Shown here: positions 1 through 64,000 of the stretch, piece after piece
Layout: every line of letters begins with the position of its first letter
Position numbering within the stretch: position 1 is the first letter of the stretch
Notes under the pieces: generated by a model
Database searches by the model: none
What the model was told of the DNA's origin: nothing
The model's input: the letters and a program-made list of their open reading frames with translations, nothing else
Made by a program: the position numbers and the translations under genes
Source: Shigella phage SFPB
Strand: one strand, 5' to 3'
DNA length: 64,000 bases
Sequence record: OQ031072

Positions 1-1104
1 ATGTTGACTAATTCTGAAAAAAGCAGATTTTTCCTTGCTGACTTAACTGGTGAAGTCCAGTCTATTCCAAATACTTACGGATATATCTCTGGTCTGGGAC
101 TGTTCCGTTCTGCTCCACAAACACAGACTACTTTCCTGATGGACTTGACTGATTGGGATATCAGCTTACTGGATGCGGTAGACCGTACCAGCCGTAAAGC
201 TGAGACTAGCGCTCCTGAGCGTGTTCGTCAGATTAGCTTCCCGATGATGTACTTCAAGGAAGTTGAAAGCATCACTCCTGATGAGATTCAGGGTGTTCGT
301 CAGCCAGGCACTGCAAATGAACTGACTACTGAAGCAGTTGTACGTGCTAAGAAGCTGATGAAGATTCGTACCAAGTTTGATATTACTCGTGAGTTCTTGT
401 TTATGCAAGCTCTGAAGGGTAAAGTTATCGACGCTAACGGTGTTCTGTACGCAGACCTGTACAAGCAGTTTGATGTAACTAAGAAGACTATCTACTTCGA
501 CTTGGACAACCCGAACTCTGATATCGATGCACACATCGAAGACCTGCGTATGCACATGGAAGATGAAGCTAAGACGGGTACTGTAATCAACGGTGAAGAA
601 ATTCACATCGTTGTTGACAGAACTTTCTTCAGCAAGCTTATCAAGCATCCTAAGATTCGTGACGCATACCTTGCACAGCAGACTCCACTGGCTTGGCAAC
701 AGATTACTGGTTCTCTGAGAACTGGTGGTACTGACGGTGTTCAGGCTCACATGAACCGTTTCTACTACGGTGGTGTTGTATTCGTACAGTACAACGGTAA
801 GTTCAAAGACAAGCGTGGTAAGACTCATACTCTGGTTAGCATTGACGGTGTATCTGACACTAATATTGGTGTAGGTCACGCATTCCCTAACGTAGCAATG
901 TTGGGTGAAGCTAACAACATCTTCGAAGTTGCTTACGCTCCATGTCCTAAGATGGGTTATGCAAACACTCTGGGTCAGGAACTGTATGTGTTCGAATATG
1001 AGAAAGACCGTGACGAAGGTATTGACTTCGAAGCCCACTCTTACATGCTGCCATACTGCACACGTCCTCAACTGCTTGTTGACGTTCGTTCAGACGCTGA
1101 GTAA
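1..1104 (+). CDS. major capsid protein, lambda gpE-like (Phage_cap_E-type); true 5' end may lie upstream of the window
   Basis: 367-aa ORF; C-terminal half follows the lambda gpE pattern (hydrophobic beta-rich core, conserved G/Y positions); sits directly upstream of head-tail and tail genes. Family call is from memory, not a search. Confidence 0.6.
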   Translation: MLTNSEKSRFFLADLTGEVQSIPNTYGYISGLGLFRSAPQTQTTFLMDLTDWDISLLDAVDRTSRKAETSAPERVRQISFPMMYFKEVESITPDEIQGVRQPGTANELTTEAVVRAKKLMKIRTKFDITREFLFMQALKGKVIDANGVLYADLYKQFDVTKKTIYFDLDNPNSDIDAHIEDLRMHMEDEAKTGTVINGEEIHIVVDRTFFSKLIKHPKIRDAYLAQQTPLAWQQITGSLRTGGTDGVQAHMNRFYYGGVVFVQYNGKFKDKRGKTHTLVSIDGVSDTNIGVGHAFPNVAMLGEANNIFEVAYAPCPKMGYANTLGQELYVFEYEKDRDEGIDFEAHSYMLPYCTRPQLLVDVRSDAE

Positions 1105-1126
1105 TAACTTGAAAGGAGGGTTATAA

Positions 1127-1576
1127 ATGTGTTATACAGGCGACCCCGCTAATAACCCTCTTGATAGAGTTCGAATCCTCTGCACCGATACTGACAACAA
1201 TGAAATCCTCATTGACCAATTGGTGCTAGAGTGGTTCTACCAAGAATCTGGAAAGGATGAAAAGAAAGCAGCCATCAAAGCTCTTAAATATTTACTCTTT
1301 CAAGTAGCCAAGATGGGAGATGAGAAAGTTGGTGGTGTTTATTTACGAAACTCTTCCAGATTCAAATCTCTGAAAGCTGTCTATGACGACCTAGTTAAAA
1401 GCTCTGTTAGTGGCCTCCCTTATGCGGGTGGTATTAGCCAGTGTGATATTGACATGCGTCGTCAAAATCCTTGCTCTGTCAAGAAATATACTGAATATGG
1501 CGATGCTGTTAGATACTACGGTAGAGATTACTGTGAACGTGTCAACGGTGTATTTATTATCGAGCGAGATGAATAA
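1127..1576 (+). CDS. hypothetical head/neck protein (head-tail joining module)
   Basis: ORF with SD AAGGAGGG 8 nt upstream; position between capsid and tail genes. Confidence 0.5.
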   Translation: MCYTGDPANNPLDRVRILCTDTDNNEILIDQLVLEWFYQESGKDEKKAAIKALKYLLFQVAKMGDEKVGGVYLRNSSRFKSLKAVYDDLVKSSVSGLPYAGGISQCDIDMRRQNPCSVKKYTEYGDAVRYYGRDYCERVNGVFIIERDE

Positions 1577-2058
1577 TGGTTAAAAGGGTTATTCACCCCG
1601 CTAGAGCTAAATTAGTCGGGGCTATGAAGAACTTGCATACGGCTAATGCTCAAGTTGGGTATTTTCAGGAACAAGGTCAACATAGCTCTGGTTTTTCTTA
1701 CTCTGCTTTAATGTACTTGCATGAAGTTATTGGTGTACCAGCAGCTTCAGGCAAAGTATATCGTAGGTTGTTTGAAATTACTATGATGTTACACAGACAG
1801 GCCTTGTTAGAGCAGACTAAGAAGAATCTCTATAAGCAATTAAACAGTCTTAATACTGACCCCTCAGATACTTTAGAAGCATTTGCAAAGAGTGCTCAGA
1901 AAGCAATTAAAAGAGGTTTTGGTAATACGGCTATATTGCCTCCTAACGCTCCATCTACAGTTAAAAAGAAAGGTTTCAATGCCCCTCTTGTGGAAACTGG
2001 AGATTTACGAGATAACCTTGCTTATAAAATCTCTACTAAGAAAGGTATTAAAAAATGA
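1576..2058 (+). CDS. hypothetical head-tail connector/completion protein
   Basis: TAATG-coupled to upstream ORF; position. Confidence 0.5.
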   Translation: MVKRVIHPARAKLVGAMKNLHTANAQVGYFQEQGQHSSGFSYSALMYLHEVIGVPAASGKVYRRLFEITMMLHRQALLEQTKKNLYKQLNSLNTDPSDTLEAFAKSAQKAIKRGFGNTAILPPNAPSTVKKKGFNAPLVETGDLRDNLAYKISTKKGIKK

Positions 2059-2456
2059 GACTCTTAAATAGACACAGCTTTGTAGTTAAAAGAAAGGTAT
2101 CTGAAGATGGTTATTACAATGAAGATGGTGATTGGGTAGCTTCACAGGATATTGTATCAATTAACTGCAAAGGTAATATTCAACCTTATATTAAGGGTTC
2201 TGTAAAGAATGGTACACAGATTGTTTTACCTGAAGGTATCAGACTGACAGATACAAGAATCCTTTTCACTGTAGCTGAGTTAAGAACGTCTGATGATGTT
2301 GATTGGACTGAAGCTGATATTGTCATGATTAAGGGACACGAATACGAAGTCTTTATGACAATGGATTGGTCTGAACAATTAGCTCACACATCCCATTATG
2401 AGTATATCATTATTAGAAGGGATAAGATGAATGCAGTTAGAAACAGCAGAACTTGA
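2055..2456 (+). CDS. hypothetical head-tail joining protein
   Basis: ATGA-coupled ORF in structural operon. Confidence 0.5.
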   Translation: MRLLNRHSFVVKRKVSEDGYYNEDGDWVASQDIVSINCKGNIQPYIKGSVKNGTQIVLPEGIRLTDTRILFTVAELRTSDDVDWTEADIVMIKGHEYEVFMTMDWSEQLAHTSHYEYIIIRRDKMNAVRNSRT

Positions 2457-3030
2457 GAAAGGTATTGTCCGAGTTTTGGTTGATGTTATTGGTCACCGTT
2501 TAGCGAGAGACAAGAATAACAGACCAAACGTTATTAGGGCTTACCCTTCAGATAATTCCAATGATAAAGGTCTAAAACCAGACCAGCCTTTTATTACAGT
2601 ATACTGTCAAGATGCTACCACACCTTATGGTTGGGTTCTTGATAAGTTCGTGGAAGATGATGTAGTTTGTTACAGAATTGCTTTCCAGATTCCTGTACTG
2701 ATTACTGTAAATGGTAAAGGTGCTCACAGTATTATGCTTGAGCTAAAACAAAGATTAGAGATGAGTACTACAAGAGATTATCTAGCTGACATGACAGGTG
2801 CTTCAGTACTTGATACAGGGGCTATCCCAAATGATTATACTTATCTCAACACAGATTTTGAAAATTCTGCACCTCTTGTTGTAACCCTTGTAAAAAATTC
2901 AGTATTAAAAGATGAACGTGGAAGTATTATTGAACGTATCATTGTGGATGGTGAATTGGTTTACGAGGAAGGACAGGAGCCACCAGAATATACTATCCAT
3001 CTAGATGTAGACTCCAAAGGGGTAAAATAA
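2431..3030 (+). CDS. hypothetical tail completion/neck protein
   Basis: ORF in structural operon, 199 aa. Confidence 0.5.
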   Translation: MQLETAELEKGIVRVLVDVIGHRLARDKNNRPNVIRAYPSDNSNDKGLKPDQPFITVYCQDATTPYGWVLDKFVEDDVVCYRIAFQIPVLITVNGKGAHSIMLELKQRLEMSTTRDYLADMTGASVLDTGAIPNDYTYLNTDFENSAPLVVTLVKNSVLKDERGSIIERIIVDGELVYEEGQEPPEYTIHLDVDSKGVK

Positions 3031-4382
3031 ATGTGGAATCCAATTGTTAATGTAGATATTACATTGAACACAGCAGGAACTACAAGAGAAGGTTTTGGTT
3101 TACCATTATTCCTTGCTTCAACAGATAACTTTGAAGAAAGAATCCGTGGTTATACTTCATTAACAGAAGTAGCTGAAGACTTTGATGAAAGTACTGCTGC
3201 GTATAAAGCTGCAAAACAGCTATGGAGCCAAACTCAAAAGTAACTCAACTGTATATTGGTAGAAGAACTATGCAATATACTGTTTCTATTCCTGACACAG
3301 TGGCTGAAGGAAGTGAATATTCATTGACAGTTGCTATTGGTGGTGGTGTTTCTCAGCCATTCCAGTACACTGCAAAAGAAAGCGACACAGCACTTATTGT
3401 CTTGAATGAGTTTAAATCACAGATTGAAGCAAGCCCAACAATTAAAGATGGTGTTAATGTTAGTGTAACAGGTACTGGTGCTTCTGCGACGATGATTATT
3501 ACTAAAGCTGGTGATAATGACTTCGTAAAAGTAACGTCTATTACACCTACAACATCTATTGCAGCAACAACTGCTGACACGGCTTCCGCTGCTCTGGCAT
3601 CCATTGAAGCATATTCAACAGATTGGTACTTCATCTCAGCAGAAGACAGAACTCAACAGTTTGTCTTGGCAATGGCTTCAGAGATTCAGGCTCGTAAGAA
3701 GATTTTCTTCACAGCTAATGCTGACGTTAAGGCTCTGCAAGGCACTGATTTGACCTCTGCAACAGATGTTCCGGCACAGTTAGCTAAGAGCAAGTACACT
3801 CGTACAGTTTGCTTGTGGCATCACACAGCCGAGTATGACTACCCAGAAATGGCTTACATCGCATATGGTGCTCCATATGATGCAGGTTCAATTGCTTGGG
3901 GTAACGCTCAATTAACTGGTGTTGCAGCATCTCTACAACCTGCTAACCAGAGACCACTGACAAGCATTCAGAAGTCAGCTTTAGATACCCGTAGCTGTAA
4001 CTTCATTGACCTCGATGGTGGGGTTCCTGTAGTGCGTAGAGGTATCACTTCTGGTGGTGAATGGATTGATATTGTACGTGGTGTTGATTGGCTTGAATCT
4101 GATTTGAAAACATCTCTGAGAGACTTGCTAATTAATCAGAAGGGTGGTAAGATTACTTATGATGATACTGGTATTACCCGTATTCGTCAGGTCATTGAAA
4201 CATCTCTTCAGCGAGCAGTTAACAGAAACTTTTTGTCAACTTACACCGTTACTGTTCCTAAAGCCTCACAAGTTGCATTGGCAGATAAGAAAGCACGTAT
4301 CCTGAAAGACGTTACCTTCCACGGTATTCTTGCAGGGGCTATCTTGGATGTTGACTTGAAAGGCACAGTGGCTTACGAATAA
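3031..4382 (+). CDS. putative tail sheath protein, reading frame changes (-1) between about 3207 and 3243 (70-aa ORF 3031..3243 plus 386-aa ORF 3222..4382)
   Basis: Combined size (~456 aa) and position immediately upstream of the tube gene; the 22-nt out-of-frame overlap is atypical for this genome, where neighbours are TAATG/ATGA-coupled. Adding one A at A-run 3213-3216 or 3236-3239 fuses the ORFs. Confidence 0.4.
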
Positions 4383-4396
4383 AGGAGTAATTAGGA

Positions 4397-4843
4397 ATGG
4401 CTATGTATCAGCAATATTCCCCTAAAGATGTAGTTTGTAGCTGGAATGGCATTGCCATTGAAGGTTTTGCACCAGACTCATTCTTGCGTCTTCAGAGAAC
4501 TTCTCCACTTGTTACGCCAGTTGTAGGTGCAGGTGGTCAAGTAGCTCTGACAAGAAATGCAGACAAGACAGGTACGATTGAGATTGAGCTAATGCAGACT
4601 TCTCTATCTAACCAGATGCTTTCTGCAATTCAAGCTAAACAAGATGACATGGAACTTGAAGAAGACATTTCATCTAACTTCGTAATTTATGACCCATCCG
4701 GTTCAGTACTGGCTACAGGTATCAATGCTTGGTTGCAAGAGCTTCCACAGATTGAACTTGGACGTGACCAGAACTCTAAAACTTGGATTTTCGGTTGTGA
4801 GAAGTTAGACTACGCTTCAACAATCCCTGCGTCAAGCGTTTAA
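4397..4843 (+). CDS. putative tail tube protein
   Basis: 148-aa ORF between putative sheath and chaperone/tape-measure genes; SD AAGGAG. Confidence 0.5.
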   Translation: MAMYQQYSPKDVVCSWNGIAIEGFAPDSFLRLQRTSPLVTPVVGAGGQVALTRNADKTGTIEIELMQTSLSNQMLSAIQAKQDDMELEEDISSNFVIYDPSGSVLATGINAWLQELPQIELGRDQNSKTWIFGCEKLDYASTIPASSV

Positions 4844-4854
4844 CAAATCCTAAT

Positions 4855-4894
4855 AAGGGGAGACTGTAAAAGGTCTTCCCCTTTTGTGTTTTTA
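4855..4894 (+). terminator. rho-independent terminator after tube gene
   Basis: AAGGGGAGAC-tgtaaaag-GTCTTCCCC hairpin followed by TTTTGTGTTTTT. Confidence 0.6.
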
Positions 4895-4918
4895 TACCAG
4901 AACTTTTAAGGAATCACA

Positions 4919-5320
4919 ATGAAAACTGAAACTAAAATGATTAATGGCAAGAAGGTAACTATTATTCTTCTTGGAGCTAGAGATGGTATCCGTATCTCTA
5001 TGAAGCTTGGTAAAGCAGTTGTACCAGCATTTGCACAGATGTTCTCTGGTTTAACCTCTAAAGATGGGGAAGCTAAAATCCCATTTAAAGAACTCGTTGA
5101 AGCTTGCTTTGAAAAGGTTGACGAACTAGATATTGATGCAATGGCAGAGACACTATTTCAGGGGGCAACAGTTAATGACTTCCCACTGAAAATTGATAGT
5201 TACTTCCAAGCGAACTACGGTGAATTTATTGACTTCTTAGCTTTTGCTTTGGAGGCAAACTTCGGAAGTTTTTTCGAGGCAAGCATTTTCAAAAGCCTAA
5301 CTTCTCAGCAGGAAGCTTAA
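4919..5320 (+). CDS. tail assembly chaperone (gpG-like)
   Basis: 133-aa acidic ORF immediately upstream of tape measure gene; conserved synteny. Confidence 0.55.
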   Translation: MKTETKMINGKKVTIILLGARDGIRISMKLGKAVVPAFAQMFSGLTSKDGEAKIPFKELVEACFEKVDELDIDAMAETLFQGATVNDFPLKIDSYFQANYGEFIDFLAFALEANFGSFFEASIFKSLTSQQEA

Positions 5321-5556
5321 GTTATTCTATGCAGACCCCGCTGACTGACGGGGCTGTAAAGGCAACTTATGATGAAGCAGATGAGATGAAATTTGTGCTT
5401 GCTATTTATGGTATGGATGGGTGTAAAGAAACACTCAACCAACTTTTTGATATGACCTTCGTTGATTTATTATCTCTACGTCAATATTTAGAAATCCAGA
5501 AGTCATATAAAGAAGAAATGGCTTACAACGAACTCAGAAAAGCAGGTAAAATTTAA
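5233..5556 (+). CDS. -1 frame extension of tail assembly chaperone (gpGT-like; predicted product 4919..5275 joined at -1 to 5275..5556)
   Basis: -1 frame is open from 5233; canonical slippery heptamer T_TTT_TTC at 5269-5275 in the zero frame; extension ends TAATG-coupled to the tape measure start. Confidence 0.5.
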   Translation, partial: LLSFCFGGKLRKFFRGKHFQKPNFSAGSLSYSMQTPLTDGAVKATYDEADEMKFVLAIYGMDGCKETLNQLFDMTFVDLLSLRQYLEIQKSYKEEMAYNELRKAGKI

Positions 5557-7768
5557 TGGCACAATATACAGTTGATAGTTTTATTGTTGAACTTGGATTC
5601 AGTGAAAAGGTTATTAAGGGTTTGCAAAGAGTTGAGAAAATGGCTATGCAGTCTGCTCAACGTATCGAACGCAATATCAATAAAGCCTTTGATGTGAAGC
5701 CTAATAGAAGTTCACAAGACGCTCTAAACAGACTTGTAAAAAACGCTCAGACTGCTTCAGGCAGAATCAATAAATCCCTAAACAATGCTATGAATTTAGA
5801 TTCACAAGGTGTAAAATCACTTCGTAGATTAGAAACACAGGGTAAGAAAACAGCCAAAGAAATTAATAAGGCTCTAAGACAAGCTATGAATGTTGAAGGT
5901 AAAGTCAATGTTCGTGGTGGAGTTGGTAGAGGCCGTGGTAATACTATCCCTCCGGTTGGAGGTGGTGGTTCACCTAGAGTTAGACCTGATATTGCTCAAA
6001 GACAAATGGAAAGAATGTTTAATAACAACTTCTATTCTGGTTTGACTCGTCGTCTTGAAACAATTGGTGGACAAGGTAACCAAATGGCTACTTCCTTCAG
6101 AGGAAGCTTACAAGGAATCTATAATAAGTACAAAGGTAGTGGTAAAGTTGGTGAGTATGAGATGGAAGTCAAGAAACTCATTGACACTACCAAACGTTGG
6201 GTTATTGCAGAAAATGCTAGACTTAAGGCAGTCAGAGAGTCAGCTTGGTTACAAGACAGAGCAAACTCTTCACTAAGACAGCTTGTAGGTGGTTTTGTTT
6301 CAGCGTATGCTATGCTGGAATTAGCTCAGAAGACTATTGATGCAGGTGTAAAGAGACAGTCTGCACAGTTAGCCTCAACAGCTATCTTTGGAGGGGATAC
6401 ACAGCAAGCTAGAATGTTCGCTGCTACGTTCTCTCACCAGATTGGTCAGAACTACACAGACACTATGAAGCAGTACTCAAACTTTGCTGCTGGTGCTCAG
6501 CCAGAGCTTGGTTTCCAAGGTACTCAGGAGTTCTATAAGAACGCTGCAATGTTCTCACGTATTCGTGGGGCTACTGATGAAGACTTGAAAGGTATCATGA
6601 TTGCTTTCCAGCAGATGGCATCTAAAGGTAAGATTCAGGCTGAAGAACTTCGTGGTCAGTTAGGTGACCGTTTAGCAGGTGCTGTTCAGCTATTTGCTGA
6701 TGCTATTGGGAAGACTCCACAAGAACTCGATAAGATGATGAAAGATGGTAAACTTCTTGCAAAAGATGTTCTACCAAAAGTCTCAGAAAGGATGAGAGAA
6801 CTTGTTGAAGCAGCAGGTGGTATGAATGCAGTTTCTAAGCAGACAGCTACCTCTATGGGTCAAGCCAAAGCTATGTGGGACAACACTCTTGTAGCACTCT
6901 TTAACAACTCTAGTGAAGGTATTTCACAACTTTCTAACTCTATTGCAATGTTCTTGCAAGGTTCACTTGGTACATCTCAGGCACTTGGTACAGGTATTGG
7001 TTACCTTTTGAAAGGTGCTAGTAACTTATTAGACTTCGTGACAGATATTATGTACCGCATTTCTTCATTGTACTACACAGCAATGGGTTATTACAAGGAA
7101 ATGGATGCTGGACAGCAGAAGTTAGTGAAAGAAGCTTCAGAGTTCCTTGCAACGGTTGTTGCTATTGGTGGTGCTGTAGCAACGGTTGCTAAAGTGGCGA
7201 AGCTTATCACTGGATTCTTTGATACAGCAATTGTACGAAAGATTCTTCAGAGATTTGGCATTGAGGTGGCTGAGAAAGTTGCACCAAGAGCAGCTCCATT
7301 TTTAATGCCACCTCAAGTAAAGGTAGCCTTGGCAACAATGGCACTATCTAGGTCTTCTGACCCAAATGCGGGGAAGAGATTTAATGAGGTTAATACACCT
7401 AACCCTTTCAATGAAGCTGTTTCAGGAATCACTAATCCAAAACGTCCTATGTTCTTTGACCAGAATGGACAACTCCAGTTTGCACAATACACTACAGATA
7501 CCTCTGGAAATATTCAGAGAGTTGATAACGGTTTGTCGAATTGGGATATTATCATGAACAACCTGTCTGAGTCTCTAAATAACTTTGCAAATAAGTTTAA
7601 TCAGACACCTATGATGATGACTCCTTCTGGACTCCCATTACAAACTAAGCAGACGCTTAACGTTTCCTTTAATCTGGATGGTAAGCAGATTGCTACTAAG
7701 ATGGTGGATATCACTGACAAGAATCAGGAAGATATTCTTTTAAACTCTAGCTACCCAGAGGATGAATA

Positions 7769-7769
<1 letters not shown>
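5556..7769 (+). CDS. tail tape measure protein
   Basis: 737 aa, Gly/Ala/Gln-rich with predicted helical N-terminus and hydrophobic segments; directly follows chaperone pair. Confidence 0.7.
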
Positions 7770-10530
<2,761 letters not shown>

Positions 10531-10531
<1 letters not shown>

Positions 10532-10947
10532 TGAAAACAGATTTTGCAATTAATCTTGGTGGTGACTACGTAGCTAAATTAGGAAATGATTCTGTATACG
10601 TTGCTCACGGAGATTTAAAAATTACGGGTAATCAGATTAGAATTATCCCAGAAGACGATAAAGCTACTCAGGTAGCTCAAAGATTACATATTAGGTGTCT
10701 TCTAAGGGCTGGAGAGGTATTCTTTAATACATCTGCTGGATTCCCTTATTTACAGCTTGCTAAGTTCAAGCAGAAGACCTCTATTTTTGATAATTATATG
10801 AAAGGTTACCTTGTTGAAACGAGAGATGTAACAAACATCTACAACTACTCTTCAACAATGGATAATGCAATGAGAAAAGTGTCAGTAAGATTTAATGCAA
10901 CGACAACTGCTGACGATGTTGAAATTAATACAGAGGTAAACATTTAA
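10531..10947 (+). CDS. putative baseplate protein (gpW-like position)
   Basis: 138-aa ORF, synteny. Confidence 0.35.
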
Positions 10948-12416
10948 TGGCTGGATTAACAACTACAGGTTTACAAACAAAAAGATATCAAGAAATCTTG
11001 GATGATGTTAAAGCAAGTCTGTATAGAGATATCTCACCAAACCTTGATGTTTCTGAAGATAGCGAACTTGGGTTATTCTTAGCTTCTGTTTGCCGAGGTC
11101 TTGCAGACGTTCATGAAATCTTGTCAGAAATTTATGACGGTGGTACTATTGACAAAGCTGAAGGATTCAGTTTAGATGATGTAACAGCTTTGAATGCTGT
11201 ATACAGATATGTGGCACAGGCTACAAGAGGTCAAGCTGAGTTCACTGGTAATTCTGGTGCTCCTGTACCAGCCACTACAAGACTAAGAAGCACAGCAGGT
11301 AACATCTTTTACCCTGTGTCAACTTTCACGCTGACTCCTTCTTACTGTGTAGAGGCAAACTTAGAAGTTAACTCTTTACGAACAGATGCAAACTATGTTA
11401 TTATCATTGACAACATTGAGTATTCATATCAGCCGACTAGCTCTGACACCATTACAACATTGCTACAGAAACTTGCAGATGCTATCAATGGTGGTATTAT
11501 TGCAAAGGCTGAAGTTATTAATGATGGTTCAGTCCTAAGAATCTATAAAGACACTGGAGATATCATTGCCAGAACTAACCCTATGGTTGTTACTGCAACG
11601 ACATTCTTAACATTTACAAAGATTACTTCAATCAGTGACGTTGTAGCAGATGAAACTGGAGCTATCCAGACTCTGGCAGGAACCTTAATTGAAATTGAAA
11701 CAACTGTAGATGGTCTTGATAGTGTTTTCAACAGATATGACTTGACAACAGGTCGTGATGAGGAAACTGACACAGAACTGAGACAGCGTTACTTAGAATC
11801 TCTGGCTGTTACTGGTGTAGGTACTCTGGATGCTATTGTAGCTGCTGTCAAGAGAGTACAAGGTGTGTCTGATGCTTCTGGTGTAGAAAATGATACTGAG
11901 ACAACAAACGCTGATGGTCTTCCTCCGAAGTCTTTTAAGATTGTTGTAGTTGGTGGTCAGAATGATAATATTGCACAGGCAATCTGGGACACGAAACCTG
12001 CTGGTATTCGCCCATATGGTTCAATCTTTGGGACTGCATATGACTTAGGTTCTCTTCCTCACGACGTTTACTTTAGTAGACCAATGCCTAAATACGTTTT
12101 TGTCAAGGTTACTTACTCTCTTTACGATGAAGAAACTCTTAACATCCCTGAACAGGATATTCATGACAGAATTGTTCAAGGTATTAATGCTTACGGTAGA
12201 ACTTTGAAAGTTGGTAATGATGTAATCCCTAACAGAATCTATGGACATATCTATGATGTAATTCAGGGTATCGAGATTAATGAGATTAAGGTTGCACTTT
12301 CAAATAACCAAGCAATTCCACCTGCTGAGGGGCAGTACACAACTTCAAGAATCACTATTGATGGTGACCAGTACACTGTTTGGGAAAGCTCACAGTATAC
12401 AATTACCAAGGAGTAA
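10947..12416 (+). CDS. putative baseplate wedge protein (gpJ-like)
   Basis: 489-aa ORF at gpJ position. Confidence 0.45.
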
Positions 12417-12418
12417 CA

Positions 12419-13276
12419 ATGTTTAAAAAGATTGAAAACTTTTATGAGAAAACATTGGACGAAAGAACTGTAACTCAATTCAAAGATAAGTTTATTTACA
12501 CAAGTCTATTGAAATCTATCACAGATGAGTTACAATTATTAGAGGATATCAGTAATCAGTTATATACTGAAAGAAATATTCGTGTAGGTGTTGGCACACA
12601 ACTTGATAACATCGGGGCTTTGATTAAAGTCCCTAGACCTATTGGTGCTGATGATGACACTTACAGAGCTATCCTCTACATTCAAATTTTCTTAAGACGT
12701 TCTGACACCACACCAAACTTCTTACAAAGGGCTGTTATGACCCTTTACAACGCATCATTCAGTCAGATTTTTGAGCACATTACGCCAATGACTGGTGGAA
12801 TTGTTATCCGTGTAAACACTCGAAATAACGTGTTAGATACAGCATACACACTTTCTAAGATTGCTGCAACAACTATTGGTTCAGCAGTTATCCTTAGAGA
12901 TGTTACCTTAAATGGTACTGCTTGGACTCCTGTAGAGGTTGCTGATTCATCTCTGGCAATTACTGATGAGAATAACAACTGGTTTGTAACAAACACTAAC
13001 AAGGGTCTTATTACGAACAACACAGGTGGCTCTCTAGAAGCAAATAAATTAGGTAGTTTTGCAGATGCAGGTGTAAGAGATGGTTATGTAAGAGTGGATA
13101 AAACTGGTGGAAGTACCAGTAAAGATTATTTAAAAGTCAGCAAAACAAACAATAGCAACGACTATTTCATTGCTGGTAAAGAAACAGTAGCAGGTGGTGA
13201 TTATGGGATTATGGCAGAAGTCGCCCAAATCGTCAAAGGCAGAAAAGATAAATCTCAACAAGAAGGAAGTTCATAA
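12419..13276 (+). CDS. putative baseplate/tail-fibre attachment protein; start trimmed to SD-preceded ATG
   Basis: AAGGAG SD then ATG at 12419; in frame with track ORF 12380..13276. Confidence 0.45.
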
Positions 13277-13590
13277 TGTCTCTTTCATGGTCTACAGACA
13301 CAGTTGATGCTGATGGTAACCAGCTTAAAGTTTTACCACCTCCAGAAATTCAAGCCACTGGCCTATTAAGAGGTGAACCTATGGGTCGTCAGTGGTTTAA
13401 CTATATTATCAACTATTTGCTTAACAAAGTAAATGGTACGGTTGGAGAGGTTCGTTCATTTGCTACGGAGCAACCTGATTTAGTTTCCAATGGTTGGGAA
13501 TTAATTGACACAGTAACAGGAACTGCACACACCAGCACGACTAACCTTTACACATATGAATATAAAGGAGCTAATAATGGCAGTCGGTGA
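13276..13590 (+). CDS. hypothetical structural protein
   Basis: 104-aa coupled ORF. Confidence 0.4.
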
Positions 13591-14752
13591 AATTCAAATT
13601 AGTGCATTGCCTCAAGCCTCGTTGCCTATTGATTTAAGTGATATCTTTCACCTTAAGCAAGGTATTGAGGATAAACGATGCACACTTGAGCAATTACTTG
13701 CTCCACACGCATCTTTAAGAAATAACCCACACGGCGTTACAAAGGTTCACGTAGAACTTGGTAATGTTATTAACGCGCTCCAATTAGTGGCTGCTAATAA
13801 CTTGTCAGACGTGGTTAGTGTTGAAGAGGCTAGACAGAACCTTAATATTCTATCAAGTGATGAAGTTAATGCCCTTATTCAAAATCACATTAATGACAAG
13901 AATAACCCTCACAACACTAACAAGATTCAAGTAGGTTTGTCTAATATTCAAAACTGGACATATTCAAACTCTTACTCTGAAGATGCTGATAAGTATGCTA
14001 CTGCAAAAGCTGTGAATGCTTTATATAGAGCTATCCAGAATAGCTATCCAATTGGTACTATTCATTTGTCAGTTAACCCTGCAAACCCATCTACATATTT
14101 ACTTTGTGGTGGTACTTGGGAGTTAGTTTCTAAAGGAAGGTCTCTTGTCGGTTATGACACAGATACAAGACCTGTAGAATCAGTATTTGGTTCTGCTACT
14201 GTAACACTTACACAAAATAACATTCCAAGTCACACACACTCTGTGTTGTTAACTGGTGGTGGACACTCCCATAATGCAACAGTAGTAATTTCTAGCTTTG
14301 ACTATGGGACTAAGAGCACATCAAGTTTTGATTATGGTTCTAAGGCCACAAACGACTCTGGAAGCCACGCTCATAATGTTAATGGTTCTGTAAGCAGTGC
14401 TGGTAGTCACAGCCACAGGATTCCATTGAGGGGTTCTGACAGGGGTGGTGTAAACGCTATTACGGCAACGGCTGATGCAGGTGTTGGTAATGCGTCATAT
14501 ACAGACTTTGATGGGGTTCACACACATACCTTCAACGTTAACTCTTCAGTTGGTGGTAACCACTCTCACAGTGTGTATATCGGAGCACATGGACACAGCG
14601 TTGCAATTGGTTCACATGGACACTCAGGTACTGTGACAGTTCAATCTTCTGAGCACACTCACTCAGGTACAACTGGTGCATTTGGTGCTGGACAAGCATT
14701 TAATATTGAGCAACCTTCTTATGTTGTATATGTTTGGAAGAGAACTGCGTAA
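13577..14752 (+). CDS. tail fibre protein with NPH-type fibre repeats, collar-like domain and His-rich (HxH) C-terminal region
   Basis: Repeats ...[16 protein letters not shown]... / ...[16 protein letters not shown]...; collar-like [15 protein letters not shown]...WEL; many H-x-H motifs; C-terminal VWKRTA. Confidence 0.65.
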
Positions 14753-14762
14753 TTATTTATAA

Positions 14763-14778
14763 GGGGCTACACAGCCCC
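14763..14778 (+). other. intergenic GGGGCT-N4-AGCCCC hairpin without U-tract
   Basis: perfect 6-bp stem, ACAC loop, between the two fibre genes. Confidence 0.4.
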
Positions 14779-14796
14779 TAGAAAGAGGATTTATAA

Positions 14797-17175
14797 ATGG
14801 CTGAATATAAGCTAAGTGAGCTAAACAGTATTGATACAGTTCGCTCAGAAGATTTACTTCACCTAAGAATTATCAAAAGGTCTGATATGCTAGGTGATGA
14901 AGACCGTAAAATGACCTATGCAAATTTCCTTGCCTCTTTCAAACTAGAAAGATTCTTACAACTAACTGGTGGGGATATGACAGGGAATCTTGGCATCGTC
15001 AAATTAAGATACGGTGGAAAAGACTTATTAGACCCAACAGGTTCTTCTGAGGTTATTCTCGGTGACACTGCCAAGACCTTTAGAATTAATGCGAGTGCTT
15101 TAAGATTAACTGTAAACGATGCCACAAGGTCTGCAACAGTTTATCACACACTTAATAAACCATCTCCTAATGAATTAGGTATGAGAACTAATACTGAAAA
15201 TGATGCAAGATATGCTATGAAGGAAACTGAAAATACTTTCTTGGCAAGACAAATCATTAATATCAACGGTGTTGGTCTAACACTTAAAAGTGTCTTACCA
15301 GATGGTGGAGCATATATTGAAGCAAGAGATTCAAATAATGCTTTGAGATTCACAGTTGGTAACTTGACTTCTGGTACTGATGTTACATTAGTTAATAGTA
15401 AGGGTGCTACGTTGACTCTTGGCACAAACTCTGTTAGTGTTGATAAGAATTTTGAAATCAATGGGCAGGTCCAGCCTAATAACTGGAATAACCTTGATGC
15501 AAGATTCTTTACACAGACTGCTGCTGACCAGAGATTTGCAAGACTTAATGCAAGTAATCACTTTGTTGGTGTTAATAACTTCAATGGTAAGACTTATGTT
15601 ATTGCAGATAGTAATGCACTTAACTTAAGAGCGACTACAGAGAATGCTGCATTGTTTATGCGTGGTTATAACAGTGCTGGGACAGGAACTTGGTATGTAG
15701 GTCAACCAGATGGTACGCAGTCTGAGATTGTTTTAGCAAACCAGATGACAAATGTTAACTTGAAAATTGCTACAGAGTTTTCATTTAACAAAGCTATCAA
15801 TGTAACTGGTCAGGTGAAACCAAGTGACTTTTCTAACTTTGATACAAGATATGTTCCAAGCTCTTTAACGAACGTTCTTGCAAGAACTAATGCTGCAAAC
15901 GTTTTTACTAACCCACAAACTATTGTTACTACAGATGCGGCTTTCACATTGCAAAGTGGGACAGCTAATTCACCACTGTATATTGTTGGTGCTAATGCAG
16001 ACGGAAACAGACGTTGGTATGTTGGTAACGGTGAAGGTAGTAGACCAAATTCTCTATTTCTATACAACTACTCAAGCGGTGGTGTACAGTTAGAAATTGC
16101 TGATACTTTCATGTTCAATAGAAGCGTATTAGTAACTGGTCAGGTTCAGCCTACAGATTGGACAAACTTTGATACAAGATACTACACACAATCTGCTGCA
16201 AACTCAAGGTATATGCTATCTGGTGTATCTGGAACGGGAACCGAAGTTGGTGATGCAACAGGTATTGCTTGGAATGCAAAAACAGGTTTGTACAGTGTTA
16301 CAAATTCAACTGGTGGGTCTACTCACTTAGTTTACCAAATGTACCTTGGAGTTGGCGCATCTACACCAACTGCACAGTTTAAATTTAACTACAAGAATAC
16401 TGGAATCTATTATAGAACAGCAAGGGATGAGTTTGGTTTTGAAGAGGCTTGGGCTAAAATCTACACCGACAAAGACAAACCTACACCCTCTGAACTTGGT
16501 GCTTACACCAAGGCTGAAGTGGACCAACGTATTGCTTCCGCTGTAACTGATGCTACAGACCTTAAGAAAGTGTATCCGGTTGGTATTGTGACGTTCTTTG
16601 CTTCTAATGTCAACCCAAATACAGCTTTCCCAGGCACTACTTGGACTTACTTAACTGAGGGTGCAAACAGAACTATTAGGATTGGTTCTGAAAATGGTTC
16701 TGATGTGAAGGGTCTTGGTGGTGCTGATACGGTTGCATTAAGTGTTGGTCATATCCCTGCACACACTCACGGCTTCTCTGGAACAACTTCTTGGTTTGAC
16801 TATGGAACTAAGTACACAGATGGTCAGGGTGCTCACGACCATGACAGAGGTAATATGGAAATCTCTGGTAACTTTGGATGGTTTAGAAGTGATAATAACT
16901 CGTTCTACGTTGCAGACGGTGCTTTTGCAATGAGTGGTAGCCAAGGTGGGCATAGCTGGACAGGTTCTAACTTCACTTATGGTGCGCCAGTTAACTTCTA
17001 TGCTTCCAGAACTTGGACAGGTAGAACTAGTTGGGTAGGTGCTCATGCTCACGGTGTAGGTATTGGTGGACACAACCACACATTCAGTGGTAACACTGGG
17101 GCAACTGGTTCTGGTGCAGCATTCAGTGTTCTTAACACTTACATTAAACTAATGGCTTGGGTAAGAACTGCATAA
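14797..17175 (+). CDS. long tail fibre protein with three internal ~150-aa repeats and a collar/His-rich C-terminal domain paralogous to 13577..14752
   Basis: Motif (V/I)xGQVxPxxWxNxDxR(Y/F)xTQ(S/T)AA occurs three times; C-terminal HxH motifs; ends AWVRTA like the upstream fibre. Confidence 0.65.
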   Translation: MAEYKLSELNSIDTVRSEDLLHLRIIKRSDMLGDEDRKMTYANFLASFKLERFLQLTGGDMTGNLGIVKLRYGGKDLLDPTGSSEVILGDTAKTFRINASALRLTVNDATRSATVYHTLNKPSPNELGMRTNTENDARYAMKETENTFLARQIININGVGLTLKSVLPDGGAYIEARDSNNALRFTVGNLTSGTDVTLVNSKGATLTLGTNSVSVDKNFEINGQVQPNNWNNLDARFFTQTAADQRFARLNASNHFVGVNNFNGKTYVIADSNALNLRATTENAALFMRGYNSAGTGTWYVGQPDGTQSEIVLANQMTNVNLKIATEFSFNKAINVTGQVKPSDFSNFDTRYVPSSLTNVLARTNAANVFTNPQTIVTTDAAFTLQSGTANSPLYIVGANADGNRRWYVGNGEGSRPNSLFLYNYSSGGVQLEIADTFMFNRSVLVTGQVQPTDWTNFDTRYYTQSAANSRYMLSGVSGTGTEVGDATGIAWNAKTGLYSVTNSTGGSTHLVYQMYLGVGASTPTAQFKFNYKNTGIYYRTARDEFGFEEAWAKIYTDKDKPTPSELGAYTKAEVDQRIASAVTDATDLKKVYPVGIVTFFASNVNPNTAFPGTTWTYLTEGANRTIRIGSENGSDVKGLGGADTVALSVGHIPAHTHGFSGTTSWFDYGTKYTDGQGAHDHDRGNMEISGNFGWFRSDNNSFYVADGAFAMSGSQGGHSWTGSNFTYGAPVNFYASRTWTGRTSWVGAHAHGVGIGGHNHTFSGNTGATGSGAAFSVLNTYIKLMAWVRTA

Positions 17176-17183
17176 TTACCTTG

Positions 17184-17239
17184 TTGACTAACTGTCAAGA
17201 TGGTGTTAATATTTCTTAGTAGGTATTCTCACCATCTTG
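17184..17239 (+). promoter_or_regulatory. sigma70-like promoter (TTGACT-17-TAATAT) embedded in a 10-bp inverted repeat
   Basis: -35 17184-17189, -10 17207-17212; CAAGATGGTG 17196-17205 and CACCATCTTG 17230-17239. Confidence 0.4.
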
Positions 17240-17261
17240 GCTCAAGAAGTAAGGTGATTAA

Positions 17262-17456
17262 ATGCCAACCATTCTAGCAATCCTCTTGAAAAATCTTGGG
17301 GCATTCTTCTGGAAGCTTCTACTTTCTCTTCTTAGCGAATACATGATTGAAAAAGTGTTCTTCAAGCTTGCAAGATACCTTGCGAGTAAAACAGACACAC
17401 CTATTGATGATGAATTTGTAGATACCTTGGAAAAGGCTTTTAAGGGTGAAAAATAA
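17262..17456 (+). CDS. small hydrophobic protein (possible membrane/lysis-associated)
   Basis: 64 aa, N-terminal hydrophobic segment. Confidence 0.4.
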   Translation: MPTILAILLKNLGAFFWKLLLSLLSEYMIEKVFFKLARYLASKTDTPIDDEFVDTLEKAFKGEK

Positions 17457-17830
17457 TGAAGTGGATTGAAGATGCTTTTAAGAACAATATTGGTGCAATC
17501 GTTGTAGGTATTTTCAGTGTAATTGGTATGTACACTACAATGCAGGTCTCTGATGGTAAACAGGAAGTGTCTATCACAAATAAGTTACAGCAGTTGGATG
17601 GTTACTCAAAAGGTAACTATTCAGCTATTCGTGACTTACAATCTGATATGAAGCTCCTACAATTAGGGATGGAGAACCAGAAAGTTCAGCTAGAGAATGT
17701 TAAGGGAGAAAACGCTAAGTTGACTAAGACCCTTGATAAGTTCTCTGACAGTGTTAACAACTTAGCACAATCTGTATCAGCTTTGCAAGCAATTACAGAA
17801 CAAAATACCCAAAGCACTAAAAAGAAATAA
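17456..17830 (+). CDS. N-terminal transmembrane plus coiled-coil protein (holin/antiholin- or spanin-like topology)
   Basis: TM segment IGAIVVGIFSVIGMYTTM followed by heptad-rich region; located after the tail fibre genes. Confidence 0.4.
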   Translation: MKWIEDAFKNNIGAIVVGIFSVIGMYTTMQVSDGKQEVSITNKLQQLDGYSKGNYSAIRDLQSDMKLLQLGMENQKVQLENVKGENAKLTKTLDKFSDSVNNLAQSVSALQAITEQNTQSTKKK

Positions 17831-17834
17831 TTCT

Positions 17835-17862
17835 AAGGCTCCTTTTTACGGGAGCCTTTTTT
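17835..17862. terminator. bidirectional rho-independent terminator between convergent gene blocks
   Basis: AAGGCTCC-N8-GGAGCCTT stem flanked by T-run; plus and minus operons converge here. Confidence 0.6.
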
Positions 17863-17866
17863 GTTT

Positions 17867-18765
17867 CTACTTACCTACTGATAAAGGTGCTTCAATCTTA
17901 CCAGCATGTTTATACCCTTTCAACCCACCTAGAAAGTCATCTGCTGTCATATGTCTCAAGTCTTCAAGAGACTTCAAATCTTGATGAATTTCAAACTTAG
18001 GTGCTGGAAACTCTTCATTACCAAGAAGTTGAAAAACCTGCGACATATGGTTCTGGTATATTTGAGTATCACCATAAGTCCCTATCAGATATCGCGGTGT
18101 ATATCCCGTCAGTTTACACAACACTTCCAAGATAAAGGCATAGGAAGCGATGTTAAACGGTAACCCTAAGAACGTATCACAAGAACGCTGATACCATTTT
18201 AAATCCACCTCATTAGTGTTCGAGATATAAATCTGAAAAAGTACATGACAAGGTGCTAATGCCATAGAGTTACTTGAGATATCTGCTGCATTCCATGCGT
18301 TAACGAGCATGTAACGGTCTGTAGGGGACTTTCTCATCTTCTCTACAAGATTACTCAACTGGTCTACAACAACACCACCATGACCTTCGTAGGCTCTCCA
18401 TTGGACTCCGTAGATTCTTCCTCCAGCGTCCTCCAGCCAATCATTCTCTGTAGCATAGGTTGTTTTCAACCAACGTTTAAAATCATCTGTCCAGATAGTC
18501 CAACGCTCTCCGTCGTTCTCCCCCAAGTTCTGTAACGCAAATGGCCTAGTTGGTTTTCACCGTTCATAAACCATAATGCTTCACCGAGGACTTGACGCAT
18601 AAATGTTTGTTTTGAGGTGATTAATGGGAATCCACTACGCATATCAAAACGGAACTCAGGTGGAGCAAAGGTCGAAATCACTGAGCCAGTTCGGGTTTTA
18701 CGCAACTCACCAACTGATAAAACATGGTTTAAAATAGCTTTGTAGCTTACATCTGCTTGTGACAT
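17867..18765 (-). CDS. thyA: thymidylate synthase, frame interrupted (N-terminal ORF 18466..18765, C-terminal ORF 17867..18526); apparent 1-nt deficit at the G5/C5 run 18520-18524
   Basis: N-terminal part has RTGxG...FPLITSK...LWF; C-terminal part has ...WNAADISSNSMALAPCH...FQ..Y and LGLPFNIASYA; the two ORFs are in different frames. Confidence 0.85.
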
Positions 18766-18780
18766 ATTAGAAACGTCCTC

Positions 18781-19311
18781 TTACTTGTGGAACATAGGTA
18801 TCAAACACCACAGACTTATCTTCTGAGGTTTGGACTGTACTTTAGCAAATAACTCTGTGTCATACAAGTACTGGAAGAAACCCTCATAAGGTAGCTTGAC
18901 AGTAGCCTCTTCAGTAACTTCCTTAATAACACTGTGGAAAACTACGTCAGCATACGGCAAAGCTGAGATTAAGATATTGGCTCCACCGATTACTAAAACA
19001 TCTTCCTCAATAGAACTATCAATATACTTTAGGAAAGCCCCAAAAGCTTCAGACTTAACTCTTGCTTTGCAATGAGAGTCATCTTTAAAGTCCAGACCAT
19101 AAAAGTCAAGAGAGTTTGTTAAGACAAGGTTCTCACGGTTTGGCAAAGGTTTGCTCCCAAGAGTCTTCCAAGTTTCGCTACCCATCAAGACTAACTGGTT
19201 AACAGTCTGCTTCTTAAACTCTGCCATATCTTGTTTATTACGAGGCCAAGGCATTCCAGTAGCTGTGCCAAACTCCCCGTTAATACCACTTGCAAAAATT
19301 AACTTAATCAT
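18781..19311 (-). CDS. frd: dihydrofolate reductase
   Basis: MIKLIFASGINGEFG..MPW N-terminus typical of DHFR; adjacent to thyA as in T4-type phages. Confidence 0.75.
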   Translation of the reverse strand: MIKLIFASGINGEFGTATGMPWPRNKQDMAEFKKQTVNQLVLMGSETWKTLGSKPLPNRENLVLTNSLDFYGLDFKDDSHCKARVKSEAFGAFLKYIDSSIEEDVLVIGGANILISALPYADVVFHSVIKEVTEEATVKLPYEGFFQYLYDTELFAKVQSKPQKISLWCLIPMFHK

Positions 19312-19580
19312 TTTGTAAATCCTTTGATAATGAACCAGTTTAGAACACGCTTCACAATCCTGTTCGGATGGTAAATAAGGTGAGGCTGTGGTTCATAACT
19401 TCCATAAGCCCAAAAAGATAAAATCTTTCCACATCCACAGCAACGGGTGTACCCTTCAGCGATATTGCCAGAGACAATCTCTGAAACTTCACCTTGGAAG
19501 TTCTCACCTCCACAATGGCAGCATTTAACTGGCTCACCATTATTCATGTAACACTGTGATACTCCGCTTAAGATTTTCAT
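19308..19580 (-). CDS. Cys-rich zinc-binding small protein
   Basis: CCHCGG...CCGCG motifs; ATGA-coupled. Confidence 0.4.
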   Translation of the reverse strand: MKILSGVSQCYMNNGEPVKCCHCGGENFQGEVSEIVSGNIAEGYTRCCGCGKILSFWAYGSYEPQPHLIYHPNRIVKRVLNWFIIKGFTK

Positions 19581-20092
19581 TTTTTGTTTACCTTAAAAGT
19601 GCGTTCAAATTTTAGTATGAAATCAAGGTCATCAACTTCACTTGACAGAAAATCTTCAAAGTGTTTTGGCACAAAGTCTAAGAAACTCATAGAACCAAAG
19701 TCACCTGTCAGTTTGATAGTTCCTTGTTCATACTCAGCAGTTACTACATGACCACCTTCAGTCTGCTTAACAATCTCTACAATATCAGCTATGAAGATGT
19801 TTAGCAATGCTTTAAAACTTCTTGGATACTGTGTATCTGAGTACAGTTCAATACTTGGCTCCAGATTAACTTCAATAGAACGACTATCCCGTAGCTCTGG
19901 AGTAAATAAGTGAGCAGGAAGAACACACAGAGAGTCAGCAGTGTCTTCATCGATGAACTCAATAGTTCCTGCATCATAGTTTGTATCAATCAAGAATGTC
20001 TTCTCAGTATGATATGTAGCTTTCATATGCTCAGACAACATTGATTTCAAGAATTCTGCTTCAGGCTGGCAAAGGGTAATTCCAATTTTCAT
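19577..20092 (-). CDS. hypothetical protein
   Basis: 171-aa coupled ORF. Confidence 0.45.
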   Translation of the reverse strand: MKIGITLCQPEAEFLKSMLSEHMKATYHTEKTFLIDTNYDAGTIEFIDEDTADSLCVLPAHLFTPELRDSRSIEVNLEPSIELYSDTQYPRSFKALLNIFIADIVEIVKQTEGGHVVTAEYEQGTIKLTGDFGSMSFLDFVPKHFEDFLSSEVDDLDFILKFERTFKVNKK

Positions 20093-20093
20093 G

Positions 20094-20597
20094 TTAAACC
20101 TCTACAAAAGTATCCTTGTCATTATCGTACTTGAAGAATTTTATACACTTTTGTGTATTCCAGTCAACCTTTTCATCATAAGCAAGACCTTTTGCTACAC
20201 GCTTTCCAATAGTCTGTATGATGATTTCACGGAGTTTCATATACTCCTTCCAAGCTCTGGAGCCAATAGTTATATTAAATTTATTATAGCTCTCAACAGC
20301 TTGCTCATTCCAACGAATCTCATTTGGTCTTACAGGTTTGTAAAGACGTGGAAGCATTTCATAGCCCATATGACCTTCTTCTTTGGCTAGTTCGAGTTGG
20401 TGAAGATACTCATTCAACCGTCCATCTTCCTCAAGCCACCTGTGAAGTGTCTGCAAGCCTAAGATGTTGTTGTTAAAGTGTGATGCACGTTTCACAGAAC
20501 CTAAATCACAACGATAATCTGACTTTGGTAGTGATAGTATGCTGCCTTGCAATACACTGTACCCAAAGTATAAATCGAGTTTTAAGGGAAGAGACAT
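20094..20597 (-). CDS. hypothetical protein
   Basis: 167-aa ORF. Confidence 0.45.
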   Translation of the reverse strand: MSLPLKLDLYFGYSVLQGSILSLPKSDYRCDLGSVKRASHFNNNILGLQTLHRWLEEDGRLNEYLHQLELAKEEGHMGYEMLPRLYKPVRPNEIRWNEQAVESYNKFNITIGSRAWKEYMKLREIIIQTIGKRVAKGLAYDEKVDWNTQKCIKFFKYDNDKDTFVEV

Positions 20598-20941
20598 TTG
20601 ATATCCTCATTTTTAAACACAAAAGTTGTGTAGTTGTGACCATCAACATCTAACCAGACAGCCTTAACATCAACACCATCTAGATTCTCTGACAACTCTT
20701 TGATGAAGTGGTCTCGTACCTTTTTGGCACTGGTGGTTTCAAGTTTGATGTTAGAGATTGCAGAGCCAATTGCCATATAACCTCTTACACGGTTTGCTTC
20801 AGTATGCTTCATACCACCAGTTGTGTAAACCTCTTTCAAGGTCTCCAGAATTGCATTACCATAAAGCTTCTCTGCTGGAGTTGGTTTACCATAGAAGCCA
20901 ATTGCAAAGTTATCGTTAAAGATTGCATTTTCACGTTTCAT
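20582..20941 (-). CDS. hypothetical protein
   Basis: 119-aa ORF. Confidence 0.45.
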   Translation of the reverse strand: MKRENAIFNDNFAIGFYGKPTPAEKLYGNAILETLKEVYTTGGMKHTEANRVRGYMAIGSAISNIKLETTSAKKVRDHFIKELSENLDGVDVKAVWLDVDGHNYTTFVFKNEDIKCLFP

Positions 20942-20942
20942 A

Positions 20943-21242
20943 TTAATCTGCCAGCCTTAAGTTAAAATTTACACCAAGTTTTGTACAAGCATTAAGCATG
21001 TACTCTAAAGAAATCTTTTGAGGGTCGTTAATGATATTTGATACACGACTCTGTGAGATTTCACAAACAGTTGCTACTTGAGCCTGAGAAAGTTTTAGCT
21101 TCTCAATCTCTTTAGAGAATCTGAAAGATACAAAGTCTTTCATCTCTTCTATATCCATTGGACAGACATAACTCTCCATTTCAGCCTCTCTATCAGCCTC
21201 CCAAGAATCTTGAGGTGCATATGGGTCAAAGACTTCATTCAT
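20943..21242 (-). CDS. XRE/Cro-type helix-turn-helix transcriptional regulator
   Basis: LSQAQVATVCEISQSRVSNIIN...LEYMLNACTKLGVNFNL is a classic Cro/CI HTH. Confidence 0.6.
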   Translation of the reverse strand: MNEVFDPYAPQDSWEADREAEMESYVCPMDIEEMKDFVSFRFSKEIEKLKLSQAQVATVCEISQSRVSNIINDPQKISLEYMLNACTKLGVNFNLRLAD

Positions 21243-21438
21243 CTTTTTTTCTCCGTTTTCGAGAAGTGTCTATTAACGAATCAAGATTAGTTGCTCTGAC
21301 GTTTTCACGAGTCCCATTAATGTAGTTATCTAAAGACTCTACAACGGTTGCAAAATCATTAGCCCAAACTCTGTAAATAACTACTCCGTCATCATCGACC
21401 ACTTCACCATAGTCTGTTCTACAGATGTTCTTCCTCAT
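21235..21438 (-). CDS. hypothetical small protein
   Basis: 67-aa ORF with basic C-terminus. Confidence 0.4.
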   Translation of the reverse strand: MRKNICRTDYGEVVDDDGVVIYRVWANDFATVVESLDNYINGTRENVRATNLDSLIDTSRKRRKKDE

Positions 21439-21440
21439 GA

Positions 21441-21821
21441 TTATAAACCCATGCAGTGACGATTTTCAATAAAGTATTGAACACCTTTGAAAGACTCACG
21501 CATAAAGTTGTCTTTCACATCTTCTACAGTCTCAATACCTTTGCTATCAAGAAGGTCAACGTTCTGAGTGACCATCTCATCTGCTAATCTGTCATAGTAA
21601 TCTCCCATAAAATGGTAGTTGTAGTCAACCATCTTATCAGTCATTTCTTGAACAGTCTGAGCAGACAACGGTTTAGTCAACTCTCCAGCATTTGAAGCGA
21701 TTTTCTGTACAATCTTACAAGATTCTAAAGCGACACCATTAAAGTTTGCTTCAGGCATCTTCATAGCTGCTGCACTAAAACTCATACCAATAGCAATGAC
21801 ACCAACAAGTAACTTTTTCAT
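21441..21821 (-). CDS. secreted/periplasmic protein with signal peptide; start trimmed to ATG after GGAGG
   Basis: MKKLLVGVIAIGMSFSAAAM signal peptide; SD GGAGG 7 nt upstream. Confidence 0.5.
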   Translation of the reverse strand: MKKLLVGVIAIGMSFSAAAMKMPEANFNGVALESCKIVQKIASNAGELTKPLSAQTVQEMTDKMVDYNYHFMGDYYDRLADEMVTQNVDLLDSKGIETVEDVKDNFMRESFKGVQYFIENRHCMGL

Positions 21822-21838
21822 AAACACCTCCGAGGTTT

Positions 21839-21899
21839 CTGACGGGTTCCTATATAATTTTCTATATAGGTAGTATACCCGTCAGGTTACTCATGTCAA
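21839..21899 (-). promoter_or_regulatory. sigma70-like promoter (TTGACA-16-TATACT, minus strand) overlapping a nested palindrome
   Basis: -35 rc at 21894-21899, -10 rc at 21872-21877; palindrome CTGACGGGT 21839-21847 / ACCCGTCAG 21877-21885 with inner CCTATATA/TATATAGG. Confidence 0.45.
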
Positions 21900-22062
21900 C
21901 AATTTTATACTAAATACATTCTAACTGCTGCATTTACTGCAAATGACAACAGAGTAAGGGCTAAGGCTGCTTTGTATGTTATACTTAAAAGTTTACTTAT
22001 GAAGTAAGATAATGATAAAACAACAAAAACAAACAGGATAATTGTGCTAAACATGCTAACCT

Positions 22063-23163
22063 CTATTCATAGTCTCGAATTACTATCCCAACAGGGAACT
22101 GTAAAGAACCCTTACGAGTCATCTTCTGGAACTGAACCGTTAAAGGCTTCCCGATAAACTCTTCAGGATGTTCAGCAAGATACTTTTTCTTCTCGTGTGT
22201 AGTTTTCCATGAAACATCTACAAAGACGTTAGGAAGAGTCTCTACAACGAACTTACCATGACCACGTTTATCAGTCTTTACACCAGTTACTTTAAATTCC
22301 TGTGTGTGCATCTTCTTGTGCTTAATCAGGAAGTAAGAGCGATGACCACACTCATAGAACGAATCTGGTGAGATTGACCGATACATTGCCCCTTCAAACT
22401 TGAGTTTAACCCAATTGTCATGAGCATTATCAAATTCTTCCCAAGAGTTAACACGGATTGTCTGAACAGGTACAACCCTGCAAGCATCACCGAGTTCAAC
22501 GATTGGTGAATTATCAATAACTTCACGACGCTCAGGCCAAGATTTAGTCTTGTCACAGATATCATACCAGTAGAATTTAAGAAGGTGACGGTCTGGATTG
22601 TCAGCATTCTTAATCATAGATACAATATCTTCCAAGTCCCAACCATGAGCATAAATCTCCCCGTCGAAATCCTCAACATCTTTGTGCAGTTTCAGCATAA
22701 GAAGAACATCAGGAATCAACTCTACAGGAATGTTGTATACCGTGTTCTCACGAGAATATGCCGTAAAACTTTCTGAGTCAGCATCTCTTGAAATCCTGCA
22801 ACGAACACCATCAAGTTTAGGTTGAGCATCGGCAGGGAATACCAGATACTTCTTGTGACTTATCTTGGAAGCATCCTGAGCAAGCTGTACACCAACCTTC
22901 TCAACATTCTCTGCTTCAGATTTTGTGTAAGCATATCCTTTACGGTCAACCTGCTTCTTGTACTTAGCAGCAACTTCAAAGAGAGCTTGCTGTTCAGCAT
23001 TACGCTCATTCTTTTTACCGATGTTCTTAGGTTCTGCTGTGTACTCTTCAAACATCATCTTGCCATTCTCTTTACCATAAGTTGTGACGACTTTATCACC
23101 TACAGCAACACATGACCAGACGTTGAAAGAACCATCTTTGTTTTGTTTGTACAGAATTGTCAT
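22063..23163 (-). CDS. ATP-dependent DNA ligase
   Basis: Adenylation motif PKLDGVRC (KxDG); ~366 aa as for T7-type ligases. Confidence 0.75.
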   Translation of the reverse strand: MTILYKQNKDGSFNVWSCVAVGDKVVTTYGKENGKMMFEEYTAEPKNIGKKNERNAEQQALFEVAAKYKKQVDRKGYAYTKSEAENVEKVGVQLAQDASKISHKKYLVFPADAQPKLDGVRCRISRDADSESFTAYSRENTVYNIPVELIPDVLLMLKLHKDVEDFDGEIYAHGWDLEDIVSMIKNADNPDRHLLKFYWYDICDKTKSWPERREVIDNSPIVELGDACRVVPVQTIRVNSWEEFDNAHDNWVKLKFEGAMYRSISPDSFYECGHRSYFLIKHKKMHTQEFKVTGVKTDKRGHGKFVVETLPNVFVDVSWKTTHEKKKYLAEHPEEFIGKPLTVQFQKMTRKGSLQFPVGIVIRDYE

Positions 23164-23699
23164 TTATTTTTCTTCTCCCACGTCTTTTTTAATTTTTCAA
23201 CAGAAACAATATTCCCAGAGTGCGTCATTGCATTGCTAGATAAGGAAAAGGAGCTATCTGGGTATGGTAGTCTCAATCTAGTATAAAAATCATAGTAGTT
23301 ATCACACAGGTCTTTGTATGCAATTTTTATGTTACCATTAGACATGTATGAGAGCAGAACAAGTGACCCATCTGGGTATTTTAAGCACTCCCCAAACTGT
23401 TTCTCGTATAAGTATCCAGCAAAATCTTTATACAAATCCTTCAAATGTTCAATGATATTATCAACTTGTCTTGCACCAAGACTTTTACAAATACGCGCAT
23501 ATTCCATGTTGTCAAATTGGTATGGCGTAGCTCCAGTTTCATGCCAAAACTCCAGTACAGAGAGTTTTACAGGTTGATATATAAAAGGGTTTGAATACTG
23601 TTTTTTCTTATCTTCATACCAAGGTATTGAGTAGCCTTGATAACCCATCTTCAGATTACTGTAGGACTCTTTGAATAACCTTTTTTCACTCATTGCCAC
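23160..23699 (-). CDS. hypothetical protein
   Basis: 179-aa ATGA-coupled ORF. Confidence 0.45.
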   Translation of the reverse strand: MAMSEKRLFKESYSNLKMGYQGYSIPWYEDKKKQYSNPFIYQPVKLSVLEFWHETGATPYQFDNMEYARICKSLGARQVDNIIEHLKDLYKDFAGYLYEKQFGECLKYPDGSLVLLSYMSNGNIKIAYKDLCDNYYDFYTRLRLPYPDSSFSLSSNAMTHSGNIVSVEKLKKTWEKKNK

Positions 23700-23947
23700 T
23701 TACCTTTTAAATACACATTTACAACTTGGTGGTCATAACCATCTTTAAGTTTATGCTTGACCTCTTCAACTCTGTAGTTCCAATCATTAATCTCAACAGT
23801 CTCCCCTTCTCGTGGAATAACTGGATTGCGTTGAGCTACAGTCATAGTGCTGAAGATGTTTTCATACTTATAGATAAAGTTTACCAGAACCTGCATATTA
23901 ATATCCCCCATCAAAAACTGTGGTGTGTGACTGACTATTCTTCCCAT
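23690..23947 (-). CDS. hypothetical protein
   Basis: 85-aa ORF. Confidence 0.4.
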   Translation of the reverse strand: MGRIVSHTPQFLMGDINMQVLVNFIYKYENIFSTMTVAQRNPVIPREGETVEINDWNYRVEEVKHKLKDGYDHQVVNVYLKGKWQ

Positions 23948-24143
23948 ACTTGTAAGAAGTTGTCGTCTGAGAATTTGGGCAGCGAACTACAATAACATCC
24001 CTGCTAATGGCATCACCATTAAGTTTATAAATCTTGCAGTCTTGCATTTCTGGAGGAAGTCTGTAAGAAGCATCCTTATTCTCATAAGAAGGGTTACATC
24101 CAACCAGTAGGACTACTAAAGCTGGTATCAATAATTTTAACAT
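23898..24143 (-). CDS. small lipoprotein
   Basis: Signal peptide with lipobox LLVGC. Confidence 0.45.
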   Translation of the reverse strand: MLKLLIPALVVLLVGCNPSYENKDASYRLPPEMQDCKIYKLNGDAISRDVIVVRCPNSQTTTSYKYGKNSQSHTTVFDGGY

Positions 24144-24153
24144 TTCAAACCTC

Positions 24154-24405
24154 TCAATAAAATAAATCTGAAGCTTTTGAATTTACAGGATTCAAAGAAC
24201 CTTCGTAATGTTCTTCATAACCCTCTTGGCAGATATTATACAGTTCTTTGAATCGGGTTTCATCAACTGGTTTAACATCTTTCTTAGCGCATAAGAAGAG
24301 ATACCAATCATACCCCAAATCCCTGCACCAAGCCTCTGAGACAAAAGCTATTGATTTGTCTTCGCTCTTGAAGATTGCTAAAGCTTCTTGCTCTTTATTG
24401 CTCAC
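24154..24405 (-). CDS. hypothetical protein
   Basis: 83-aa ORF. Confidence 0.4.
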   Translation of the reverse strand: MSNKEQEALAIFKSEDKSIAFVSEAWCRDLGYDWYLFLCAKKDVKPVDETRFKELYNICQEGYEEHYEGSLNPVNSKASDLFY

Positions 24406-24616
24406 GATACTCTACCTCTCTAAAAGTTTTATGGTAATAGATTTTGTAGTAAGCTATCTCGTTACTTTTAACATTTGTTTTAAGAAGAGTCCAGTCATAA
24501 CCTTCACCAACTCTTCCCCAAATGCTATAAAGTTTCATTAAAGATACTCCATCCAGTTTTCTGCCAAGGTTCCCCCTTGTACCATGCAGCCATTGGGTAA
24601 CCCATTTCACATACAA
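24395..24616 (-). CDS. hypothetical small protein (start uncertain, overlaps upstream ORF)
   Basis: ORF track only. Confidence 0.25.
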   Translation of the reverse strand: MYVKWVTQWLHGTRGNLGRKLDGVSLMKLYSIWGRVGEGYDWTLLKTNVKSNEIAYYKIYYHKTFREVEYREQ

Positions 24617-24731
24617 CCTTTCCGTCTTTTATTTCAAAGAACTCATCAGATGTGAAATTTTCATTTCGAACTTTCTTGCCCTGTTTCATAGCTTCGAGAG
24701 CTTCTTCGTATGTCATTTTTGGTGTCTCCAA
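24525..24731 (-). CDS. hypothetical protein
   Basis: 68-aa ORF. Confidence 0.4.
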   Translation of the reverse strand: METPKMTYEEALEAMKQGKKVRNENFTSDEFFEIKDGKVVCEMGYPMAAWYKGEPWQKTGWSIFNETL

Positions 24732-24922
24732 AATTCAATGTCAATAAGTTCCTGTGCAATACTCTTCAGATTCCCTTTCAAGAAAACCTTTTCAGAGTTA
24801 GGTAGGCTTGCATTATCGATGAGTCTATTCATTCTGTCAAAAAGAGTTTTCTTCCGATTCTTGATAGTCTCTTTTGAAGCACCTTGCATCATGGCGAGAT
24901 GAGTTCTTCCACGATGGCTCAT
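24713..24922 (-). CDS. hypothetical small basic protein
   Basis: 69-aa ORF; ATGA-coupled. Confidence 0.4.
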   Translation of the reverse strand: MSHRGRTHLAMMQGASKETIKNRKKTLFDRMNRLIDNASLPNSEKVFLKGNLKSIAQELIDIEFWRHQK

Positions 24923-25119
24923 AGACGTTCACCTTTAAGGTAGCCTGTCTTATCCTTGATAATCTTACCTCCAGCAATAAAAATATCAACCTTGCGAAGA
25001 TTTTCATTAGAAAGCTTGAGGTGCTTATGGCTACTGCAAATGATGATGCACATAGCCTCAATCTCACTTTGAGAATATCCAGCACATTGCAGTTGAACTT
25101 CAATTTCTGAAATAGTCAT
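24919..25119 (-). CDS. hypothetical small protein
   Basis: 66-aa ORF. Confidence 0.4.
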   Translation of the reverse strand: MTISEIEVQLQCAGYSQSEIEAMCIIICSSHKHLKLSNENLRKVDIFIAGGKIIKDKTGYLKGERL

Positions 25120-25180
25120 ACAAGTCTCCTATACAATATATAGTATAAGGTACTCTTCCATGAGCACCTTGTCAACACTA

Positions 25181-27880
25181 TTAGTGGACTTCAAGCCACG
25201 ATTTACCAACTTTCCCTGCACCTGTGACCAATGTCTCTTTTCTTAGCCCAAGGTTCTTAGATGCTTGACCATAATACCAGTCAGTTACTGCTTTCACATC
25301 TGCTGTCATGCTCTCTGGACATTCCCAGCTTGTTTCATCGTGGTAAGCACAGAGTAAGCGAGCACCAATAGCTGGTTTACGACCATTCAACTTCATCAAA
25401 CCCTCATCAATCATACGACGACATGCAAGGTTGATTGCTTCATTCTGAACTTGTGCTTCTGAACCCATCAGCAAATAGTTCAAGAGTTTGTGTGGAGACT
25501 TACACCACAGCCAAGCCCCAGCAACCTTCACAAAACCACCTTTAGCTATTGCAGCAGTTTTACCAAACACCTCTTCAAGTGCTTTCTTAGTTGCTTTGAA
25601 ATCAGCTTCCAAGTTGTCTAACAGTTTCTTAATCTTCGGTAAACGCACAAAGTAAGTCTGCTTAGTCAATGCACCTTCCTGAGTAGTTGCTGCTTTAATT
25701 GTTTTAGCAAACTTCTCATCACCTGCACCGAACAACAGGGCATAGATACCATTCTTAGCTTTCTTACGCCCCTTGCTAATCTCATGAAGAAGATTCTCAT
25801 CCTGAGTAGCACGACAAGTCAAGATATCTTGCTCATCATTAAGGCTGAAGTAGATACTGTTCAGAGTGTGAGCATCAGTCCCTGAGTAAACTACGTACAA
25901 ATCGTTTTCAGAGTCGTAACGCAGATACTTGTCAATCTCTGGATTCAGATACTGGTCAAAGTGTTTACAGTAGTATCTTCCATCCTCTTGACGGACAAAC
26001 TCAATCTCTTCTTTACCCTCTGTTACCGCTTTGGTGAAGTCTTTATCACCCATGAAGTTACAGAGTAGTACAAGCTGTGCAGAGTTCATATCAACAGATA
26101 CTACGTTGGTTCCCTCTTCACAAATCCACACTGCCCTCATTGGCTCACCGTACACGGCAGCACCAGAAGGTACGTTTACAATACCATACTGAGTCATACG
26201 TCCAGTAGAAGTACCAAACACCATTGCACCTGCACTCAAACGACCATCTGGACGAATCTGGTTCAGCCAACCTTTCTCATCATCCTTTGAGTTCTCAATA
26301 GTCCTGCGTCGGTGCATCAAAGTATAGTACTTCGCAATCTTCTGTCCAAGCTCACCTTCGATTGTATCATAAGAAGACTCTGTAAGCTTTGGTGAAGTCC
26401 TAATCAAGCAAGGCTCAAGCACATCTGTGTACTTCTTAACAGACCAGTTATGCTCAATGTAATAGACACCTTCATGCTCAATGTAATTCAATCCACAACG
26501 TTCAACCATCTCATCCCACTTAGGATGTTTGCGAATCATCTTTTTGTTGTCTTTGAATCTGCAAACCTTGATAGGACGACCATCAGAATCTTTTTTATAG
26601 TTCCAATCATCAGGAATCCAACCAACGGATTTTAAGTAATCCTTCACCACAGCTACCTGAGTCATTCGTGAAACTTCAAACTCAATTGGTGTAAATGGTG
26701 CATCAATCAAACCAGTGTAGCGACTAGACTCTAATTCAAAGTGATTAACAACGTGAACGTTGTAGTACTTCACAGTTTTCACAGTCTTAACTGGCTTCCA
26801 ATCTTTACACTTCTTGCCAATCTTCTCATTCAGTTCATTACAAACTGCACGAGCATCTTTCATTGCTACAAAACCTTCAGGGTACTCTTCTTTTGTGACC
26901 GTGTTAGTTGGAGTGTAGCAGTTGCGCTTCTCAACATTAAAAATCTTTGTAGTTGGCTTACCATACGGCTTGATAGGGTACTGCTTCAACTCACCTTCAC
27001 GCATCTGTTCACGATACTTTGTCTTAGGGTACTTGGTAATCCTTTTCAAACCATCAACGTGACCAAATGTATCTACATACTCGTTCCAAGACTTGGCAAA
27101 TTCTTCACCTGTGACTTTACCTTTTGTCTTAATAGTTGGTGGAAGGTGTGGTTCAACCTCAGCAGCCAACTCGTTAGTTAACTTGTCAAGTTCTTTAACG
27201 TGGAACTGCATAAGTTCTACATCAGCTTTCCAACCGTTGATAGCTTGCTGACTCATCCAGAAGGATGTTTCTTTAGCTCGCATGTAGGTTTCATAAGTGT
27301 CAACACCACACTTCTTAAGTTTGAGGTACTCATTATCAAGAGCACGTTTAGTTTTGGCGTTAATCTTAATATCTTCTACAACACGAGTAAGAATCTCTGC
27401 ATTCCAGACACCCCACTCTTCAATCTCTGGTTTACGGACACCTACACGAGCACCCCATGCAGCTAAACCATGAGCACCTTTGTAACCTTTTGGCGTAGGT
27501 CTATCCATCCACTGTACGCGAGATTGGATAAGTGAATCCTGAAAGAAGTCACCCCAAGGCTTACACTTAGTATTCTCAAAGTTCCACAGGTCAGGTGCAA
27601 TGTGATTAAACACCCACCAGTCATAACCAAGACCATTGTGGATACAAAGACGTTTAGCTTTCAGTGCAAACTCAACACCTTCACGCAGACCACCTTTGAT
27701 GTATTTTGTATACTTGTGACCAAGAATAGGCTCATCAGTGAAAACCCACACAGCAGGTTCATCACTGTCATCTTTATAGTCTGCGAAAGCCATTACGTGT
27801 GCTTTTGTAAACTCAAGGAGCAACCCATCAGTTTCTGTATCACCAACCAAATGTAATTTTTCGAAATCTACATTGTCCAT
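25181..27880 (-). CDS. DNA polymerase, family A, with 3'-5' exonuclease domain; start trimmed to ATG after GAGGAG
   Basis: Exo I motif VGDTETDGL; family-A motifs DMNSAQL (A), KNGIYALLFGAG (B), YHDE (C). Confidence 0.85.
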   Translation of the reverse strand: MDNVDFEKLHLVGDTETDGLLLEFTKAHVMAFADYKDDSDEPAVWVFTDEPILGHKYTKYIKGGLREGVEFALKAKRLCIHNGLGYDWWVFNHIAPDLWNFENTKCKPWGDFFQDSLIQSRVQWMDRPTPKGYKGAHGLAAWGARVGVRKPEIEEWGVWNAEILTRVVEDIKINAKTKRALDNEYLKLKKCGVDTYETYMRAKETSFWMSQQAINGWKADVELMQFHVKELDKLTNELAAEVEPHLPPTIKTKGKVTGEEFAKSWNEYVDTFGHVDGLKRITKYPKTKYREQMREGELKQYPIKPYGKPTTKIFNVEKRNCYTPTNTVTKEEYPEGFVAMKDARAVCNELNEKIGKKCKDWKPVKTVKTVKYYNVHVVNHFELESSRYTGLIDAPFTPIEFEVSRMTQVAVVKDYLKSVGWIPDDWNYKKDSDGRPIKVCRFKDNKKMIRKHPKWDEMVERCGLNYIEHEGVYYIEHNWSVKKYTDVLEPCLIRTSPKLTESSYDTIEGELGQKIAKYYTLMHRRRTIENSKDDEKGWLNQIRPDGRLSAGAMVFGTSTGRMTQYGIVNVPSGAAVYGEPMRAVWICEEGTNVVSVDMNSAQLVLLCNFMGDKDFTKAVTEGKEEIEFVRQEDGRYYCKHFDQYLNPEIDKYLRYDSENDLYVVYSGTDAHTLNSIYFSLNDEQDILTCRATQDENLLHEISKGRKKAKNGIYALLFGAGDEKFAKTIKAATTQEGALTKQTYFVRLPKIKKLLDNLEADFKATKKALEEVFGKTAAIAKGGFVKVAGAWLWCKSPHKLLNYLLMGSEAQVQNEAINLACRRMIDEGLMKLNGRKPAIGARLLCAYHDETSWECPESMTADVKAVTDWYYGQASKNLGLRKETLVTGAGKVGKSWLEVH

Positions 27881-28138
27881 TTTTACTCCTCTCAAATCAT
27901 TCTGGATAATACCCTACAGCAATTTTCTTCAAAAAGCAAGTTGACAAACTACTTGACAAGGTGTTAGTCTTTTCGAAGTGGGTTTTATCTTAATAGACTC
28001 CCTTTATAGATTAACTATACAGTTTCTTTAAAAGTCTTAAAAGATTTTTAATAGCTTTTAAAAAGCTTTAAAGTTATATGTATAACATACATAAAGATAA
28101 GAGATTAAAATCTTTATAGATACTTAACAGAGGCAATC

Positions 28139-28579
28139 ATGCAGAGGATGTACGTTCACCCAGATATCAATAACCTTGTCCAAGCTTTAGAAAAAGTTGA
28201 AGCACTTTACATTGAGGCTCAGAAGGAGTATGCTTATCAACATCGTCGAATGGTTGATGTTCAGCATGAGATAGAACTATCAAGTGGATATGACGAAGGT
28301 TTAAAGTGCTCGGTATTTGAGCACATGAAAGAGATATCTTCAGAAAGACGTAAAGCGAAAGACACAATCTTTTTGATAGATACCTTAAAAAATAAGTTGC
28401 AAAATGGAACGGACTTAGATAGTCTATCCCAACTGCTTCAGGATGCAGAGAATACATGGGACAGAAATTACTTCCCACGGTCTGAAAAAGGGCTTGACTT
28501 CTCTTCACAAGAAAGCTTAAGATTATCACGACTTACTATTAACAAAATGAGAGAGATTAAAGATGAAAACTGTAAATGA
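28139..28579 (+). CDS. hypothetical protein
   Basis: 146-aa ORF, first gene of rightward block. Confidence 0.45.
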   Translation: MQRMYVHPDINNLVQALEKVEALYIEAQKEYAYQHRRMVDVQHEIELSSGYDEGLKCSVFEHMKEISSERRKAKDTIFLIDTLKNKLQNGTDLDSLSQLLQDAENTWDRNYFPRSEKGLDFSSQESLRLSRLTINKMREIKDENCK

Positions 28580-29357
28580 GATTCTGGAAGAAAAAGGTAT
28601 TGACGAAGCATTCATGCTGAACACCGTTGAGACTCTTGCTATCATTATGCGTAGCAACTCACTGTCAGGAAAATTTATCCCTGAATCTCTGCGTGTTGTA
28701 AAAAACGCTGTAGAGAATGACGAAGATTTCCGTAAAGAGGTTGAATACCTGCTGTCTAATAAGACTGATGCTCTGAAGACCATCTTCATTGGTGTTGATG
28801 CCTTTGCAGCATACATCTTTGATGAAATGTATTCAGGTGGATACATCCAGATTACTGAGCAGGGTATTAAAGAACTTGATAACATGAGTGATGAAGACCT
28901 TCTGAAAGGTATTTGTACACCAGTTGCTGCTGTAATGGCATCGCTAGAGAAGCGTATGAATGATAAGTCACCACGTTATGCAAAACTGGATTGGGGCTTT
29001 GATGAAGTCTCTGACAAGGCAATTCAGTACGCTGATGAGACAATGAATAAGCTGTCAGAGATTACTAATGGTCTCTCTTTAGACCCTATTCAGGTTAAGG
29101 TAACTTCACTGTTAAACGCTATCTTTAGTATCATGGGTATCCATGCTTTACTTGAAGTGTCAAAAATGTTAGAGTCTGACCCAAGCTTTGTAGAGAGCAT
29201 TTCACAAGGTGCTCATACAGCAGCACTCGGGGATGTATTTAGCCAAACTGGTGCAGCAGTTCTTAGCACCAAGATTGCAATCAACTTCGGTGAAGAGTTT
29301 GTTCAGCAGTTAGAAGCAATGTCTGAGCGTGAACTCACTGGTTCTCAACTACAATAA
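28563..29357 (+). CDS. hypothetical protein
   Basis: 264-aa ORF. Confidence 0.5.
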   Translation: MKTVNEILEEKGIDEAFMLNTVETLAIIMRSNSLSGKFIPESLRVVKNAVENDEDFRKEVEYLLSNKTDALKTIFIGVDAFAAYIFDEMYSGGYIQITEQGIKELDNMSDEDLLKGICTPVAAVMASLEKRMNDKSPRYAKLDWGFDEVSDKAIQYADETMNKLSEITNGLSLDPIQVKVTSLLNAIFSIMGIHALLEVSKMLESDPSFVESISQGAHTAALGDVFSQTGAAVLSTKIAINFGEEFVQQLEAMSERELTGSQLQ

Positions 29358-29371
29358 TTGTGGCATACCCT

Positions 29372-29399
29372 TAAGCCTCCTTAATTGGGGGCTTTTTAT
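29372..29399 (+). terminator. rho-independent terminator
   Basis: AAGCCTCC-ttaatt-GGGGGCTT then TTTTATT. Confidence 0.55.
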
Positions 29400-29414
29400 T
29401 ATGGAGTGACTTAT

Positions 29415-30155
29415 ATGAAAAGTGTTATTGCATTTACTGGAAAAGCTCGTTCTGGAAAGGATACGTCTTGCAGCATTGTAAAAAATCTATTGAATGAGGC
29501 TGGATACACTGTTAAAGTATTTGCGTTTGCCGATAACTTAAAAGCAACTGCTGGATTTATCTTTGACTTAAACTGGCACGACCTATATGGTGATACGAAA
29601 GAAACACCTAAAAAGTTTAGCTTAGATTTTGACAATCTTAACTCCCGTGTGGCATGGGCTTTCAATATAAACATGAAAAGCAAAGGCATACAAGATGATG
29701 CAAAACTTTGTGGGGAAATCACAGACAGGCTTATCAAAGAGTTAAAGAAAGTTGGTAAACCTACATTGCTTACAAAGCTTGGTTTGAAAAATGAATATAT
29801 GATTTCCTCAAGACAAATACAGCAAGTCTGGGGTAGTGAGGTTATCCGTAAAATTCTTGGAGAGCGTTTCTGGATTACAGATTTGGCAGAACGTATTGAA
29901 AAATTCTATGGTGATTGCGTTAAGAAAAGTCACATAGGTATTGCACTGGTATGTGATTTAAGGTTTGATATTGAAGCTGAGTTCCTTCAAAGCTATGATA
30001 GTCAGATAATTGAGATTACAAGAAAAGATGCTATTCAGGTGGCTTCCCATAGCTCTGAACGTGGTATCTCCACTAACTTCTCTCGTGATATTATCCAGAA
30101 TAATGGAACGATGGAAGAATTAGAGAGCAAACTTAAAACCATTATCAATCTGTAA
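29415..30155 (+). CDS. deoxynucleoside monophosphate kinase (T4 gp1-like); start trimmed
   Basis: P-loop FTGKARSGKDT at N-terminus; SD GGAGTG. Confidence 0.7.
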   Translation: MKSVIAFTGKARSGKDTSCSIVKNLLNEAGYTVKVFAFADNLKATAGFIFDLNWHDLYGDTKETPKKFSLDFDNLNSRVAWAFNINMKSKGIQDDAKLCGEITDRLIKELKKVGKPTLLTKLGLKNEYMISSRQIQQVWGSEVIRKILGERFWITDLAERIEKFYGDCVKKSHIGIALVCDLRFDIEAEFLQSYDSQIIEITRKDAIQVASHSSERGISTNFSRDIIQNNGTMEELESKLKTIINL

Positions 30156-30167
30156 AAGGTGTTGAAG

Positions 30168-30359
30168 ATGAGAGAGAATAACTTTAAAGTAATTGACCAC
30201 CGTACAGTGGAACTCTCATCTCTTTCCAAAGAAGTTATGATGGAGCGACTTGAAAGGGTCGCTTCAAGAAGGAAAGAGATTGCAGAAGAAATCCATGAGC
30301 TTGATAAGATTGAAAACGGTCTTAAGGCAGAACTACAACGAAGAGGTGTGAATGGCTAA
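30168..30359 (+). CDS. hypothetical small protein; start trimmed
   Basis: ORF with SD AAGGTG. Confidence 0.4.
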   Translation: MRENNFKVIDHRTVELSSLSKEVMMERLERVASRRKEIAEEIHELDKIENGLKAELQRRGVNG

Positions 30360-32342
30360 ACAGAGAAAACTGAAAGATGCTGGAACATTTGTAGGTCACT
30401 GTGCATGTCCACGCCCTCAATGTTTATCTTCAGATGCAGGTTCTATATATCGTCATGATGACGGTTCATATTCAATGACATGTTTCAGTTGTGGAAAAGG
30501 TTTTCCAGAGTGGGATTTTGATAAAGGGCAGATTGTGAGTACTCATACTTCAGGTTCAGAGAATAAAAACCGTACATTTCGTGGTATGGATTTAGATGAT
30601 GTGAAAGAAAACCTAGAAGCAATGGATTTAAAAGACAGGAAGATTCCTGCAAAAGTCCTTGAGCGCCTTGGTATTAAAGTTGATATTGACGACAATGGTG
30701 ACATTGATGCGCACTTCTATCCAACATACAAAAAAGATGAAGATGGTAAGTTGCAACATGTAGGTTATCGTGTTCGTCACAAATATCCAGATGATTATCA
30801 CAAAGAGCACTTACGTGGGAAGTTGAAAGACTTTTCTGGTGGTGTCGGAGATATCAAAGGTGAACTGGCTATGTTCGGTTCATGGATTGCTCCAGAAGGT
30901 GGTAACCGTCTTTTCATCTGGGAAGGTGAGATGGAATGTGCTACAGCAATCTACATGACTTCTTTAGCAATTAAAGATAAGTCTAGACGTAAGAATTACT
31001 GCCACGTTTCTGTACCATCCGGTGCTAATGTTAAGTCTATCAAAGAGAACTATCAGTATATTACTTCCTTTGATGAGATTTACCTATGCTTTGATAATGA
31101 TGAAGCAGGGGCTAAAGCAACTAAGGAAGCTGCTGGTATCTTACCTATTGAAAAAGTAAGACTGTTCCAGTATCCTGAAGGTATTAAAGACCTTAGTGAG
31201 TGGTGGACTAAGTTCTTCAAAGACAAAGATACAGTCTTGGAAGGATTTAAACAACGAATCTACAATGCACCTCGTTACTGCCCTGCTGGTATCAAGAACT
31301 TTGCAGATGGTTTCGATGCTATGAAGAATCGTGGTCAGATTCCTTTAATTCCTTTCCCAGATTCTTTCGGGGATTTGAATAAGTTGACTTATGGCGGGTA
31401 TGGTTTAGGTGAGATTACAACCCTTGCTGCACCTTCATCTGTAGGTAAGTCTGCATATACTCGTGAAATGATTTACAAAGCATGGAAAGATACTGAGTAC
31501 AACATCGGTGTAATTCCTGTAGAAGACACTTACGAAGAACTTATGGAAATGCTCTGTGCAATCCATCTTAGTAAGCAGATTTCAGAGATTCCTTACGATG
31601 AGCGTAATTGGGATGAGATTAAGGTTGCACATGCTGAGTTGTCAAAAGGTCGTCGTATTCACATCGTAGACCACCAAGGGGCAATTGACCAAGATAACCT
31701 GCTGGAGTTTGTTGACTATCTGGTTAACAGCCTTGATTGTAAGATTATCATTCTTGACCCTATTACATTGGCGCTGTCACGCTCTGATACAGATGAAGAA
31801 GAAGTTCTGTCTGAGTTACTTCGTCGCTGTAAGCGTTATCAGTATGCTCAGGTAAACGTGTGTCACGTTCGTAAGAGTGCAGGTGGTCAAAAGGCCAACT
31901 CTGAAGGTGGTGATATTTCTGAAGAAGATATCAAGGGTTCTGGTGCATACTTCCAGATTTCCATGAACAACATTTTGCTTATGCGTAACAAGGTTGACCC
32001 AGACCCTGTTAAAAAGAACTTGACAAAATCAAGTTAACGAAATGTCGTCGTCATGGTAAATCAACTGGTATTGCTGGTCACACTTGGTACAATCCAGATA
32101 CAGGCCGTCTTGTAAAGGCTGCTGGATGTGGTGTTGATATTGATGGTGCAGCAGAGAATATTCGTCAGCAGTTTGGTATTGGTGAGGCTGAAGACCATTA
32201 TGATGACTCTATGCCACACTATGAAGATGTTGATTTTGACCGTGAATCTGGAGAGATTTACACACAAGAGCAACGTGAAAGCTCCACCATTCCACCTGTG
32301 ATTAACGAGGATAATGATGACTGTCCGTTCGAAACTGATTGA
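30352..32342 (+). CDS. T7 gp4-like primase-helicase; frame interrupted at A5 run 32011-32015 (frame A ends 32037, C-terminus continues in -1 frame to 32342)
   Basis: N-terminal Cys4 zinc finger; primase acidic motif FIWEGEMECATA; Walker A GLGEITTLAAPSSVGKSAYT; the -1 frame after the A-run encodes KLTKCRRHGKSTGIAGH..., matching the T7 gp4 C-terminus. Confidence 0.85.
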
Positions 32343-32595
32343 TAGTTATCTGAAGGAGGGTTTTGAACCCTTCTATTCAGAAGAAAGTAGAAAAAAATTT
32401 GTAAAAGAGTGCTTGACTAAGATAGAGCAGTTCGGTAAAGTACTCATCAACAAGGGACATGAAGTAAAGTTTGAGCACTTATCAAAAGATAATGTTGAGC
32501 AGTTTGCATTAGCGATTGATGGTTTATCTACAGTTTACATCTTTACCTTGACTAATAAACATTTTGAATATGAAATATATCGGAGAGATTCATGA
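32314..32595 (+). CDS. hypothetical protein
   Basis: 93-aa ORF. Confidence 0.4.
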   Translation: MMTVRSKLIDSYLKEGFEPFYSEESRKKFVKECLTKIEQFGKVLINKGHEVKFEHLSKDNVEQFALAIDGLSTVYIFTLTNKHFEYEIYRRDS

Positions 32596-32729
32596 AACAT
32601 TCTAAAGCATTCGAGAAAGTATTTGGTGATTCCATGAAAGCAACTGCTGGTAAACCTGCTGAATACTATGTACAGAAGCGAGTTCGCATGGGTAAGACGG
32701 CTCGTAAAGCAGCTAAGAAATCTGCTTAA
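32592..32729 (+). CDS. small basic protein (45 aa), not in ORF track
   Basis: ATGA-coupled; SD GGAGAG 5 nt upstream; Lys/Arg-rich. Confidence 0.3.
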   Translation: MKHSKAFEKVFGDSMKATAGKPAEYYVQKRVRMGKTARKAAKKSA

Positions 32730-32734
32730 AGTGT

Positions 32735-32771
32735 TTGACAAGGGAGTACGAAGTCTGTAAGATTGTACTCC
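32735..32771 (+). promoter_or_regulatory. sigma70-like promoter TTGACA-17-TAAGAT with 7-bp inverted repeat GGAGTAC/GTACTCC
   Basis: -35 32735-32740, -10 32758-32763; upstream AAGTGTTTGACA resembles the early cassette -35 context. Confidence 0.45.
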
Positions 32772-32814
32772 TTGATAGTTGAGTTGAAAGTTAATTTGAG
32801 AAAGAGGTATTAAA

Positions 32815-33222
32815 ATGTCTAAAGTTGTTAAAATGAAAGCTCCGGTAGAGAAGTACAATGGTCAAGAACGTGAGACTCTGCGTTACCTACTGAAAGATGT
32901 TTGGTTCTATTACCTGAACACTATTCCACGTCCTCAAAAGGGTAAATCTGTGGATAAGCATTTTCCGGGCAAAGATTGTAACTACAGCGTTTCAATTCTG
33001 GCAAAAGATGGTAACAAGCTCTTTAAAGAGTTCACCAAATCCAAGCGCAATGCTGAAGGTTGGGATAAAGTTACTACAGAGGCTGTTGATGCAGATGACT
33101 TCGAAGAGAAGTTTGGTTGTGAGCCTCCGTTTGAAGCTGACACCTATCACATCCTGAAGGTTAGCCGTTCAGCAGCATATAAAGACGGTGCTGTGTGGTC
33201 AGCAAAACAGAGTTTCCTGTAA
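32815..33222 (+). CDS. hypothetical protein
   Basis: 135-aa ORF with SD. Confidence 0.5.
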   Translation: MSKVVKMKAPVEKYNGQERETLRYLLKDVWFYYLNTIPRPQKGKSVDKHFPGKDCNYSVSILAKDGNKLFKEFTKSKRNAEGWDKVTTEAVDADDFEEKFGCEPPFEADTYHILKVSRSAAYKDGAVWSAKQSFL

Positions 33223-33674
33223 TGCTGGTTGAAGAAATCAACGGTAAGCGTGTTGCAGTTAAGCAGCCTATGAAGAAAATCAAGGCAGCAAAATCTGATA
33301 AGCACGATGATGATAAGACTTACGATGTAATTCATCCAGATATTGCAGTTGGTAACGGCTCATTTGGTAGTGTGATTCTGGCGACTCACTTCTACACATT
33401 TGAAGGTAACGTTCTGACCAAGCCAATTCAGGAACAATTTATCATTGATACTCTGGTTCCTTACACTGGTGGTACTGGTGGTGCTACTGAGACTGAACTG
33501 GATGAAGATGAACTGGCAATGCTTGGTCTTGCAGGTGTTGAAGACAACGGTGAAATCACTGAAGAAGATGCAAAAGATTCTGGTGATGAAGGTAAAGGTG
33601 GTGATGACGATGACGACGACCTACCAAACCCAGATGATGACGACGAAGATGATTTCGAAACTGACGACGAGTAA
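33222..33674 (+). CDS. protein with long acidic C-terminal tail (possible ssDNA-binding or replisome-interacting protein)
   Basis: C-terminus ...DDDDDDLPNPDDDDEDDFETDDE; TAATG-coupled; sits between helicase and flap endonuclease. Confidence 0.35.
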   Translation: MLVEEINGKRVAVKQPMKKIKAAKSDKHDDDKTYDVIHPDIAVGNGSFGSVILATHFYTFEGNVLTKPIQEQFIIDTLVPYTGGTGGATETELDEDELAMLGLAGVEDNGEITEEDAKDSGDEGKGGDDDDDDLPNPDDDDEDDFETDDE

Positions 33675-33691
33675 TAGTCAGTAACTACTAC

Positions 33692-33721
33692 AAAGCCCTG
33701 TACAGACGTATGGGGCTTTTT
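33692..33721 (+). terminator. rho-independent terminator
   Basis: AAAGCCC-N14-GGGCTTT then TTTTT. Confidence 0.55.
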
Positions 33722-33736
33722 CGTATGGAGAGTACA

Positions 33737-34777
33737 ATGGAACAATACACCTTAACAAAGCTCCCAGAGAGCGTTACACACGTCTTTATTGACTCTGATA
33801 GCATTGCTTACAAAGGTGCTTGTGTAGTTGAAAAAGCAAAGTACAAGTATGTGAATAAAATCACTGCTGAAGAATCCGACGCTTTTGATAGTGCAAAACT
33901 GGCAGCACAATGGCTGTCTGACCAAAGAGTTTTAACTGAAGAGTTAGGACTTGACTTTGATGAAGATGAATGGGAAAGACAGACTTGGAAGGAGGCTAAG
34001 AGTGAAGCTGAAGCAATTATGGCTACACAGCAAGTTCTTCAGGAGTGGTTGAAAGTCGTTGGTAAAGAACGCAAATGGATGGGTTACCTTACTGAGAAAG
34101 GTGTTCACAAACACAAGGATATCAAAGGTCTTGAACACCAATATCAAGGTAACAGAAAAGAAGCTGTAACACCTACACACCTAGTTGCTTGTCGTGAGTA
34201 TCTTCTGTCACGACCAGAGTTTAAGCTCTTAAAAGGGGGCTTCGAAGCAGACTCTATCGTTATTGCAAAAGCTGAGAAGATGGGGAAAAAAGCTGCTCTG
34301 ATGAGTATTGATAAAGACCTTCGTCAAGCTGAAGGAACTTACTGTATTGATATGACTTACGAGAAAGCTCCATTAATTTTCATTGCAGATAATAACGTTG
34401 GTGAGATTTGGGATTGCCCTATCAAATCTAAACCGAAAGCTAAGAAGACAGTCGGAGTAGGTTTTAAATTCCTCTGCTATCAAGCTGTAGCAGGTGATAA
34501 TGCAGACAACTACTTCGGTTTAAAAGGTGCTGGTAAGGTTGCGGTGATGAATGCACTGGAAGGTAAAACTACCTACAAAGAGTGCTTAGATGCCATCTAT
34601 GAACTTTATGCTAAGAAAGAGTCATACACTTATGAATCGTGGGATGGTCAGATTGTGACAAGAACTCCACTAGAATTAATGGAGCAACACTTCTGGATTG
34701 CTTATCAAGAACGAAATCCTAAAGATGATTTTACGTTTAAAAAATACAATTGGGAGCCAGTTATGAATGAAGATTAA
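33737..34777 (+). CDS. 5'-3' exonuclease / flap endonuclease (RNase H-like); start trimmed
   Basis: H3TH-like segment LCYQAVAGDNADNYFGLKGAGKVAV; N-terminal acidic nuclease fold residues. Confidence 0.6.
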   Translation: MEQYTLTKLPESVTHVFIDSDSIAYKGACVVEKAKYKYVNKITAEESDAFDSAKLAAQWLSDQRVLTEELGLDFDEDEWERQTWKEAKSEAEAIMATQQVLQEWLKVVGKERKWMGYLTEKGVHKHKDIKGLEHQYQGNRKEAVTPTHLVACREYLLSRPEFKLLKGGFEADSIVIAKAEKMGKKAALMSIDKDLRQAEGTYCIDMTYEKAPLIFIADNNVGEIWDCPIKSKPKAKKTVGVGFKFLCYQAVAGDNADNYFGLKGAGKVAVMNALEGKTTYKECLDAIYELYAKKESYTYESWDGQIVTRTPLELMEQHFWIAYQERNPKDDFTFKKYNWEPVMNED

Positions 34778-35267
34778 AGGATTTGGAAATTGCCCTGTTT
34801 ATGGACATTGGGTTTCACTGTGCGGGGAAATTGACCCCGCTAACTATTTTGGTTTTGTCTATTTAGTATACTGTAAGAAAACTGGACAATATTATATTGG
34901 GAAGAAACAATTTAATAACGTCACTAAGAAAAAGGTTGCTGGAAAGACCAGACGTAAAGTCGTGACAAAAGAAAGTGATTGGATGACTTATCAAACATCT
35001 TCTGAGTACATTAAGAAGGATATTGAATCTTTTGGTGAAAAAGAGTTTGACTTCTACATCATCCAGACTTACTATACGCGAGGTGGCTTAGTTTATGGCG
35101 AAGCTAACCTACAACATAAGTTTGACGTCATGACAAAAAGGATTGACTCTAAGCTTCGACTCTTCTACAATGCGAACATTGCAGCAATCAAGTTTCTTAC
35201 AAAAGAGACTTATGATGAAGCTGAGAAGAGAATCACTAAAATCATGAAACTTAATGAGAGAGTTTAA
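34767..35267 (+). CDS. GIY-YIG homing endonuclease-like protein
   Basis: FGFVYLVYCKKTGQYYIGKK matches GIY-(N10)-YIG. Confidence 0.55.
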   Translation: MKIKGFGNCPVYGHWVSLCGEIDPANYFGFVYLVYCKKTGQYYIGKKQFNNVTKKKVAGKTRRKVVTKESDWMTYQTSSEYIKKDIESFGEKEFDFYIIQTYYTRGGLVYGEANLQHKFDVMTKRIDSKLRLFYNANIAAIKFLTKETYDEAEKRITKIMKLNERV

Positions 35268-35268
35268 A

Positions 35269-35484
35269 ATGTTTAATAAAATCAAAAATGACCATGTTTC
35301 TAAAATCCAGAGTGGCGTAGCAGCACTGAAGGAAACTATCAGTAAAGCTAAGTCAGCTACAGAAGCTGAGATGGATGCTCTGGAATCACAAATTCAACAT
35401 CTGTTAAGCAAACGTGTTGAACTCAAAGAACGAATGGACTATATTGAGTCTCAACAAAAGTTGTTTGAAGATAAGGAGGCTTAA
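35269..35484 (+). CDS. hypothetical coiled-coil protein; start trimmed
   Basis: SD GAGAG; 71 aa. Confidence 0.4.
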   Translation: MFNKIKNDHVSKIQSGVAALKETISKAKSATEAEMDALESQIQHLLSKRVELKERMDYIESQQKLFEDKEA

Positions 35485-36239
35485 TGTTTAATTCCAGAGA
35501 ATCCGTAAGAAATTGGAATCTACGTTGTGGCAATAATCCAAAAGAGCCATACAGTACAGAGTATTGGGAATCACTGAAAAGTCAATCTCTGTGTATGATT
35601 GAAGAAGCTAGAGAGTTAGTCGCAGCAGTAGAAGCCAAAGACCCTGTTGAGACCCTTGATGCTCAAGCTGATTTGCAGTATGTACTTGACGGTTTAATTT
35701 TCCTGACACAACATGACCATGATGGTGCTATTAAGGCTGTTTGTGAAAACAACAACCTCAAATACACAGATGACTATCAAGAAGCTTTACAGCGAATGTT
35801 TGATATTGAGAAACGTACTGGTGATGAATGTTACCTGCGTCAATCAATTATTGAAGGTAAAGAGTGGTTTGCGATTATTCGCAAGTCTGATGGTAAGATT
35901 ATGAAACAGTCTAATCTTCCAAAAGTTCAACTTGAAAGTTTTATTGCAGAAGTTGACGCAAAAGAATTATTTGTGGTAACATCTGACACATGCGTTATCT
36001 GCCAAGGACTGATTGGAAGTCTTGGTAGTCTTGGCATTAAAAACTTTTCTAAAGTTGAACCAATCTCTTCAAAAGCAGATAAAGACTTCTGCCGTGAGAA
36101 TGGATTATGGCTTGCGGATATTGTGTACTATGATGGTGAGAAGTTCCATGTAACCTCATATCCGAAATTGAATTATGATGCAATCAACCTCAAGCAGTGG
36201 TTGAAAGGAGTCGGTTATAATGGATTCACAGAACATTAA
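35484..36239 (+). CDS. MazG-like nucleotide pyrophosphohydrolase domain fused to a CxxC-containing C-terminal domain
   Basis: N-terminal LCMIEEARELVAAVEAKDPVETLDAQADLQYVLDGLIF resembles MazG/HisE helices; C-terminal CVICQG. Confidence 0.45.
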   Translation: MFNSRESVRNWNLRCGNNPKEPYSTEYWESLKSQSLCMIEEARELVAAVEAKDPVETLDAQADLQYVLDGLIFLTQHDHDGAIKAVCENNNLKYTDDYQEALQRMFDIEKRTGDECYLRQSIIEGKEWFAIIRKSDGKIMKQSNLPKVQLESFIAEVDAKELFVVTSDTCVICQGLIGSLGSLGIKNFSKVEPISSKADKDFCRENGLWLADIVYYDGEKFHVTSYPKLNYDAINLKQWLKGVGYNGFTEH

Positions 36240-36546
36240 TAAAGGTGAAGAAGTGGTGGCAAAAAGCCACTTCTCCAACTACAACCTCTCTATGACAGTG
36301 TTTATGAATGATTCACTGTTAGACAAGTACGGAGAGAAGCCAGAAACGATTCTGGATAATGAACAAGTATTAGCAGCAGTGTTGTATAAGTATGGCTTAA
36401 ATATTGATAAACCGTACTCTTACGAGATTTGCCAGCATAGAAATACTTTTGGTAAAGTTGTTGTAGCCCCCCTGTTCATGGGTGTAGAGCGCACAGATGA
36501 CCAGTGGATTTACTTGAAACGAAACTTGGATAGATACCATGTCTAA
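36220..36546 (+). CDS. hypothetical protein
   Basis: 108-aa ORF. Confidence 0.4.
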   Translation: MDSQNINKGEEVVAKSHFSNYNLSMTVFMNDSLLDKYGEKPETILDNEQVLAAVLYKYGLNIDKPYSYEICQHRNTFGKVVVAPLFMGVERTDDQWIYLKRNLDRYHV

Positions 36547-36874
36547 AACGAAAAAGTTAACTAAAGAAGAAATTAAATCTGGCGAAGAATTAGGCACTGA
36601 TAAGTTTGGTGAGACATTACGTCATGGTGACTTTGTAATGTACACTGAAGATTGCAAAGGTCGCAGCGATATCAAATTTGGAAGAGTTGTCTGCAAAGTC
36701 CGTGGTAACTTTTCAATTGCACGACTTGAAGATGATGTTAGTGAAAAACTTGATATGGCATTCGATGATGGTATGCGTTACTGGTACATGAATGCAATGT
36801 CTAAAGGTTCACTGACAAAAGTATCACAGAAGTTCGTTGAACTCTGGGTAAGTAAAAAGATTTTTAGCATTTAA
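36539..36874 (+). CDS. hypothetical protein
   Basis: 111-aa ORF. Confidence 0.4.
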   Translation: MSKTKKLTKEEIKSGEELGTDKFGETLRHGDFVMYTEDCKGRSDIKFGRVVCKVRGNFSIARLEDDVSEKLDMAFDDGMRYWYMNAMSKGSLTKVSQKFVELWVSKKIFSI

Positions 36875-36881
36875 TCTCTAA

Positions 36882-36905
36882 GGGGTCTCTTCGGAGACCC
36901 TTTTT
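36882..36905 (+). terminator. rho-independent terminator (GGTCTC-TTCG-GAGACC type)
   Basis: GGGGTCTC ttcg GAGACCC then TTTTT. Confidence 0.6.
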
Positions 36906-36925
36906 CACCTGTAGGATTTAATATA

Positions 36926-39160
36926 ATGATTACTACTATTCGCAAATCAGACGGTACAATCGTACCATTCGAACCAGAGCGTTTAAATAAATGGGCTTCA
37001 TGGGCTGACAAGAGAGGAATTATCTGGTCAGAGGTTGTCATGGAAGCTATGAAGCGTGTCTATGAAGGTTGTACAACAAAAGAAATGCACCAAGCTATGA
37101 TTGACGTTTGTATTGATAAGCAAACTCAAGAGTACTCTGATATGGCTGGGAGACTACTTCTTGGCATTATCTACAAAGAAGCTTTTGGTGGATTTACAAA
37201 GGTTCCTCAGTTACTTCCATTTGTGATGAAGATGGAGCAGATGGGGCTTTGGGAACATATGGATTACACACCTGAAGAGATTGACTACTTACAAGGTCAC
37301 ATCGTACATTCAAAAGATATCTCTTATGGGTATGCAGTGCTGAAGCAGTTCCGTGATAAGTATGGAATCCGTGACATTAAAAGTGGTAAACTGTTTGAGT
37401 CTCCACAGTTTATGTTCATGGGTATGGCTATGAAAGCCTTTGAAAGACAGCCTAAACAGCGTCGTTTAGATGATGTTATTAAGCTCTACACATATCTATC
37501 TGACCTGAAGATTAATGCTCCTACACCGTACCTGAACGGTCTGAGAGCTACAAAATCTGGCTATGCTTCTTGCTGCCTAATTAAAGCAAATGATACTGCT
37601 GAATCTCTTGGCATTGCTACAAAAGTAGCTTATGACATGACCACTAAGCAAGCAGGTATTGGTATGCTGATGGAGACCAGAACAATTGGTGATGGAATCC
37701 GACAAAACACTATTGAGCATATGGGAAAACTCCCTTATTATAAGCTGGTACGTGCTGCTGTAGAGGCTAATAAGCAGAAGAGTCGTGGTGGTTCAGCGAA
37801 CAACTTCTACACTGCTCTTGACCCTCAGATTGAAGATTTACTTCGTCTGAAGCACCCTACAACGGTTACTTCAAAGCGTATTAATGAGATGGATTACTCA
37901 TTTGGAACAAACGATTACTTCTGGCAATGTGTGCAGTACGATACAGATTGGCTACTATTCTCTTACAAGGACGCTCCAAAATTGTATGATATGTTCTACA
38001 CAGCAAGTGCAGATGAGTTTGCAATGGCTGTTGGACATGCGGTTCACACTGGTGTTAAACATAAGCGAGTAAAAGCTCGTGAGATTGCTAAGTTGTTTAT
38101 CCAGCAACGTTATGCAACTGGTCGTGTTTATCCGTTCTTTACGAACAACGCAAACACACATACGCCGTTCAAAGAACCTTTGAAAATGTCTAACCTGTGC
38201 ATGGAAATTATATTGCCAGTTTATGGATTTGAGAAAGAGACAGACCTTTACAGCTACAATGCTGCTAAAGAAGATGGTGAAGTAGCTCTTTGCTTCCTAG
38301 CTAGTTTGGTTGCAGGGAGAATTTCAGAAGATGAATACGCTGACGTTGCTTATTATGCTCTTGCAATGGTTGACTCCGTTATTGACCTCATGGACTACCC
38401 GTATCCGTCGATGCGTAACCATGTACAGAAACGTCGCTCTGTTGGGATTGGCCTTACAAATGTGGCTCATTACCTTGCAAAGAACTACGTGAACTACTCT
38501 TCAAGGGCTGGTAAAACGAAGCTACATGAACTTGCAGAGATGCACTCATTCTATCTGCATGAGGCTTCACTGAGACTGTCTAAAGAGCGTGGTGTGCCTG
38601 AGTACATGAAGTTTACTAAGTACCCTGATGGTTGGGTTCCAACTAAGACAGCTAACAAGAAGATTGATGAAAAACATGATGCAAAACTAAGATATGATTG
38701 GGATGACTTAGCACAACGTATCAAAGAAAATGGTGGAATCCGAAACTCTGTATTAGAAGCTTACATGCCTAACGAGAGTTCTTCACTGGCAACTAACACG
38801 ACAAACGGGCTGTACCCTATTCGTGACTTCATCTTAACTAAGAAGTCTGCAACTGGTAACGTTCTGTTTATTGTACCTGATTATGAAGAGTTGAAGTATG
38901 TATACGAAATTGCTTGGGATATTGACACCTTTGATATGATTGATTGCTATGCAATTGTTCAAAAATTCACTGGTCAAGCTATCTCTTCAGATTTCTATGT
39001 TGACTACTCGAAGTCTAAGAAGGTATCATTAGAGCAAGCTTTGAAGTACATGATTTATGCAAACTCTGTAGGTATGAAAACCATGTACTACCTAAACAGT
39101 CGTATTGGTGTTGGTAAATCAGCACTTCAAGATGCTTACTGCGAAGGTTGTGGTGTTTAG
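36926..39160 (+). CDS. nrdA: ribonucleotide reductase class Ia large subunit
   Basis: ATP-cone-like N-terminus; catalytic SNLCMEI motif; 744 aa. Confidence 0.9.
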   Translation: MITTIRKSDGTIVPFEPERLNKWASWADKRGIIWSEVVMEAMKRVYEGCTTKEMHQAMIDVCIDKQTQEYSDMAGRLLLGIIYKEAFGGFTKVPQLLPFVMKMEQMGLWEHMDYTPEEIDYLQGHIVHSKDISYGYAVLKQFRDKYGIRDIKSGKLFESPQFMFMGMAMKAFERQPKQRRLDDVIKLYTYLSDLKINAPTPYLNGLRATKSGYASCCLIKANDTAESLGIATKVAYDMTTKQAGIGMLMETRTIGDGIRQNTIEHMGKLPYYKLVRAAVEANKQKSRGGSANNFYTALDPQIEDLLRLKHPTTVTSKRINEMDYSFGTNDYFWQCVQYDTDWLLFSYKDAPKLYDMFYTASADEFAMAVGHAVHTGVKHKRVKAREIAKLFIQQRYATGRVYPFFTNNANTHTPFKEPLKMSNLCMEIILPVYGFEKETDLYSYNAAKEDGEVALCFLASLVAGRISEDEYADVAYYALAMVDSVIDLMDYPYPSMRNHVQKRRSVGIGLTNVAHYLAKNYVNYSSRAGKTKLHELAEMHSFYLHEASLRLSKERGVPEYMKFTKYPDGWVPTKTANKKIDEKHDAKLRYDWDDLAQRIKENGGIRNSVLEAYMPNESSSLATNTTNGLYPIRDFILTKKSATGNVLFIVPDYEELKYVYEIAWDIDTFDMIDCYAIVQKFTGQAISSDFYVDYSKSKKVSLEQALKYMIYANSVGMKTMYYLNSRIGVGKSALQDAYCEGCGV

Positions 39161-39215
39161 TTTCAATAACTATGAGGGTCGTAAAAGACCCTCTAAAATT
39201 AACTTTGGAGAGTCT

Positions 39216-39491
39216 ATGATAGACTTAATAGAATCCGCAAGAAATAAAGCAGAAGGTAAATCTGTTTATCTGATGTATAAGCCAAGAAATACACTTTACT
39301 ATGTTGCCAGTACAGAGGTAATGGTAAAGCAGGATGATGATTCTTGGAAGAAATGTGTGAGATATATTGACTGCTTTAATGGCGGCAAAGAATATGTTAG
39401 AGCACCTGAGTTATTTAATATGGAAAACTGGCTAGTCCTTACAAGACAAGCTGCGAGAGATATGTTCAGAACAGGAAAATTACCAGAATGA
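39216..39491 (+). CDS. hypothetical small protein between nrdA and nrdB; start trimmed
   Basis: SD GGAGAG then ATG 39216; ATGA-coupled to nrdB. Confidence 0.4.
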   Translation: MIDLIESARNKAEGKSVYLMYKPRNTLYYVASTEVMVKQDDDSWKKCVRYIDCFNGGKEYVRAPELFNMENWLVLTRQAARDMFRTGKLPE

Positions 39492-40561
39492 TTAATTCAC
39501 ATCCAATCTTCTTAGGTGAAGAACGTAAGACTTTTGATTCACTTAATAAACACTATCCAAAAATCTTTGAACTGTATAAGCAACAGAAAGCTCAAGACTG
39601 GTCTGAAGAGGAATTTCCATTTGAGCAATCACGCTTAGACTTTGAGAGTGTCCCTCAGTCAATGTCTGGTGTAATGCTTGAGATTCTGAAATGGCAATGG
39701 GAAGCAGATACACAGGTTGCTAAGAGTTTAGCTTTTGCATTTGCACCATTCATCTCTGATGATATCTATGCAACTGCTATCATGAAGCAATCAGAAATTG
39801 AGAACCTTCATGCACTAACTTATTCAGAGATTGTTCGTCAGTGTATCAAGAACCCTGAAACAATCCTTGATGAGATTAACCAGAACGCTGCTGTTCAGGA
39901 CAGATTGAAGACTGTGAACAGAGCACTGGCAGAACTTCTTGACGAAGGTATTAACTATCGTTTAAGCTATGTTCGTCAAGAGCTAATGGAGAAAGACCCT
40001 TTACACTTCCACAAAGTAATCTTAAAAGGTCTCTTTGCAGTAACAGCACTTGAGGGTATTTCCTTCATGGCATCCTTTGCATGTACCTTTGCACTTGATG
40101 CACAAGATAAGTTCCAAGGGATTGCACAAGCAGTACAGAAAATTATGCTTGACGAAATCATTCACACAAAGATTGATATCGAAGCATTAAAAGAAACTTT
40201 GAAAGATGAAGAGTGGCAAGAAGCTTTCCGTCAAGTACTCCCAGAAATTAAAGTAATTCTGGATGAGGTAGTTGAAAGTGAAGAGAAATGGTCTTATTAT
40301 ATTTTCTCTGAAGGACGTGCTGTTGTAGGTTTAAATACAAAACTTCTTCACGAATGGGTTTACTACAACGCTGCTCCATTGTATGATATGTTTGGTATTC
40401 CAAGAGACTTCGTAGCTCCTGAAGAACCACCTTTGAAATATATGATTAAGAAGATGGAAATTGATAAAGAGCAAAACGCTAACCAAGAACAACAAAATGG
40501 TGCGTACCTTTTGAATACCGTTGTTGATGATTTAAATTCAGGATTTTTAGAGGTTCCTTAA
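39488..40561 (+). CDS. nrdB: ribonucleotide reductase class Ia small subunit
   Basis: 357 aa; conserved E/H-containing helices; synteny with nrdA. Confidence 0.85.
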   Translation: MINSHPIFLGEERKTFDSLNKHYPKIFELYKQQKAQDWSEEEFPFEQSRLDFESVPQSMSGVMLEILKWQWEADTQVAKSLAFAFAPFISDDIYATAIMKQSEIENLHALTYSEIVRQCIKNPETILDEINQNAAVQDRLKTVNRALAELLDEGINYRLSYVRQELMEKDPLHFHKVILKGLFAVTALEGISFMASFACTFALDAQDKFQGIAQAVQKIMLDEIIHTKIDIEALKETLKDEEWQEAFRQVLPEIKVILDEVVESEEKWSYYIFSEGRAVVGLNTKLLHEWVYYNAAPLYDMFGIPRDFVAPEEPPLKYMIKKMEIDKEQNANQEQQNGAYLLNTVVDDLNSGFLEVP

Positions 40562-40803
40562 TGACTTATGTAATTTACTCAAAAGATGGATGCCCACAGT
40601 GTGTGACTGCTAAGAACTTTGCTCAGGCTCGTGGCTTAGACCATGTTGTTAGAATGCTTGGGAAAGATTATGAGCTAAGTGACCTGATGGATATTGCAAA
40701 GATACCTGTTCGTCAGATGCCTTTCATTATGAAGGTTGAAGACAATGAAATGAAACCTGTTGGAACACTACAGAACTTTATGGCAGAGGTGAATAATGCT
40801 TAA
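40561..40803 (+). CDS. glutaredoxin/NrdH-like redoxin
   Basis: GCPQC active site near N-terminus; 80 aa; adjacent to nrd genes. Confidence 0.65.
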   Translation: MTYVIYSKDGCPQCVTAKNFAQARGLDHVVRMLGKDYELSDLMDIAKIPVRQMPFIMKVEDNEMKPVGTLQNFMAEVNNA

Positions 40804-40996
40804 ACGTTTATGGGATGGTTTTGTTGAAGATGCTCCGATGATTGCTCTGGCATTCATGGTTACTAGCCTGTTTACTGATTTAAAACAAGGTGCTCTATTT
40901 GGAGCTATGCTAGTATGGGTTATCTTTGAGATATTAGATATCAAACATGATTTGAGTGGAAAGCTTAAAAAGCTTATTGAAAAGTTTTCTAAGTAG
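40796..40996 (+). CDS. small membrane protein
   Basis: 66 aa with two hydrophobic segments. Confidence 0.4.
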   Translation: MLKRLWDGFVEDAPMIALAFMVTSLFTDLKQGALFGAMLVWVIFEILDIKHDLSGKLKKLIEKFSK

Positions 40997-41007
40997 AATT
41001 AATATAA

Positions 41008-41030
41008 GGGTCTCTTCGGAGACCTTTTTT
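41008..41030 (+). terminator. rho-independent terminator (GGTCTC-TTCG-GAGACC type)
   Basis: GGGTCTC ttcg GAGACC then TTTTTT. Confidence 0.6.
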
Positions 41031-41045
41031 GCATTAGGAGTCAGA

Positions 41046-43187
41046 ATGGTTAAAGTACAAATTATTAAGAAAGACGGTTCACTGGAAAAGCCAAACGTAA
41101 ATAAAATCGTCGAAGCAGTTACCAAGTCAGCTAATAGAGTTGGCTACAAAGAGTTACCACTAGAAGTTACCCATGCTCTTGAATCAGCCTTTATGAGACT
41201 GCTTGTCAGAGCAACTAATCAGAATGCTATGCTCATCTCTGTAGATGATGTTCACAGTATTGTAGAAGGGACTCTGGCAGAGGTAAACCATGAAATCTAT
41301 GAGTCATATTCAACCTACAGAAACTATCGTAAAGAGGTTGCACAGAATTGGGATGAACTTTACCAGAAAACTAAAGACACACTCTTCTTAGGTGACCGTG
41401 AGAATGCTAACTTTGACAGTAGCTTAATCTCTACAAAAGGTTCAATCATCCGTGGATATTTGACAAAAGAAATCTTTAAGCAGTATCACTTGACACCAGA
41501 AGAAGCAAGTGCTATTGAAGATGGATTCATTTATATCCATGACTTAAGAGACTTAATCTTCGGTGGTATTAACTGTTGCTTGTTTGACATGGGAAGCGTC
41601 TTGAAAGGTGGTTTTGAAATGTCAGGCATCGAATACTGTGAACCAAAGTCTGTACTTTCAGCTTTACAGGTTATTGGTGACGTTGTACTCTCAGCAACTG
41701 CACAGCAATTTGGTGGGTTTACTATCCCAGAGATTGACAAGGTTCTTGTGCCATATGCTAAGAAGTCTTTTGAGTATCATCTGGAGAAAGCAAAGCAGTA
41801 TAATATCCCAAGTAAAGAAGTATACCACTACGCTAAAGAGCAACTTCAGATTGAGCTAACCCAAGGCTTCCAATCTCTGGAAATGAAACTGAATACAGTT
41901 CCTTGCAGCCGTGGTGATTTTGCATTCACAACTTTAACGTTTGGTTTACTCGAACCAGATATGGCTAGTGAAGATAACCGCTTGCAATTTATGATTGCAA
42001 AGACTATTCTTGATGTGAGAATGAATGGTCAAGGCAAGTCTAAGAAGCCTGTTGTATTCCCTAAACTGGTTTACATTTATGATGAGACAAGGCACATGTT
42101 AGACCCTTGGCAGGGAACTCTTTATGACAAAGCTATTGAGTGCTGTTCTAAAGCTATGTATCCAGACTTCTTAAGTGTTTCTGGTCATGGTTCTGTTGCA
42201 GAAGCTTTTGAGCGTTCAGGTGCAGTCATCTCTCCAATGGGTTGTAGGGCTTTCTTATCACCATATTATGATGAAGATGGTAAAGAGTTCTACACAGGGC
42301 GAGCAAATATCGGTGCAGTATCTCTTAATCTGCCAATGATTTACAAGTATTCTGAAGAGAATGGTTTAGACTTCTGGACAGAACTTGACAAATACCTTGA
42401 AATGATTCGAAGCTTCCATAAGAAGCGTTATGAGATGATTGCTAATATGCCAGCAAGCTCTAACCCTTTAGCTTTCACACAAGGTGGATTGTATAAAGGA
42501 CATAAGAAGCCAACTGATAAGATTGGTTGGGATACTGTTAAGTCTTTTACAGCATCTTTTGGCGTGACCGCATTAGATGAATTAACAGTGCTTGCTCAAG
42601 GTAGAAGATTGCATGAGTCTGATGGTGATATTGCAAGCAAGGTTTTAAGCTATCTGAATAGCAAGCTGGAGCAGTTTAAGCAGGAAGACGGCTTCCTGTA
42701 TGCACTTTATGGTACACCTGCTGAGAGTCTTTGTGGTACGCAATTGAAGCAGTTTAGAAATATGTTCGGAGTTGTTAAAGGTGTTTCTGATAAAGAGTAC
42801 TTTACAAACAGTTTCCACATGAATGTTGGTGCAGACATTACACCGTTTGAAAAGCAAGACTTAGAAGAACCTTTCTTCCACTCTTGTAATGGAGGCCATA
42901 TCATCTACTCAAGGTTAGCCAATCCTGAGAACTTGCAAGCTATCAGGGCTTGTGTAACAAGGGGTATGGGTAAAGGATTCTATCAAGGTATCAACTTTGA
43001 CTTAGCAATCTGTGAAAATTGTGGTCACAGACCTAACAAAGATGTTGAACTATGCCCTAAGTGCAACTCCCATGATATCTCTGTGATTAATCGTGTGTGT
43101 GGTTATCTAGGTTGGACTAAGATTAAAGGTACTTCCAGAATGAACGATGCAAAAATTGCAGAAATCAAGGACAGAGTATGTATGTAA
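41046..43187 (+). CDS. nrdD: anaerobic ribonucleotide reductase, class III; start trimmed to ATG after terminator and AGGAG
   Basis: C-terminal glycyl-radical motif RVCGYLG and Cys4 zinc site CENCGH...CPKCNSHD. Confidence 0.9.
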   Translation: MVKVQIIKKDGSLEKPNVNKIVEAVTKSANRVGYKELPLEVTHALESAFMRLLVRATNQNAMLISVDDVHSIVEGTLAEVNHEIYESYSTYRNYRKEVAQNWDELYQKTKDTLFLGDRENANFDSSLISTKGSIIRGYLTKEIFKQYHLTPEEASAIEDGFIYIHDLRDLIFGGINCCLFDMGSVLKGGFEMSGIEYCEPKSVLSALQVIGDVVLSATAQQFGGFTIPEIDKVLVPYAKKSFEYHLEKAKQYNIPSKEVYHYAKEQLQIELTQGFQSLEMKLNTVPCSRGDFAFTTLTFGLLEPDMASEDNRLQFMIAKTILDVRMNGQGKSKKPVVFPKLVYIYDETRHMLDPWQGTLYDKAIECCSKAMYPDFLSVSGHGSVAEAFERSGAVISPMGCRAFLSPYYDEDGKEFYTGRANIGAVSLNLPMIYKYSEENGLDFWTELDKYLEMIRSFHKKRYEMIANMPASSNPLAFTQGGLYKGHKKPTDKIGWDTVKSFTASFGVTALDELTVLAQGRRLHESDGDIASKVLSYLNSKLEQFKQEDGFLYALYGTPAESLCGTQLKQFRNMFGVVKGVSDKEYFTNSFHMNVGADITPFEKQDLEEPFFHSCNGGHIIYSRLANPENLQAIRACVTRGMGKGFYQGINFDLAICENCGHRPNKDVELCPKCNSHDISVINRVCGYLGWTKIKGTSRMNDAKIAEIKDRVCM

Positions 43188-43633
43188 AGGAGCTTCTTTG
43201 CTACAATCCAGAAAATGGTGAAATAAGATGGAAGAGTGACGGCAGCCTTGCTGGAAGTAAAATTTCAGGAGGCTACATTCTCATAACACTTCCAGATGGT
43301 TCCAAAGAATATGCTCACAGACTGGCATTCTTACTTATGGGTGAAGAGATACCTGAGTTAGTAGACCACATCAATGGTATTAGAGATGATAACCGTTGGA
43401 GCAACTTAAGAAGCTCTAACAAGGTTGATAATGCTTGTAATGCTAAATTAAGAGATGACAATAAAACAGGGTATAAAGGTATTTCTTGGGACTCTTCGAG
43501 AAAGAGGTGGAGAGTTTCAATAACCTATAACAAAAGGACAGTTTCCAAGAGATTCAAAAACTTTGAAGATGCTGTAGAGTACATGCAAGACTTAAGATTG
43601 GAACTTCATTCACAGTACTGTAGGTTCAAATAA
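43178..43633 (+). CDS. HNH homing endonuclease-like protein
   Basis: AHRLAFLLMGEEIPELVDHINGIRDDNRWSNL (HNH_3-like); basic C-terminal domain. Confidence 0.6.
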   Translation: MYVKELLCYNPENGEIRWKSDGSLAGSKISGGYILITLPDGSKEYAHRLAFLLMGEEIPELVDHINGIRDDNRWSNLRSSNKVDNACNAKLRDDNKTGYKGISWDSSRKRWRVSITYNKRTVSKRFKNFEDAVEYMQDLRLELHSQYCRFK

Positions 43634-43791
43634 AGTAGTTGACAAGGTGGTGTAGGTCTTGATAGGCTTACATCACCTTTTTATTAGGAATCACAACATG
43701 ATTAAGACATTCTTGTTAGTCACCTTAGTAGGCTCTGTCTTACTAGGTTTCTTGTTAGGGCTTTTATACAACACATTGAAAGGAAAGAGAA

Positions 43792-44184
43792 ATGACTAAA
43801 TTAAATAAAAATCAAATGAACTGGCTTAAAGACTATGCTTTAGAGTGTGGCTCTTGTGAGAAAACTCACAGAAAATACTCAGAGTTTTACATAGCATGTA
43901 CTCTTTTAATAACTGACTCTGTTATTGATGACGCAAAGGATGATGACATTGAACTCCCTACGGAGTTGAGTGATAAAGTCTTAGTAGTAACTGGAACATG
44001 GTCAGATTCATATGGTACAGAAATTGGTGACATGTCTTTCTACAGTATTCAGCAAACAATGAATCCAAAGTATGTTGCTTTGATGACTCGTGCTCAGGAA
44101 GATGAACTGCTTCAGGAATTTATTAAAGAGCATTGTGAAGAGTACGTCACAAAACATGTAAGTTTTGAAGTTGAGGTGTGCTAA
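43792..44184 (+). CDS. hypothetical protein
   Basis: 130-aa ORF. Confidence 0.45.
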   Translation: MTKLNKNQMNWLKDYALECGSCEKTHRKYSEFYIACTLLITDSVIDDAKDDDIELPTELSDKVLVVTGTWSDSYGTEIGDMSFYSIQQTMNPKYVALMTRAQEDELLQEFIKEHCEEYVTKHVSFEVEVC

Positions 44185-44669
44185 TGAACTACATGGAAAT
44201 ACGAAAATTCGATACAGCGAACGGTGAAGGTGCTCGTGTCAGTCTTTTTGTAGCTGGCTGCAAACATCACTGTGAAGGTTGTTTTAACAAGGAATCTTGG
44301 AAGTTTAATGCTGGTAAAGAGTTTACTTATGCAAACCTTTATGGCATTATGCAGATAATGAATGATGATGGAATCAGTGGTCTATCTATCCTTGGTGGAG
44401 AGCCACTTGATGATAGGAATGTTCAGACAGTAACAAATATCTGTAAGCGGATTAAAACCGTATACCCAGACAAATCTATATGGTTATGGACAGGTTACCA
44501 GCTACATGAAAAAATTAACTTAGAAGTGATGAAATATGTTGACGTGGTAATAGATGGTAAGTATGATGCTTCTAAACCAACACACAAACCATATCGTGGG
44601 TCTGACAATCAAATACTTTGGAGAAAAGAATATGGCTGGCAAGGCGACTGTCAATGGAGAGCAGAATAG
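44184..44669 (+). CDS. nrdG: anaerobic RNR activating enzyme (radical SAM); start trimmed
   Basis: RVSLFVAGCKHHCEGCFN cluster near N-terminus; TAATG-coupled. Confidence 0.8.
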   Translation: MNYMEIRKFDTANGEGARVSLFVAGCKHHCEGCFNKESWKFNAGKEFTYANLYGIMQIMNDDGISGLSILGGEPLDDRNVQTVTNICKRIKTVYPDKSIWLWTGYQLHEKINLEVMKYVDVVIDGKYDASKPTHKPYRGSDNQILWRKEYGWQGDCQWRAE

Positions 44670-44952
44670 AGCGGGTTTTCGAAGAGGTGAGATTATGACC
44701 ATTTCTTGCAATAGCTCACTGTTTGGAGAGTATAAGGTTAACCCTAACACTCTTGAAGATTGGCAGAAGTACACAAAGAGTCTTTTTGATACAACTGGAT
44801 TAGACGCTTTAAAAAAGCTTGCAGAAGTTGAAGTTTTCAGAGTAAAATATAAGTCACACATGTCAAACTTCTACGCAACAAATATTGTTGAAGATGACAA
44901 AGTGGTTTCCGTAACAGAAGAAGAACTGAAGCAGTTCTGTATTAAACTTTAA
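44632..44952 (+). CDS. hypothetical protein; start trimmed
   Basis: SD GGAGAAAAG; 106 aa. Confidence 0.4.
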   Translation: MAGKATVNGEQNRAGFRRGEIMTISCNSSLFGEYKVNPNTLEDWQKYTKSLFDTTGLDALKKLAEVEVFRVKYKSHMSNFYATNIVEDDKVVSVTEEELKQFCIKL

Positions 44953-44967
44953 TAGAGAGATATTAAA

Positions 44968-45225
44968 ATGGGAATTTTTTCAAACATGAAAGCAGGTTTC
45001 TTAGCAGCTCTGGCAAAATCAGCAGCTATCGTTTCAATGACTGGTAAGCAGGTTGGAGTAGACGCTTCAGCAGTTGCACAGGTTCTTGCAAGCCAGATTG
45101 AACAGCAACCTTACATCCATGTTGGACGTGGTAAAGGTGGTAAGAAGCAAGCTCATCGCCAAACTGGTGCAGCAGCAATTAAACGTGCAGCTAAAAAAGC
45201 TCGCAACCGTAAACGTAGCAAGTAA
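44968..45225 (+). CDS. small protein with highly basic C-terminus
   Basis: 85 aa; C-terminal KRAAKKARNRKRSK. Confidence 0.45.
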   Translation: MGIFSNMKAGFLAALAKSAAIVSMTGKQVGVDASAVAQVLASQIEQQPYIHVGRGKGGKKQAHRQTGAAAIKRAAKKARNRKRSK

Positions 45226-45236
45226 GGATTATTAAA

Positions 45237-45548
45237 ATGGAAAAGGTTTATAACACTCGTAAAATTCAGATTTCTATCCTGTGCCAGTTTATGGCTGATA
45301 AACACAACTCCCACTATTGTGGTACAGGTTTCCTTACTCTAGGTGGTGGCTACATTAGCTTCAAAGAAGCTGTGAAGATGTATAATGAGCACCCTGAAGA
45401 TGACAAAGAGTTGAAACAACTGAAGCTTACTTATGACAAGAAGCGTAAGAAAATTATCTGCTTGAACAATTTTATCAAGCCAACTGAGAACGTCTATGAT
45501 GCAATTGGTGAAGAAGGCTTCTTCAAAGTCTTGAAATTAACTCAGTAA
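45237..45548 (+). CDS. hypothetical protein
   Basis: 103-aa ORF with SD. Confidence 0.45.
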   Translation: MEKVYNTRKIQISILCQFMADKHNSHYCGTGFLTLGGGYISFKEAVKMYNEHPEDDKELKQLKLTYDKKRKKIICLNNFIKPTENVYDAIGEEGFFKVLKLTQ

Positions 45549-45561
45549 ATGTATATGATTA

Positions 45562-45590
45562 GGGAACTGTAAAAGGTTCCTTTTTATTTT
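45562..45590 (+). terminator. rho-independent terminator with TGTAAAAG loop
   Basis: GGGAAC tgtaaaag GTTCC then TTTTTATTTT; same loop as terminator at 4855. Confidence 0.55.
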
Positions 45591-45599
45591 GGAGAAATC

Positions 45600-46115
45600 A
45601 TGTACCATTCAAATCTGAAACGTGCTGCTGCAATGTCTGTTCTTCGTCTTGATTTTGATGAGCGTCAAGAGTTTATCGATTCACATCAGTATGACCCTTC
45701 AAATTCTAACCACATGGTACTTTGGAACCGTGGTAAGTTTCGTGATAGTGCCTTGTTCCAGTACTACCCTCACTATACTATTGACAACCTCTATGAATAC
45801 TGTGTTGTCAAGAACACTATTGCAACCCTTAATAAGCTTTGTAGATATTCTGGAAAGAAAGCTTTCACATTAGGCCACCATAAGCCCGTGACAAAAGGTG
45901 GAGAGCACCATTGCTCAAACTGGTTTATCCAGACTCAAGAAGATAACCAGAAGCAGGGAGAGAAGCTTCCAGAGGCTCCTAAGATGACTTGGGAGGAACA
46001 GAAAGCATATCTTAAAAATAATATGCCACCAATGCTTGACAGGGAATATGCAGTTCTGGCAATATCACTCTTGTTGAAGCTTGAGACAGTTTATGAGGCA
46101 ACTTATCATGGCTAG
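45600..46115 (+). CDS. HNH endonuclease-like protein
   Basis: LGHHKPVTKGGEHHCSNWFIQTQEDNQKQGEK (HH...GG...N...N..K). Confidence 0.5.
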   Translation: MYHSNLKRAAAMSVLRLDFDERQEFIDSHQYDPSNSNHMVLWNRGKFRDSALFQYYPHYTIDNLYEYCVVKNTIATLNKLCRYSGKKAFTLGHHKPVTKGGEHHCSNWFIQTQEDNQKQGEKLPEAPKMTWEEQKAYLKNNMPPMLDREYAVLAISLLLKLETVYEATYHG

Positions 46116-46386
46116 AGAACAATGGGATATCAAAGAGCTAATTAGCGAAGCTGGAAATGGTAGTGAGATGTATATGATACGTGGTCACGTCCCAGATGCA
46201 CTTGCTATTGAGATGATAGACCACTACTCCAACGGATTCTATAAAGAGTTTGGAGAGCCAAATATTGAACGTACTTGGACAAAACCAGTACCAGACGGAA
46301 CAGGAAACTGTTCAGTTATCTACCATATTGTAGACCCAAAGAAATGTAAATCAGCTATGGCTGTAACATTTGTAACTTTTGATTGA
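46108..46386 (+). CDS. hypothetical protein; start trimmed
   Basis: SD GAGG; 92 aa. Confidence 0.4.
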   Translation: MAREQWDIKELISEAGNGSEMYMIRGHVPDALAIEMIDHYSNGFYKEFGEPNIERTWTKPVPDGTGNCSVIYHIVDPKKCKSAMAVTFVTFD

Positions 46387-46396
46387 GAGAAATATT

Positions 46397-47278
46397 ATGA
46401 AAACTACTATTCGAGTTCTACTTAATTCAAATTCCAAAGGTTCTCATCAAGAGACCTTCAACATTATCCAGTTCCCTTCTGGGGAGATTGGTGGTAACTT
46501 CTCAGAAGACTTAGTAGACTTTGCTGAACATGCTGCTGGTAAGATTGAAAACGTAATATTCACTGTACAAGGTTATGACAAAGACACACTCTTTGCATTG
46601 GCTATGGCTAAAGAAGCAATTGACCGTTTGATTCCTCAGAAAGCAACCCTGAAAACTGTTGTCTTTGGATTCTTACCAAATGCTCGCTATGACCGTCACA
46701 TGTTTAAAGGTGATGCAGCAGCACTTAAAGTCTTTGCAAATCTTGTAAATGCTATGGAGTTCGATGCAGTATGTGCTCTGGATACTCACAGTAATGTTGC
46801 AGAGAATTTGTTTAAGAGCTTCTACAACCTCCCTCAAAAAGAGGCAGCAGTCCACTTTGCAAGTGACCCACGCATTGATTACTTAGTGGCTCCAGATGCA
46901 GGTGCAGCTAAGAAGACTGAAGAGGCTGCTAAAGAGGTTGAGAAACCTTACATTACAATGGCTAAGGTACGAAACCTGAAAACTGGTGAAATCACTGGTA
47001 TGCGAATCCTTGATGATGTAGACTTGACAGGTAAGACCGTCATGATTCTGGATGATATCTGTGACGGTGGTCGAACATTTATCGAGGCTGCAAAGTATCT
47101 TCGTGAAGCTGGAGCAGAACGTGTAGAACTGTATGTCACTCATGGGATTTTCTCTAAAGGTGTTGAAAATCTCCTTGACAATGGTATCGACCATATCTAC
47201 ACTACAAACTCACTAGGGGATGAAAAAGACCGTGGTCTTTCCCACTTCTCACAAGTGACCGTAGCAAATATTGAATAA
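46397..47278 (+). CDS. ribose-phosphate pyrophosphokinase (Prs)-family enzyme; candidate ADP-ribose pyrophosphokinase (Adps-like); start trimmed
   Basis: Prs architecture: N-domain FPSGEI, DTHS segment, phosphoribosyltransferase loop GKTVMILDDICDGGRTF. Confidence 0.7.
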   Translation: MKTTIRVLLNSNSKGSHQETFNIIQFPSGEIGGNFSEDLVDFAEHAAGKIENVIFTVQGYDKDTLFALAMAKEAIDRLIPQKATLKTVVFGFLPNARYDRHMFKGDAAALKVFANLVNAMEFDAVCALDTHSNVAENLFKSFYNLPQKEAAVHFASDPRIDYLVAPDAGAAKKTEEAAKEVEKPYITMAKVRNLKTGEITGMRILDDVDLTGKTVMILDDICDGGRTFIEAAKYLREAGAERVELYVTHGIFSKGVENLLDNGIDHIYTTNSLGDEKDRGLSHFSQVTVANIE

Positions 47279-47286
47279 AAACTTTA

Positions 47287-47302
47287 GGGGCTGAAAAGCC
47301 CC
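47287..47302 (+). other. intergenic GGGGCT-GAAA-AGCCCC hairpin (no U-tract) between Prs-like and Nampt-like genes
   Basis: perfect 6-bp stem with GAAA loop. Confidence 0.4.
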
Positions 47303-47322
47303 ACTTTGAGAGAGATAAAAAG

Positions 47323-49149
47323 ATGACTAAATCAATCTATGCAGTACCAGCAGGTCTTAATGCAGATGCTTATAAAGCGGGTCATATCTATCAGTATCCA
47401 GATGCTACACAGTATCTTATGTTGAACTTAACACCTCGTGGAGATAAATGGTTTAACTCTCCGTTAGAGATTGATGGTGTTGTAGCTTTTGGTATTCAGC
47501 GTTTTGTAAAAGACTATCTGGTAGACCACTGGAATGCAACGTTCTTTGAACGTGATAAGAAAGAAGCCATTGACGAAATCTTGGAAATCATGAATGGTGT
47601 CCTTGGTGCAGATACTATTGGTCGTCAACATTGGGAAGAACTTCATGACTTGGGTTACCTACCTGTTGAAGTCTACTCTGTAGAGGAAGGTACAATTGTC
47701 CCTATGCGTGTCCCGATGATTGTCTTCAAAAATACTGTAGAGGGATTCCATTGGGTAGCTGGTTACCTTGAAGATGCTTTCTCTGCTGAAATCTGGAAAG
47801 CTTGTACGATTGCAACTATTGCACTGCATTACAAACGTATTTGTAAGCAATGGGCTGATTTAACCTGTGACAACGACTCCCATTTACCTTGGCAGTGTCA
47901 TGACTTTGCAATGCGTGGCATGTCTGGCTTCACAGATGATGCGTTTAACGCAGTAGGACACCTGACAAGCTTTAAAGGCACTGACAGCTTCCCTGCTGTC
48001 TACACTGCTAAACGTTCTTATGGTCAGTTTATGGAAGTAAGTGATATCGGCAACTCTGTACCAGCTACTGAACACTCTGTGATGTGCGCAAACATTTCAT
48101 GGAATATGAAAGACTTGTCAGAGGAAGATATTCATTCACAGTACATCATGCGGTCTGATAGCTTGCTGGATGCAAAACGTTGGCGTGGTGAGGTTAAAAC
48201 CTTTGAGCATTTACTGGTAGACGTATATCCAACTGGTATTGCAAGTGTTGTTTCAGATACTTACAACTTCTGGCGTACTGTTACAGAGATTCTGCCAGAG
48301 CTACGTAATGTAATTCTGAATCGTGATGGTAAGTTGGTAATTCGTCCAGACTCTGGAGACCCTGTTCACATTGTTACAGGTTACAAAGCCGTTGAATGGG
48401 AAACTGCTAAGTCAATGTTCTACAAGCACATGAAAGGTCTTGCACCAGATAATACCCATCTGCATGACACAATCTTGAATTGTGAAATGTCTGATATTGG
48501 TTTTGGGTTCTCTGCTTGGTTAATCTCTGAAGGTTATGAGATGGTTGTTGAAAATGAAGATTTTGATTATATTGATACAATCAACCTGATTACCGCTCAG
48601 AAAACTGGACAGTTTACTGTGAAGCGTATGTTAACAGCAGAAATTGATGGAGCTATCCACACGCTGTATAACATATTTGGTGGCACTGTTAACTCCAAAG
48701 GGTACAAAGTACTGGATGAGCACATTGGGCTAATCTACGGTGATTCTATCACTCTGGAAAGGGCTAATGAGATTCTGTCACGTCTTGCTGATAAAGGTTT
48801 TGCAAGTTCTAACGTGGTGTTTGGTGTAGGCTCATATACCTATCAGTACCTGACCCGTGACACCTTTGCATTTGCTGTTAAAGCAACTCTTGCACAGATG
48901 GATGGTCAAGAAATTATGCTGGCTAAAGACCCTAAAACTGACAGTGGTCTTAAGAAGTCTGCTTTTGGTGGGGTTGTCCCTATGTGGGATGGTGACAAGC
49001 TGGTAGCTGTAGATGGTTTTGGATTTGCAGAGTTTGAAGGTGCAATTGACAATTGCCATAGTGCTTTGAAACTGGTATTTAGCAATTCACAGGCTTGTAA
49101 CCGTGTTAACCTGCGTGATGTTCGAAATACTATTGACAAGCAACTTTAA
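47323..49149 (+). CDS. nicotinamide phosphoribosyltransferase (Nampt/NadV)-family enzyme; candidate Namat-like
   Basis: LNADAYKAGHIYQYP, HDFAMRGMSGF...FKGTDSF and IRPDSGDP segments align with Nampt. Confidence 0.8.
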   Translation: MTKSIYAVPAGLNADAYKAGHIYQYPDATQYLMLNLTPRGDKWFNSPLEIDGVVAFGIQRFVKDYLVDHWNATFFERDKKEAIDEILEIMNGVLGADTIGRQHWEELHDLGYLPVEVYSVEEGTIVPMRVPMIVFKNTVEGFHWVAGYLEDAFSAEIWKACTIATIALHYKRICKQWADLTCDNDSHLPWQCHDFAMRGMSGFTDDAFNAVGHLTSFKGTDSFPAVYTAKRSYGQFMEVSDIGNSVPATEHSVMCANISWNMKDLSEEDIHSQYIMRSDSLLDAKRWRGEVKTFEHLLVDVYPTGIASVVSDTYNFWRTVTEILPELRNVILNRDGKLVIRPDSGDPVHIVTGYKAVEWETAKSMFYKHMKGLAPDNTHLHDTILNCEMSDIGFGFSAWLISEGYEMVVENEDFDYIDTINLITAQKTGQFTVKRMLTAEIDGAIHTLYNIFGGTVNSKGYKVLDEHIGLIYGDSITLERANEILSRLADKGFASSNVVFGVGSYTYQYLTRDTFAFAVKATLAQMDGQEIMLAKDPKTDSGLKKSAFGGVVPMWDGDKLVAVDGFGFAEFEGAIDNCHSALKLVFSNSQACNRVNLRDVRNTIDKQL

Positions 49150-49163
49150 AACAGTATGATAAG

Positions 49164-49187
49164 AGGCTCCTACGGGAGCCTTTTTAA
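49164..49187 (+). terminator. rho-independent terminator
   Basis: AGGCTCC tacg GGAGCCT then TTTTT. Confidence 0.6.
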
Positions 49188-49202
49188 TTTGTGGAGAAGA
49201 AT

Positions 49203-49418
49203 ATGAGATTTAACACGGATTTATTTTATACAGATAGCACTGGATTCTTTGGTGGATATTGTGTAGCATCTTGGCAGTTATGGTTCTCAGAAGAGTACAG
49301 GGGTGATATGCAGGTTTTTGTAGAAGATTATAAGTTCCCTACAAAACCTACTAAACGCCAGATTAGAAAGCTTCGCAGAGAGTTTCGTAAAACTTGCAAA
49401 GGGATTAACAGACTATGA
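49203..49418 (+). CDS. hypothetical small basic protein; start trimmed
   Basis: SD GGAGAAG; 71 aa. Confidence 0.4.
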   Translation: MRFNTDLFYTDSTGFFGGYCVASWQLWFSEEYRGDMQVFVEDYKFPTKPTKRQIRKLRREFRKTCKGINRL

Positions 49419-49750
49419 AAATTAAACAGATGAATGTTAATTTAATCATTGAAGAACGTTGGGAAAACATCAAGCGCCATGAAGATGGTCATAAGTTTAT
49501 CAATGAACTGTTTCAAGCAGCACAATCAGAGTTAGCTTCTGAGATTTATACAACGGTTACTTTGAAGGTTTATATCAAAGGTCTTCCACAGAACCATCAA
49601 GAAGCTCTTGATTTGTTTCAAGAAGAATTTTACAATCCAAACAAAAAGATACTTGAGAATAGTTTTGCAGTATCTTCGAGTATTGTCCATGACAGGAGTT
49701 TTGTCCTATTCAGAACTATAGGAGACAAGGTATGCAAGGTTATTGGTTAG
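49415..49750 (+). CDS. hypothetical protein
   Basis: 111-aa ATGA-coupled ORF. Confidence 0.45.
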   Translation: MKIKQMNVNLIIEERWENIKRHEDGHKFINELFQAAQSELASEIYTTVTLKVYIKGLPQNHQEALDLFQEEFYNPNKKILENSFAVSSSIVHDRSFVLFRTIGDKVCKVIG

Positions 49751-49911
49751 AAATTGTTCTTTCACTCGGTTGTATAGTTGCTATTGCAGTATTACTATGC
49801 AAGTACTTCTCAGAGACTGAACCTTGTGATGAATGTGAAGGTTCTGGGGTAGTTGGTATAGGGCATTGTTGCCCTTACTGTAATGGAACTGGAAAGAAAT
49901 TTAAAAAGTAA
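49732..49911 (+). CDS. small membrane-anchored zinc-ribbon protein (59 aa), not in ORF track
   Basis: SD GGAGACAAGG; N-terminal hydrophobic helix; CDECEGSG...CCPYCNGTG. Confidence 0.35.
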   Translation: MQGYWLEIVLSLGCIVAIAVLLCKYFSETEPCDECEGSGVVGIGHCCPYCNGTGKKFKK

Positions 49912-49973
49912 CTTGACAGTGGCATCTATAAAATTATATAGTTTGCCACATCGACAACTAAGGAGATACTCTT

Positions 49974-52346
49974 ATGCGCATGGTAAATGACCACGCAACG
50001 GTAATTAAAAGCTCAAGTACACTGGAAACCTCTCAGGCTCAGATTAAGATGACACCTGAAATGTTCAGTCTTCTAAGCTCAGGTGTTTACACATATAAAG
50101 AACGTGCTGTAATTCGTGAATTGTCATGTAACGCAGTAGATGCTCACATTGATTCTGGTAACGTTGATAAACCTTTCTTGGTTCACTTACCAACTCGTTT
50201 CGAGCCATTCTTTGAAGTTCGTGACTTTGGTACTGGATTGACTCATGATAAAGTAATGGACCTCTACATGAACTACGGAGAGTCAACAAAGAATGATTCA
50301 AATGACTACATCGGAGCTATGGGTATCGGTTCAAAGTCACCGTTTGCGATTGCTCAATCATTTACTGTATCAAGCTACGTTGATGGTGTTGTTAACAAGT
50401 ACTCTGTATATCTTGAGAATGGTATCCCTCAAGTTACTAAGTTGACTACTAACCCAACTACAGAGCCAAATGGTTTAGCTGTTCGAGTAGCGGTATCTGA
50501 TAACCGTATTAACAAGTTTCATGAAGAAGCGAGCAATGTATACTCGTACTTTAAAGTTAAGCCAGAGTGTAATGTTGAGTACTATGACATTCTTGAAGCA
50601 ATGACTTCCATTTCTCGTGAAGATGGTGTCTATGATGCAATGAAGTACAAAGAGAACTGGCGCTCAAATAGTAACAGTGTCCATTTCAACGTAATCATGG
50701 GAGATATTGCTTATCCTGTTGAAATGGGCGAGTTGCTTGGTTCAGAGTTTACAAGTATTCTGCCTCAGTTCTTCCGTAGTGCTGTAGACCTTGTTAATAT
50801 CTACATGCCAATTGGTTCAGTGGCTATTGCTGCATCTCGTGAAGCATTACAGATGAATGAGACCACTAAGACAAAGATTGTTGAAGCCGTGAAGAAAATC
50901 ACTAAGACAATCGTTGAAGATGTGGTTAAAGAGATTGCTAATAAGCCAACGCTGATTGATGCTGCTCAGGCTTATGATACCATGAGGAAAGAGGCTCGTG
51001 AAATCTTTAATCACGTCCAAGATTCTCTGGAGTGGCAAGGTCAGAACTTGAAAAAGCTTGAACAAAAGCTATTGGGTATTCGTCGTGGTCAGTTAACTGA
51101 AGCAGATGGTTCTCCATCATTCTTGAAAGATGATGCAGGTAACTTAAGGCTTGACAAAGACGGTAATCCAGTCCCTAATATTGGTAATCTGTATGAGCCT
51201 GTAGCATATTACAAGTACAGCAGTCTGGAGAATCGTATTCGAGCAACTTCAGCAACATATTCACAAGATGCTGCCATGTTTAGTATCTTTGGTGCAATGA
51301 GTAAAGATAAGTTGAGCAACTATTTGTTCCTTATCAATGACCGTCGAAACAAGAACGGGTCTGAAAAGACGACTGGTAAAAATCAGATTATCCGTGGAGC
51401 TTGCCGTGACCGTGAACAGGAAGATTCTAACTTCCGTCGCTACAATGGTATTGCTTTCTTGTTCAGCAGTCAGCAGCAATTTGATGAATTTGTAGCTCTG
51501 CATATGCTTGACAAGACTCTGTTAAGTGTGCATACAATGTCATCTAAAGAGCACCACTATGAGAAACGTACCATTGTACGTGGAGTGGTGAAGCTGTACA
51601 AAGCATTTATATGTCCAAATACTTACATGATTCGTTATACAGAGGTTAAAGAGAACTTTGATGAGATTGAAGAACCACAACTGTATATCAAAGCACAGAG
51701 TGATGAAGTGATTGGTGGAATCTTCTCATGTTCACCAGAACGTGCTGCAACGTTGATGACAGAGTTAACTGGACAGTCTGTTTATGTCTTCCGTAAAGCC
51801 AACTGGAAAAAGATTCCTGAAGACTGGACAGAAGTCAATGAACAAGTAATGAAAGATTTTATTGATAACACTCATTGGATTGAGTATCACCGTTACTTGA
51901 CTCACCAATATATGACTAATAATCATGATATCACTGATTGTAATGTGATTTCTCGAAACTTTATGTTTGCTGATAAGCGTAAGTCCAGAGGCCACATTTA
52001 CAGTAAAGACTTTAAGAAGACTATTTTCTTAGAGGGGAATGAAGAGGCTATAGAAGCAATGTTTGGACGCTTGGCATATACTGCTGCACCAGTTGCTTAC
52101 AAAGATATTACCAGCACTCTTGATACCATTCGCAGGAATATGAGAGGCTCTTGTAAGCCAAGAAAGGTTCTGGATAACGCTAAGAAGCGTCTTGAAAGTA
52201 AGTTCAAAGATTACTTTGAGAAACGCCGTAAAGAAAACTTCTTGCTTTCTAATCTGGATTGGAATAAAGTATCACCAGTCGAAGTTGGTAAGTTTTTAGG
52301 TTTTGACACTAAGAGCATTCCAGAAGATACTGTATGCTGGGATTAA
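49974..52346 (+). CDS. rIIA: rIIA-like protein with GHKL-type ATPase domain
   Basis: N-terminal ELSCNAVDA, RDFGTGL and GAMGIGSKS motifs; ~790 aa; followed by rIIB-sized gene. Confidence 0.55.
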   Translation: MRMVNDHATVIKSSSTLETSQAQIKMTPEMFSLLSSGVYTYKERAVIRELSCNAVDAHIDSGNVDKPFLVHLPTRFEPFFEVRDFGTGLTHDKVMDLYMNYGESTKNDSNDYIGAMGIGSKSPFAIAQSFTVSSYVDGVVNKYSVYLENGIPQVTKLTTNPTTEPNGLAVRVAVSDNRINKFHEEASNVYSYFKVKPECNVEYYDILEAMTSISREDGVYDAMKYKENWRSNSNSVHFNVIMGDIAYPVEMGELLGSEFTSILPQFFRSAVDLVNIYMPIGSVAIAASREALQMNETTKTKIVEAVKKITKTIVEDVVKEIANKPTLIDAAQAYDTMRKEAREIFNHVQDSLEWQGQNLKKLEQKLLGIRRGQLTEADGSPSFLKDDAGNLRLDKDGNPVPNIGNLYEPVAYYKYSSLENRIRATSATYSQDAAMFSIFGAMSKDKLSNYLFLINDRRNKNGSEKTTGKNQIIRGACRDREQEDSNFRRYNGIAFLFSSQQQFDEFVALHMLDKTLLSVHTMSSKEHHYEKRTIVRGVVKLYKAFICPNTYMIRYTEVKENFDEIEEPQLYIKAQSDEVIGGIFSCSPERAATLMTELTGQSVYVFRKANWKKIPEDWTEVNEQVMKDFIDNTHWIEYHRYLTHQYMTNNHDITDCNVISRNFMFADKRKSRGHIYSKDFKKTIFLEGNEEAIEAMFGRLAYTAAPVAYKDITSTLDTIRRNMRGSCKPRKVLDNAKKRLESKFKDYFEKRRKENFLLSNLDWNKVSPVEVGKFLGFDTKSIPEDTVCWD

Positions 52347-52353
52347 AAATAGT

Positions 52354-52382
52354 TTGACAGGGGCTGAAAAGCCCCTTAGAAT
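52354..52382 (+). promoter_or_regulatory. sigma70-like promoter TTGACA-17-TAGAAT whose spacer is the GGGGCTGAAAAGCCCC hairpin
   Basis: -35 52354-52359, hairpin 52360-52375, -10 52377-52382. Confidence 0.45.
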
Positions 52383-52425
52383 ACGAACCACTAAGTAATT
52401 TTAAACAACAAAGAGAGATATTGAA

Positions 52426-53538
52426 ATGACTACTAAGACTAAAGCACAAATCGACGCAGAAATCTATGCACTGGTTAAAGAAGGTAAACTGACCAAAACT
52501 GCAATCGCTCTGAAGTATAACACTTCAACCCGTTCGGTAGGTCGTGCTGTAGAGCGTCATGAAGCAACGCTGCTGTCAGGGAAAACCAAAGCAAAACCTG
52601 CAAAGACTCTGAAAGATATTGCTAAGAAAGCTAAAGCAACCAAGAAAGTATCTAAGCAGAAAACTGTTGCAAAAGCTGTTAAAGAAGCAGTCAAAACAGA
52701 ACCTGTGAATGCTCTGCATGAAGCAATGCAGAATAACAGCCAGATTGAATACATGATTACTGGTGATTCTGTTATCATGACTTTCGGTGCAGAGTCTGAG
52801 ATTGTTGAGTCAACTCATCCTAACTACACTGATATTGTAATGGCTGTTGTTTCAGGTGAGTACAAGAAAGCTTTTGAACTGATGAACATTCACAAGTCTA
52901 TTGAGAACTTCACTCAAGGTGCTGTAACCATCAAAGGTGACAACCTGTATTACGGTGCTGTTCAGATGCGCTCAACTCTGGTAGACCGTATTCTGGATAT
53001 GATGAAGAAAGGTGATAATGGTTTTGTTCGACTGATTGCATTCTTCGAAAAACTTATGGAAAACCCATCAAAAGATTCTGTAGAACAACTTTGGGGCTTC
53101 GTATCACACCTTGATGTTGAAATTGATGAAGAAGGTTATATCATCGGCTGGAAGAAAGTCACAACCCGTGGTGGTAAACTGTTTGACTCTCGTACCTGCA
53201 AAGTTCCAAATGATTTGGGTAACATTGTAGAGATGCCACGTTGGATGGTTGATAATAACCGTCATGTAACCTGCTCTCAGGGTCTGCACGTTGGTGCTTG
53301 GGATTATGTAACTAGCTTCTCTGGTGACACTATCCTGAAAGTTCGTGTTCATCCTCGTGATGTTGTTTCAGTACCAACTGACTACAACGACATGAAAATG
53401 CGAGCTTCCCGTTATGAAGTTGCAGCGATTGTAAATAGTCGCCGTGAAGTCATCAAAGAGTGGGATGGTTCAGAAGCACTCCACGTAGTTGTAGGTACTG
53501 CTGGTGAACTGATTTCTCAGCGTAAACGTGAAGTCTAA
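52426..53538 (+). CDS. rIIB: rIIB-like protein (by position and size)
   Basis: 370-aa ORF directly downstream of rIIA-like gene; no motif recognised. Confidence 0.4.
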   Translation: MTTKTKAQIDAEIYALVKEGKLTKTAIALKYNTSTRSVGRAVERHEATLLSGKTKAKPAKTLKDIAKKAKATKKVSKQKTVAKAVKEAVKTEPVNALHEAMQNNSQIEYMITGDSVIMTFGAESEIVESTHPNYTDIVMAVVSGEYKKAFELMNIHKSIENFTQGAVTIKGDNLYYGAVQMRSTLVDRILDMMKKGDNGFVRLIAFFEKLMENPSKDSVEQLWGFVSHLDVEIDEEGYIIGWKKVTTRGGKLFDSRTCKVPNDLGNIVEMPRWMVDNNRHVTCSQGLHVGAWDYVTSFSGDTILKVRVHPRDVVSVPTDYNDMKMRASRYEVAAIVNSRREVIKEWDGSEALHVVVGTAGELISQRKREV

Positions 53539-53554
53539 TAAGTAAATTCCTAAA

Positions 53555-53580
53555 GGGGCTGCTTCGGCAGCCTTTTTTAT
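53555..53580 (+). terminator. rho-independent terminator
   Basis: GGCTGC ttcg GCAGCC then TTTTTT. Confidence 0.6.
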
Positions 53581-53608
53581 TTGAAAAATGTGCAGGTTAG
53601 TGTATAAT
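53581..53608 (+). promoter_or_regulatory. sigma70-like promoter TTGAAA-16-TATAAT
   Basis: -35 53581-53586, -10 53603-53608; spacer contains TGTGCAGGT, the iteron core. Confidence 0.5.
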
Positions 53609-53639
53609 TGTCTGCATGTTTAACAAAATAGGAGTGCAA

Positions 53640-54188
53640 ATGAAGAAATTTGTTTTAGGTTTGTGCTTATTCTTTACAGCACATTTAGCTACAGCGTCTG
53701 ACTGTCCAGAGCTTACAATCAGTCAGAAAGTTAATATGTTAAAAGCATATAACTATGGCGAAGGACAGATGGGAAAAGGTTGGGGAATCCCTTTAGCAGC
53801 TATAGCCTTACAAGAGTCACAATTAGGTGTCATGTTAGAAAATAAAAAGACTCATGATTATGGTGTTTTCCAAAATCACTTGAAGACTGTTGTAAAGCGT
53901 AACAAGGTATCTCCAAAGGTTGCTAAGAAGAAGCTAGTAAGTGACTTCCATTACTCAGCGAAAGAGGCTCATAAGGAGCTATTATTCTGGACTAAGGTTC
54001 ATGGTAACCCAGATGGAAAGTACTCTATGAAGCGTGTCCTAGCTTCTTATAATGCTGGTTACAAATACAAGATTCCAAAGGCTAGACAATACTCTCAAGA
54101 TGTGTACAATAACATGAAACTGCTGGCTCAATGTGAGTTTGCAACAAACATTAAAAAGGTAAAATATGAGCGAATCAAAACAATTTGA
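53640..54188 (+). CDS. secreted lytic transglycosylase-like (SLT domain) protein; candidate endolysin; start trimmed
   Basis: Signal peptide MKKFVLGLCLFFTAHLATA; SLT-like core AIALQESQLG...DYGVFQN. Confidence 0.55.
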   Translation: MKKFVLGLCLFFTAHLATASDCPELTISQKVNMLKAYNYGEGQMGKGWGIPLAAIALQESQLGVMLENKKTHDYGVFQNHLKTVVKRNKVSPKVAKKKLVSDFHYSAKEAHKELLFWTKVHGNPDGKYSMKRVLASYNAGYKYKIPKARQYSQDVYNNMKLLAQCEFATNIKKVKYERIKTI

Positions 54189-54861
54189 CATGGTTCTGTG
54201 TCATGCTTATGATATCAAGCCACTTGATTTAGATATCAGTTCTGCAAGTTGGTCAGATATTGCTAAAGCTGACTTTGCAGATACAGCAAGAAATGTTGTG
54301 TGTAGCTTTGAAGACTTCCACTCAACAAAGACACAGATTCCTTGTCAGGATTTGCTAACAGGTAAAACTGTATATGTTGGTCGTAACAGCCTTATCTTGG
54401 TTGCAAAGAACTTGGAAGAAAAACGTAAAATGGTCTTAGCAGACATTGATGGTGTTCTTACAAGTTTTGACAAGAAACTTAATGCAACTCTGTTAGATGA
54501 TGGTACTTACTCACAGTATACTAACTTGGTAGACTCTCGCAGAGCTAAACCAACATATGTTTTTAACATCCTGTGTGGTATATCAAGAAATGCTGATATA
54601 GGATTCTTAACTGCTCGTGGAGAATCACAAAGAGTTGTCACACATCTTTTCCTGAATGAGAATGTAGACAGTGATTTCCTACTGTTTATGCGTGGATTTG
54701 GTGACAATGAGATTAGTGCAGAAAGTTTGAAAGTTCGTATGCTTCAGTCTTGCATTCTACCTTACTATGATGTAGTATGCTTTATAGAAGATACGGTGAA
54801 GAACGTGGCAAAGGTTGAAAGAATCTTACCACACATCAAAACAATGCTTGTTAAAAACTGA
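54166..54861 (+). CDS. HAD-superfamily phosphatase-like protein
   Basis: Motif I-like ADIDGVLT; later LTARG and FIEDT. Confidence 0.4.
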   Translation: MSESKQFDMVLCHAYDIKPLDLDISSASWSDIAKADFADTARNVVCSFEDFHSTKTQIPCQDLLTGKTVYVGRNSLILVAKNLEEKRKMVLADIDGVLTSFDKKLNATLLDDGTYSQYTNLVDSRRAKPTYVFNILCGISRNADIGFLTARGESQRVVTHLFLNENVDSDFLLFMRGFGDNEISAESLKVRMLQSCILPYYDVVCFIEDTVKNVAKVERILPHIKTMLVKN

Positions 54862-54872
54862 GAGAGTAAACC

Positions 54873-55337
54873 ATGCAAAACATTATTACAGTAGCTATCG
54901 ATGCTTCCGGTAACAAATCACAGGTAGTTCGTGAGATTATCAAAAGTAATTTCGATGGTAAAATCTTTCGTGCAGTAAACGTGAAAGCTGATGGTAACAT
55001 TCGTGAGTATCGTGCAATGTTGAATGTTACAAAACACGTTAAGGGTGTTGGTTCAACTACTGCTCATAAAGAAAATCTGATGACTATCTATGATATGGGT
55101 ATGGCTTCAGAGTTAGGTGCAAAAGGGATTGTACAATCTGGTGCTCCTTACCGTTCTTTCAATCTGGAAACTGCTCTTATGCTTTCCTTTACAAGTGGTT
55201 CTCAAACTACCACTTACCTCTTCACAGATACTGCAACGGTTTCTGCGATTAAGGACAATACCATTAAGGCTGGTGTAGCTGCTGCTTCAAAAGCCTCAAC
55301 AATGGCAGCAAATGTCCTTGCGAAAGTTCTTGGTTAA
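54873..55337 (+). CDS. hypothetical protein
   Basis: 154-aa ORF with SD. Confidence 0.45.
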   Translation: MQNIITVAIDASGNKSQVVREIIKSNFDGKIFRAVNVKADGNIREYRAMLNVTKHVKGVGSTTAHKENLMTIYDMGMASELGAKGIVQSGAPYRSFNLETALMLSFTSGSQTTTYLFTDTATVSAIKDNTIKAGVAAASKASTMAANVLAKVLG

Positions 55338-55348
55338 AGTTATTATAG

Positions 55349-55372
55349 AGGCTCCTTCGGGAGCCTTTTTCA
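55349..55372 (+). terminator. rho-independent terminator
   Basis: AGGCTCC ttcg GGAGCCT then TTTTT. Confidence 0.6.
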
Positions 55373-55389
55373 TTTCTAGGAGAAGTTAA

Positions 55390-55737
55390 ATGACGTTTAA
55401 AGAATTTTGTCAAGCAGCTTTTGTAATCATTTTCTTAACAGGTGTTGGTGCTTGGGGAGGTTACACTTACAAGACCAGCCAAGTTAATGAAAAGGAGCTA
55501 ACTAACCAGAGACTTGTAAGCGTTGCTAAAGATGCTTATCAAGAAGGTTTATCAAATCTTAGCTCCAATTACAAAAATGATTTGAAAGATGTGCTTGCTA
55601 AAAACAAACACACCAAAGAGGTATTGAACTATGAAAAAACTAAGACAGTCTTTATTAATGATTGTGCTACTGAGCCTTATGTCAGGGTGTTCAACGAACA
55701 AAGTGAGCAGTACCTTCAAAAACTCCCAAGTAAGTGA
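55390..55737 (+). CDS. inner-membrane spanin (Rz-like)
   Basis: N-terminal TM AAFVIIFLTGVGAWGG then coiled-coil periplasmic domain; contains overlapping lipoprotein gene. Confidence 0.5.
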   Translation: MTFKEFCQAAFVIIFLTGVGAWGGYTYKTSQVNEKELTNQRLVSVAKDAYQEGLSNLSSNYKNDLKDVLAKNKHTKEVLNYEKTKTVFINDCATEPYVRVFNEQSEQYLQKLPSK

Positions 55738-55897
55738 GAGTGACAAGTATACTCAAGAAGAAGCACGTTATGAGGTTAAAGGCACTAAAGGTGAAGACCT
55801 TGCAAGTGCTCTTGAGTTTTATCGTGATGGTTACTATGAATGTACTATTAAGGCAAACAATTTAATTGATATGATTTTGTTAGGGAATAAGCAGTAA
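55631..55897 (+). CDS. outer-membrane lipoprotein spanin (Rz1-like), overlapping the Rz-like gene in another frame
   Basis: Signal peptide with lipobox-like LMSGC; 88 aa; start lies inside 55390..55737. Confidence 0.5.
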   Translation: MKKLRQSLLMIVLLSLMSGCSTNKVSSTFKNSQVSESDKYTQEEARYEVKGTKGEDLASALEFYRDGYYECTIKANNLIDMILLGNKQ

Positions 55898-56166
55898 TGA
55901 CAGAGAAGAATGAAACATTTTTTGTGGAAGGTTATCTTCTGTTACCAAGACCAAGTAACACTTACATGAGATTTGACATTATGCCAACGGTTATGGATTA
56001 TGTAACTTGTCACATCTTTATGCAGGGTGTTTCTGCACAACTTAAACATGTTGGAAGAGATTGCAAAATACGTGTTGACAACCATCCTGAAATCAACGAG
56101 AATCACTACACATGGTTCGGGGAAGATTCTAAAGAAATCTATGCAGTCCTTAAAACAAGGAAGTGA
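55897..56166 (+). CDS. hypothetical protein
   Basis: TAATG-coupled, 89 aa. Confidence 0.4.
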   Translation: MTEKNETFFVEGYLLLPRPSNTYMRFDIMPTVMDYVTCHIFMQGVSAQLKHVGRDCKIRVDNHPEINENHYTWFGEDSKEIYAVLKTRK

Positions 56167-56175
56167 GGGTTAGTG

Positions 56176-56502
56176 ATGCAACTAGATGGTAAGAATTATG
56201 TAGCCGTCTTCTCAGACGGTGAAAAGGAAATTGGTACAGCACAAGTCTGTCACAGTGGTAAAGAGTTTCTCTATGGGGTTGTTGCATTCATTGGTACTCG
56301 TGGTGATATGAAATCTTTTAAAGATTGTGTTGACAAGCTTGAAGAATCCATAGAGAATCATTGGTGTCTGATATGGCTTAATGCAGAGAATGTTAAAGAA
56401 CGCTATGCAAAAGTTGGTATCCATATTGAAAGCATCGAACATGTTGACCTGTTTGAACTAACTGAAAAGGTGATGTATGAAAGCAATTCTGGTAAGAAGT
56501 AA
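56176..56502 (+). CDS. hypothetical protein; start trimmed
   Basis: 108-aa ORF. Confidence 0.4.
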   Translation: MQLDGKNYVAVFSDGEKEIGTAQVCHSGKEFLYGVVAFIGTRGDMKSFKDCVDKLEESIENHWCLIWLNAENVKERYAKVGIHIESIEHVDLFELTEKVMYESNSGKK

Positions 56503-56737
56503 AGTTACACGTCAAGTGTTAGCAGGGGCTATATTTGTTGGACGGGATGAGGTGATGCCATTTGGTTCACGAATCTATAAAGGTTCTGTACTATCACATA
56601 GCCACTTTAAGGCTGGTGATTTTTGTCACTATATTAACAGGGGCTATCTAAGAGAGGAACTCGGATATTGGAAGACCCGCATTAAGGAAAGATACGGTGA
56701 CAGAGTATTCTTACAAGAGGTAATCTCAAATGGCTGA
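56477..56737 (+). CDS. hypothetical protein
   Basis: 86-aa ORF. Confidence 0.4.
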   Translation: MKAILVRSKVTRQVLAGAIFVGRDEVMPFGSRIYKGSVLSHSHFKAGDFCHYINRGYLREELGYWKTRIKERYGDRVFLQEVISNG

Positions 56738-56930
56738 TTTCTGCACTAAGTGTTCTGTTGAGATGTTTGGAAAAGACACAGGGGACTTAAAAGGCCTCTT
56801 TACAAAAGCAGAGTTTGAAGCTGGTTCAGCAATGCCAGTAATCTGTGAAGGTTGTGGTGCTTTATGGGTAGACCATGAAGGTAACCGAGTTAAACCATCT
56901 GAAGATAACGAACGTTGGGAGCATTACTAA
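56730..56930 (+). CDS. small zinc-ribbon protein
   Basis: CTKCS...CEGCG pair. Confidence 0.4.
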   Translation: MADFCTKCSVEMFGKDTGDLKGLFTKAEFEAGSAMPVICEGCGALWVDHEGNRVKPSEDNERWEHY

Positions 56931-56931
56931 T

Positions 56932-57726
56932 ATGGGTATCGTAAAAATTATTAAAGGTGATATCTTTAAAGACTTTGATGGTAAGAAATTTGATATCATT
57001 GGTCACGGTTGCAACTGCATGAACTTGATGGGTGCAGGTATCGCAGCAACAATTGCCAAACGTTACCCAAAAGCTTATGAAACTGATGCTGAAGTTTATG
57101 CTACAGTAGGTGGTGAAAATCATAACCCTAAGCATCTAATGCTTGGTAACATCTCTGTAGCACGTTTTAAGCAGGGTCGAATTGCTAACCTTTACACTCA
57201 GGTTATCACTGGCAAAGATGCACGATACAACGCCTTAGAAGCAGCTTTACAGCGTCTTAACAACTACTGTAAAGTTAATCAACTTAAGAAAGTTGGACTT
57301 CCTATGATTGGTGCAGGGATTGGTGGTCTTGACAGCATGGCTGTGCTGTCTATCATCAATCAGACCATGAAAGATGTTGACGTTTATATGTATGTCTATG
57401 AAGATAAGATGTACAGTCAGTTGACTAGTCCGGTTACTGGTTGGGAAAACTTTAGTGAACCTCAATACTTTGATGGTGTTGCCGTGGTAGGCAAGGATAA
57501 AGTTACTCTCAAGGTGAAGCGTAATGGTAAGGTACACACCAGTTACCCTCCGGTTGATAAGTACAATCGAAGTAACGCTCAAGTTACCCACCCGTTACAA
57601 GGCCATTGTCACAGAGCCGTAACATTTGGTGATGATGCAAGTGTGTATATCGGTGCTGCTACAGAAGAGTTTGCAGAGGATTATATCACACATGAGAATG
57701 TTAACTATGTTGAAGCACGTAACTAA
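56932..57726 (+). CDS. macro-domain (ADP-ribose binding/processing) protein with C-terminal extension; start trimmed
   Basis: GDIF...FDIIGHGCNCMNLMGAGIAATIAK resembles the macro NAAN...GGGVAGAI signature; second Gly-rich loop LPMIGAGIGGLD. Confidence 0.5.
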   Translation: MGIVKIIKGDIFKDFDGKKFDIIGHGCNCMNLMGAGIAATIAKRYPKAYETDAEVYATVGGENHNPKHLMLGNISVARFKQGRIANLYTQVITGKDARYNALEAALQRLNNYCKVNQLKKVGLPMIGAGIGGLDSMAVLSIINQTMKDVDVYMYVYEDKMYSQLTSPVTGWENFSEPQYFDGVAVVGKDKVTLKVKRNGKVHTSYPPVDKYNRSNAQVTHPLQGHCHRAVTFGDDASVYIGAATEEFAEDYITHENVNYVEARN

Positions 57727-57751
57727 TAAGTTACCTAAATAGACATAGACA

Positions 57752-57799
57752 AGCCCTCCAAAGTTTGAGTTTAAAATCTCAGGTAAGGAGGGCTTTTTC
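57752..57799 (+). terminator. terminator-like hairpin (8-bp stem AGCCCTCC/GGAGGGCT, large loop) with U-tract
   Basis: stem arms 57752-57759 and 57787-57794, TTTTT 57795-57799. Confidence 0.45.
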
Positions 57800-57979
57800 A
57801 TTTCAAATTTGTGCAGGTGCAATTGCATAGAACTCTGGACAGATTTCTTTAGCTGAACTCCAAAGGGAAAATTCATTTTCAATTTGTGCAGGTCTAGACT
57901 CCAAAGAGCTTTTTCATTTTCAATCTGTGCAGATGCAGTTGGACTCCAAAGGGAAAATTCATTTTCAATTTGTGCAGGT
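57795..57979 (+). repeat. tandem direct repeats (iterons), 3 full copies plus 1 partial, unit ~40-45 bp, core TTCATTTTCAAT(T/C)TGTGCAG(G/A)T
   Basis: Copies at 57855-57893, 57896-57934, 57941-57979 (first and third near-identical), partial at 57795-57818. Confidence 0.8.
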
Positions 57980-58152
57980 AGGTAGCTATAGGAAGCCAGC
58001 CCCACCATCCCCTCTTACTCCCCTTCCTCCCAAAAGTCAAGAGAAAAATTTGTAGAGAACTAAAAAATAATTCTTGACTAGTTTTCTGTTTTCTGTTAGT
58101 TGCGTACACGCGTTTCATTCACAACATGCCAAAAATATTTTTAAAAATTTTG

Positions 58153-58238
58153 TTGACTCTATGAATCCAGTTTTGTAGTATTTGCATCAACGGGGCAAGA
58201 TAAAGCCCCAACAATCCTAAACTGGAGAATCTAGAATG
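58153..58238 (+). promoter_or_regulatory. early-promoter cassette, variant B: TTGACT-17-TAGTAT, 5'UTR hairpin GGGGC-N8-GCCCC, CCTAAACTGGAGA RBS
   Basis: -35 58153-58158, -10 58176-58181, hairpin 58191-58208, ATG 58236. Confidence 0.6.
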
Positions 58239-58442
58239 TTATATCAACGGGAATTAATGATTGTAGACAATAACAAAACTAAAAAACGTCGCTTCTTTAT
58301 GTTAATCTGTGACGTGTGGCAAAGAATATCTGAAAAGGATTATGACAAGTATGTTGATACATCAATCAGGTCGGATTGTTATTTGACAAATCACACAAGA
58401 CAGTTTACAAGACATACAGCAGTTTACTACTATGACGTTTAA
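58236..58442 (+). CDS. hypothetical small protein
   Basis: 68 aa; canonical cassette spacing. Confidence 0.5.
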   Translation: MLYQRELMIVDNNKTKKRRFFMLICDVWQRISEKDYDKYVDTSIRSDCYLTNHTRQFTRHTAVYYYDV

Positions 58443-58453
58443 AGGGCTTGACA

Positions 58454-58615
58454 ATGATTAAAGAAGGCAATGTAATAAGCTACAAAGATTTAGACGGATA
58501 CCCAAAAATTGGGAAAGTTTTCTACCTTTACAAGTCAGTGATGGATAATGACTGCATAGCCCTAACAAATGGCGACAAGATAACCATGAAAGATTTTATA
58601 AAAATTATTTCATAA
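58454..58615 (+). CDS. hypothetical small protein (53 aa), not in ORF track
   Basis: SD AAAGGG 8 nt upstream; stop abuts next cassette. Confidence 0.35.
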   Translation: MIKEGNVISYKDLDGYPKIGKVFYLYKSVMDNDCIALTNGDKITMKDFIKIIS

Positions 58616-58707
58616 AGTGCTTTACATGGGGTTTAAAAAGGTAGTATCTTAAGCCCCAGATAAAGAGCTTTACCACTAAACAATCCTAAACTGGAGATTC
58701 TAAAATG
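58616..58707 (+). promoter_or_regulatory. early-promoter cassette, variant A: AAGTGCTTTACA(-35) ... TAGTAT, hairpin GGGGTTTAA-N12-TTAAGCCCC, CCTAAACTGGAGA RBS
   Basis: repeat family member; ATG 58705. Confidence 0.6.
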
Positions 58708-59088
58708 AAAAAATATTATATGCCAAAATTCATCAAGAAAGAAAACTTTCGTGATGCTCTGGAAAAATACATGAATGAGCAGTTCAAAGGTAAATTAATT
58801 GTTGTCCACGCATACAATTTTAAGTATGATGTAAATGGAAACAAGACAAATCACTATACCGCTACGATGCTGGATGGTACACTCTCAGGTGAAAAAGCCA
58901 TTATCAATGCACTGGCTGGACGTGGTAAAACGTTGATACGTTGTGATAAACGCCGATATCAGGGCAGTTCTTATGGTTATGAGGATGCAGTCTATCACCT
59001 TGATAACATGGGTTACAATGTCGAAAAAGCTGGCGTGTCTCAAATGATTGGTAGTGATGGATATGTGACAATTTTTAAAATTAACTAA
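58705..59088 (+). CDS. hypothetical protein
   Basis: 127 aa, cassette-driven. Confidence 0.5.
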   Translation: MKKYYMPKFIKKENFRDALEKYMNEQFKGKLIVVHAYNFKYDVNGNKTNHYTATMLDGTLSGEKAIINALAGRGKTLIRCDKRRYQGSSYGYEDAVYHLDNMGYNVEKAGVSQMIGSDGYVTIFKIN

Positions 59089-59090
59089 TA

Positions 59091-59178
59091 AAGTGCTTTA
59101 CATGGGGTTTATAGTTCAATAAGATAAGCCCCAGATAAAGAACTTTATTACTAACCTAAACTGGAGATTCAAAAAATG
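59091..59178 (+). promoter_or_regulatory. early-promoter cassette, variant A
   Basis: AAGTGCTTTACA-17-TAAGAT, hairpin, CCTAAACTGGAGA; ATG 59176. Confidence 0.6.
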
Positions 59179-59433
59179 GCTACCATTAAAAACATCGTAA
59201 TTACTGCAAAATCCCGTGATGATGCTCGTGCAACTGCTAAAAAATTAAATGGTAAAGTGGTTGACAACGGAAAAGATTCTACTGTAAGATGGGGCGTAAA
59301 GACAGACAAAAAATTAACTCTTAAACATAGCTCTTACAATATGTTTAAAGGTGTAAAAACTATCGGTAACACTAACGTGTTTACAAAACAGGGTTACAAA
59401 ATGCACTTAGCATTAATTGGCAATTTAATCTAA
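59176..59433 (+). CDS. hypothetical small basic protein
   Basis: 85 aa. Confidence 0.5.
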   Translation: MATIKNIVITAKSRDDARATAKKLNGKVVDNGKDSTVRWGVKTDKKLTLKHSSYNMFKGVKTIGNTNVFTKQGYKMHLALIGNLI

Positions 59434-59522
59434 AAGTACTTTACATGGGGTTTATAAGTCGATAGTATAAGCCCCAGATAAAGAGCTTTACCAACAATCC
59501 TAAACTGGAGATTCAAAAAATG
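59434..59522 (+). promoter_or_regulatory. early-promoter cassette, variant A
   Basis: AAGTACTTTACA-17-TAGTAT, hairpin GGGGTTTATA/TATAAGCCCC, RBS; ATG 59520. Confidence 0.6.
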
Positions 59523-60032
59523 AAATCAGTCGAAAGCACCTTTGAAGTTCAAAAAGAAAAATTTACTATCATCTTTGAAGCAATGAATGTTTATGAGCCT
59601 TCCCATTGTGTGGATAACTGGCAATTCACTGATGAGCATAAAGGAGGAGTTACAATCAAAGTTAAAAACTCAGAACGTAACGGCTACAAATATGCAATTC
59701 CTATGCACTATGCGCTTTCACAGCTTGCCAGTGATTACGCAAAACAGGGAAGGGATAACCCATCATTAGCCGCTTACAAGAGCTTACAAGATGAACTAGA
59801 AAGGGATTTAGGGGCTAATAGCTACATTCTATACGCCTCAGTAGTTGACGCTGAAGGCAACACGGTTTTAAATAGTTTTTCCCTTGCGTATGGTTTTGAT
59901 TGGTGCTATCTTGACGGGGAAGATTTAGATTCACGCTTAAAAGAGGAAGTAAGCAATTCAGGTGCTGAAGAGGAAGTTTTAGAGCGCTTGGAAGATTTAA
60001 AAGATAGTGTGATGAATATCTTTAATATCTAA
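59520..60032 (+). CDS. hypothetical protein
   Basis: 170 aa. Confidence 0.5.
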   Translation: MKSVESTFEVQKEKFTIIFEAMNVYEPSHCVDNWQFTDEHKGGVTIKVKNSERNGYKYAIPMHYALSQLASDYAKQGRDNPSLAAYKSLQDELERDLGANSYILYASVVDAEGNTVLNSFSLAYGFDWCYLDGEDLDSRLKEEVSNSGAEEEVLERLEDLKDSVMNIFNI

Positions 60033-60120
60033 AAGTACTTTACATGGGGGTTATCAAGTTGCTAAGATAGCCCCAGATAAAGAGCTTTACCAACAATCCT
60101 AAACTGGAGAATCTAAAATG
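60033..60120 (+). promoter_or_regulatory. early-promoter cassette, variant A
   Basis: AAGTACTTTACA-18-TAAGAT, hairpin, RBS; ATG 60118. Confidence 0.6.
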
Positions 60121-60408
60121 AAAATTCCTGCTAATGTACGCTCAAAGTTAAGCCAATTACTACAAAACATTTCTTTTGTAGAATCTCATAGACGTTCACA
60201 GGATGTTATAGAGTGGTATCATGGGAAGATTAACAAGAAAGAAGTTTTAATCTGTATTTGGAACTTTCAAAAAGAACATGGCAAGCCATTGCTTCAGGTT
60301 GACATTTATGATAATACTAGCAAATCAGCAGTAAAATCAAAAGCTGATATGATTGATTCATATGAAATTAGTCACACTGGTAGATTATCACACGTTGGGA
60401 AGGTTTAA
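60118..60408 (+). CDS. hypothetical protein
   Basis: 96 aa. Confidence 0.5.
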   Translation: MKIPANVRSKLSQLLQNISFVESHRRSQDVIEWYHGKINKKEVLICIWNFQKEHGKPLLQVDIYDNTSKSAVKSKADMIDSYEISHTGRLSHVGKV

Positions 60409-60409
60409 A

Positions 60410-60736
60410 ATGTTACTTTCTGGTATCGCAATTCTGATTTCAATTGTGGCGCTATGTAAAGCTTATCAAGCCTCAGCATATGCAGATAAGGCCATCACAA
60501 GGAAAGTTAAAATAAACCTTGTAAGTAGCTTCTTAGAGCGTTTAAGCGTGGAACAATTACAACGTTTAGAGATGGGCTTCAGGTTTAAGGCAGACACTTA
60601 TCAAATCAGTGATGTTTTATCCGGTAACTTTGAGCTTGTTAATGATTACAATACGTTACTAAATGCTATTCAAGCTACTGATTTAAAAGAATATTATCCG
60701 GCTATTGCACAAGAAATTAATAAACGCAAAAAATAG
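60410..60736 (+). CDS. small membrane protein; start trimmed
   Basis: N-terminal TM LLSGIAILISIVALC; in frame with track ORF 60353..60736. Confidence 0.45.
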   Translation: MLLSGIAILISIVALCKAYQASAYADKAITRKVKINLVSSFLERLSVEQLQRLEMGFRFKADTYQISDVLSGNFELVNDYNTLLNAIQATDLKEYYPAIAQEINKRKK

Positions 60737-60737
60737 C

Positions 60738-60822
60738 TTGCAAAGGCAAATCAAAACAAGTAAAGTACTCATCAACGGGGCAAGCAAGCCCCCAACAATC
60801 CTAAACTGGAGAATCTAAGATG
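60738..60822 (+). promoter_or_regulatory. early-promoter cassette, variant B (TTGCAA-17-TAAAGT, hairpin GGGGCAAGCAAGCCCCC, RBS)
   Basis: -35 60738-60743, -10 60761-60766; ATG 60820. Confidence 0.6.
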
Positions 60823-61092
60823 TATACAACTAATAATGGCAGAACTTTAAATGTAACTTTAAAGCACTATGTAGATGGTGTATTAAACTTTGAAGACTTG
60901 CAAGCAGAACAGCACTTGTTAGCTTGGCAAGTAGCAGGATTACAAAAAACCGCCACCGGATATGGGAAGAAAATCCCTACATCTTGGAAAGTTCGATACC
61001 TTGGAAAGTTACGCAGAATTTATCAAGATGTTTACAGTAATAGTGGTGTAAGTTACATTATTGTTAGTGGTAAAAAGTTACATCTTGCTTAA
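60820..61092 (+). CDS. hypothetical protein
   Basis: 90 aa. Confidence 0.5.
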   Translation: MYTTNNGRTLNVTLKHYVDGVLNFEDLQAEQHLLAWQVAGLQKTATGYGKKIPTSWKVRYLGKLRRIYQDVYSNSGVSYIIVSGKKLHLA

Positions 61093-61094
61093 TA

Positions 61095-61182
61095 AAGTGC
61101 TTTACATGGGGTTTATAAGTCGATAGTATAAGCCCCAGATAAAGAACTTTATCACTAACCTAAACTGGAGATTCAAAAAATG
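61095..61182 (+). promoter_or_regulatory. early-promoter cassette, variant A (near-identical to copy at 59434)
   Basis: AAGTGCTTTACATGGGGTTTATAAGTCGATAGTATAAGCCCCAGATAAAGAAC...; ATG 61180. Confidence 0.6.
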
Positions 61183-61581
61183 GCTACGAACAAAGATATA
61201 GCAGTACTGAAAGCACGTTTGACCGTTAACCGTATTAATGCTATCACATCAACCGCACCAGATGAGGTTTTACATAACATTATCGGTAAAATTCAGGGTG
61301 TAATTTTAGACGTTGAAAACATCAGAAATTCACTTGCAAATGTTGCACAGGGTGTTACACTTGACGGCGCACAATATGAAATGGCTGATATGCTTTCAAA
61401 GTCAAAAGTTCTTAATAAAGAATTAGACTTGAAAATGTTTCGATTTGCTGTTAAAGTGTGGTTATCTGTTGAGTTTGATGCTAACTTTGCAATTGCTGAT
61501 TTCTTTGCAACGTGGTTACAACGTAATTTAGAAAAGCAAGATTTTCAAGATATCTGCGATACAATTTACGCAGAACTTTAA
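61180..61581 (+). CDS. hypothetical protein
   Basis: 133 aa. Confidence 0.5.
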   Translation: MATNKDIAVLKARLTVNRINAITSTAPDEVLHNIIGKIQGVILDVENIRNSLANVAQGVTLDGAQYEMADMLSKSKVLNKELDLKMFRFAVKVWLSVEFDANFAIADFFATWLQRNLEKQDFQDICDTIYAEL

Positions 61582-61588
61582 AAAACGT

Positions 61589-61675
61589 TTGACACTAATT
61601 TTTAGATAGATTAAAGTACTCATCAACGGGGCAAGACAGAAGCCCCAACAATCCTAAACTGGAGATTCAAAAATG
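61589..61675 (+). promoter_or_regulatory. early-promoter cassette, variant B (TTGACA-17-TAAAGT, hairpin, RBS)
   Basis: -35 61589-61594, -10 61612-61617; canonical ATG 61673. Confidence 0.6.
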
Positions 61676-61677
61676 AA

Positions 61678-62229
61678 ATGCTTTCACGGAACTACTCAAG
61701 AAAATTTTGTAAACCTGCTGAGTGGTGGAGAAAACCTTCAGGGGCTTGGAATTGCTCAGACAGTGACGGGTGTTTTTATGTTTACCCTGTTAGTAAGTTC
61801 TATGATGTAGAGGATATGGACGCAGAACAAATCACTGAAGAGGGTATTAGAAACGCTCTGGATAGCGCAAGTATCACAGCGGCTTTCCAGATGAAATCAC
61901 AAAAAATCGTTATCTTGGAACTTGATATTCCAGAAGATGAATTACAAGATGACTGGAGCTGTGAGAACATGAGCGATGTTGCAAGCTTTACAGAATACTT
62001 TGATAGGGCTTGGATTAAAAAGATTTACACAACTGAATTTAATGCTATGTATGCACCGTTTTTTGTACCTAACTTGAACAATAGAAATCTGGGCTATGTA
62101 CCTGATGAATTACATAACATTGCTGTAATGATTCAACGTAGCGATGAGATGAATAACGTGTTTTGTGATTTGTGCGACAACTTGCAATCTAACATAACAG
62201 AAAGCACTGTAAGCGACGTTTTAGCGTAA
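61678..62229 (+). CDS. hypothetical protein; start ambiguous (61678 in-frame ATG, or cassette-canonical ATG 61673 in the +1-offset frame joined at T5 run 61774-61778)
   Basis: 183-aa ORF from 61678; alternative 45-codon ORF from 61673 ends at 61810. Confidence 0.45.
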   Translation: MLSRNYSRKFCKPAEWWRKPSGAWNCSDSDGCFYVYPVSKFYDVEDMDAEQITEEGIRNALDSASITAAFQMKSQKIVILELDIPEDELQDDWSCENMSDVASFTEYFDRAWIKKIYTTEFNAMYAPFFVPNLNNRNLGYVPDELHNIAVMIQRSDEMNNVFCDLCDNLQSNITESTVSDVLA

Positions 62230-62292
62230 ACCATACAATCACACTAACAACATTCAAAAGCCCTGTATAGGGGCTTACAAGGGGTTTAAATC

Positions 62293-62529
62293 ATGTTAAC
62301 GACTATCTATCTCATGCTTGCCGTTTGCTCTGGTGCAAATAATTGTCATTATGGCATTATGGAATCTTTCGAAGGCACTAAACAAAATGCAGTAGAGGCT
62401 TGCAATATTGCTAGACAGGACTACCCGAAATCGTCTATAATGGGCTGTTATGTCTTACAAGGTGAAGACGAAAGCACAGAATACTACGAAAACGTTAATG
62501 AAGATGAGTTTTTAGAGATTTACAAATAA
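62293..62529 (+). CDS. small secreted/lipoprotein-like Cys-containing protein
   Basis: Hydrophobic N-terminus MLTTIYLMLAVCSG; 78 aa. Confidence 0.45.
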   Translation: MLTTIYLMLAVCSGANNCHYGIMESFEGTKQNAVEACNIARQDYPKSSIMGCYVLQGEDESTEYYENVNEDEFLEIYK

Positions 62530-62606
62530 AGTACTTTACATGGGGCTTTAAACCTTGCTACTATAAGCCCCAGATAAAGAGCTTTCCTAAACTGGAGATT
62601 CAAATG
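62529..62606 (+). promoter_or_regulatory. early-promoter cassette, variant A (shortened 3' part)
   Basis: AAGTACTTTACA-18-TACTAT, hairpin, CCTAAACTGGAGA; ATG 62604. Confidence 0.55.
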
Positions 62607-62753
62607 ATGACGCATACTATTGAGACAGTTTTTAACAACCCTGTATTCTCAGAGATGATTTTCTCATTTATCATGATGTTACTAGTAAAAATCATGAAAA
62701 AAGCAGAAAAACTACATTTAAAGAAAAAATCTATTGTAAACCGTATTAAGTAA
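62604..62753 (+). CDS. small membrane protein (49 aa), not in ORF track
   Basis: cassette-driven; hydrophobic core FSFIMMLLV then basic tail. Confidence 0.4.
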   Translation: MMTHTIETVFNNPVFSEMIFSFIMMLLVKIMKKAEKLHLKKKSIVNRIK

Positions 62754-62800
62754 AGTTACAGTATCTATCAAGCCCACTTCCTAAACTGGAGAATCTGAAA

Positions 62801-63142
62801 ATGGCACATGTAACCATAATTACTGATAAAGAAAATTCATCTTGGTCTACAAAAGTAAGTGATAAAGTGTCGCCTTTACAGTGCCTAAAATACTTTGAGC
62901 AATGGAATCGCGGCGAGGATGTTAGCCCGTTTCATGTGATGCGTATAGTTCACACTGACAAAGAAGGGAATAAAACAACCTTAAACAGTGAATACTATGC
63001 AACACGATTTGAAACAAAAGTTAACACAATGAAAATATTACGTGAATCCGGCTATGGTCACATTGCCGCTTTAATCTGGAGTGATTTACTCAAAGACCAA
63101 AAAATGACCTATGTCAAGACAGAAAAAATCTTTATAAGCTAA
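62801..63142 (+). CDS. hypothetical protein
   Basis: 113 aa; preceded by CTTCCTAAACTGGAGAATC RBS module. Confidence 0.5.
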   Translation: MAHVTIITDKENSSWSTKVSDKVSPLQCLKYFEQWNRGEDVSPFHVMRIVHTDKEGNKTTLNSEYYATRFETKVNTMKILRESGYGHIAALIWSDLLKDQKMTYVKTEKIFIS

Positions 63143-63269
63143 TCAATGACTTACAAAATTCTTTGAAAAAACTGTTGACAATACCCCTTGACATTGATAG
63201 ATTTGTTCGAGGGGTTTATCTAAAAGGGATTCACTTAAAAGATTCTTTATAGATAAGCGTAAAAAGTAC

Positions 63270-63340
63270 TTGCAAAGGTCTAATCATATCTATATAGTAT
63301 CTTCAAAAGGCAACTTCCTAAACTGGAGAATCACTAAATG
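63270..63340 (+). promoter_or_regulatory. early promoter TTGCAA-17-TATAGT plus CCTAAACTGGAGA RBS module (no hairpin)
   Basis: -35 63270-63275, -10 63293-63298; ATG 63338. Confidence 0.5.
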
Positions 63341-63478
63341 TTAGATATCATTAAAAACCCTATCCTTTGCGGTATGATTGTCTCTGTTGTGTTGCCATTA
63401 GCAATACTCATCATTGGTGAAATCTCAGATAAACTTTTTGATAAAAAACTACTTGCAATACAGAATCAAAACAAGTAA
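63338..63478 (+). CDS. small membrane protein (46 aa), not in ORF track
   Basis: Hydrophobic segment ILCGMIVSVVLPLAILIIG; 3' end overlaps next cassette promoter. Confidence 0.4.
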   Translation: MLDIIKNPILCGMIVSVVLPLAILIIGEISDKLFDKKLLAIQNQNK

Positions 63479-63545
63479 AGTATTTATCAACGGGGAGGAG
63501 ACTTCCCCACTAAAACAAAATTCCTAAACTGGAGAATCTAGAATG
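63453..63545 (+). promoter_or_regulatory. early-promoter cassette, variant B (TTGCAA-17-TAAAGT, hairpin GGGGAGGAGACTTCCCC, RBS)
   Basis: -35 63453-63458; ATG 63543. Confidence 0.6.
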
Positions 63546-64000
63546 AATAAGTTCCAAGCAATTAATCATATCCGTTCCAATGCAGTAATGAGCAAGCCAG
63601 TAAAAGACACCTTCGAATTTCGCTGTAATGACAAGTTGTTTGCAGTCATTACGAAAGGGGAAGATAAAAAGTATTATGTACATCGCCAAAACGTTAAGGC
63701 GGTAACAGCAGATAACTTTATGCAAGCTGTTGCAAAAATTCTACCGGATTTTATGGAACTGGTAGCAGAACTTTGTGAACACTGCATCAAGTCATCAAAG
63801 GCAGAATTAAACCGCTTTAAAATGGCTTATGAGCGTTCTATCAAGTCTCATAACATGTATATCATGCCATTGGCTTTTGGTACTCAGGCAATGGGAACAG
63901 GTTGTCATCCTTGCCACCTTTACGATGTAGAAAGCATTTACCTTAGTGAGACAAAAGATATTGATTTTAGTTTACAGTTAGGACAAGCATTAAACGATAT
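63543..64000 (+). CDS. hypothetical protein, 3' end beyond window
   Basis: ORF open from cassette-positioned ATG to window end. Confidence 0.5.
   Translation, partial: MNKFQAINHIRSNAVMSKPVKDTFEFRCNDKLFAVITKGEDKKYYVHRQNVKAVTADNFMQAVAKILPDFMELVAELCEHCIKSSKAELNRFKMAYERSIKSHNMYIMPLAFGTQAMGTGCHPCHLYDVESIYLSETKDIDFSLQLGQALND

Follow-up and report, generated by a model that had tools for sequence, protein, structure and literature searches.

X171, a resident phage gene with a predicted HNH nuclease fold upstream of the NARP1 genes of Shigella phage SFPB

Does the small HNH-type open reading frame lying upstream of the NAD+ genes of Shigella phage SFPB mark a recent insertion, and with it a mobile NAD+ module, or is it a resident gene of the phage? 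We addressed this question in a stretch of 64,000 nucleotides of the phage (record OQ031072), hereafter the window, to which all coordinates refer. The first-pass annotation had seen at 45600-46115 a second HNH-type endonuclease gene, bracketed by a terminator and the NAD+ genes, and had taken it for a homing endonuclease insertion flagging the NAD+ module as recently acquired cargo. We call this gene and its product X171.

The X171 locus and its putative transcription unit

The open reading frame is real: it encodes 171 aa, has an ATG and a GGAG ribosome-binding site, and contains the motif on which it had been recognized, LGHHKPVTKGGEHHCSNWFIQTQEDNQKQGEK, at aa 91-122 (45870..45965). The features around it are the following.

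45237..45548, + strand: 103-aa gene upstream of X171 (Pfam DUF7390; PHROG "unknown function")
45531..45559, + strand: putative sigma-70-like promoter, TTGAAA-17-TATGAT, with 10/12 consensus matches
45561..45582, + strand: terminator-like hairpin, AGGGAACTGTAAAAGGTTCCTT then TTTATTTT, annotated as a terminator in phage Michonne (CPT annotation)
45591..45594, + strand: ribosome-binding site GGAG, seen in the sequence 5 nt 5' of the X171 ATG and invariant in the alignment
45600..46115, + strand: X171 coding sequence, 171 aa, ATG at 45600 (open reading frame call; PHROG family phrog_3500)
46108..46386, + strand: Y92, 92-aa open reading frame of phrog_4726 (unknown function), conserved in Mooglevirus, Suspvirus and Felixounavirus only
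46397..47278, + strand: Adps (Prs-like ADP-ribose pyrophosphokinase), first NARP1 gene (Pfam Pribosyltran / Pribosyl_synth)
47323..49149, + strand: Namat (Nampt-like nicotinamide ADP-ribose transferase), second NARP1 gene (Pfam NAPRTase / NAMPT_N)
49133..49160, + strand: putative promoter abutting the next hairpin
49161..49184, + strand: strong terminator-like hairpin with a T-run, which would close a four-gene unit

The region is 96-98% identical to that of Mooglevirus phages (Ounavirinae, Felix O1-like). X171 itself is 100% identical to gp103 of Shigella phage Sf17, labelled "hypothetical protein", and corresponds to Felix O1 ORF125 and Bas63 gp77, while Adps and Namat are the orthologues of Bas63 genes 79 and 80. 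The PHROG family phrog_3500, of unknown function, covers X171 over its full length (E 2e-93). The protein has a pI of ~7.7, which does not clearly mark it as DNA-binding, and its only cysteines (68, 81 and 105) form no pairs for zinc.

A terminator had been placed upstream of X171, and a T-run hairpin is indeed found there, at 45561..45582; in Felix O1 this element is known as terminator t124 (PMC3185647). The promoter begins within the last part of the upstream gene, and a single nucleotide separates it from the hairpin. Sf17, Michonne, SUSP1, Bas63 and Felix O1 all keep the -35, the -10 frame, the hairpin and the ribosome-binding site, even though synonymous divergence among these phages is saturated (dS 1.2-1.9). 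The same composite, a promoter -10 abutting a T-run hairpin, recurs on the + strand at 41006..41027, 45561..45582, 49161..49184 and 55347..55368, so that, of 17 + strand terminators of the hairpin/T-run kind, 4 have a sigma-70-like promoter at a distance of 0-1 nt. Such composites may be terminate-and-restart modules dividing the early/middle region into units. Transcription starting ~7 nt after the -10, near 45566 in the case of X171, would begin inside the 5' arm of the hairpin, and new transcripts would for this reason escape the terminator that stops upstream ones. How transcription passes the many terminators was left open in the Felix O1 genome paper (PMC3185647). In the RT-PCR of that phage, ORFs 124-130 fall together in the 25-min class, with a maximum at 25 min, and the X171 homologue (ORF125) is itself transcribed with its maximum at that time (PMC3185647). 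From consensus matches and conservation, on which we base both the promoter and the transcription unit, X171 appears to head a middle-phase unit of four genes, X171-Y92-Adps-Namat, in which Adps is probably co-transcribed with X171. In its native setting, the NARP1 "two-gene operon" of Bas63 would then probably belong to a unit of four genes that opens with two uncharacterised ones.

The NAD+ genes do lie downstream of X171, but they do not abut it directly, the 92-aa Y92 frame being placed in between. The ATG of Y92 overlaps the stop of X171 (ATGGCTAG), an arrangement that suggests translational coupling of the two genes, and the Y92 stop lies 10 nt before the Adps ATG. Y92 has a dN/dS of 0.02-0.12 within Mooglevirus and Suspvirus. 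We considered it as a conserved partner of X171 and rejected it, the linkage being absent outside Mooglevirus, Suspvirus and Felixounavirus; the DUF7390 gene was rejected as a partner too, being adjacent in only some Ounavirinae and variable in order. The latter gene evolves fast (53% identity to Bas63, dN/dS 0.23-0.32). In Sf17, 3HA14, KPS64 and other GenBank records it is labelled 'HNH / homing endonuclease'; Pfam and PHROG give no HNH signal in its product, and the label looks misplaced or unsupported. Several public records would thus have given the name "HNH endonuclease" to a neighbour of X171 instead of to X171 itself.

One ENA contig of 1355 bp encodes a 259-aa fusion of DUF7390 and X171 (protein P0014), in which a deletion leads to in-frame reading through the 3' half of the intergenic hairpin (…KGSLFYFGDD-MYLSN…). 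This may be an assembly artefact or a natural deletion variant. We rejected it as a true fusion, given the deletion through the hairpin and its occurrence in a single 1.3-kb metagenomic contig.

Predicted fold and active site

No Pfam model matches X171, and no curated HNH model reaches its own threshold on it. Within the X171 family, 4 of the 26 members match Pfam HNH (PF01844), all below the cut-off (best E 0.0085). Signals from other collections are weak as well, and all converge on aa ~59-160: PHROG HNH families match aa ~59-139, phrog_2214 best (E 2.2e-5), five further PHROG HNH or endonuclease VII families match at E 5e-4 to 0.03, and the HNH part of the NCBIfam IscB model matches at E 5e-4, far below the model cut-off. 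An exhaustive search of 1.84e9 proteins (cluster representatives) with the family profile yielded only 19 clusters at 50% identity. Among the matches is P0052 (E 4e-6), a protein with three Pfam-verified HNH/HNH_5 domains (8e-13 against HNH_5). Furthermore, the distant member P0054 has the canonical DH...N...HN motif, and hhalign aligns the X171 family to it with an E of 8e-8. Judged from these profile comparisons, the resemblance of X171 to HNH proteins exceeds chance. PADLOC returned nothing relevant, and in the PDB neither sequence nor profile searches yielded anything beyond a spurious match to Protein A and BPSL1038 at E 0.5.

The likeness to Protein A concerns aa 13-52 (45636..45755), which resemble the IgG-binding repeat of the Staphylococcus protein (L-x-x-E-x-R-x-x-F-I-x-S-x-x-x-D-P-S-x-S). 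Its profile E of 2.6e-7 is inflated by five tandem repeats, single repeats giving E values of about 6-25, and the likeness of the N-terminal helices is probably a convergent three-helix motif.

An AlphaFold2 model built from the family alignment (pLDDT 90.1, pTM 0.86) places two strands, aa 89-93 and 108-112, before a helix at 113-119, that is, the beta-beta-alpha-metal topology is present in the predicted structure. The top Foldseek matches of the model are HNH domains, at non-significant scores. The His-Me finger read earlier from the letters thus finds its counterpart in a predicted nuclease fold, and the model supports the view that X171 has the fold of an HNH nuclease. The core is laid out as follows.

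45864..45956, + strand: beta-beta-alpha-metal (HNH) core, aa 89-119, made up of a strand (89-93) ending in H93, a GG loop with H103, N107, a strand (108-112) and a helix (113-119) with N116

In the alignment of the 26 family members, which reaches down to 36% identity, F89, L91, H93, G100, G101, H103, N107 and Q111 are invariant, and G92, P96, W108, I110 and N116 nearly so, N116 being kept in at least 90% of the family. The N-terminal part has invariant residues too, namely R22, R48, Y55, Y59, D62, N63, E66 and N72. Strand 1 closes with the position of the catalytic His, which is H93 in 26/26 members and is also kept in the distant ones. When the family is aligned to the HNH segment of SpCas9, G92, H93, N107 and N116 fall on D839, H840, N854 and N863, with the spacing from N107 to N116 equal to that of N854 to N863; this alignment is non-significant alone (hhalign E 0.36), and its register is the expected one.

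Cas9 (D839), T4 endonuclease VII and the colicins carry an Asp or His metal ligand before the catalytic His. In the core X171 family this position is a nearly invariant G92; of the distant members, P0049 and P0054 alone have an Asp there (DH). The X171 active site could be impaired or rebuilt. One reading of this substitution is that X171 is HNH-like but impaired in catalysis and does no more than bind a ligand, be it nucleic acid or something else, perhaps serving DNA metabolism as a regulator or scaffold. Gly92 in place of the ligand, the failure of every curated HNH model to reach threshold and the neutral pI all agree with it, but H93, N107 and N116 are kept under strong selection whereas dead domains usually lose such residues, and the distant members P0049 and P0054 retain DH. 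Moreover, a family of His-Me fingers, the DRGH nucleases such as Serratia nuclease, lacks the Asp or His before the catalytic His and works with 'GH' and a single Asn ligand. We therefore consider a purely binding role unlikely. Missing DH/HH lowers, and does not exclude, membership of X171 in the His-Me fingers; because GH/single-Asn nucleases exist, nuclease activity of X171 is plausible by analogy.

X171 consists of an N-terminal helical extension (aa 1-55) followed by a Cas9/IscB/McrA-like HNH domain (aa ~59-165). In an active enzyme H93, the last residue of the first strand, would act as the general base, N116 on the helix would hold the divalent metal, possibly together with the family-specific invariant H103 or with D115, and N107 would brace the loop. 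Such an enzyme would cut or nick a phosphodiester bond, DNA being the likeliest substrate.

Distribution, selection and the homing question

X171 had been described as the second HNH gene of the region, and a first one is present indeed.

43178..43633, + strand: HNH_3-AP2 gene whose start overlaps the nrdD stop (Pfam HNH_3, E 6.7e-11, above the cut-off)

The product of this gene also gives a weak AP2 match (E 0.005, below the cut-off). The gene is absent from this locus in 172/172 related records; only Mooglevirus CHB7 and Silverhawkium have a 73% homologue beside nrdD. Next among its matches come genes that T5-like phages carry in multiple copies (about 46%), and the family occupies 2890 places in 2018 records. 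It is a genuine free-standing homing-type gene. Other mobile genes are found around the same positions: SUSP1 has an endonuclease gene after nrdD, an HNH gene is inserted between Adps and Namat in SUSP1 and Felix O1, and in Bas63 an endonuclease gene is borne by an intron in nrdD, annotated as two joined pieces with the homing endonuclease gene in the intervening sequence (L014 1..2569). Unlike that of Bas63, nrdD of the window is uninterrupted. The 44-nt Adps-Namat spacer of the window holds a GC-rich palindrome, GGGGCTGAAAAGCCCC (47287..47302), with no + strand T-run; this spacer is the intergenic position of the HNH gene inserted in SUSP1 and Felix O1.

X171 is distributed in another manner. 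A tblastn search found it at 430 places in 428 phage records, that is, in single copy. At 60% identity or more, 246 records have it and 255 have the neighbouring Namat; about 96% of close relatives carry it once and in the same gene context. The order nrdG ... X171 ... Adps-Namat ... rIIA is the same in metagenomic relatives and across five Ounavirinae groups, namely Mooglevirus, Suspvirus, Felixounavirus (Felix O1, Bas63), Kolesnikvirus and Hafnia phage Zyzzx. The comparative genomics of this junction thus gave no sporadic empty-site pattern. X171 also occurs in Stephanstirmvirinae (rV5-like) and in a few T4-like phages.

Selection on X171 resembles that on its neighbours, with a dN/dS of 0.06-0.12 compared with 0.08-0.11 for Adps and 0.13-0.21 for Namat, and so does its divergence (77% amino-acid identity to Bas63, where Adps reaches 81% and Namat 76%). 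Purifying selection acts over the whole length of the protein, N-terminal domain included. No GC anomaly is seen at the gene, and a Pfam search found no homing-type DNA-binding module (AP2, NUMOD or IENR1) in its product. X171 is a fixed, vertically inherited, single-copy gene of the Ounavirinae and not a mobile homing endonuclease. That it is a recent mobile insertion flagging the NAD+ module as new cargo, as the first-pass annotation proposed, we hold to be extremely improbable: the HNH fold and the position between a terminator and the NAD+ genes agree with the proposal, but subfamily-wide synteny, flank-like divergence, a dN/dS of ~0.1, single-copy status and unremarkable composition contradict it. 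The NAD+ module, likewise, is fixed in place across the subfamily, which does not fit recent mobile cargo. An HNH motif beside accessory genes hence need not mark recent horizontal acquisition.

The only loss of X171 that we saw is a cassette replacement in the Escherichia phage GEP101 (Felixounavirus), in which aa 38-171 of X171 and aa 1-57 of Y92 are replaced and NARP1 is kept. The locus (L022 3501..4596) reads as a 38-aa X171 stub, a methyltransferase and the last ~35 aa of Y92; the cassette is a frameshifted N6/N4 DNA methyltransferase with DPPY and SAM-binding motifs, and the phage is a viable isolate. Because this viable phage has exchanged X171 for a methylase cassette while retaining NARP1, we infer from its genome that X171 is dispensable and non-essential.

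Could X171 be a former homing endonuclease that has been domesticated? It would in that case be an ancient free-standing HNH gene, now fixed, that still cuts a specific site in related phages lacking it or differing from it, with an advantage in co-infection (marker exclusion) like that of the T4 Seg/Mob enzymes. The region is a hot spot of real homing genes (after or inside nrdD, and between Adps and Namat), X171 is dispensable and was exchanged for another cassette in one phage, and its HNH fold is supported. On the other hand, its near-universal presence in the lineage leaves few targets, it lacks an AP2, NUMOD or IENR1 module in Pfam searches, it is single-copy, and the strong purifying selection extends over its whole length, the N-terminal domain too. 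We regard such an origin, with cutting activity retained, as a doubtful explanation.

NARP1 linkage, probable role and comparison with known systems

Osterman et al. showed the two Bas63 genes to be NARP1, in which NAD+ is rebuilt from ADP-ribose: Adps first pyrophosphorylates it, and Namat then couples the resulting compound with nicotinamide. The two genes suffice in vivo and in vitro (bioRxiv 10.1101/2024.02.11.579819). Two NARP1 helpers have been described, the Macro phosphatase Adpp and the RyR-domain glycosidase RyDEP, and our literature search found no paper linking NARP1 with an HNH gene.

X171 is linked to Adps-Namat in all Ounavirinae-like loci, and in one contig (L010) the linkage is kept in another order, Adps-Namat-X171. 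It also lies ~2 kb from a Nampt-type gene in the T4-like phage S13 and in a 167-kb metagenome-assembled genome (L018), and 3-4 kb from nadR/pnuC in KP13-26. In Stephanstirmvirinae, however, it is flanked by nrd genes on one side and a DNA helicase gene on the other, and the Namat homologue is 66-74 kb away. Namat/Nampt genes are present in ~2019 phage records versus 428 for X171, and ~80% of the Namat-bearing records lack X171. Taken together, the absence of linkage in Stephanstirmvirinae, this ~80%, the function of two-gene NARP1 and the case of GEP101 indicate that X171 is not an obligate component of NARP1, for which it is not required.

These data bear on the most interesting of the alternatives, and the least likely when set beside a domesticated homing enzyme and a binding-only protein: that X171 takes some product of NAD+ breakdown, or a nucleotide signal, that stems from the defence and makes it a substrate of NARP1, or helps NAD+ recovery in another way. 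Probable co-transcription with Adps-Namat, shared middle timing in Felix O1, the linkage kept in the re-ordered contig, the proximity to Nampt-type and nadR/pnuC genes in S13, L018 and KP13-26, and the precedent of helper enzymes adjacent to NARP1 (Adpp, RyDEP) all plead for it. Against this stand its distance from the Namat homologue, beside a helicase, in Stephanstirmvirinae, the small number of X171 records next to those of Namat/Nampt, the sufficiency of the two-gene system and the possession of NARP1 without X171 by GEP101; in addition, we know of no HNH enzyme acting on ADPR-type small molecules. We judge a helper role very unlikely. The bolder form of the idea, in which X171 leads an extended NARP1 operon as an HNH-fold hydrolase recruited to the NAD+ arms race rather than a general DNA nuclease, is in our opinion just as much of a long shot; if true, X171 might process a nucleotide product or signal made by the defence, or destroy a nucleic-acid part of an NAD+-depleting defence system.

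The explanation that we favour, with confidence somewhat better than even, is that X171 is a non-essential DNA nuclease or nickase of HNH fold, fixed in the Felix O1-like and rV5-like groups, belonging to phage DNA and nucleotide metabolism and standing first in a middle-phase unit. The gene lies beside nrdD/nrdG in Ounavirinae and beside a DNA helicase and nrd genes in Stephanstirmvirinae. As an accessory DNA-metabolism nuclease it might break down host or competitor DNA and feed the adjacent nucleotide-salvage genes, or it might nick DNA in replication or recombination. Two more specific roles were considered and rejected: orthology to endonuclease VII, as T4-like genomes with X171 also have a separate gp49, and a packaging-associated HNH function, as no terminase gene is near X171.

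Our analysis provides a first fold-level annotation of phrog_3500. Of the 428 phage records with a match, all those listed call its members "hypothetical protein" or leave them without annotation; among the carriers are Felix O1, Bas63 (a BASEL phage) and many coliphages and Salmonella phages that are candidates for therapy. Within the known HNH superfamily, X171 is a divergent new member. Like the Cas9/IscB (Pfam HNH_4-type) and McrA-type HNH domains, it has a beta-beta-alpha-metal core flanked by helices, and it shares the spacing of SpCas9 H840, N854 and N863 (His-14-Asn-9-Asn), followed in both by a G-[DE]-x-[LV]-P stretch. It differs from them in being a stand-alone protein of 171 aa with its own N-terminal three-helix extension, in having Gly for Asp before the His, in working, if it does, without a guide RNA or a modification-reading domain, and in a similarity that stays below every curated threshold. 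Gme HNH (PDB 4H9D), one of the small stand-alone HNH nickases, and most Pfam HNH/HNH_5 proteins have an Asp-His pair and Cys-based zinc sites, whereas X171 has neither.

I-HmuI, the F-Tfl enzymes of T5-like phages and the HNH_3-AP2 gene of the window belong to the same catalytic superfamily, and X171, like free-standing homing genes, is found in the RNR/nucleotide-metabolism region, a frequent site of their insertion. Yet those genes are sporadic, multi-copy, equipped with AP2-type modules and missing in most close relatives, whereas X171 is fixed, single-copy and module-free. Finally, T4 endonuclease II (DenA) is a GIY-YIG nuclease that degrades host DNA and is encoded beside nrd genes. It offers a possible functional analogy, that of a small non-essential nuclease gene inside a nucleotide-metabolism cluster; the two proteins share no homology, and degradation of host DNA by X171 is to be read as an analogy only.

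Follow-up and report, generated by a model that had tools for sequence, protein, structure and literature searches.

An adps–namat gene pair in a Mooglevirus-type Shigella phage as the very probable core of NAD+ reconstitution pathway 1, with a candidate Macro-domain gene at a distance

Two adjacent genes of Shigella phage SFPB, adps and namat, are very probably the core of NAD+ reconstitution pathway 1 (NARP1) in a phage of Mooglevirus type. The window analysed here, a stretch of 64,000 nucleotides (about 64 kb out of a genome of about 88 kb), is of the Mooglevirus-type Ounavirinae, and its NARP1 region has 98.4% nucleotide identity to that of Shigella phage ESh19. Orthology, signature residues, fold and operon structure were all read directly from the two genes and their products. 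The operon contains the following features.

46397..47278, + strand: adps, predicted ADP-ribose pyrophosphokinase (Prs-like, NARP1 enzyme 1), 293 aa
47287..47302, + strand: RNA hairpin GGGGCU-GAAA-AGCCCC in the adps–namat spacer (stems 47287-47292 and 47297-47302, GAAA loop)
47323..49149, + strand: namat, predicted nicotinamide ADP-ribose transferase (Nampt-like, NARP1 enzyme 2), 608 aa
49161..49194, + strand: intrinsic terminator at the operon end (10-bp GC-rich stem followed by UUUUUAAUUU; terminator scan)

The start of adps is placed at ATG 46397, which has a GAGAG Shine-Dalgarno sequence and agrees with the annotated orthologue starts in phages Bas63, Michonne and ESh19; in the mechanical list the same open reading frame (ORF) opens at an upstream TTG, 46379. 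Immediately after it, on the same strand and across a gap of 44 nt (47279-47322), lies namat. An earlier note on this DNA had described an adjacent, co-oriented pair of Prs-like and Nampt-like genes here; its coordinates were confirmed in the ORF check, and each of the peptides it quoted (FPSGEI, DTHS, GKTVMILDDICDGGRTF, LNADAYKAGHIYQYP, HDFAMRGMSGF, FKGTDSF and IRPDSGDP) was found in the translations. The gene neighbourhood runs nrdA-nrdB-nrdD-nrdG ... adps-namat ... rIIA-rIIB, as in Bas63, and the two genes are probably co-transcribed. A promoter scan was uninformative (22 sites against 17.9 +/- 4.3 expected). No Macro domain was found in the flanking ORFs 45237-46386 and 49191-49911, and the spacer holds no gene. 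Because these two ORFs matched only DUF or unknown PHROG families, the operon is of the minimal two-gene form; an extended operon (NARP1-AP with Macro, or NARP1 with a RyDEP/RyR domain) was considered and rejected on the same ground.

Judged from its sequence, the first enzyme is a member of the Adps clade of the Prs family and not a bona fide Prs. It matches phrog_619 (E 3e-99) and, with 131.7 bits, the broad subfamily model TIGR01251, which is the only Prs-type model that it passes; it falls far under all Prs equivalog cutoffs of NCBIfam (NF002320, 99.9 bits with a cutoff of 297; NF002095, 107.8 bits with a cutoff of 296; the rest lower), and it is 28% identical to E. coli Prs. In the profile-HMM half of the comparison proposed in the earlier note, it scored 242 bits against a model of 13 published non-Ounavirinae Adps, whereas E. 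coli Prs scored 138 bits; taken one by one, all 13 were nearer to it than to E. coli Prs. Alignment with Bas63_0079 Adps is gap-free over 293/293 aa at 81% identity, and the protein is 99.7% identical to KPS64 Adps, a tree/cluster representative in the Adps table of the discovery paper. Lys190, in the motif AKVRNLKTGEI, aligns with the catalytic K162 of SPbetaL1 Adps, a residue which is essential in that enzyme and corresponds to K197 of B. subtilis Prs; it is also conserved in a 6-sequence alignment, save for a 1-column MAFFT shift in E. coli Prs. A Namat homologue is encoded within 10 genes in 97% of Adps-clade genes, and here namat adjoins adps. Since the PDB search returned no Adps structure and only Prs structures (E >= 8e-17), the specificity of the enzyme for ADP-ribose (ADPR) is predicted solely from its clade membership.

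The second gene product scores 469.7 bits against NF006629, matches phrog_448 (E 2e-198) and is 74% identical to Bas63_0080 Namat. For both genes, the family matches lie far above the level of chance. Its closest PDB matches by both sequence and fold are the Namat crystal structures 9W5W/9W5X (sequence E 8e-125). The AF2 model (pLDDT 92) superimposes on a Namat crystal structure with a TM score of 0.94 on the target, and in the fold search, the structural half of the proposed comparison, 9W5X/9W5W came out on top, followed by HdNadV and human NAMPT. As aligned to 9W5X with HMMER, 17 of 21 ligand-contacting residues are identical to those of SPbetaL1 Namat. The catalytic core is intact (H251, R341 (=R306), D221 (=D215), F195 (=F189) and Y17 (=Y15)), and D15, R198, D343, G473 and D474 are conserved as well. 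The four differing contacts are R40 to K, S190 to A, A362 to S and F392 to Y, the first and last of which fit either the type seen in Bas63 or the published consensus.

Two elements of the adenine clamp described for Namat are present. The SCH motif, a Namat-only feature with the consensus GS-X-phi-X-phi-X-phi-TRD, carries aromatic amino acids, one at position 3 and one at 7, that act as an adenine clamp missing from Nampt. Residues 503-513 of the SFPB protein, GSYTYQYLTRD, fit this consensus, with Y505 equivalent to F392 and Y509 to Y396; the third phi position is Leu as against mainly Asn or Val, a minor deviation, and the motif is kept in 30/30 aligned homologues. In the SCL loop, a third adenine-stacking residue is supplied by Arg or by the residue following Lys/Tyr. 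The loop here, TPRGDKWFNSP with K42-W43, is of the same type as TPRSDKWFNSP of Bas63, which has been modelled as stacking through the residue that follows Lys (PMC12774641). Two insertions, at about residues 258-289 (~32 aa) and 357-442 (~86 aa), are missing from the crystallised enzyme; the idea that they are a borrowed domain was discarded, the whole-model fold search having given Nampt-family matches only.

The closest characterised system is NARP1 of Escherichia phage Bas63 / JohannRWettstein (bas63_0079-0080; Osterman et al., bioRxiv 10.1101/2024.02.11.579819), which has the same gene order, orientation and 293-aa Adps length, and shares the flanking synteny (nrd cluster upstream, rIIA/rIIB downstream), the GGGGCU/AGCCCC stem, the Lys-Trp SCL, the SCH motif and both Namat insertions. 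Bas63 is a Felixounavirus, whereas the window phage is Mooglevirus-like; the latter has 15 aa more in its first Namat insertion (608 vs 593 aa), and its hairpin loop is GAAA instead of UGAA. More distant is NARP1 of the Bacillus phage SPbetaL1 (Namat 9W5W/9W5X; PMC12774641), in which Adps also precedes Namat in a single operon. Both phages keep the catalytic Lys of Adps as well as the catalytic core and aromatic SCH clamp of Namat; identity is only ~33% (Adps) and ~36% (Namat), and the adenine-stacking Arg40 of SPbetaL1 is replaced by Lys42 and Trp43.

The chemistry and anti-defence phenotype of the pair are predicted from what has been published on its Bas63 and SPbetaL1 orthologues. NAD+ would be split into ADP-ribose and nicotinamide by a host defence system, for instance SIR2-HerA, DSR1/2, type I Thoeris or SEFIR. 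Adps would then use ATP to transfer pyrophosphate onto the free ribose C1'' of ADP-ribose, yielding ADPR-PP, and Namat, combining Nampt-type chemistry with an adenine-binding clamp, would let nicotinamide displace the pyrophosphate and so form NAD+ directly, allowing phage replication to continue despite NAD+ depletion. Enzyme data on the route from ADPR through ADPR-PP to NAD+ are confined to SPbetaL1, DyoEdafos and P. foliorum, plus, through metabolomics, Bas63. Deletion of genes 79-80 in Bas63 led to ~20-fold fewer plaques on SIR2-HerA cells and to loss of both NAD+ restoration and ADPR-PP, while the effect of the operon was independent of host pncC/nadR; protection against NAD+-depleting defences has been demonstrated with Bas63 delta-79-80 and FADO delta-NARP1 (bioRxiv 10.1101/2024.02.11.579819).

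Another role for the same chemistry would be general metabolic augmentation, in which the pair recycles ADP-ribose from normal turnover and keeps NAD+ high for phage DNA synthesis, defence or not. The position of the genes directly 3' of the nrdA/B/D/G cluster, amid further nucleotide-metabolism genes, is in keeping with such a role, as is the occurrence of Prs-like and Nampt-like operons on Klebsiella chromosomes. The Klebsiella pair (284 aa + 496 aa) has the same gene order and a Namat-type GS(Y/F)TYQYNTRD motif, and it adjoins the NAD regulator gene NrtR, a setting suggestive of a housekeeping function in bacteria. The bacterial 496-aa homologues are 44-46% identical to the phage protein, lack both Namat insertions and are chromosomal beside NrtR, not in a lytic phage. 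Against this role, ADPR-PP was detected during Bas63 infection only when a defence system was present, and the Bas63 deletion has a plating phenotype on SIR2-HerA cells. We regard metabolic augmentation as improbable.

Classical salvage is very improbable. Here the Prs-like enzyme would convert ribose 5-phosphate (R5P) to PRPP, the Nampt-like enzyme would make NMN from PRPP and nicotinamide, and host NadR/PncC would complete NAD+. This was how databases first annotated adps-namat, and the Pfam, NCBIfam and GenBank annotations are those of Prs and NadV/Nampt. Cellular Prs + NadV/Nampt salvage, with the NrtR-linked prs-like/nadV-like operons of Enterobacteriaceae included, shares both protein folds and the PRTase chemistry with the phage pair, but true Prs and Nampt use R5P and PRPP. 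Because Namat enzymes retain PRPP-to-NMN activity in vitro, some classical salvage may take place; ADPR-PP is, however, strongly preferred by SPbetaL1 Namat, the SFPB enzyme has the adenine clamp that Nampt lacks, and its Prs-like partner scores with Adps and far under every Prs equivalog cutoff. NARP2 (Nampt + Nmnat, as in Vibrio phage KVP40) likewise relies on a Nampt-fold enzyme and increases NAD+ in the course of infection, but it works through PRPP and an NMN adenylyltransferase (NMNAT) where SFPB has a Prs-like kinase partner and a transferase with an ADPR-PP clamp; it was rejected on finding no NMNAT or Nudix box in the window. A six-frame regex scan of the window (Nudix box; GxFxPx(H/T)xGH) gave 0 matches, in agreement with the earlier note, which had recognised neither, and Pfam scans of 54 ORFs, comprising 10 flanking and 44 other small or mid-sized ones, brought up no family of Nudix or nucleotidyltransferase type (larger replication and structural ORFs lay outside these scans). 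Taken with orthology to Bas63 79-80, synteny, the Namat clamp and the Adps scores, this points to the Adps/Namat route favoured in the note over Prs/NadV.

The hairpin GGGGCT-GAAA-AGCCCC, which had been noticed in the 44-nt spacer, was confirmed in position and fold, with a predicted energy of -12.8 kcal/mol (z = -3.2; 1/200 shuffles equally stable). It is not a canonical + strand terminator, because only a short U run (ACUUUG) stands behind the stem, and it is probably a weak attenuator or an mRNA-stabilising stem. The stem is unchanged in ESh19, Michonne, Bas63 and L27, with a GAAA or UGAA loop, and this invariance across Felixounavirus and Mooglevirus means that covariation is not assessable. 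The hairpin is absent from the distant NARP1 operons of Yersinia P778 (20-nt spacer) and Erwinia phage phiEa21-4 (genes overlap), on which account a conserved functional RNA was rejected; the element is lineage-specific and dispensable for NARP1. Within the SFPB operon, it may tune or stabilise the adps-namat message, which would end at the strong terminator after namat. The latter folds with -20.6 kcal/mol (z -4.25), a stability reached by 0/200 shuffles, and a terminator is annotated at the equivalent position in phage Michonne.

The earlier note overestimated the novelty of the module. Essentially the same genes, in the near-identical phages ESh19, KPS64, Sf13, Sf15, Sf17 and Michonne, are already catalogued as NARP1 in the Supplementary Tables that accompany the discovery paper, where these close relatives are listed as having Adps with Namat 'Yes' and Namat 'Adps-associated' (the ESh19 Namat is so flagged). 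The adps-namat module is thus already known and, being an orthologue of the type example with catalogued close relatives, the locus adds nothing for discovery. Nevertheless, NARP1 is a major phage counter-defence against every immune system that cleaves NAD+ to ADPR and nicotinamide, and it is carried by at least 4% of sequenced phages. Its correct recognition matters because GenBank labels still read 'ribose-phosphate pyrophosphokinase' and 'nicotinamide phosphoribosyltransferase', and correct labelling bears on host-range prediction for Felix-O1-group therapeutic phages of Shigella, E. coli and Citrobacter.

The only lead able to extend present knowledge is a gene that lies 7.7 kb downstream of namat, past rIIA/rIIB and PNK.

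56932..57726 (start possibly 56875), + strand: candidate accessory Macro-domain gene of the Poa1p/Adpp family (Pfam Macro, 32.7 bits)

An HMM built from 12 published NARP1-associated Adpp phosphatases matched this ORF and no other in the window (105.8 bits, over model positions 2-152 of 154). Its product is 30% identical to Adpp of Vibrio phage Gary over the full length of Adpp and 63% identical to Bas63_0095, a 'putative phosphatase'; the top PDB sequence match is yeast Poa1p, an ADPR-1''-P phosphatase, the fold is of the TARG1/Poa1p/DarG class, and the C-terminus is extended by about 90-105 aa. NARP1-AP (Adps-Adpp-Namat, Vibrio phage Gary; bioRxiv 10.64898/2026.01.28.702374) shares the core Adps and Namat, but has its Macro gene inside the operon, whereas that of the window phage stands outside and encodes an extra C-terminal domain. 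The published survey of Macro genes near NARP1 scanned two genes per side, and for this reason it would have missed the present candidate. The association of Macro with NARP1 is not specific, because the Macro family is commoner than Adps (2682 phage records, T4-likes included, against 1380). Closer linkage in divergent relatives was looked for and rejected: in the two contigs examined, with Namat identity of only about 50-53%, the distance to the Macro gene remains ~9 kb in the downstream direction, with rIIA/rIIB in between.

ADPR-1''-phosphate is made by RES-type (aRES) defence systems. We tentatively propose, as a possibility on the unlikely side, that Ounavirinae including this phage and Bas63 run a split NARP1-AP, in which the Macro protein, whose C-terminal domain is lineage-specific, would convert ADPR-1''-P to ADPR and feed Adps and Namat, giving resistance to aRES. 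The lead bears on whether phages with core NARP1 are truly sensitive to aRES, and the distal Adpp-like Macro gene is an observation that may be new.

Both open reading frames that the earlier note had described as a Prs-like and Nampt-like gene pair, together with every peptide motif it quoted, were found in the region. The pair is a textbook core operon of NAD+ reconstitution pathway 1 (NARP1), orthologous to the type example, in which Adps converts ADP-ribose (ADPR) to ADPR-PP and Namat combines ADPR-PP with nicotinamide to give NAD+; the module is already in the literature and is not new. Its elements are as follows.

46397–47278, plus strand: adps (gene 1), ORF of 293 aa
47287–47302: spacer hairpin, 6-bp GC-rich stem with GAAA loop, −12.8 kcal/mol, z −3.2
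47323–49149, plus strand: namat (gene 2), ORF of 608 aa
49161–49184 plus U tract: strong intrinsic terminator 3′ of namat, −20.6 kcal/mol, z −4.25

The mechanical ORF list opened gene 1 at a TTG (46379); the ATG at 46397 has GAGAG ahead of it and agrees with the annotated start in all orthologues examined.

NARP1 was discovered using Felixounavirus Bas63 (JohannRWettstein, MZ501086), where loss of genes 79–80 raised sensitivity to SIR2-HerA about 20-fold and abolished both NAD+ restoration and the appearance of the new metabolite ADPR-PP, an effect of these genes that was independent of host pncC/nadR (Osterman et al., bioRxiv 10.1101/2024.02.11.579819). Window Adps shares 81% identity with Bas63_0079 (293/293 aa, gapless) and window Namat 74% with Bas63_0080, and both phages have the gene order nrdA, nrdB, nrdD, nrdG, several small ORFs, adps, namat, three small ORFs, rIIA, rIIB. 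The region is carried by 257 phage records, with 98.4% nucleotide identity to Shigella phage ESh19 (Ounavirinae, Mooglevirus) and 91–98% to other Shigella, Citrobacter and Escherichia phages of the ESh19 group; an identical Namat protein also occurs on one 84.6-kb assembled contig. Near-identical genes of ESh19, KPS64, Sf13, Sf15, Sf17 and Michonne are already present in the Supplementary Tables of the discovery paper, with Adps labelled “Namat within 10 genes: Yes” and Namat “Adps-associated”, and KPS64, whose Adps is 99.7% identical to that of the window, serves there as a tree representative (bioRxiv 10.1101/2024.02.11.579819).

Gene 1 belongs to the Prs family (Pfam Pribosyltran and Pribosyl_synth; TIGR01251, 131.7 bits; phrog_619, E 3e-99), far under every NCBIfam Prs equivalog/subfamily cutoff (e.g., 99.9 vs 297 bits), and shares 28% identity with E. 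coli Prs. The profile-HMM comparison placed it on the Adps side: a model of 13 published Adps, all non-Ounavirinae, gave 242 bits for the window protein against 138 bits for E. coli Prs, and all 13 are closer to the former than to the latter. K190 aligns to the essential K162 of Adps from Bacillus phage SPbetaL1. A PDB search yielded only non-Adps entries, so ADPR specificity of the window enzyme rests on clade membership.

Gene 2 is a Nampt-family member (NF006629, 469.7 bits; phrog_448, E 2e-198) whose top PDB sequence matches are the Namat structures 9W5W and 9W5X (E 8e-125). These combine a Nampt-like catalytic core with an adenine “selectivity clamp”, in which a helix motif, GS-X-phi-X-phi-X-phi-TRD, aromatic at positions 3 and 7, is joined by a variable loop contributing one more stacking residue (PMC12774641). 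Mapped through the 9W5W/9W5X alignment, 17 of the 21 published ligand contacts are identical in window Namat, the clamp reads G503-S-Y-T-Y-Q-Y-L-T-R-D513, and the core residues kept include D15, Y17, F195, R198, D221, the catalytic H251, R341, D343, G473 and D474; mutation of R306, the equivalent of R341, kills the enzyme (PMC12774641). The four differing contacts are R40 to K42, S190 to A, A362 to S and F392 to Y. K42 followed by W43 is the exact arrangement of Bas63, in which the loop was modelled as stacking through the next residue (PMC12774641). An AlphaFold2 model (30 homologues; pLDDT 92, pTM 0.91) has the Namat crystal structures as its closest structural matches (target TM 0.94), with H. 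ducreyi NadV and human NAMPT ranking behind. Two insertions relative to SPbetaL1 Namat and 496-aa bacterial homologues (~258–289 and ~357–442) are confidently predicted as helices plus a small sheet (beta unit); they are common to many Gram-negative-phage Namats, vary in length and sequence, and are not described by the word “insertion” in PMC12774641.

Bas63 orthology, the Adps HMM and the Namat clamp and core residues thus support the Adps/Namat interpretation first proposed from sequence. The Bas63 genetics and the clamp contradict classical Prs/NadV salvage, in which gene 2 would act on PRPP, although Namat does keep some PRPP activity in vitro (PMC12774641). NARP2 (Nampt plus Nmnat) was rejected, as it requires an NMN adenylyltransferase and none was detected: the absence of NMNAT and Nudix noted earlier held up, as all frames of the window lack both the (H/T)xGH and the Nudix-box motif and Pfam showed no such family in 54 ORFs. 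The literature also describes two longer forms of the operon, NARP1-AP, which adds a Macro-domain phosphatase, and a form in which NARP1 is joined by the RyR-domain glycosidase RyDEP; neither was found at the locus, where the 44-nt spacer is geneless and flanking ORFs match DUF/unknown families only.

The spacer hairpin has an invariant stem among ESh19, Michonne, Bas63 and the compared sequence L27, with a GAAA or UGAA loop. The 20-nt adps–namat spacer of Yersinia phage P778 lacks it, and phiEa21-4 has overlapping adps and namat genes. The hairpin is a lineage-specific element outside what defines NARP1; it may act as a weak attenuator or serve to stabilise the mRNA. A terminator is annotated in Michonne at the place equivalent to that 3′ of namat. 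Upstream, between a terminator-like hairpin (45561–45582) and adps, lie two conserved small genes of unassigned function (45600–46386, plus strand), phrog_3500 (171 aa; faint HNH-like match) and phrog_4726 (92 aa), which might share a transcript with adps and namat.

Prs-like plus Nampt-like operons are also carried by enterobacterial chromosomes, one of them on a Klebsiella-type contig.

L011, 4133–6491: operon of Prs-like (284 aa) and Nampt-like (496 aa; protein P0070) genes

The chromosomal Nampt-like protein is 44–46% identical to window Namat and has the Namat-type motif GS(Y/F)TYQYNTRD; such “prs-nadV” operons may in reality be chromosomal NARP1. The L011 operon adjoins, divergently, an NrtR-type (Nudix + WHD) NAD regulator.

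The sole lead here that deserves follow-up is a gene 7.7 kb 3′ of namat, picked up when the remaining ORFs were scanned.

56875–57726 (likely start 56932), plus strand: Macro-domain protein, Poa1p/Adpp family

It is the orthologue of Bas63_0095, a “putative phosphatase” (63% identity), and its top PDB sequence match is yeast Poa1p, an ADP-ribose 1″-phosphate phosphatase. Identity is 30% across the entire length of Vibrio phage Gary Adpp, a validated NARP1-AP phosphatase (bioRxiv 10.64898/2026.01.28.702374), and a profile HMM built from 12 published Adpp proteins (NARP1-associated ADPR-1″-P phosphatases) matched this ORF alone in the window (105.8 bits, model positions 2–152 of 154). The predicted fold (pLDDT 91.8) is of the TARG1/Poa1p/DarG class, with a beta-rich C-terminal extension of ~90–105 aa whose long form is confined to Ounavirinae-like phages. 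The aRES/NARP1-AP survey looked only two genes to each side of NARP1, and no Ounavirinae are among its tabulated entries (bioRxiv 10.64898/2026.01.28.702374); therefore, the Macro gene was not catalogued as NARP1-associated. Its link to NARP1 is weak: the family is present in 2682 phage records, T4-like phages included, and in divergent relatives the gene still lies ~9 kb from namat. The product could be a trans-encoded Adpp; a DarG/TARG1-like de-ADP-ribosylase is equally possible.

ARAGORN detected no tRNA genes in the window (1–64000). Other genes recorded were:

17867–18526 and 18466–18765, minus strand: thymidylate synthase, broken into a pair of overlapping ORFs that lie in different frames
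34767–35267, plus strand: GIY-YIG SegE-like putative homing endonuclease (E 1e-27)
35484–36239, plus strand: 251-aa protein with N-terminal MazG-like/PRA-PH pyrophosphohydrolase domain (Pfam PF01503, E 8e-7)
43178–43633, plus strand: HNH_3 putative homing endonuclease, directly after the anaerobic ribonucleotide reductase gene (E 7e-11)

The thymidylate synthase segment spans 1051 nt vs 1053 nt in close relatives, where it is one annotated gene, which suggests a 2-nt indel that stems from misassembly or marks a pseudogene. Both endonuclease genes sit within the replication/nucleotide-metabolism block, and the presence of homing endonucleases varies among relatives: Bas63 has one within nrdD, and phiSUSP1 and the compared sequence L005 have an HNH gene adjoining namat.

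Follow-up and report, generated by a model that had tools for sequence, protein, structure and literature searches.

E. coli RNA polymerase normally requires a U-tract for termination. Intercistronic stem-loops that protect 3' ends without a U-tract are known from the REP elements of E. coli (malE-malF) and from the stable tetraloop hairpins between T4 cistrons, and such 3'-protective stem-loops are also found at the trimmed 3' ends of Rho-dependent transcripts. A composite promoter/terminator cassette, the promoter-early stem-loop (PeSL), has been described in RB49/phi1, T4/PST, and KVP40/nt-1, and is proposed to end or attenuate upstream transcription while a new transcript starts; 'half' versions retain the stem-loop without a functional -10 (Arbiol et al. 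2010, PMC2839356; Comeau et al. 2014, PMC4122927).

The window analyzed here is the whole 64,000-nt stretch of OQ031072, a Felix O1-like myovirus (Ounavirinae) with ~96% identity to Shigella phage Sf17. A sequence-only reading had pointed to the recurrence of GGGGCT-N4-AGCCCC at gene junctions, and a search of both strands of the window confirmed that this is real and non-random: there were exactly three copies, starting at 14763, 47287, and 52360 (GGGGCTACACAGCCCC at 14763-14778, and GGGGCTGAAAAGCCCC at both 47287-47302 and 52360-52375), while 100 dinucleotide-preserving shuffles gave a mean of 0.00 matches. When up to two mismatches were allowed, the sole extra match was GGGGCAAGCAAGCCCC at 60777 (0.24 expected). 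Every copy occupied a short gap between co-directional genes on the + strand, in the sense orientation and 8-13 nt past a stop codon. The hairpins, the promoter elements around one of them, and a full terminator for comparison were as follows.

14762-14779, + strand: fibre-junction hairpin, AGGGGCU-ACAC-AGCCCCU, 7 bp, -11.7 kcal/mol, without a U-run
47287-47302, + strand: NAD-junction hairpin, GGGGCU-GAAA-AGCCCC, 6 bp, GNRA loop, -11.3 kcal/mol
52354-52359, + strand: -35 hexamer TTGACA of the putative rIIB promoter, preceded by the AT-rich stretch ATTAAAAATAGT
52359-52376, + strand: promoter-embedded hairpin, AGGGGCU-GAAA-AGCCCCU, 7 bp, -12.9 kcal/mol, in the 17-bp spacer
52377-52382, + strand: -10 hexamer TAGAAT of the putative rIIB promoter, with a predicted start site near 52389-52391
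53557-53572, + strand: canonical terminator after rIIB, GGCUGC-UUCG-GCAGCC followed by UUUUUU

The stability of the three hairpins (-11.3 to -12.9 kcal/mol) was that of the real terminators of the window, with which their range overlapped (-8.7 to -20.7 kcal/mol for eight bona fide examples), and only the T-tract differed: the decaying T-tract weight was 0.02, 0.88, and 1.00 at 14763, 47287, and 52360, respectively, versus 3.1-5.0 for the eight terminators. The absence of a U-run, as originally noticed, was thus borne out. The hairpins resembled intrinsic terminators in their GC-rich 6-7 bp stem, tetraloop (GNRA at two sites), sense-strand position directly past the stop codon, equal stability, and homologous or positional equivalents with U-tracts in relatives, but differed from them (including t76 of Felix O1, see below) by the lack of the defining U-tract. 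Since the U-tract is missing, efficient factor-independent termination by an E. coli-type RNA polymerase is not expected and, given the need of this enzyme for a U-tract, the term 'attenuator' may overstate the effect at the fibre site, where the T-tract weight was as low as 0.02.

The fibre-junction hairpin lay between a gp10_C-type and a gp37-type fibre gene; it started 10 nt past the stop codon of the upstream gene (14750-14752), and past its 3' end the Shine-Dalgarno (SD) sequence AAGAGGA followed at 3 nt and the start codon (ATG at 14797) at 17 nt. It was kept in all 12 relatives compared, and its homologue in Felix O1 is the rho-independent terminator t76, a hairpin followed by UUUU (Whichard et al. 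2010, PMC3185647, Table 2). The T-tract weight at this junction decreased from 4.69 in an Erwinia phage, with a canonical UUCG terminator, through 3.10 in the Felix O1-type genomes, to 1.05, 0.56, and finally 0.02 in the window. In Felix O1 virions, gp77 (the downstream fibre protein) was detected far better than gp76, which does not suggest strong attenuation between both genes.

At the NAD junction, the hairpin started 8 nt past the stop codon of the ribose-phosphate pyrophosphokinase (PRPP synthase) gene, and was followed by ACUUU, the SD sequence GAGAGAG, and the ATG of the nicotinamide phosphoribosyltransferase (NAMPT) gene at 47323. The T-tract weight was 1.87 in Felix O1-type genomes and 0.88 in the window. 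This hairpin was kept in 22 of 28 relatives; the remaining six, which belong to different clades, all carried an HNH homing-endonuclease gene exactly in the hairpin interval. The NAD-junction hairpin is, therefore, dispensable, having been replaced by the HNH gene in these relatives.

The third copy was located between rIIA and rIIB, 13 nt past the rIIA stop codon (52344-52346), in a promoter matching 11 of the 12 sigma-70 consensus bases with a 17-bp spacer. The TTGACA/TAGAAT layout reported previously before rIIB was correct, but the spacer (52360-52376) was not exactly filled: the palindrome accounted for 16 of its 17 bases, followed by one T. With the flanking A-T pair, the stem reached 7 bp and overlapped the final base of the -35 hexamer. 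Since the predicted start site is near 52389-52391, rIIB transcripts from this promoter would not contain the hairpin. Among 30 related rIIB loci, TTGACA was found in 29 (TTGACT in the other) and the hairpin in 29, with a GAAA, GCAA, TTGA, or TCAA loop; the -10 hexamer was invariably TAGAAT or TAAAAT in relatives with the hairpin. One relative (L030) retained TTGACA, but there the -10 region was covered by another hairpin. The Erwinia phage had a hairpin without promoter boxes, with a T-tract weight of 1.83 (versus 1.0 in the window) and a new G-C pair gained beside the loop. In an AACCCC variant (relatives L017 and L031), the sense-strand pair was broken, while the antisense pair would be G.U. 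The same order of stop codon, TTGACA, GGGGCT-N4-AGCCCC, and TAYAAT was found in an unrelated phage pair (L089/L100). In RT-PCR of Felix O1, the rIIB peak (10 min) preceded that of rIIA (25 min), while genes 76/77 shared a timing class, as did genes 127-130; this coarse timing fits a promoter of its own for rIIB, with read-through at both other junctions.

All three hairpins were kept across Ounavirinae, with nearly invariant stems. The entropy in relatives was 0.03-0.07 bits in the stems, 0.8-1.2 in the loops, and 0.55-0.83 in the flanks, showing strong purifying selection on the stems and free variation of the loops. The loops were hypervariable and flipped repeatedly as reverse complements (at least seven changes among 22 genomes, with no intermediates), and the distribution of flips on the tree was indistinguishable from random. 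The relatives are too close to one another for true compensatory double substitutions in the GGGGCT stem, and none were seen. Structure rather than sequence persists at a distance, judging from the variants in L030, the Erwinia phage, L043/L044 (NAD-junction hairpin in a slipped register), and L067 and Felix O1 (a G.U wobble in the fibre-junction hairpin, which pairs on the sense strand only). The terminator-like versions at the same junctions in relatives speak against the hairpins having arisen independently of terminators.

Nine further G4...C4 promoter/hairpin cassettes were found in the early region of the window.

58614-58671, + strand: Type A promoter/hairpin cassette, first of six copies, AAAGTRCTTTACAT-GGGGYTTA...TAAGCCCC-AGATAAAGARCTTT
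59090-59146, 59433-59489, 60032-60088, 61094-61150, and 62528-62585: the other five Type A cassettes
61589-61646, + strand: Type B cassette, TTGACA-N17-TAAAGT, 10 nt, hairpin GGGGC...GCCCC (61628-61646), with the conserved leader AACAATCCTAAACTGGAG
58192-58209: Type B sister hairpin
60777-60792: Type B sister hairpin

In Type A, which corresponds to the 57-bp direct repeat noted for Felix O1 (PMC3185647), the G4...C4 hairpin surrounded the spacer and -10 box, without a U-run; five of the six cassettes had a U.G pair where the sixth had C-G, which is compatible with sense-strand pairing only. Type B transcripts would begin with the hairpin, which is ~2-4 nt from the predicted start. Compared with Sf17, the cassettes lie where identity breaks off sharply and ORF indels occur.

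The rIIB copy and the PeSL shared a near-consensus sigma-70 promoter (TTGACA-N17-TAnnAT) with an AT-rich stretch upstream, a stem-loop of the form G(N)-loop-C(N) that either separates -35 from -10 or covers -10, and the succession of promoter, stem-loop, SD sequence, and start codon within one short intergenic gap; furthermore, the Type A/B cassettes were repeated among small early ORFs, at the indels and identity break. However, the PeSL has been described for T4-like phages only, the rIIB copy is flanked by conserved core genes instead of lying in a hyperplastic ORFan region, and two of the three hairpins are promoterless. Like 3'-protective stem-loops, the phage hairpins are stable, lack a U-run, lie between genes that are transcribed together, and are proposed to block 3'-5' exonucleases, which would set the upstream cistron's relative stability; REP elements differ from the phage hairpins in being longer, host-encoded, and highly repeated.

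Several other functions were considered. A DNA operator, at which a dimeric regulator from the phage or the host (e.g., the Cro/CI-type HTH protein of this phage group) would bind the 16-bp palindrome and shut off or time rIIB, is unlikely, although the palindrome is perfect, its half-site centres are 10 bp apart (one helical turn) inside the near-consensus promoter spacer, Sf17 encodes a Cro/CI-type HTH regulator, and the L089/L100 pair has all 12 arm bases, in an identical register, in a promoter spacer. The stem was identical at the three loci and invariant in relatives while the central 4 bp varied freely, but the ordinary terminator after rIIB, used as a control, was as invariant as the GGGGCT stems, so that invariance of the stem has no diagnostic value. 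The proposed DNA-level regulatory site could hold for the rIIB copy only, the two remaining copies being outside promoters, directly 5' of SD sequences within operons. The rIIA/rIIB hairpin without a promoter in the Erwinia phage and the promoter with a different hairpin in L030 also argue against an operator, as do variants that preserve pairing and not half-site symmetry (G.U wobble, slipped register, and added loop-proximal pair) and the different arm spacing of the other G4...C4 elements of the genome (16-19 nt and 29-30 nt). RNase III processing, as in the early mRNA of T7, is highly improbable in spite of the intercistronic sites and stable folds: RNase III substrates contain a duplex of ~20 bp, possibly interrupted (roughly two helical turns of dsRNA), whereas the stems have just 6-7 bp and 4-nt loops, and the longer fold predicted around the fibre-junction hairpin was not conserved in relatives. 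There were no Rfam matches.

It is also unlikely that the hairpins act on the 5' side, shielding the NAMPT or second fibre message from 5'-end-dependent RNase E attack once endonucleolytic cleavage upstream has left the hairpin at or near a new 5' end, or insulating the SD sequence from long-range pairing. The fibre- and NAD-junction hairpins end 3-5 nt before the SD sequence, where the ribosome-binding region begins, and the Type B hairpin, ~2-4 nt from the predicted start, is placed like known 5' stabilisers, e.g., the ompA leader; however, there is no known cleavage site, the rIIB copy is unexplained because the hairpin is excluded from the rIIB transcript, NAMPT is expressed without the hairpin in the HNH-carrying relatives, and terminator-like tails at the same positions in relatives point to a function at 3' ends. 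A still less probable explanation is a recombination or mobility element without a transcriptional role, in which the palindromes are hot spots for modular exchange, homing-endonuclease targeting, or template switching in replication. The recurrent loop flips show that the hairpin or inverted repeat is active as DNA, the HNH gene of six relatives coincides with the hairpin interval, and the Type A/B cassettes are, like PeSLs in T4-like phages, at an identity break and indels; nevertheless, loop flipping is an expected by-product of any short inverted repeat, and a pure recombination substrate needs neither a sense-oriented site 8-13 nt past the stop codon nor a strongly conserved stem with terminator-like tails in relatives.

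We lean, without great confidence, toward the three elements being sense-strand RNA hairpins that punctuate polycistronic transcripts at the terminator sites of the subfamily, with the U-tract lost, and that serve as leaky attenuators or 3'-end caps. No transcript data for the Felix O1-like phage group were found in the literature searched and, hence, we infer termination, 3' ends, and promoter activity. Of the RNA processing or stability element and DNA site suggested at the outset, an RNA-level role in stability or attenuation is the best reading, while RNase III processing is implausible and a DNA site is conceivable for the rIIB copy only. Based on the terminator-like versions in relatives, the hairpins look like terminator-position hairpins whose U-tract was either eroded, as may have occurred at the fibre and NAD sites, or overwritten, by the -10 box (rIIA/rIIB) or by an SD sequence. 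Without it, the hairpin, if folded in vivo, would no longer be an efficient intrinsic terminator, and may have been retained for the weak attenuation of read-through and/or as a 3'-end cap that shields the upstream message from 3'-5' exonucleases. Transcripts derived from rIIA would carry the whole hairpin and those started ~7 nt past TAGAAT would not, such that rIIB expression may be insulated from rIIA in a minimal space, as in the PeSL cassettes of T4-like phages. The promoter-embedded rIIB hairpin matches an architecture already described in T4-like phages, and the three hairpins together are most likely, in essence, ordinary phage gene punctuation.

The palindrome GGGGCT-N4-AGCCCC was found in exactly three copies in the 64-kb window, where zero were expected from dinucleotide-preserving shuffles, and permitting two mismatches added one match only, at 60777. 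The copies were as follows.

14763-14778, + strand: fibre copy, GGGGCTACACAGCCCC, between a gp10_C-type tail-fibre gene (upstream) and a gp37-type tail-fibre gene (downstream)
47287-47302, + strand: NAD copy, GGGGCTGAAAAGCCCC, between the genes for ribose-phosphate pyrophosphokinase (PRPP synthase; upstream) and nicotinamide phosphoribosyltransferase (NAMPT; downstream)
52360-52375, + strand: rIIB copy, GGGGCTGAAAAGCCCC, between rIIA (upstream) and rIIB (downstream)

Each lay 8-13 nt past the stop codon of the gene before it, in a short gap between two genes that both run along the + strand. The source of the window is a Felix O1-like myovirus of the genus Mooglevirus (Ounavirinae), which shares ~96-98% identity with Citrobacter phages and with Shigella phages Sf17 and Sf15; the complete Sf17 genome contained the same three copies and no further ones. 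The genome-wide search suggested by the sequence-only reading bore out its claim that the motif recurs at gene junctions. Mirror-image hairpins with the same hexamers in swapped order (AGCCCC-N6-GGGGCT) were also found in Sf17: those at 984-1001 and 2520-2537 (locus L072), outside the part covered by the window, carried T-runs and were ordinary terminators, while one at L073 42589-42607 (Sf17 87589-87607) was without a T-run. A small set of stem sequences is reused by the phage.

The focal stems consisted of 6-7 bp with 5 G-C pairs and 4-nt loops (predicted -11.3 to -12.9 kcal/mol), and had several properties of a terminator: a GC-rich stem-loop of ~5-14 bp with a short loop, on the sense strand and downstream of a gene. 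The U-rich tract directly 3' of the stem was absent (tails AGAAAGAG, ACTTTGAG and TAGAATAC), while the same junctions in relatives had it fully or in part. A scan of the window for GC-rich hairpins gave two clearly distinct classes.

17835, 36883, 41009, 45561, 49164, 53557, 55349 and 57751: eight canonical terminators, each with a T-run and a UUCG, UACG or similar loop
Three focal, six Type A and three Type B hairpins (the latter two in early-region cassettes, see below): twelve G4...C4 hairpins, starting with GGGG and ending with CCCC, with a T-tract weight (a decaying score for the T-run 3' of the stem) of 1.0 or less

Since this weight was 0.02-1.0 for the focal hairpins versus 3.1-5.0 for the eight terminators, the sequence-only reading was right that they are not classic terminators, as far as the window genome is concerned. 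The predicted stabilities of the two overlapped (-11.3 to -12.9 versus -8.7 to -20.7 kcal/mol). Rfam covariance models, at the gathering threshold, gave zero matches in the whole window.

Conservation was assessed in related loci from IMG/VR. The rIIA/rIIB hairpin was present in 29 of 30 loci, between TTGACA (in one case TTGACT) and TAGAAT or TAAAAT and with GAAA, GCAA, TTGA or TCAA as the loop; the NAD hairpin was kept in 22 of 28, with nine different loops, and the fibre hairpin in all 12. Persistence in relatives, on which the sequence-only reading had made its proposal depend, was therefore found at all three sites across the subfamily. Because column entropy was far lower in the stems (0.03-0.07 bits) than in the loops (0.8-1.2) and flanks (0.55-0.83), the stems are under purifying selection. 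On the other hand, the ordinary terminator after rIIB was equally invariant in the same genomes, so stem invariance alone is no proof of sequence-specific recognition; covariation, considered as a way of telling structure from sequence recognition, was dropped for the same reason and because the relatives were too close.

The NAD junction had TAAA/TTTA and TGAA/TTCA as coexisting reverse-complement loop pairs, and the rIIB junction had TTGA/TCAA. In a neighbour-joining tree built from 22 Felix O1-type genomes, at least 7 changes of rIIB loop state were required (shuffled expectation, 7.2), and no single-step loop intermediates were seen among these genomes. The loop therefore inverts recurrently as one unit, a known behaviour of short inverted repeats in replication. 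Such flipping reveals that a hairpin or inverted repeat is active in the DNA itself, and is silent on function. The reverse-complement loops were scattered randomly over the phylogeny (rIIA/rIIB in loci L009-L031, NAD in L039-L059). Within a clade, the two loci tended to share a loop style (GAAA/GCAA in Moogle-type, TNNA in Felix-type genomes), hinting at concerted evolution or clade-specific selection.

The most informative evidence is that from distant relatives. At the fibre junction, Erwinia phage vEam_PM_27 (Kolesnikvirus) had a textbook terminator, GGACTC-TTCG-GAGTCC followed by TTTTTATTTGCATTTTT, and Felix O1-type genomes had GGGGCT-N4-AGCCCC followed by TTTT, the Felix O1 version being published as rho-independent terminator t76 (PMC3185647, Table 2); in Moogle-type genomes and the window the T-run was lost. 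At the rIIA/rIIB junction, the Erwinia phage had GGGGCTG-GAAA-CAGCCC followed by TTCTT, without promoter boxes.

T-tract weight of the hairpin at each junction
Fibre: Erwinia phage, 4.69; Felix O1-type, 3.10; intermediate relatives, 1.05, then 0.56; window, 0.02
rIIA/rIIB: Erwinia phage, 1.83; Felix O1-type, 1.03; window, 1.00
NAD: Erwinia phage, no hairpin; Felix O1-type, 1.87; window, 0.88

Hairpin stability was maintained while the weight dropped in graded steps. This series, together with the terminator-like versions in relatives, suggests that the three junctions are terminator positions across the subfamily, and the hairpin probably predates the promoter built around it. What persists over long range is a hairpin and no particular sequence. 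Locus L030, whose rIIB is 61% identical, kept TTGACA, but its -10 region was covered by another hairpin, AAGTGGTC...GGCCACTT. Small variants pointed in the same direction: a G.U wobble in locus L067 and Felix O1 that preserves pairing on the sense strand only, the extra G-C pair adjoining the loop in the Erwinia stem, and a slipped hairpin register in loci L043 and L044. Loci L017 and L031 are a counter-example, since AACCCC disrupts one sense-strand pair.

The rIIB copy was embedded in a promoter matching the sigma-70 consensus at 11 of 12 positions with an optimal spacer (17 bp): TTGACA (52354-52359), GGGGCTGAAAAGCCCC plus T, and TAGAAT (52377-52382). The palindrome had been described as exactly filling this spacer; it does sit between the two boxes, but as the spacer consists of the 16-nt palindrome and one T, 16 of the 17 positions are filled. 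A similar design is the promoter-early stem-loop (PeSL), a composite promoter/terminator cassette described in T4-like phages only. T4-like PeSLs join a near-consensus sigma-70 promoter to a G(N)-loop-C(N) stem-loop, with AT-rich DNA upstream; lacZ fusions demonstrated that they act both as terminators and as promoters, mini-circle formation is a further mark of the class (Arbiol et al. 2010), and "half" cassettes without a -10 box were described as well (PMC2839356, PMC4122927). In the literature on the Felix O1 group, we found no transcriptome, transcript-end map or PeSL report beyond the 2010 genome paper.

A sigma-70-like promoter with a stem-loop between -35 and -10, or over -10, was found at the rIIB copy and in the six Type A cassettes. 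The rIIB copy also had PeSL-like flanks, with ATTAAAAATAGT upstream of TTGACA and AAAGAGAGA downstream, followed by ATG at 52426. It therefore matches the PeSL as a promoter-embedded hairpin, its activities being predicted. The fibre and NAD copies had no acceptable -35/-10 pair and differ from PeSLs in this respect; it is more apt to call them remnants of terminators that lack the U-run, or protective hairpins between cistrons. PeSLs occur in series among small, variable early ORFs (hyperplastic regions). Here, the GGGGCT-N4-AGCCCC form had only its three copies, between conserved genes, and the Type A (six) and Type B (three) cassettes formed a repeated series at 58-63 kb. Weak -35/-10-like boxes at the fibre hairpin (TTTATA-N17-TAGAAA in the window; CTTTACA directly 5' of the hairpin in Felix O1-type genomes) might form a degenerate "half-PeSL", a reading too weak to claim, and a second spacer-embedded hairpin at 57329-57356 lay within a coding region and was probably due to chance. 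Another kind of promoter/terminator overlap was observed at 49133-49184, 55318-55368 and 45531-45582, where a canonical T-run terminator hairpin starts 1-2 nt past a good sigma-70-like -10 hexamer; transcripts started at these promoters would begin within the 5' arm and escape the terminator.

The early-region cassettes were of two types.

58614-58671, 59090-59146, 59433-59489, 60032-60088, 61094-61150 and 62528-62585: six Type A cassettes (57-58 bp), upstream of small early ORFs
58192-58209, 60777-60792 and 61628-61646: hairpins of three Type B cassettes, with promoters just upstream (e.g. 61589-61617)

In Type A (AAAGTRCTTTACAT-GGGGYTTA...TAAGCCCC-AGATAAAGARCTTT), a -35-like TTTACA and a TAnnAT -10 box were enclosed by a G4...C4 hairpin with an outer A/U-rich stem around it, and the whole cassette was predicted to fold at about -23 to -27 kcal/mol. 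Five of the six copies had a U.G pair where the sixth had C-G, which is compatible with folding on the sense strand only. In Type B, TTGACA-N17-TAAAGT was followed, after 10 nt, by a GGGGC...GCCCC hairpin, which would sit 2-4 nt from the 5' end of the transcript; this is the geometry of a 5' stabiliser. Both types preceded a conserved leader, CCTAAACTGGAG (AACAATCCTAAACTGGAG after the Type B hairpins). A near-identical translation-initiation leader, CCTAAACTGGAGAWTC-N4-6-ATG, was common to at least eight small early genes (8-10 sites at 58209-63568, e.g. 58678-58706, 59492-59522 and 61646-61673), which suggests shared translational or processing control of early ORFans. Direct repeats of 57 bp (Type A) and 39 bp, which the Felix O1 genome paper (PMC3185647) lists but does not interpret, correspond to the cassettes.

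At the first Type A cassette, identity to Sf17 fell abruptly from 96.7% to ~77%. Two larger indels or replacements, one an ORF present only in Sf17 and the other a segment that was replaced, were bounded by cassettes.

Identity break and indels (window; Sf17)
58453/58613; 83717/83704
61635-61645; 86691-86975
62315-62779; 87646-88464

This PeSL-like behaviour is consistent with cassette-mediated modular exchange, and Type A resembles a PeSL-type cassette, here outside the T4-like phages. A 500-bp non-coding gap (57727-58235) may be a regulatory or origin-like region. It contained a long terminator at 57751-57795, four to five ~40-45 bp tandem copies of ...TTCATTTTCAATTTGTGCAGGT at 57776-57979 and, at about 57995-58035, the pyrimidine-rich tract CCCCACCATCCCCTCTTACTCCCCTTCCTCCC; the TGTGCAGGT motif recurs near 53590, in the promoter that follows the rIIB terminator.

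When the whole viral collection was scanned for the composite of the -35 box and the GGGGCT hairpin (18 specified bases; by our estimate, ~4 chance matches), it was found almost solely at the rIIA/rIIB junction of Ounavirinae genomes. There were four matches outside this subfamily, including L085 and L090, which had no -10 box and were treated as chance. The exception was an unrelated, uncultivated phage pair, L089 and L100.

L089, 4094-4116, - strand: composite 4 nt past the stop codon upstream, in front of a gene whose product starts MKSKAFTYV
L100, 7545-7567, - strand: composite

In this pair, TTGACA-A-GGGGCT-GCAA/GTGA-AGCCCC-TACAAT/TATAAT followed a stop codon. The two contigs were alike in short blocks only, neither showed tblastx similarity to Sf17, and L089 had zero megablast matches in the GenBank phage collection.

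We propose that the focal elements would act as sense-strand RNA hairpins at terminator positions where the U-tract was lost by erosion, or by overwriting with an SD or a -10 box, the hairpins probably being retained as weak attenuators, as caps protecting the 3' end of the upstream cistron from exonucleases, or both. RNA derived from rIIA would carry the full rIIA/rIIB hairpin and RNA started ~7 nt past TAGAAT, near 52389-52391, would carry none of it, so that termination or insulation and re-initiation would share 29 bp. In vivo RNA ends, promoter activity and stability are all inferred here from sequence. RT-PCR of Felix O1, in which rIIA peaked at 25 min and rIIB at 10 min, and both fibre genes fell into one timing class, as did genes 127-130, is compatible with this arrangement, although the data are coarse.

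The sequence-only reading had offered RNA-processing or stability elements, or a DNA-level regulatory site. Processing by RNase III (T7-type) was ruled out because of stem length: its substrates have about two helical turns (roughly 20 bp) of dsRNA, possibly interrupted, and the stems here are only 6-7 bp, while a long-range fold predicted around the fibre hairpin in the window was not conserved in relatives. The stability or attenuation part of that proposal is favoured. A DNA operator, that is, a palindrome bound by a dimeric regulator, is compatible with the rIIB copy only, which has a fixed 4-bp spacing and a promoter location, and a Cro/CI-type HTH gene in Sf17 might encode the regulator. 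As the fibre and NAD copies lie outside promoters, the Erwinia version of the rIIA/rIIB hairpin has no promoter and L030 has a different hairpin, an operator is unlikely, and the regulatory-site proposal could apply to the rIIB copy alone. Variable arm spacing within Type A, considered as a further argument against an operator, failed because the arms are uniformly 29-30 nt apart; the argument survives only as a contrast from one class to another.

A 5'-protective or SD-insulating role agrees with the geometry of the fibre and NAD copies and with the Type B cassettes, but not with the rIIB copy, and seems improbable as the general explanation. Loop flipping could indicate a pure recombination substrate, as could the NAD junction of six relatives from different clades, where a homing-endonuclease gene fills the exact interval from stop codon to SD and the hairpin is gone.

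L032, L034, L036-L038 and L040 (homologous to window 47279-47322): HNH_3 homing-endonuclease gene, 163 aa, between the PRPP-synthase and NAMPT genes

The homing target may be the palindrome or its neighbourhood, and these six relatives indicate that the NAD copy is dispensable. A pure recombination substrate leaves the positional and terminator-like features unexplained, and is very unlikely. It is also rather doubtful that the U-less G4...C4 hairpins (three focal and nine early) form a factor-dependent signal class, read by a phage or host protein to terminate, antiterminate or process RNA and doubling as PeSL-like early-gene recombination cassettes. To our knowledge, Felix O1-like phages encode neither an RNA polymerase nor any recognised modifier of one; if such a class did exist, it would supply their temporal switch, and PeSL-like shuffling of early genes would occur in a phage family where it was not previously described.

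The elements, in our preferred reading as terminator-derived hairpins, are real, conserved and non-random, yet of a known kind, and no current view is overturned. The points of interest, which are modest, are the apparent reach of promoter-embedded terminator hairpins into a second phage family, the recurrent loop inversion and the comparative series, in which the U-tract decays cleanly and selection still keeps the U-less hairpin. Since terminator finders miss such sites, U-less hairpins are useful for annotating phage transcription units, and they may help compact insulator design and the first transcript-end maps of Ounavirinae. If our reading is correct, the "terminator inside a promoter" design would not be peculiar to T4-like phages, but would extend to the Felix O1 subfamily and to one or more unrelated lineages of uncultivated phages.

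Follow-up and report, generated by a model that had tools for sequence, protein, structure and literature searches.

The pair of adjacent genes at positions 49974 to 53538 of Shigella phage SFPB (sequence record OQ031072) raises the question of which proteins it encodes, and what these proteins do for the phage. To answer it, we analyzed the stretch of 64,000 nucleotides in which the pair lies, hereafter the window. We consider it highly likely, with a probability of about 0.9, that we are dealing with the rIIA-rIIB module of a virulent phage of the Ounavirinae (Mooglevirus-like, Felix-O1-type), and that its role is one of counter-defence. Such a module would let the phage finish infection in cells carrying RexAB-type abortive-infection systems and, within the subfamily, also QatABCD, while it would be dispensable in cells devoid of these systems. 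Both genes are intact and on the same strand, each has a promoter of its own as predicted from the sequence, and a predicted terminator closes the unit. The pair itself is already known: dozens of near-identical genomes carry its annotation, and its function has been probed in relatives with 94-96% identity.

Identification of the gene pair and its relatives

A first-pass annotation had placed open reading frames of 790 and 370 aa in this region, and both were recovered at exactly the same coordinates on the + strand, as are the promoter-like sites around them and the terminator described below. The rIIA coding sequence spans 49974..52346 (ATG start, AAGGAG upstream) and the rIIB coding sequence 52426..53538 (ATG start), with a gap of 79 nt between them. 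The rIIA-like call was borne out, as the product matches the PHROG family 'RIIA' (phrog_612) with E=6e-184, aa 1-770 falling on profile positions 1-713 of 725, and T4 rIIA by BLASTP with E=1e-39 (31% identity over 331 aa). The rIIB call had been made by position alone, and homology now confirms it: the product matches the PHROG family 'RIIB' (phrog_609) with E=9.5e-85 and T4 rIIB by BLASTP with E=6e-58 (38% identity over 276 aa). Moreover, all database homologues of rIIB carry the precomputed Pfam family PF26926. Our scan with a copy of Pfam that does not contain PF26926 returned only sub-threshold helix-turn-helix (HTH) matches for rIIB, and the NCBIfam and PADLOC scans returned nothing for this protein. 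The layout of the PHROG 609 profile (1055 positions), in which positions 30-313 match the rIIA N-terminus and positions 755-1047 match rIIB, is taken to mean that fused rIIA-rIIB proteins exist, which speaks for functional coupling of the two.

At the DNA level, the locus is 97% identical to that of the Mooglevirus phages Sf13, Sf14, Sf15 and Sf17, and 92% identical to that of Escherichia phage SUSP1 (NC_028808, Suspvirus), whose rIIA and rIIB proteins share 94% and 96% identity with the present ones. The rIIA/rIIB annotation is already carried by Sf13, Sf14, Sf17 and SUSP1. Gene order, promoters, hairpin and neighbours are alike in SUSP1 and the Sf phages, as is the length of rIIA (790 aa), whereas rIIB has 370 aa here and 373 aa there; apart from point substitutions, the sole difference is an indel of 3 aa within the lysine-rich linker of rIIB. 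The same-strand, adjacent arrangement is also found in Sf13, SUSP1, wV8, FG1m and Wc4-1. The rIIB protein shares 78-80% identity with its Felixounavirus counterparts in wV8, FG1m and JH2. Bas63 (Felixounavirus JohannRWettstein), in which g85 and g84 are rIIA and rIIB, belongs to the same subfamily, and other Felixounavirus genomes serve as the basis for inferring its identity to the window.

The family prototypes are T4 rIIA (NP_049616) and T4 rIIB (NP_049889), which are likewise adjacent and on one strand. T4 rIIA has a homologous N-terminal ATPase module, with ELITNMIDA, RDFGPGM and GGFGLGSKS as N-box, G1 and G2 motifs, whereas the C-terminal ~460 aa of the two rIIA proteins could not be aligned by BLASTP. 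T4 rIIB shares the homologous body and an N-terminal HTH; compared with it, the SFPB protein shows a longer lysine-rich linker, and its last ~38 aa form an extension that T4 rIIB lacks.

The predicted ATPase module of rIIA

We then considered the domain content of the two proteins. Since a PDB sequence search with both of them gave no meaningful match, their structure was taken from prediction, with models reaching a pLDDT of about 87 each. The GHKL/Bergerat motifs named in the first-pass annotation are all present in rIIA: the N-box ELSCNAVDA (aa 49-57, nt 50118-50144), the G1 motif RDFGTGL (aa 83-89, nt 50220-50240) and the G2 motif GAMGIGSKS (aa 114-122, nt 50313-50339). These motifs are not a chance occurrence, because aa 45-163 match the Pfam family HATPase_c_3 at 26.4 bits, above the gathering cut-off of 25, and because the Bergerat residues E49, N53, D56, D84, G86, G114, G117 and G119 are invariant across 70 diverse homologues. 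According to the model, rIIA has a complete two-domain GHL/MORC-type ATPase module (aa ~28-330, 50055..50963), composed of the Bergerat ATP-binding domain and a second, transducer-like domain, with every ATP-binding residue conserved. Over 250-340 residues, the predicted structure aligns with the two-domain modules of TRAP1, MORC2/3, SMCHD1, ParE and MutL. In addition, the S288-R289-E290 motif (50832-50849) is invariant in homologues and represents a candidate sensor motif. The conserved residues suggest that rIIA would bind and hydrolyze ATP, and may dimerize in an ATP-driven manner.

Sequence identity between rIIA and the GHL/MORC ATPases (Hsp90/TRAP1, MORC2/3, SMCHD1, Topo II/VI-B, MutL) is just 11-13%. 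Unlike these proteins, rIIA lacks recognizable Toprim, CW zinc finger, MutL endonuclease or Hsp90 middle or C-terminal domains; in the Pfam, NCBIfam and structural comparisons, neither Toprim, nor an Hsp90 middle or C-terminal domain, nor a histidine-kinase dimerisation domain was found. The NCBIfam and PADLOC scans of rIIA gave weak generic GHKL matches alone (HSP90-family, sacsin, TmtA). The remaining C-terminal region (aa 331-790, 50964..52343) varies between lineages and is confidently folded in the model, and no separate structural match to it was found.

Architecture of rIIB

As modelled, rIIB comprises, from N- to C-terminus, an HTH domain, a disordered linker of basic character and a conserved body that has no solved structural relative. 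The predicted three-helix HTH domain (aa 6-51, 52441..52578) is of the sigma-region-4 / LuxR / DeoR-like type, and HTH Pfam families are present in several rIIB homologues as well as in T4 rIIB. It is followed by the lysine-rich linker (aa 54-93, 52585..52704), which is predicted to be disordered (pLDDT <50) and varies in length, with indels in SUSP1, wV8, Wc4-1 and T4; by charge count, aa 51-100 carry a net charge of +11. The alpha/beta body (aa 96-370, 52711..53535) is the defining core of rIIB, as it is conserved and holds 15 invariant core residues, with all invariant residues of the protein falling in this C-terminal part. Alignment occupancy within the rIIB family is about 0.45 for the HTH as compared to 1.0 for the body, making the HTH the least conserved part of the protein; therefore, the mechanism cannot centre on the HTH.

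Promoters, hairpins and terminator

The hairpin-containing promoter that had been noticed between the two genes was confirmed at the sequence level. This predicted sigma-70-type promoter (52354..52382) has the form TTGACA-17-TAGAAT, with hexamers at 52354-52359 and 52377-52382 that agree with the consensus at 11 of 12 positions. Its spacer consists of the hairpin AGGGGCT-GAAA-AGCCCCT (52359-52376), with a 7-bp stem and a predicted fold of -13.5 kcal/mol (z = -4.2; none of 200 shuffled sequences folded as well). The promoter-hairpin is conserved in three genera: SUSP1, Sf13, wV8 and FG1m all retain the two hexamers and the stem, with differing loops (GAAA, TTGA, TCAA). Compensatory changes in the stem were sought across the genera, and the stem proved to be invariant, with no covariation. 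In Pectobacterium phage Wc4-1, which is more distant, another hairpin occupies the rIIA-rIIB gap.

Upstream of rIIA, the promoter scan found a second sigma-70-type candidate, TTGACA-18-TATAGT (49913..49942, 11/12), whose -10 hexamer is flanked by the inverted repeat GTGGCA (49919-49924) / TGCCAC (49944-49949); the fold of this region is -15.3 kcal/mol (z -3.7). With a predicted sigma-70-type promoter in front of each gene, rIIA and rIIB are presumably transcribed by the host RNA polymerase, and hence early. Similar arrangements of promoter and stem-loop occur at 49913, 53581 and 57329, and the hairpin sequences differ from site to site within the window. When promoter-like sites were scanned across the whole window, many stems of at least 6 bp were found, at about the rate expected by chance (by our own rough estimate, ~0.2 for each site if loops may reach 22 nt). 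As a consequence, individual hairpins are convincing only where the loop is short and the hairpin GC-rich, and we claim no genome-wide excess. No tRNA genes were found in the window.

These elements resemble the promoter-early stem-loops (PeSLs) described in T4-type, Straboviridae-type phages (Arbiol 2010, Comeau 2014; PMC2839356). The likeness lies in the combination of a strong sigma-70-like promoter with a G-run/C-run stem-loop between the -35 and -10 hexamers or overlapping the -10, and in the position after a stop codon and ahead of the Shine-Dalgarno sequence that follows; it is a likeness of sequence, between Straboviridae-type phages on the one hand and an Ounavirinae genome on the other. 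PeSLs form a repeated family through which recombination occurs and which serves as terminator/attenuator. Unlike in T4, each rII gene here appears to have its own promoter-hairpin cassette.

Downstream of rIIB, a predicted intrinsic terminator (53552..53578) is formed by GGCTGC-TTCG-GCAGCC followed by TTTTTT, with a fold of -15.6 kcal/mol (z -3.2), and wV8 has an annotated Rho-independent terminator at the corresponding position. A simple terminator scan did not list this hairpin, probably since the T-run pairs into an extended stem.

Evidence for counter-defence in relatives

The exclusion-sensitivity experiment proposed in the first-pass annotation has in effect been done on the close relatives SUSP1 and Bas63. 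In SUSP1, knockdown with guide rIIB_4 lowered the titre from about 1e10 to 5e6, about 1000-fold, only when lambda rexAB was expressed; one of the two rIIB guides was effective. With the guides against rIIA, effects were no larger than about 6-fold and lacked clear specificity for Rex. Therefore, direct Rex evidence within the clade is stronger for rIIB than for rIIA, whose need against Rex in this clade is putative. In Bas63, deletion of g84 or g85 reduced the efficiency of plating by 1e4-1e5 on QatABCD and was complemented, a result that belongs to Felixounavirus rather than to the Mooglevirus/Suspvirus clade. Moreover, transposon insertions in T4 rIIA and rIIB are depleted only in the presence of RexAB, and T6 rIIB mutants are Rex-sensitive. 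Where no defence system is present, rII knockdown or insertion leaves plating unaffected in T4, MM02, EdH4, SUSP1 and N4.

Mode of action of the rII proteins

As to how the module may act, we lean weakly, on the basis of domain content, towards a complex of rIIA and rIIB that would be driven by ATP, would act on a nucleoprotein or client target, and would shield the sensor of the defence system from the signal of infection, instead of directly blocking its effector in the membrane. A more specific form of this idea, which is possible but doubtful, is that the rII proteins are not membrane protectors at all: a dimerizing, MORC/Hsp90-like rIIA and an HTH-bearing rIIB would together hide or remodel the signal that RexA-like DNA-binding sensors perceive. 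This proposal concerns the whole rII family and not the window in particular. RexA is indeed a DNA-binding protein, but exclusion is lost in RexA mutants whether their DNA binding is enhanced, impaired or abolished, so that the relation between DNA binding by RexA and triggering is not a simple one.

The classical alternative places the action at the membrane, where rIIA and rIIB, as peripheral proteins of the inner membrane, would preserve energisation or block a RexB-type channel effector downstream of the sensor. In cell fractionation, T4 rIIA and T4 rIIB are both recovered with the inner membrane, an argument for membrane-level action. In addition, Rex acts through RexB-mediated depolarisation, and rII has been described as an inhibitor of RexAB-mediated membrane depolarisation; both genes are annotated as 'membrane integrity protector' in T4 records; the strongly basic linker of rIIB could bind anionic lipid; and T6 rIIB is by itself toxic to E. 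coli. However, no transmembrane helix or strongly hydrophobic segment was predicted in either protein, and a GHL/MORC-type ATPase paired with an HTH protein is a combination usually seen in machines that act on DNA or clients, and not in membrane proteins. Moreover, one module counters both RexAB and QatABCD, which have unrelated components, and a shared upstream signal would explain this more easily; membrane effectors have been proposed for both systems. Taken together, we regard direct protection of the membrane as unlikely, though a serious contender. It is a good deal less probable that rIIB acts chiefly as a sequence-specific transcription factor for phage or host genes, with the exclusion phenotypes arising indirectly from altered expression. 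The HTH, confidently modelled and recognized by Pfam in homologues, suggests such a function, and rIIB is listed as a specific transcription factor by Iyer et al. 2021 (PMC7824862), but the HTH and the linker are the least conserved and least universal parts of a protein whose invariant residues are confined to the body. Furthermore, T6 rIIB expressed alone, with the phage genome absent, suffices to trigger a Lysobacter gasdermin/CARD system, pointing to an effect at the level of protein or cell physiology.

The product names 'RIIA/RIIB lysis inhibitor' in PHROG and RefSeq, together with a lysozyme-like gene and spanins 0.1-2.4 kb downstream, could be read literally, with the rII pair forming part of the lysis-timing (lysis-inhibition) machinery. 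We consider this very improbable: the rII name is historical, r standing for rapid lysis; plating is unchanged by rII knockdown or insertion in the five phages named above when defence systems are lacking; and a predicted terminator and a new predicted promoter lie between rIIB and the lysozyme-like gene. Finally, the possibility that a GHKL protein of a generic kind, such as a topoisomerase subunit, an Hsp90-like chaperone or a kinase, precedes an unrelated reading frame is ruled out by the rIIA profile match over aa 1-770 and by the T4 homology of both genes, and the additional domains of topoisomerases, Hsp90 and histidine kinases listed above were not found.

The rII proteins of Felix-O1-type phages are tractable, as knockdown and deletion tools are available for SUSP1 and Bas63, and the proteins are compact and model confidently. 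They could thus serve, beside T4, as a second system for deciding between action at the membrane and action on a nucleoprotein signal, and the confident models of rIIA and rIIB make the proposal of a nucleoprotein- or client-directed machine directly testable.

Identity and genomic context of the rIIA/rIIB pair

The two open reading frames at 49974-52346 (790 aa) and 52426-53538 (370 aa) lie on the plus strand with a gap of 79 nt, and no other ORF at the locus, antisense or overlapping, is longer than 82 aa. The first-pass annotation had called them rIIA and, by position only, rIIB, at coordinates that proved exact. The product of the first ORF (790 aa) has a full-length match in the PHROG rIIA family, phrog_612 (aa 1-770, E=6e-184), and aligns to the T4 prototype (NC_000866, also the source of T4 rIIB) in its N-terminal part only (BLASTP, E=1e-39, 31% identity over 331 aa). 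The rIIB call now stands on homology, since the 370-aa protein is related both to the PHROG rIIB family, phrog_609 (E=9.5e-85), and to T4 rIIB (E=6e-58, 38% identity over 276 aa); the homology whose absence had been named as grounds for dropping the call was thus found by profile search and BLASTP alike. Moreover, tblastn with rIIB matched 2906 phage records, many with an rIIB annotation, and all of its database homologues listed carry PF26926 (precomputed Pfam). Every defining feature of rIIA and rIIB that can be tested in sequence is present.

At the DNA level, the rII locus shares 97% identity with Mooglevirus phages (Shigella phages Sf13, Sf14, Sf15 and Sf17; Citrobacter phage BSwM KMM2) and 92% with Escherichia phage SUSP1, and most of these records annotate both genes. 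The opening 25 kb of the window have the same affiliation. The SUSP1 proteins are 94% (rIIA, 743/790) and 96% (rIIB, 358/373) identical to those of the window. The segment 49974-53538 is an already known and already annotated rIIA/rIIB pair, and the only mildly new points belong to the rII family rather than to the window: the assignment of rIIA to a MORC/Hsp90-like two-domain type, the presence in rIIB of a sigma-4-like helix-turn-helix (HTH) and an orphan fold, and a cassette resembling the promoter-early stem-loops (PeSLs) of T4-type phages in an Ounavirinae genome.

Gene order is common to the window, Sf13 and SUSP1: a PRPP-synthetase-like gene (46379-47278) and a nicotinamide phosphoribosyltransferase gene (47323-49149), both so annotated in Sf13 and SUSP1 and just upstream of the pair, then three small ORFs, rIIA, rIIB, a lysozyme-like protein, polynucleotide kinase and spanins. 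In Bas63, a Felixounavirus, Sir2-HerA is countered by two genes, g79/g80, with rIIB/rIIA numbered g84/g85; if this order is conserved, NAD+ salvage beside rII may, by analogy, form a counter-defence gene cluster.

Domain architecture of rIIA and rIIB

The three motifs quoted in the first-pass annotation were all recovered in rIIA: ELSCNAVDA (N-box, aa 49-57), RDFGTGL (G1, aa 83-89) and GAMGIGSKS (G2, aa 114-122). The Pfam model HATPase_c_3 scores 26.4, above its gathering threshold of 25. Across 70 aligned homologues, with identity down to about 22%, no variation occurs at E49, N53 and D56 of the N-box, D84 and G86 of G1, G114, G117, G119, K121 and S122 of G2, or at R289 and E290, a pattern which argues for rIIA being a GHL/MORC-type ATPase and not a kinase-type GHKL protein. 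Past about aa 330, conservation collapses.

The AlphaFold2 model of rIIB (pLDDT 86.7) comprises a three-helix HTH (aa 6-51), a lysine-rich disordered linker (aa 54-93, with a net charge of +11 across aa 51-100) and an alpha/beta body (aa 96-370). T4 rIIB has the same HTH, the alignment of both proteins beginning at residue 1; its match to HTH_7 is just under the cut-off (23.6 bits against 23.8, E=5.6e-5), and Sigma70_r4 is matched with E=0.0027.

Phenotypes in relatives and possible mode of action

The rII phenotypes documented for near-identical or same-subfamily proteins bear on the window pair by analogy. A CRISPRi-ART study, which used SUSP1 (NC_028808), states that rIIA/rIIB knockdown is harmless without Rex in T4, MM02, EdH4, SUSP1 and N4, and lowers the efficiency of plating (EOP) of all five in the presence of lambda RexAB (PMC11879866). 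The SUSP1 raw titres are less uniform than this text, as a strong Rex-specific effect is seen with guide rIIB_4 only (a fall from about 1e10 to 5e6 that requires rexAB; SuppFig20). From the same titres we computed changes of about 6-fold or less for guide rIIB_1 and both rIIA guides, with similarly small changes without rexAB. Incomplete knockdown is a plausible cause, since the study notes that SUSP1 guides generally had weak EOP effects. In Bas63, deletion of g85 or g84 lowered EOP by 1e4-1e5 on QatABCD, with complementation (PhageMaP, bioRxiv 10.1101/2024.10.10.617714). HIDEN-SEQ found T4 rIIA/rIIB conditionally essential with RexAB and flagged the Bas37 orthologues on clinical isolates. 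T6 rIIB by itself is toxic and sets off a Lysobacter gasdermin/CARD system, and the mutants that escape this system turn Rex-sensitive.

No mechanism for rII was found in the literature consulted, several papers calling it unknown. From the anatomy, we weakly favour a reading in which an ATP-driven rIIA-rIIB complex would act upstream, on the signal that the defence sensor sees. The reasons are that the rII domains form a combination typically seen in DNA- or client-directed machines, that one module overcomes two unrelated systems, and that RexA, the Rex sensor, binds DNA. The classical model, in which rII acts at the membrane level, is a serious rival; a hydrophobic segment of transmembrane strength was sought in the rIIA and rIIB sequences and found in neither, which also favours action on the upstream signal.

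The phrog_609 profile (1055 positions) is matched both by the rIIA N-terminus (30-313, E=1.1e-49) and by rIIB (755-1047), which we take to mean that fused rIIA-rIIB proteins were used to build this family or belong to it; if real, these would be a Rosetta-stone hint of joint action. The 15 invariant rIIB residues (F206 to R326) lie in the body only, and only about 45% of aligned homologues have the HTH and linker; a role of rIIB as a transcription factor is less likely, as is a literal reading of the pair as a lysis inhibitor.

Regulatory signals and neighbouring features

A predicted sigma-70-type promoter, TTGACA-18-TATAGT, precedes rIIA at 49913-49942, its -10 hexamer lying between the arms of an inverted repeat. 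The hairpin-containing promoter that the first-pass annotation had placed between the genes was likewise recovered as a predicted site (TTGACA-17-TAGAAT, 52354-52382), its spacer folding into a stem of 7 bp closed by a GAAA loop (-13.5 kcal/mol, z -4.2). After rIIB lies a terminator-like GC stem with a T-run (53552-53578), and phage wV8 has a terminator annotated at the equivalent position. Sf13 and SUSP1 carry an identical intergenic cassette, and the Felixounavirus members wV8 and FG1m retain it with a change in the loop alone. PeSLs combine a sigma-70-like promoter with a G/C-tract stem-loop that lies between the hexamers or overlaps them, and serve as promoter and attenuator (PMC2839356, PMC4122927); in sequence layout, the cassette fits this definition. 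These two papers do not describe such cassettes for Felix-O1-type phages.

Stem-loops accompany several intergenic sigma-70-like promoters of the window, placed within the spacer, about the -10 hexamer or just downstream, as in TTGACA-16-TATGAT at 49133, followed by a hairpin at 49161-49184. Such sites (49133-49184, 49913-49949, 52354-52382, 53552-53608 and 57329-57356; also 32735, 40272 and 63175) resemble the PeSL promoter/terminator cassettes of T4-type phages, a likeness that carries no claim of genome-wide excess over chance.

Directly upstream of the rIIA promoter, a 59-aa ORF (49732-49911) has a hydrophobic N-terminal helix and two CxxCxGxG motifs (CDECEGSG and CPYCNGTG) resembling a DnaJ-type zinc finger; the sole annotation of its Sf13 counterpart is predicted membrane protein. 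Downstream of rIIB, the lysozyme-like ORF (53616-54188) has its own predicted promoter (53581-53608) past the rIIB terminator and begins with a hydrophobic segment (MKKFVLGLCLFFTAHLATA), which suggests a signal peptide or an endolysin of the signal-anchor-release type. Finally, GC skew is negative only at about 18-28 kb (18000-28000) and positive in the rest of the window, indicating a block of opposite-strand genes within an otherwise plus-strand segment.
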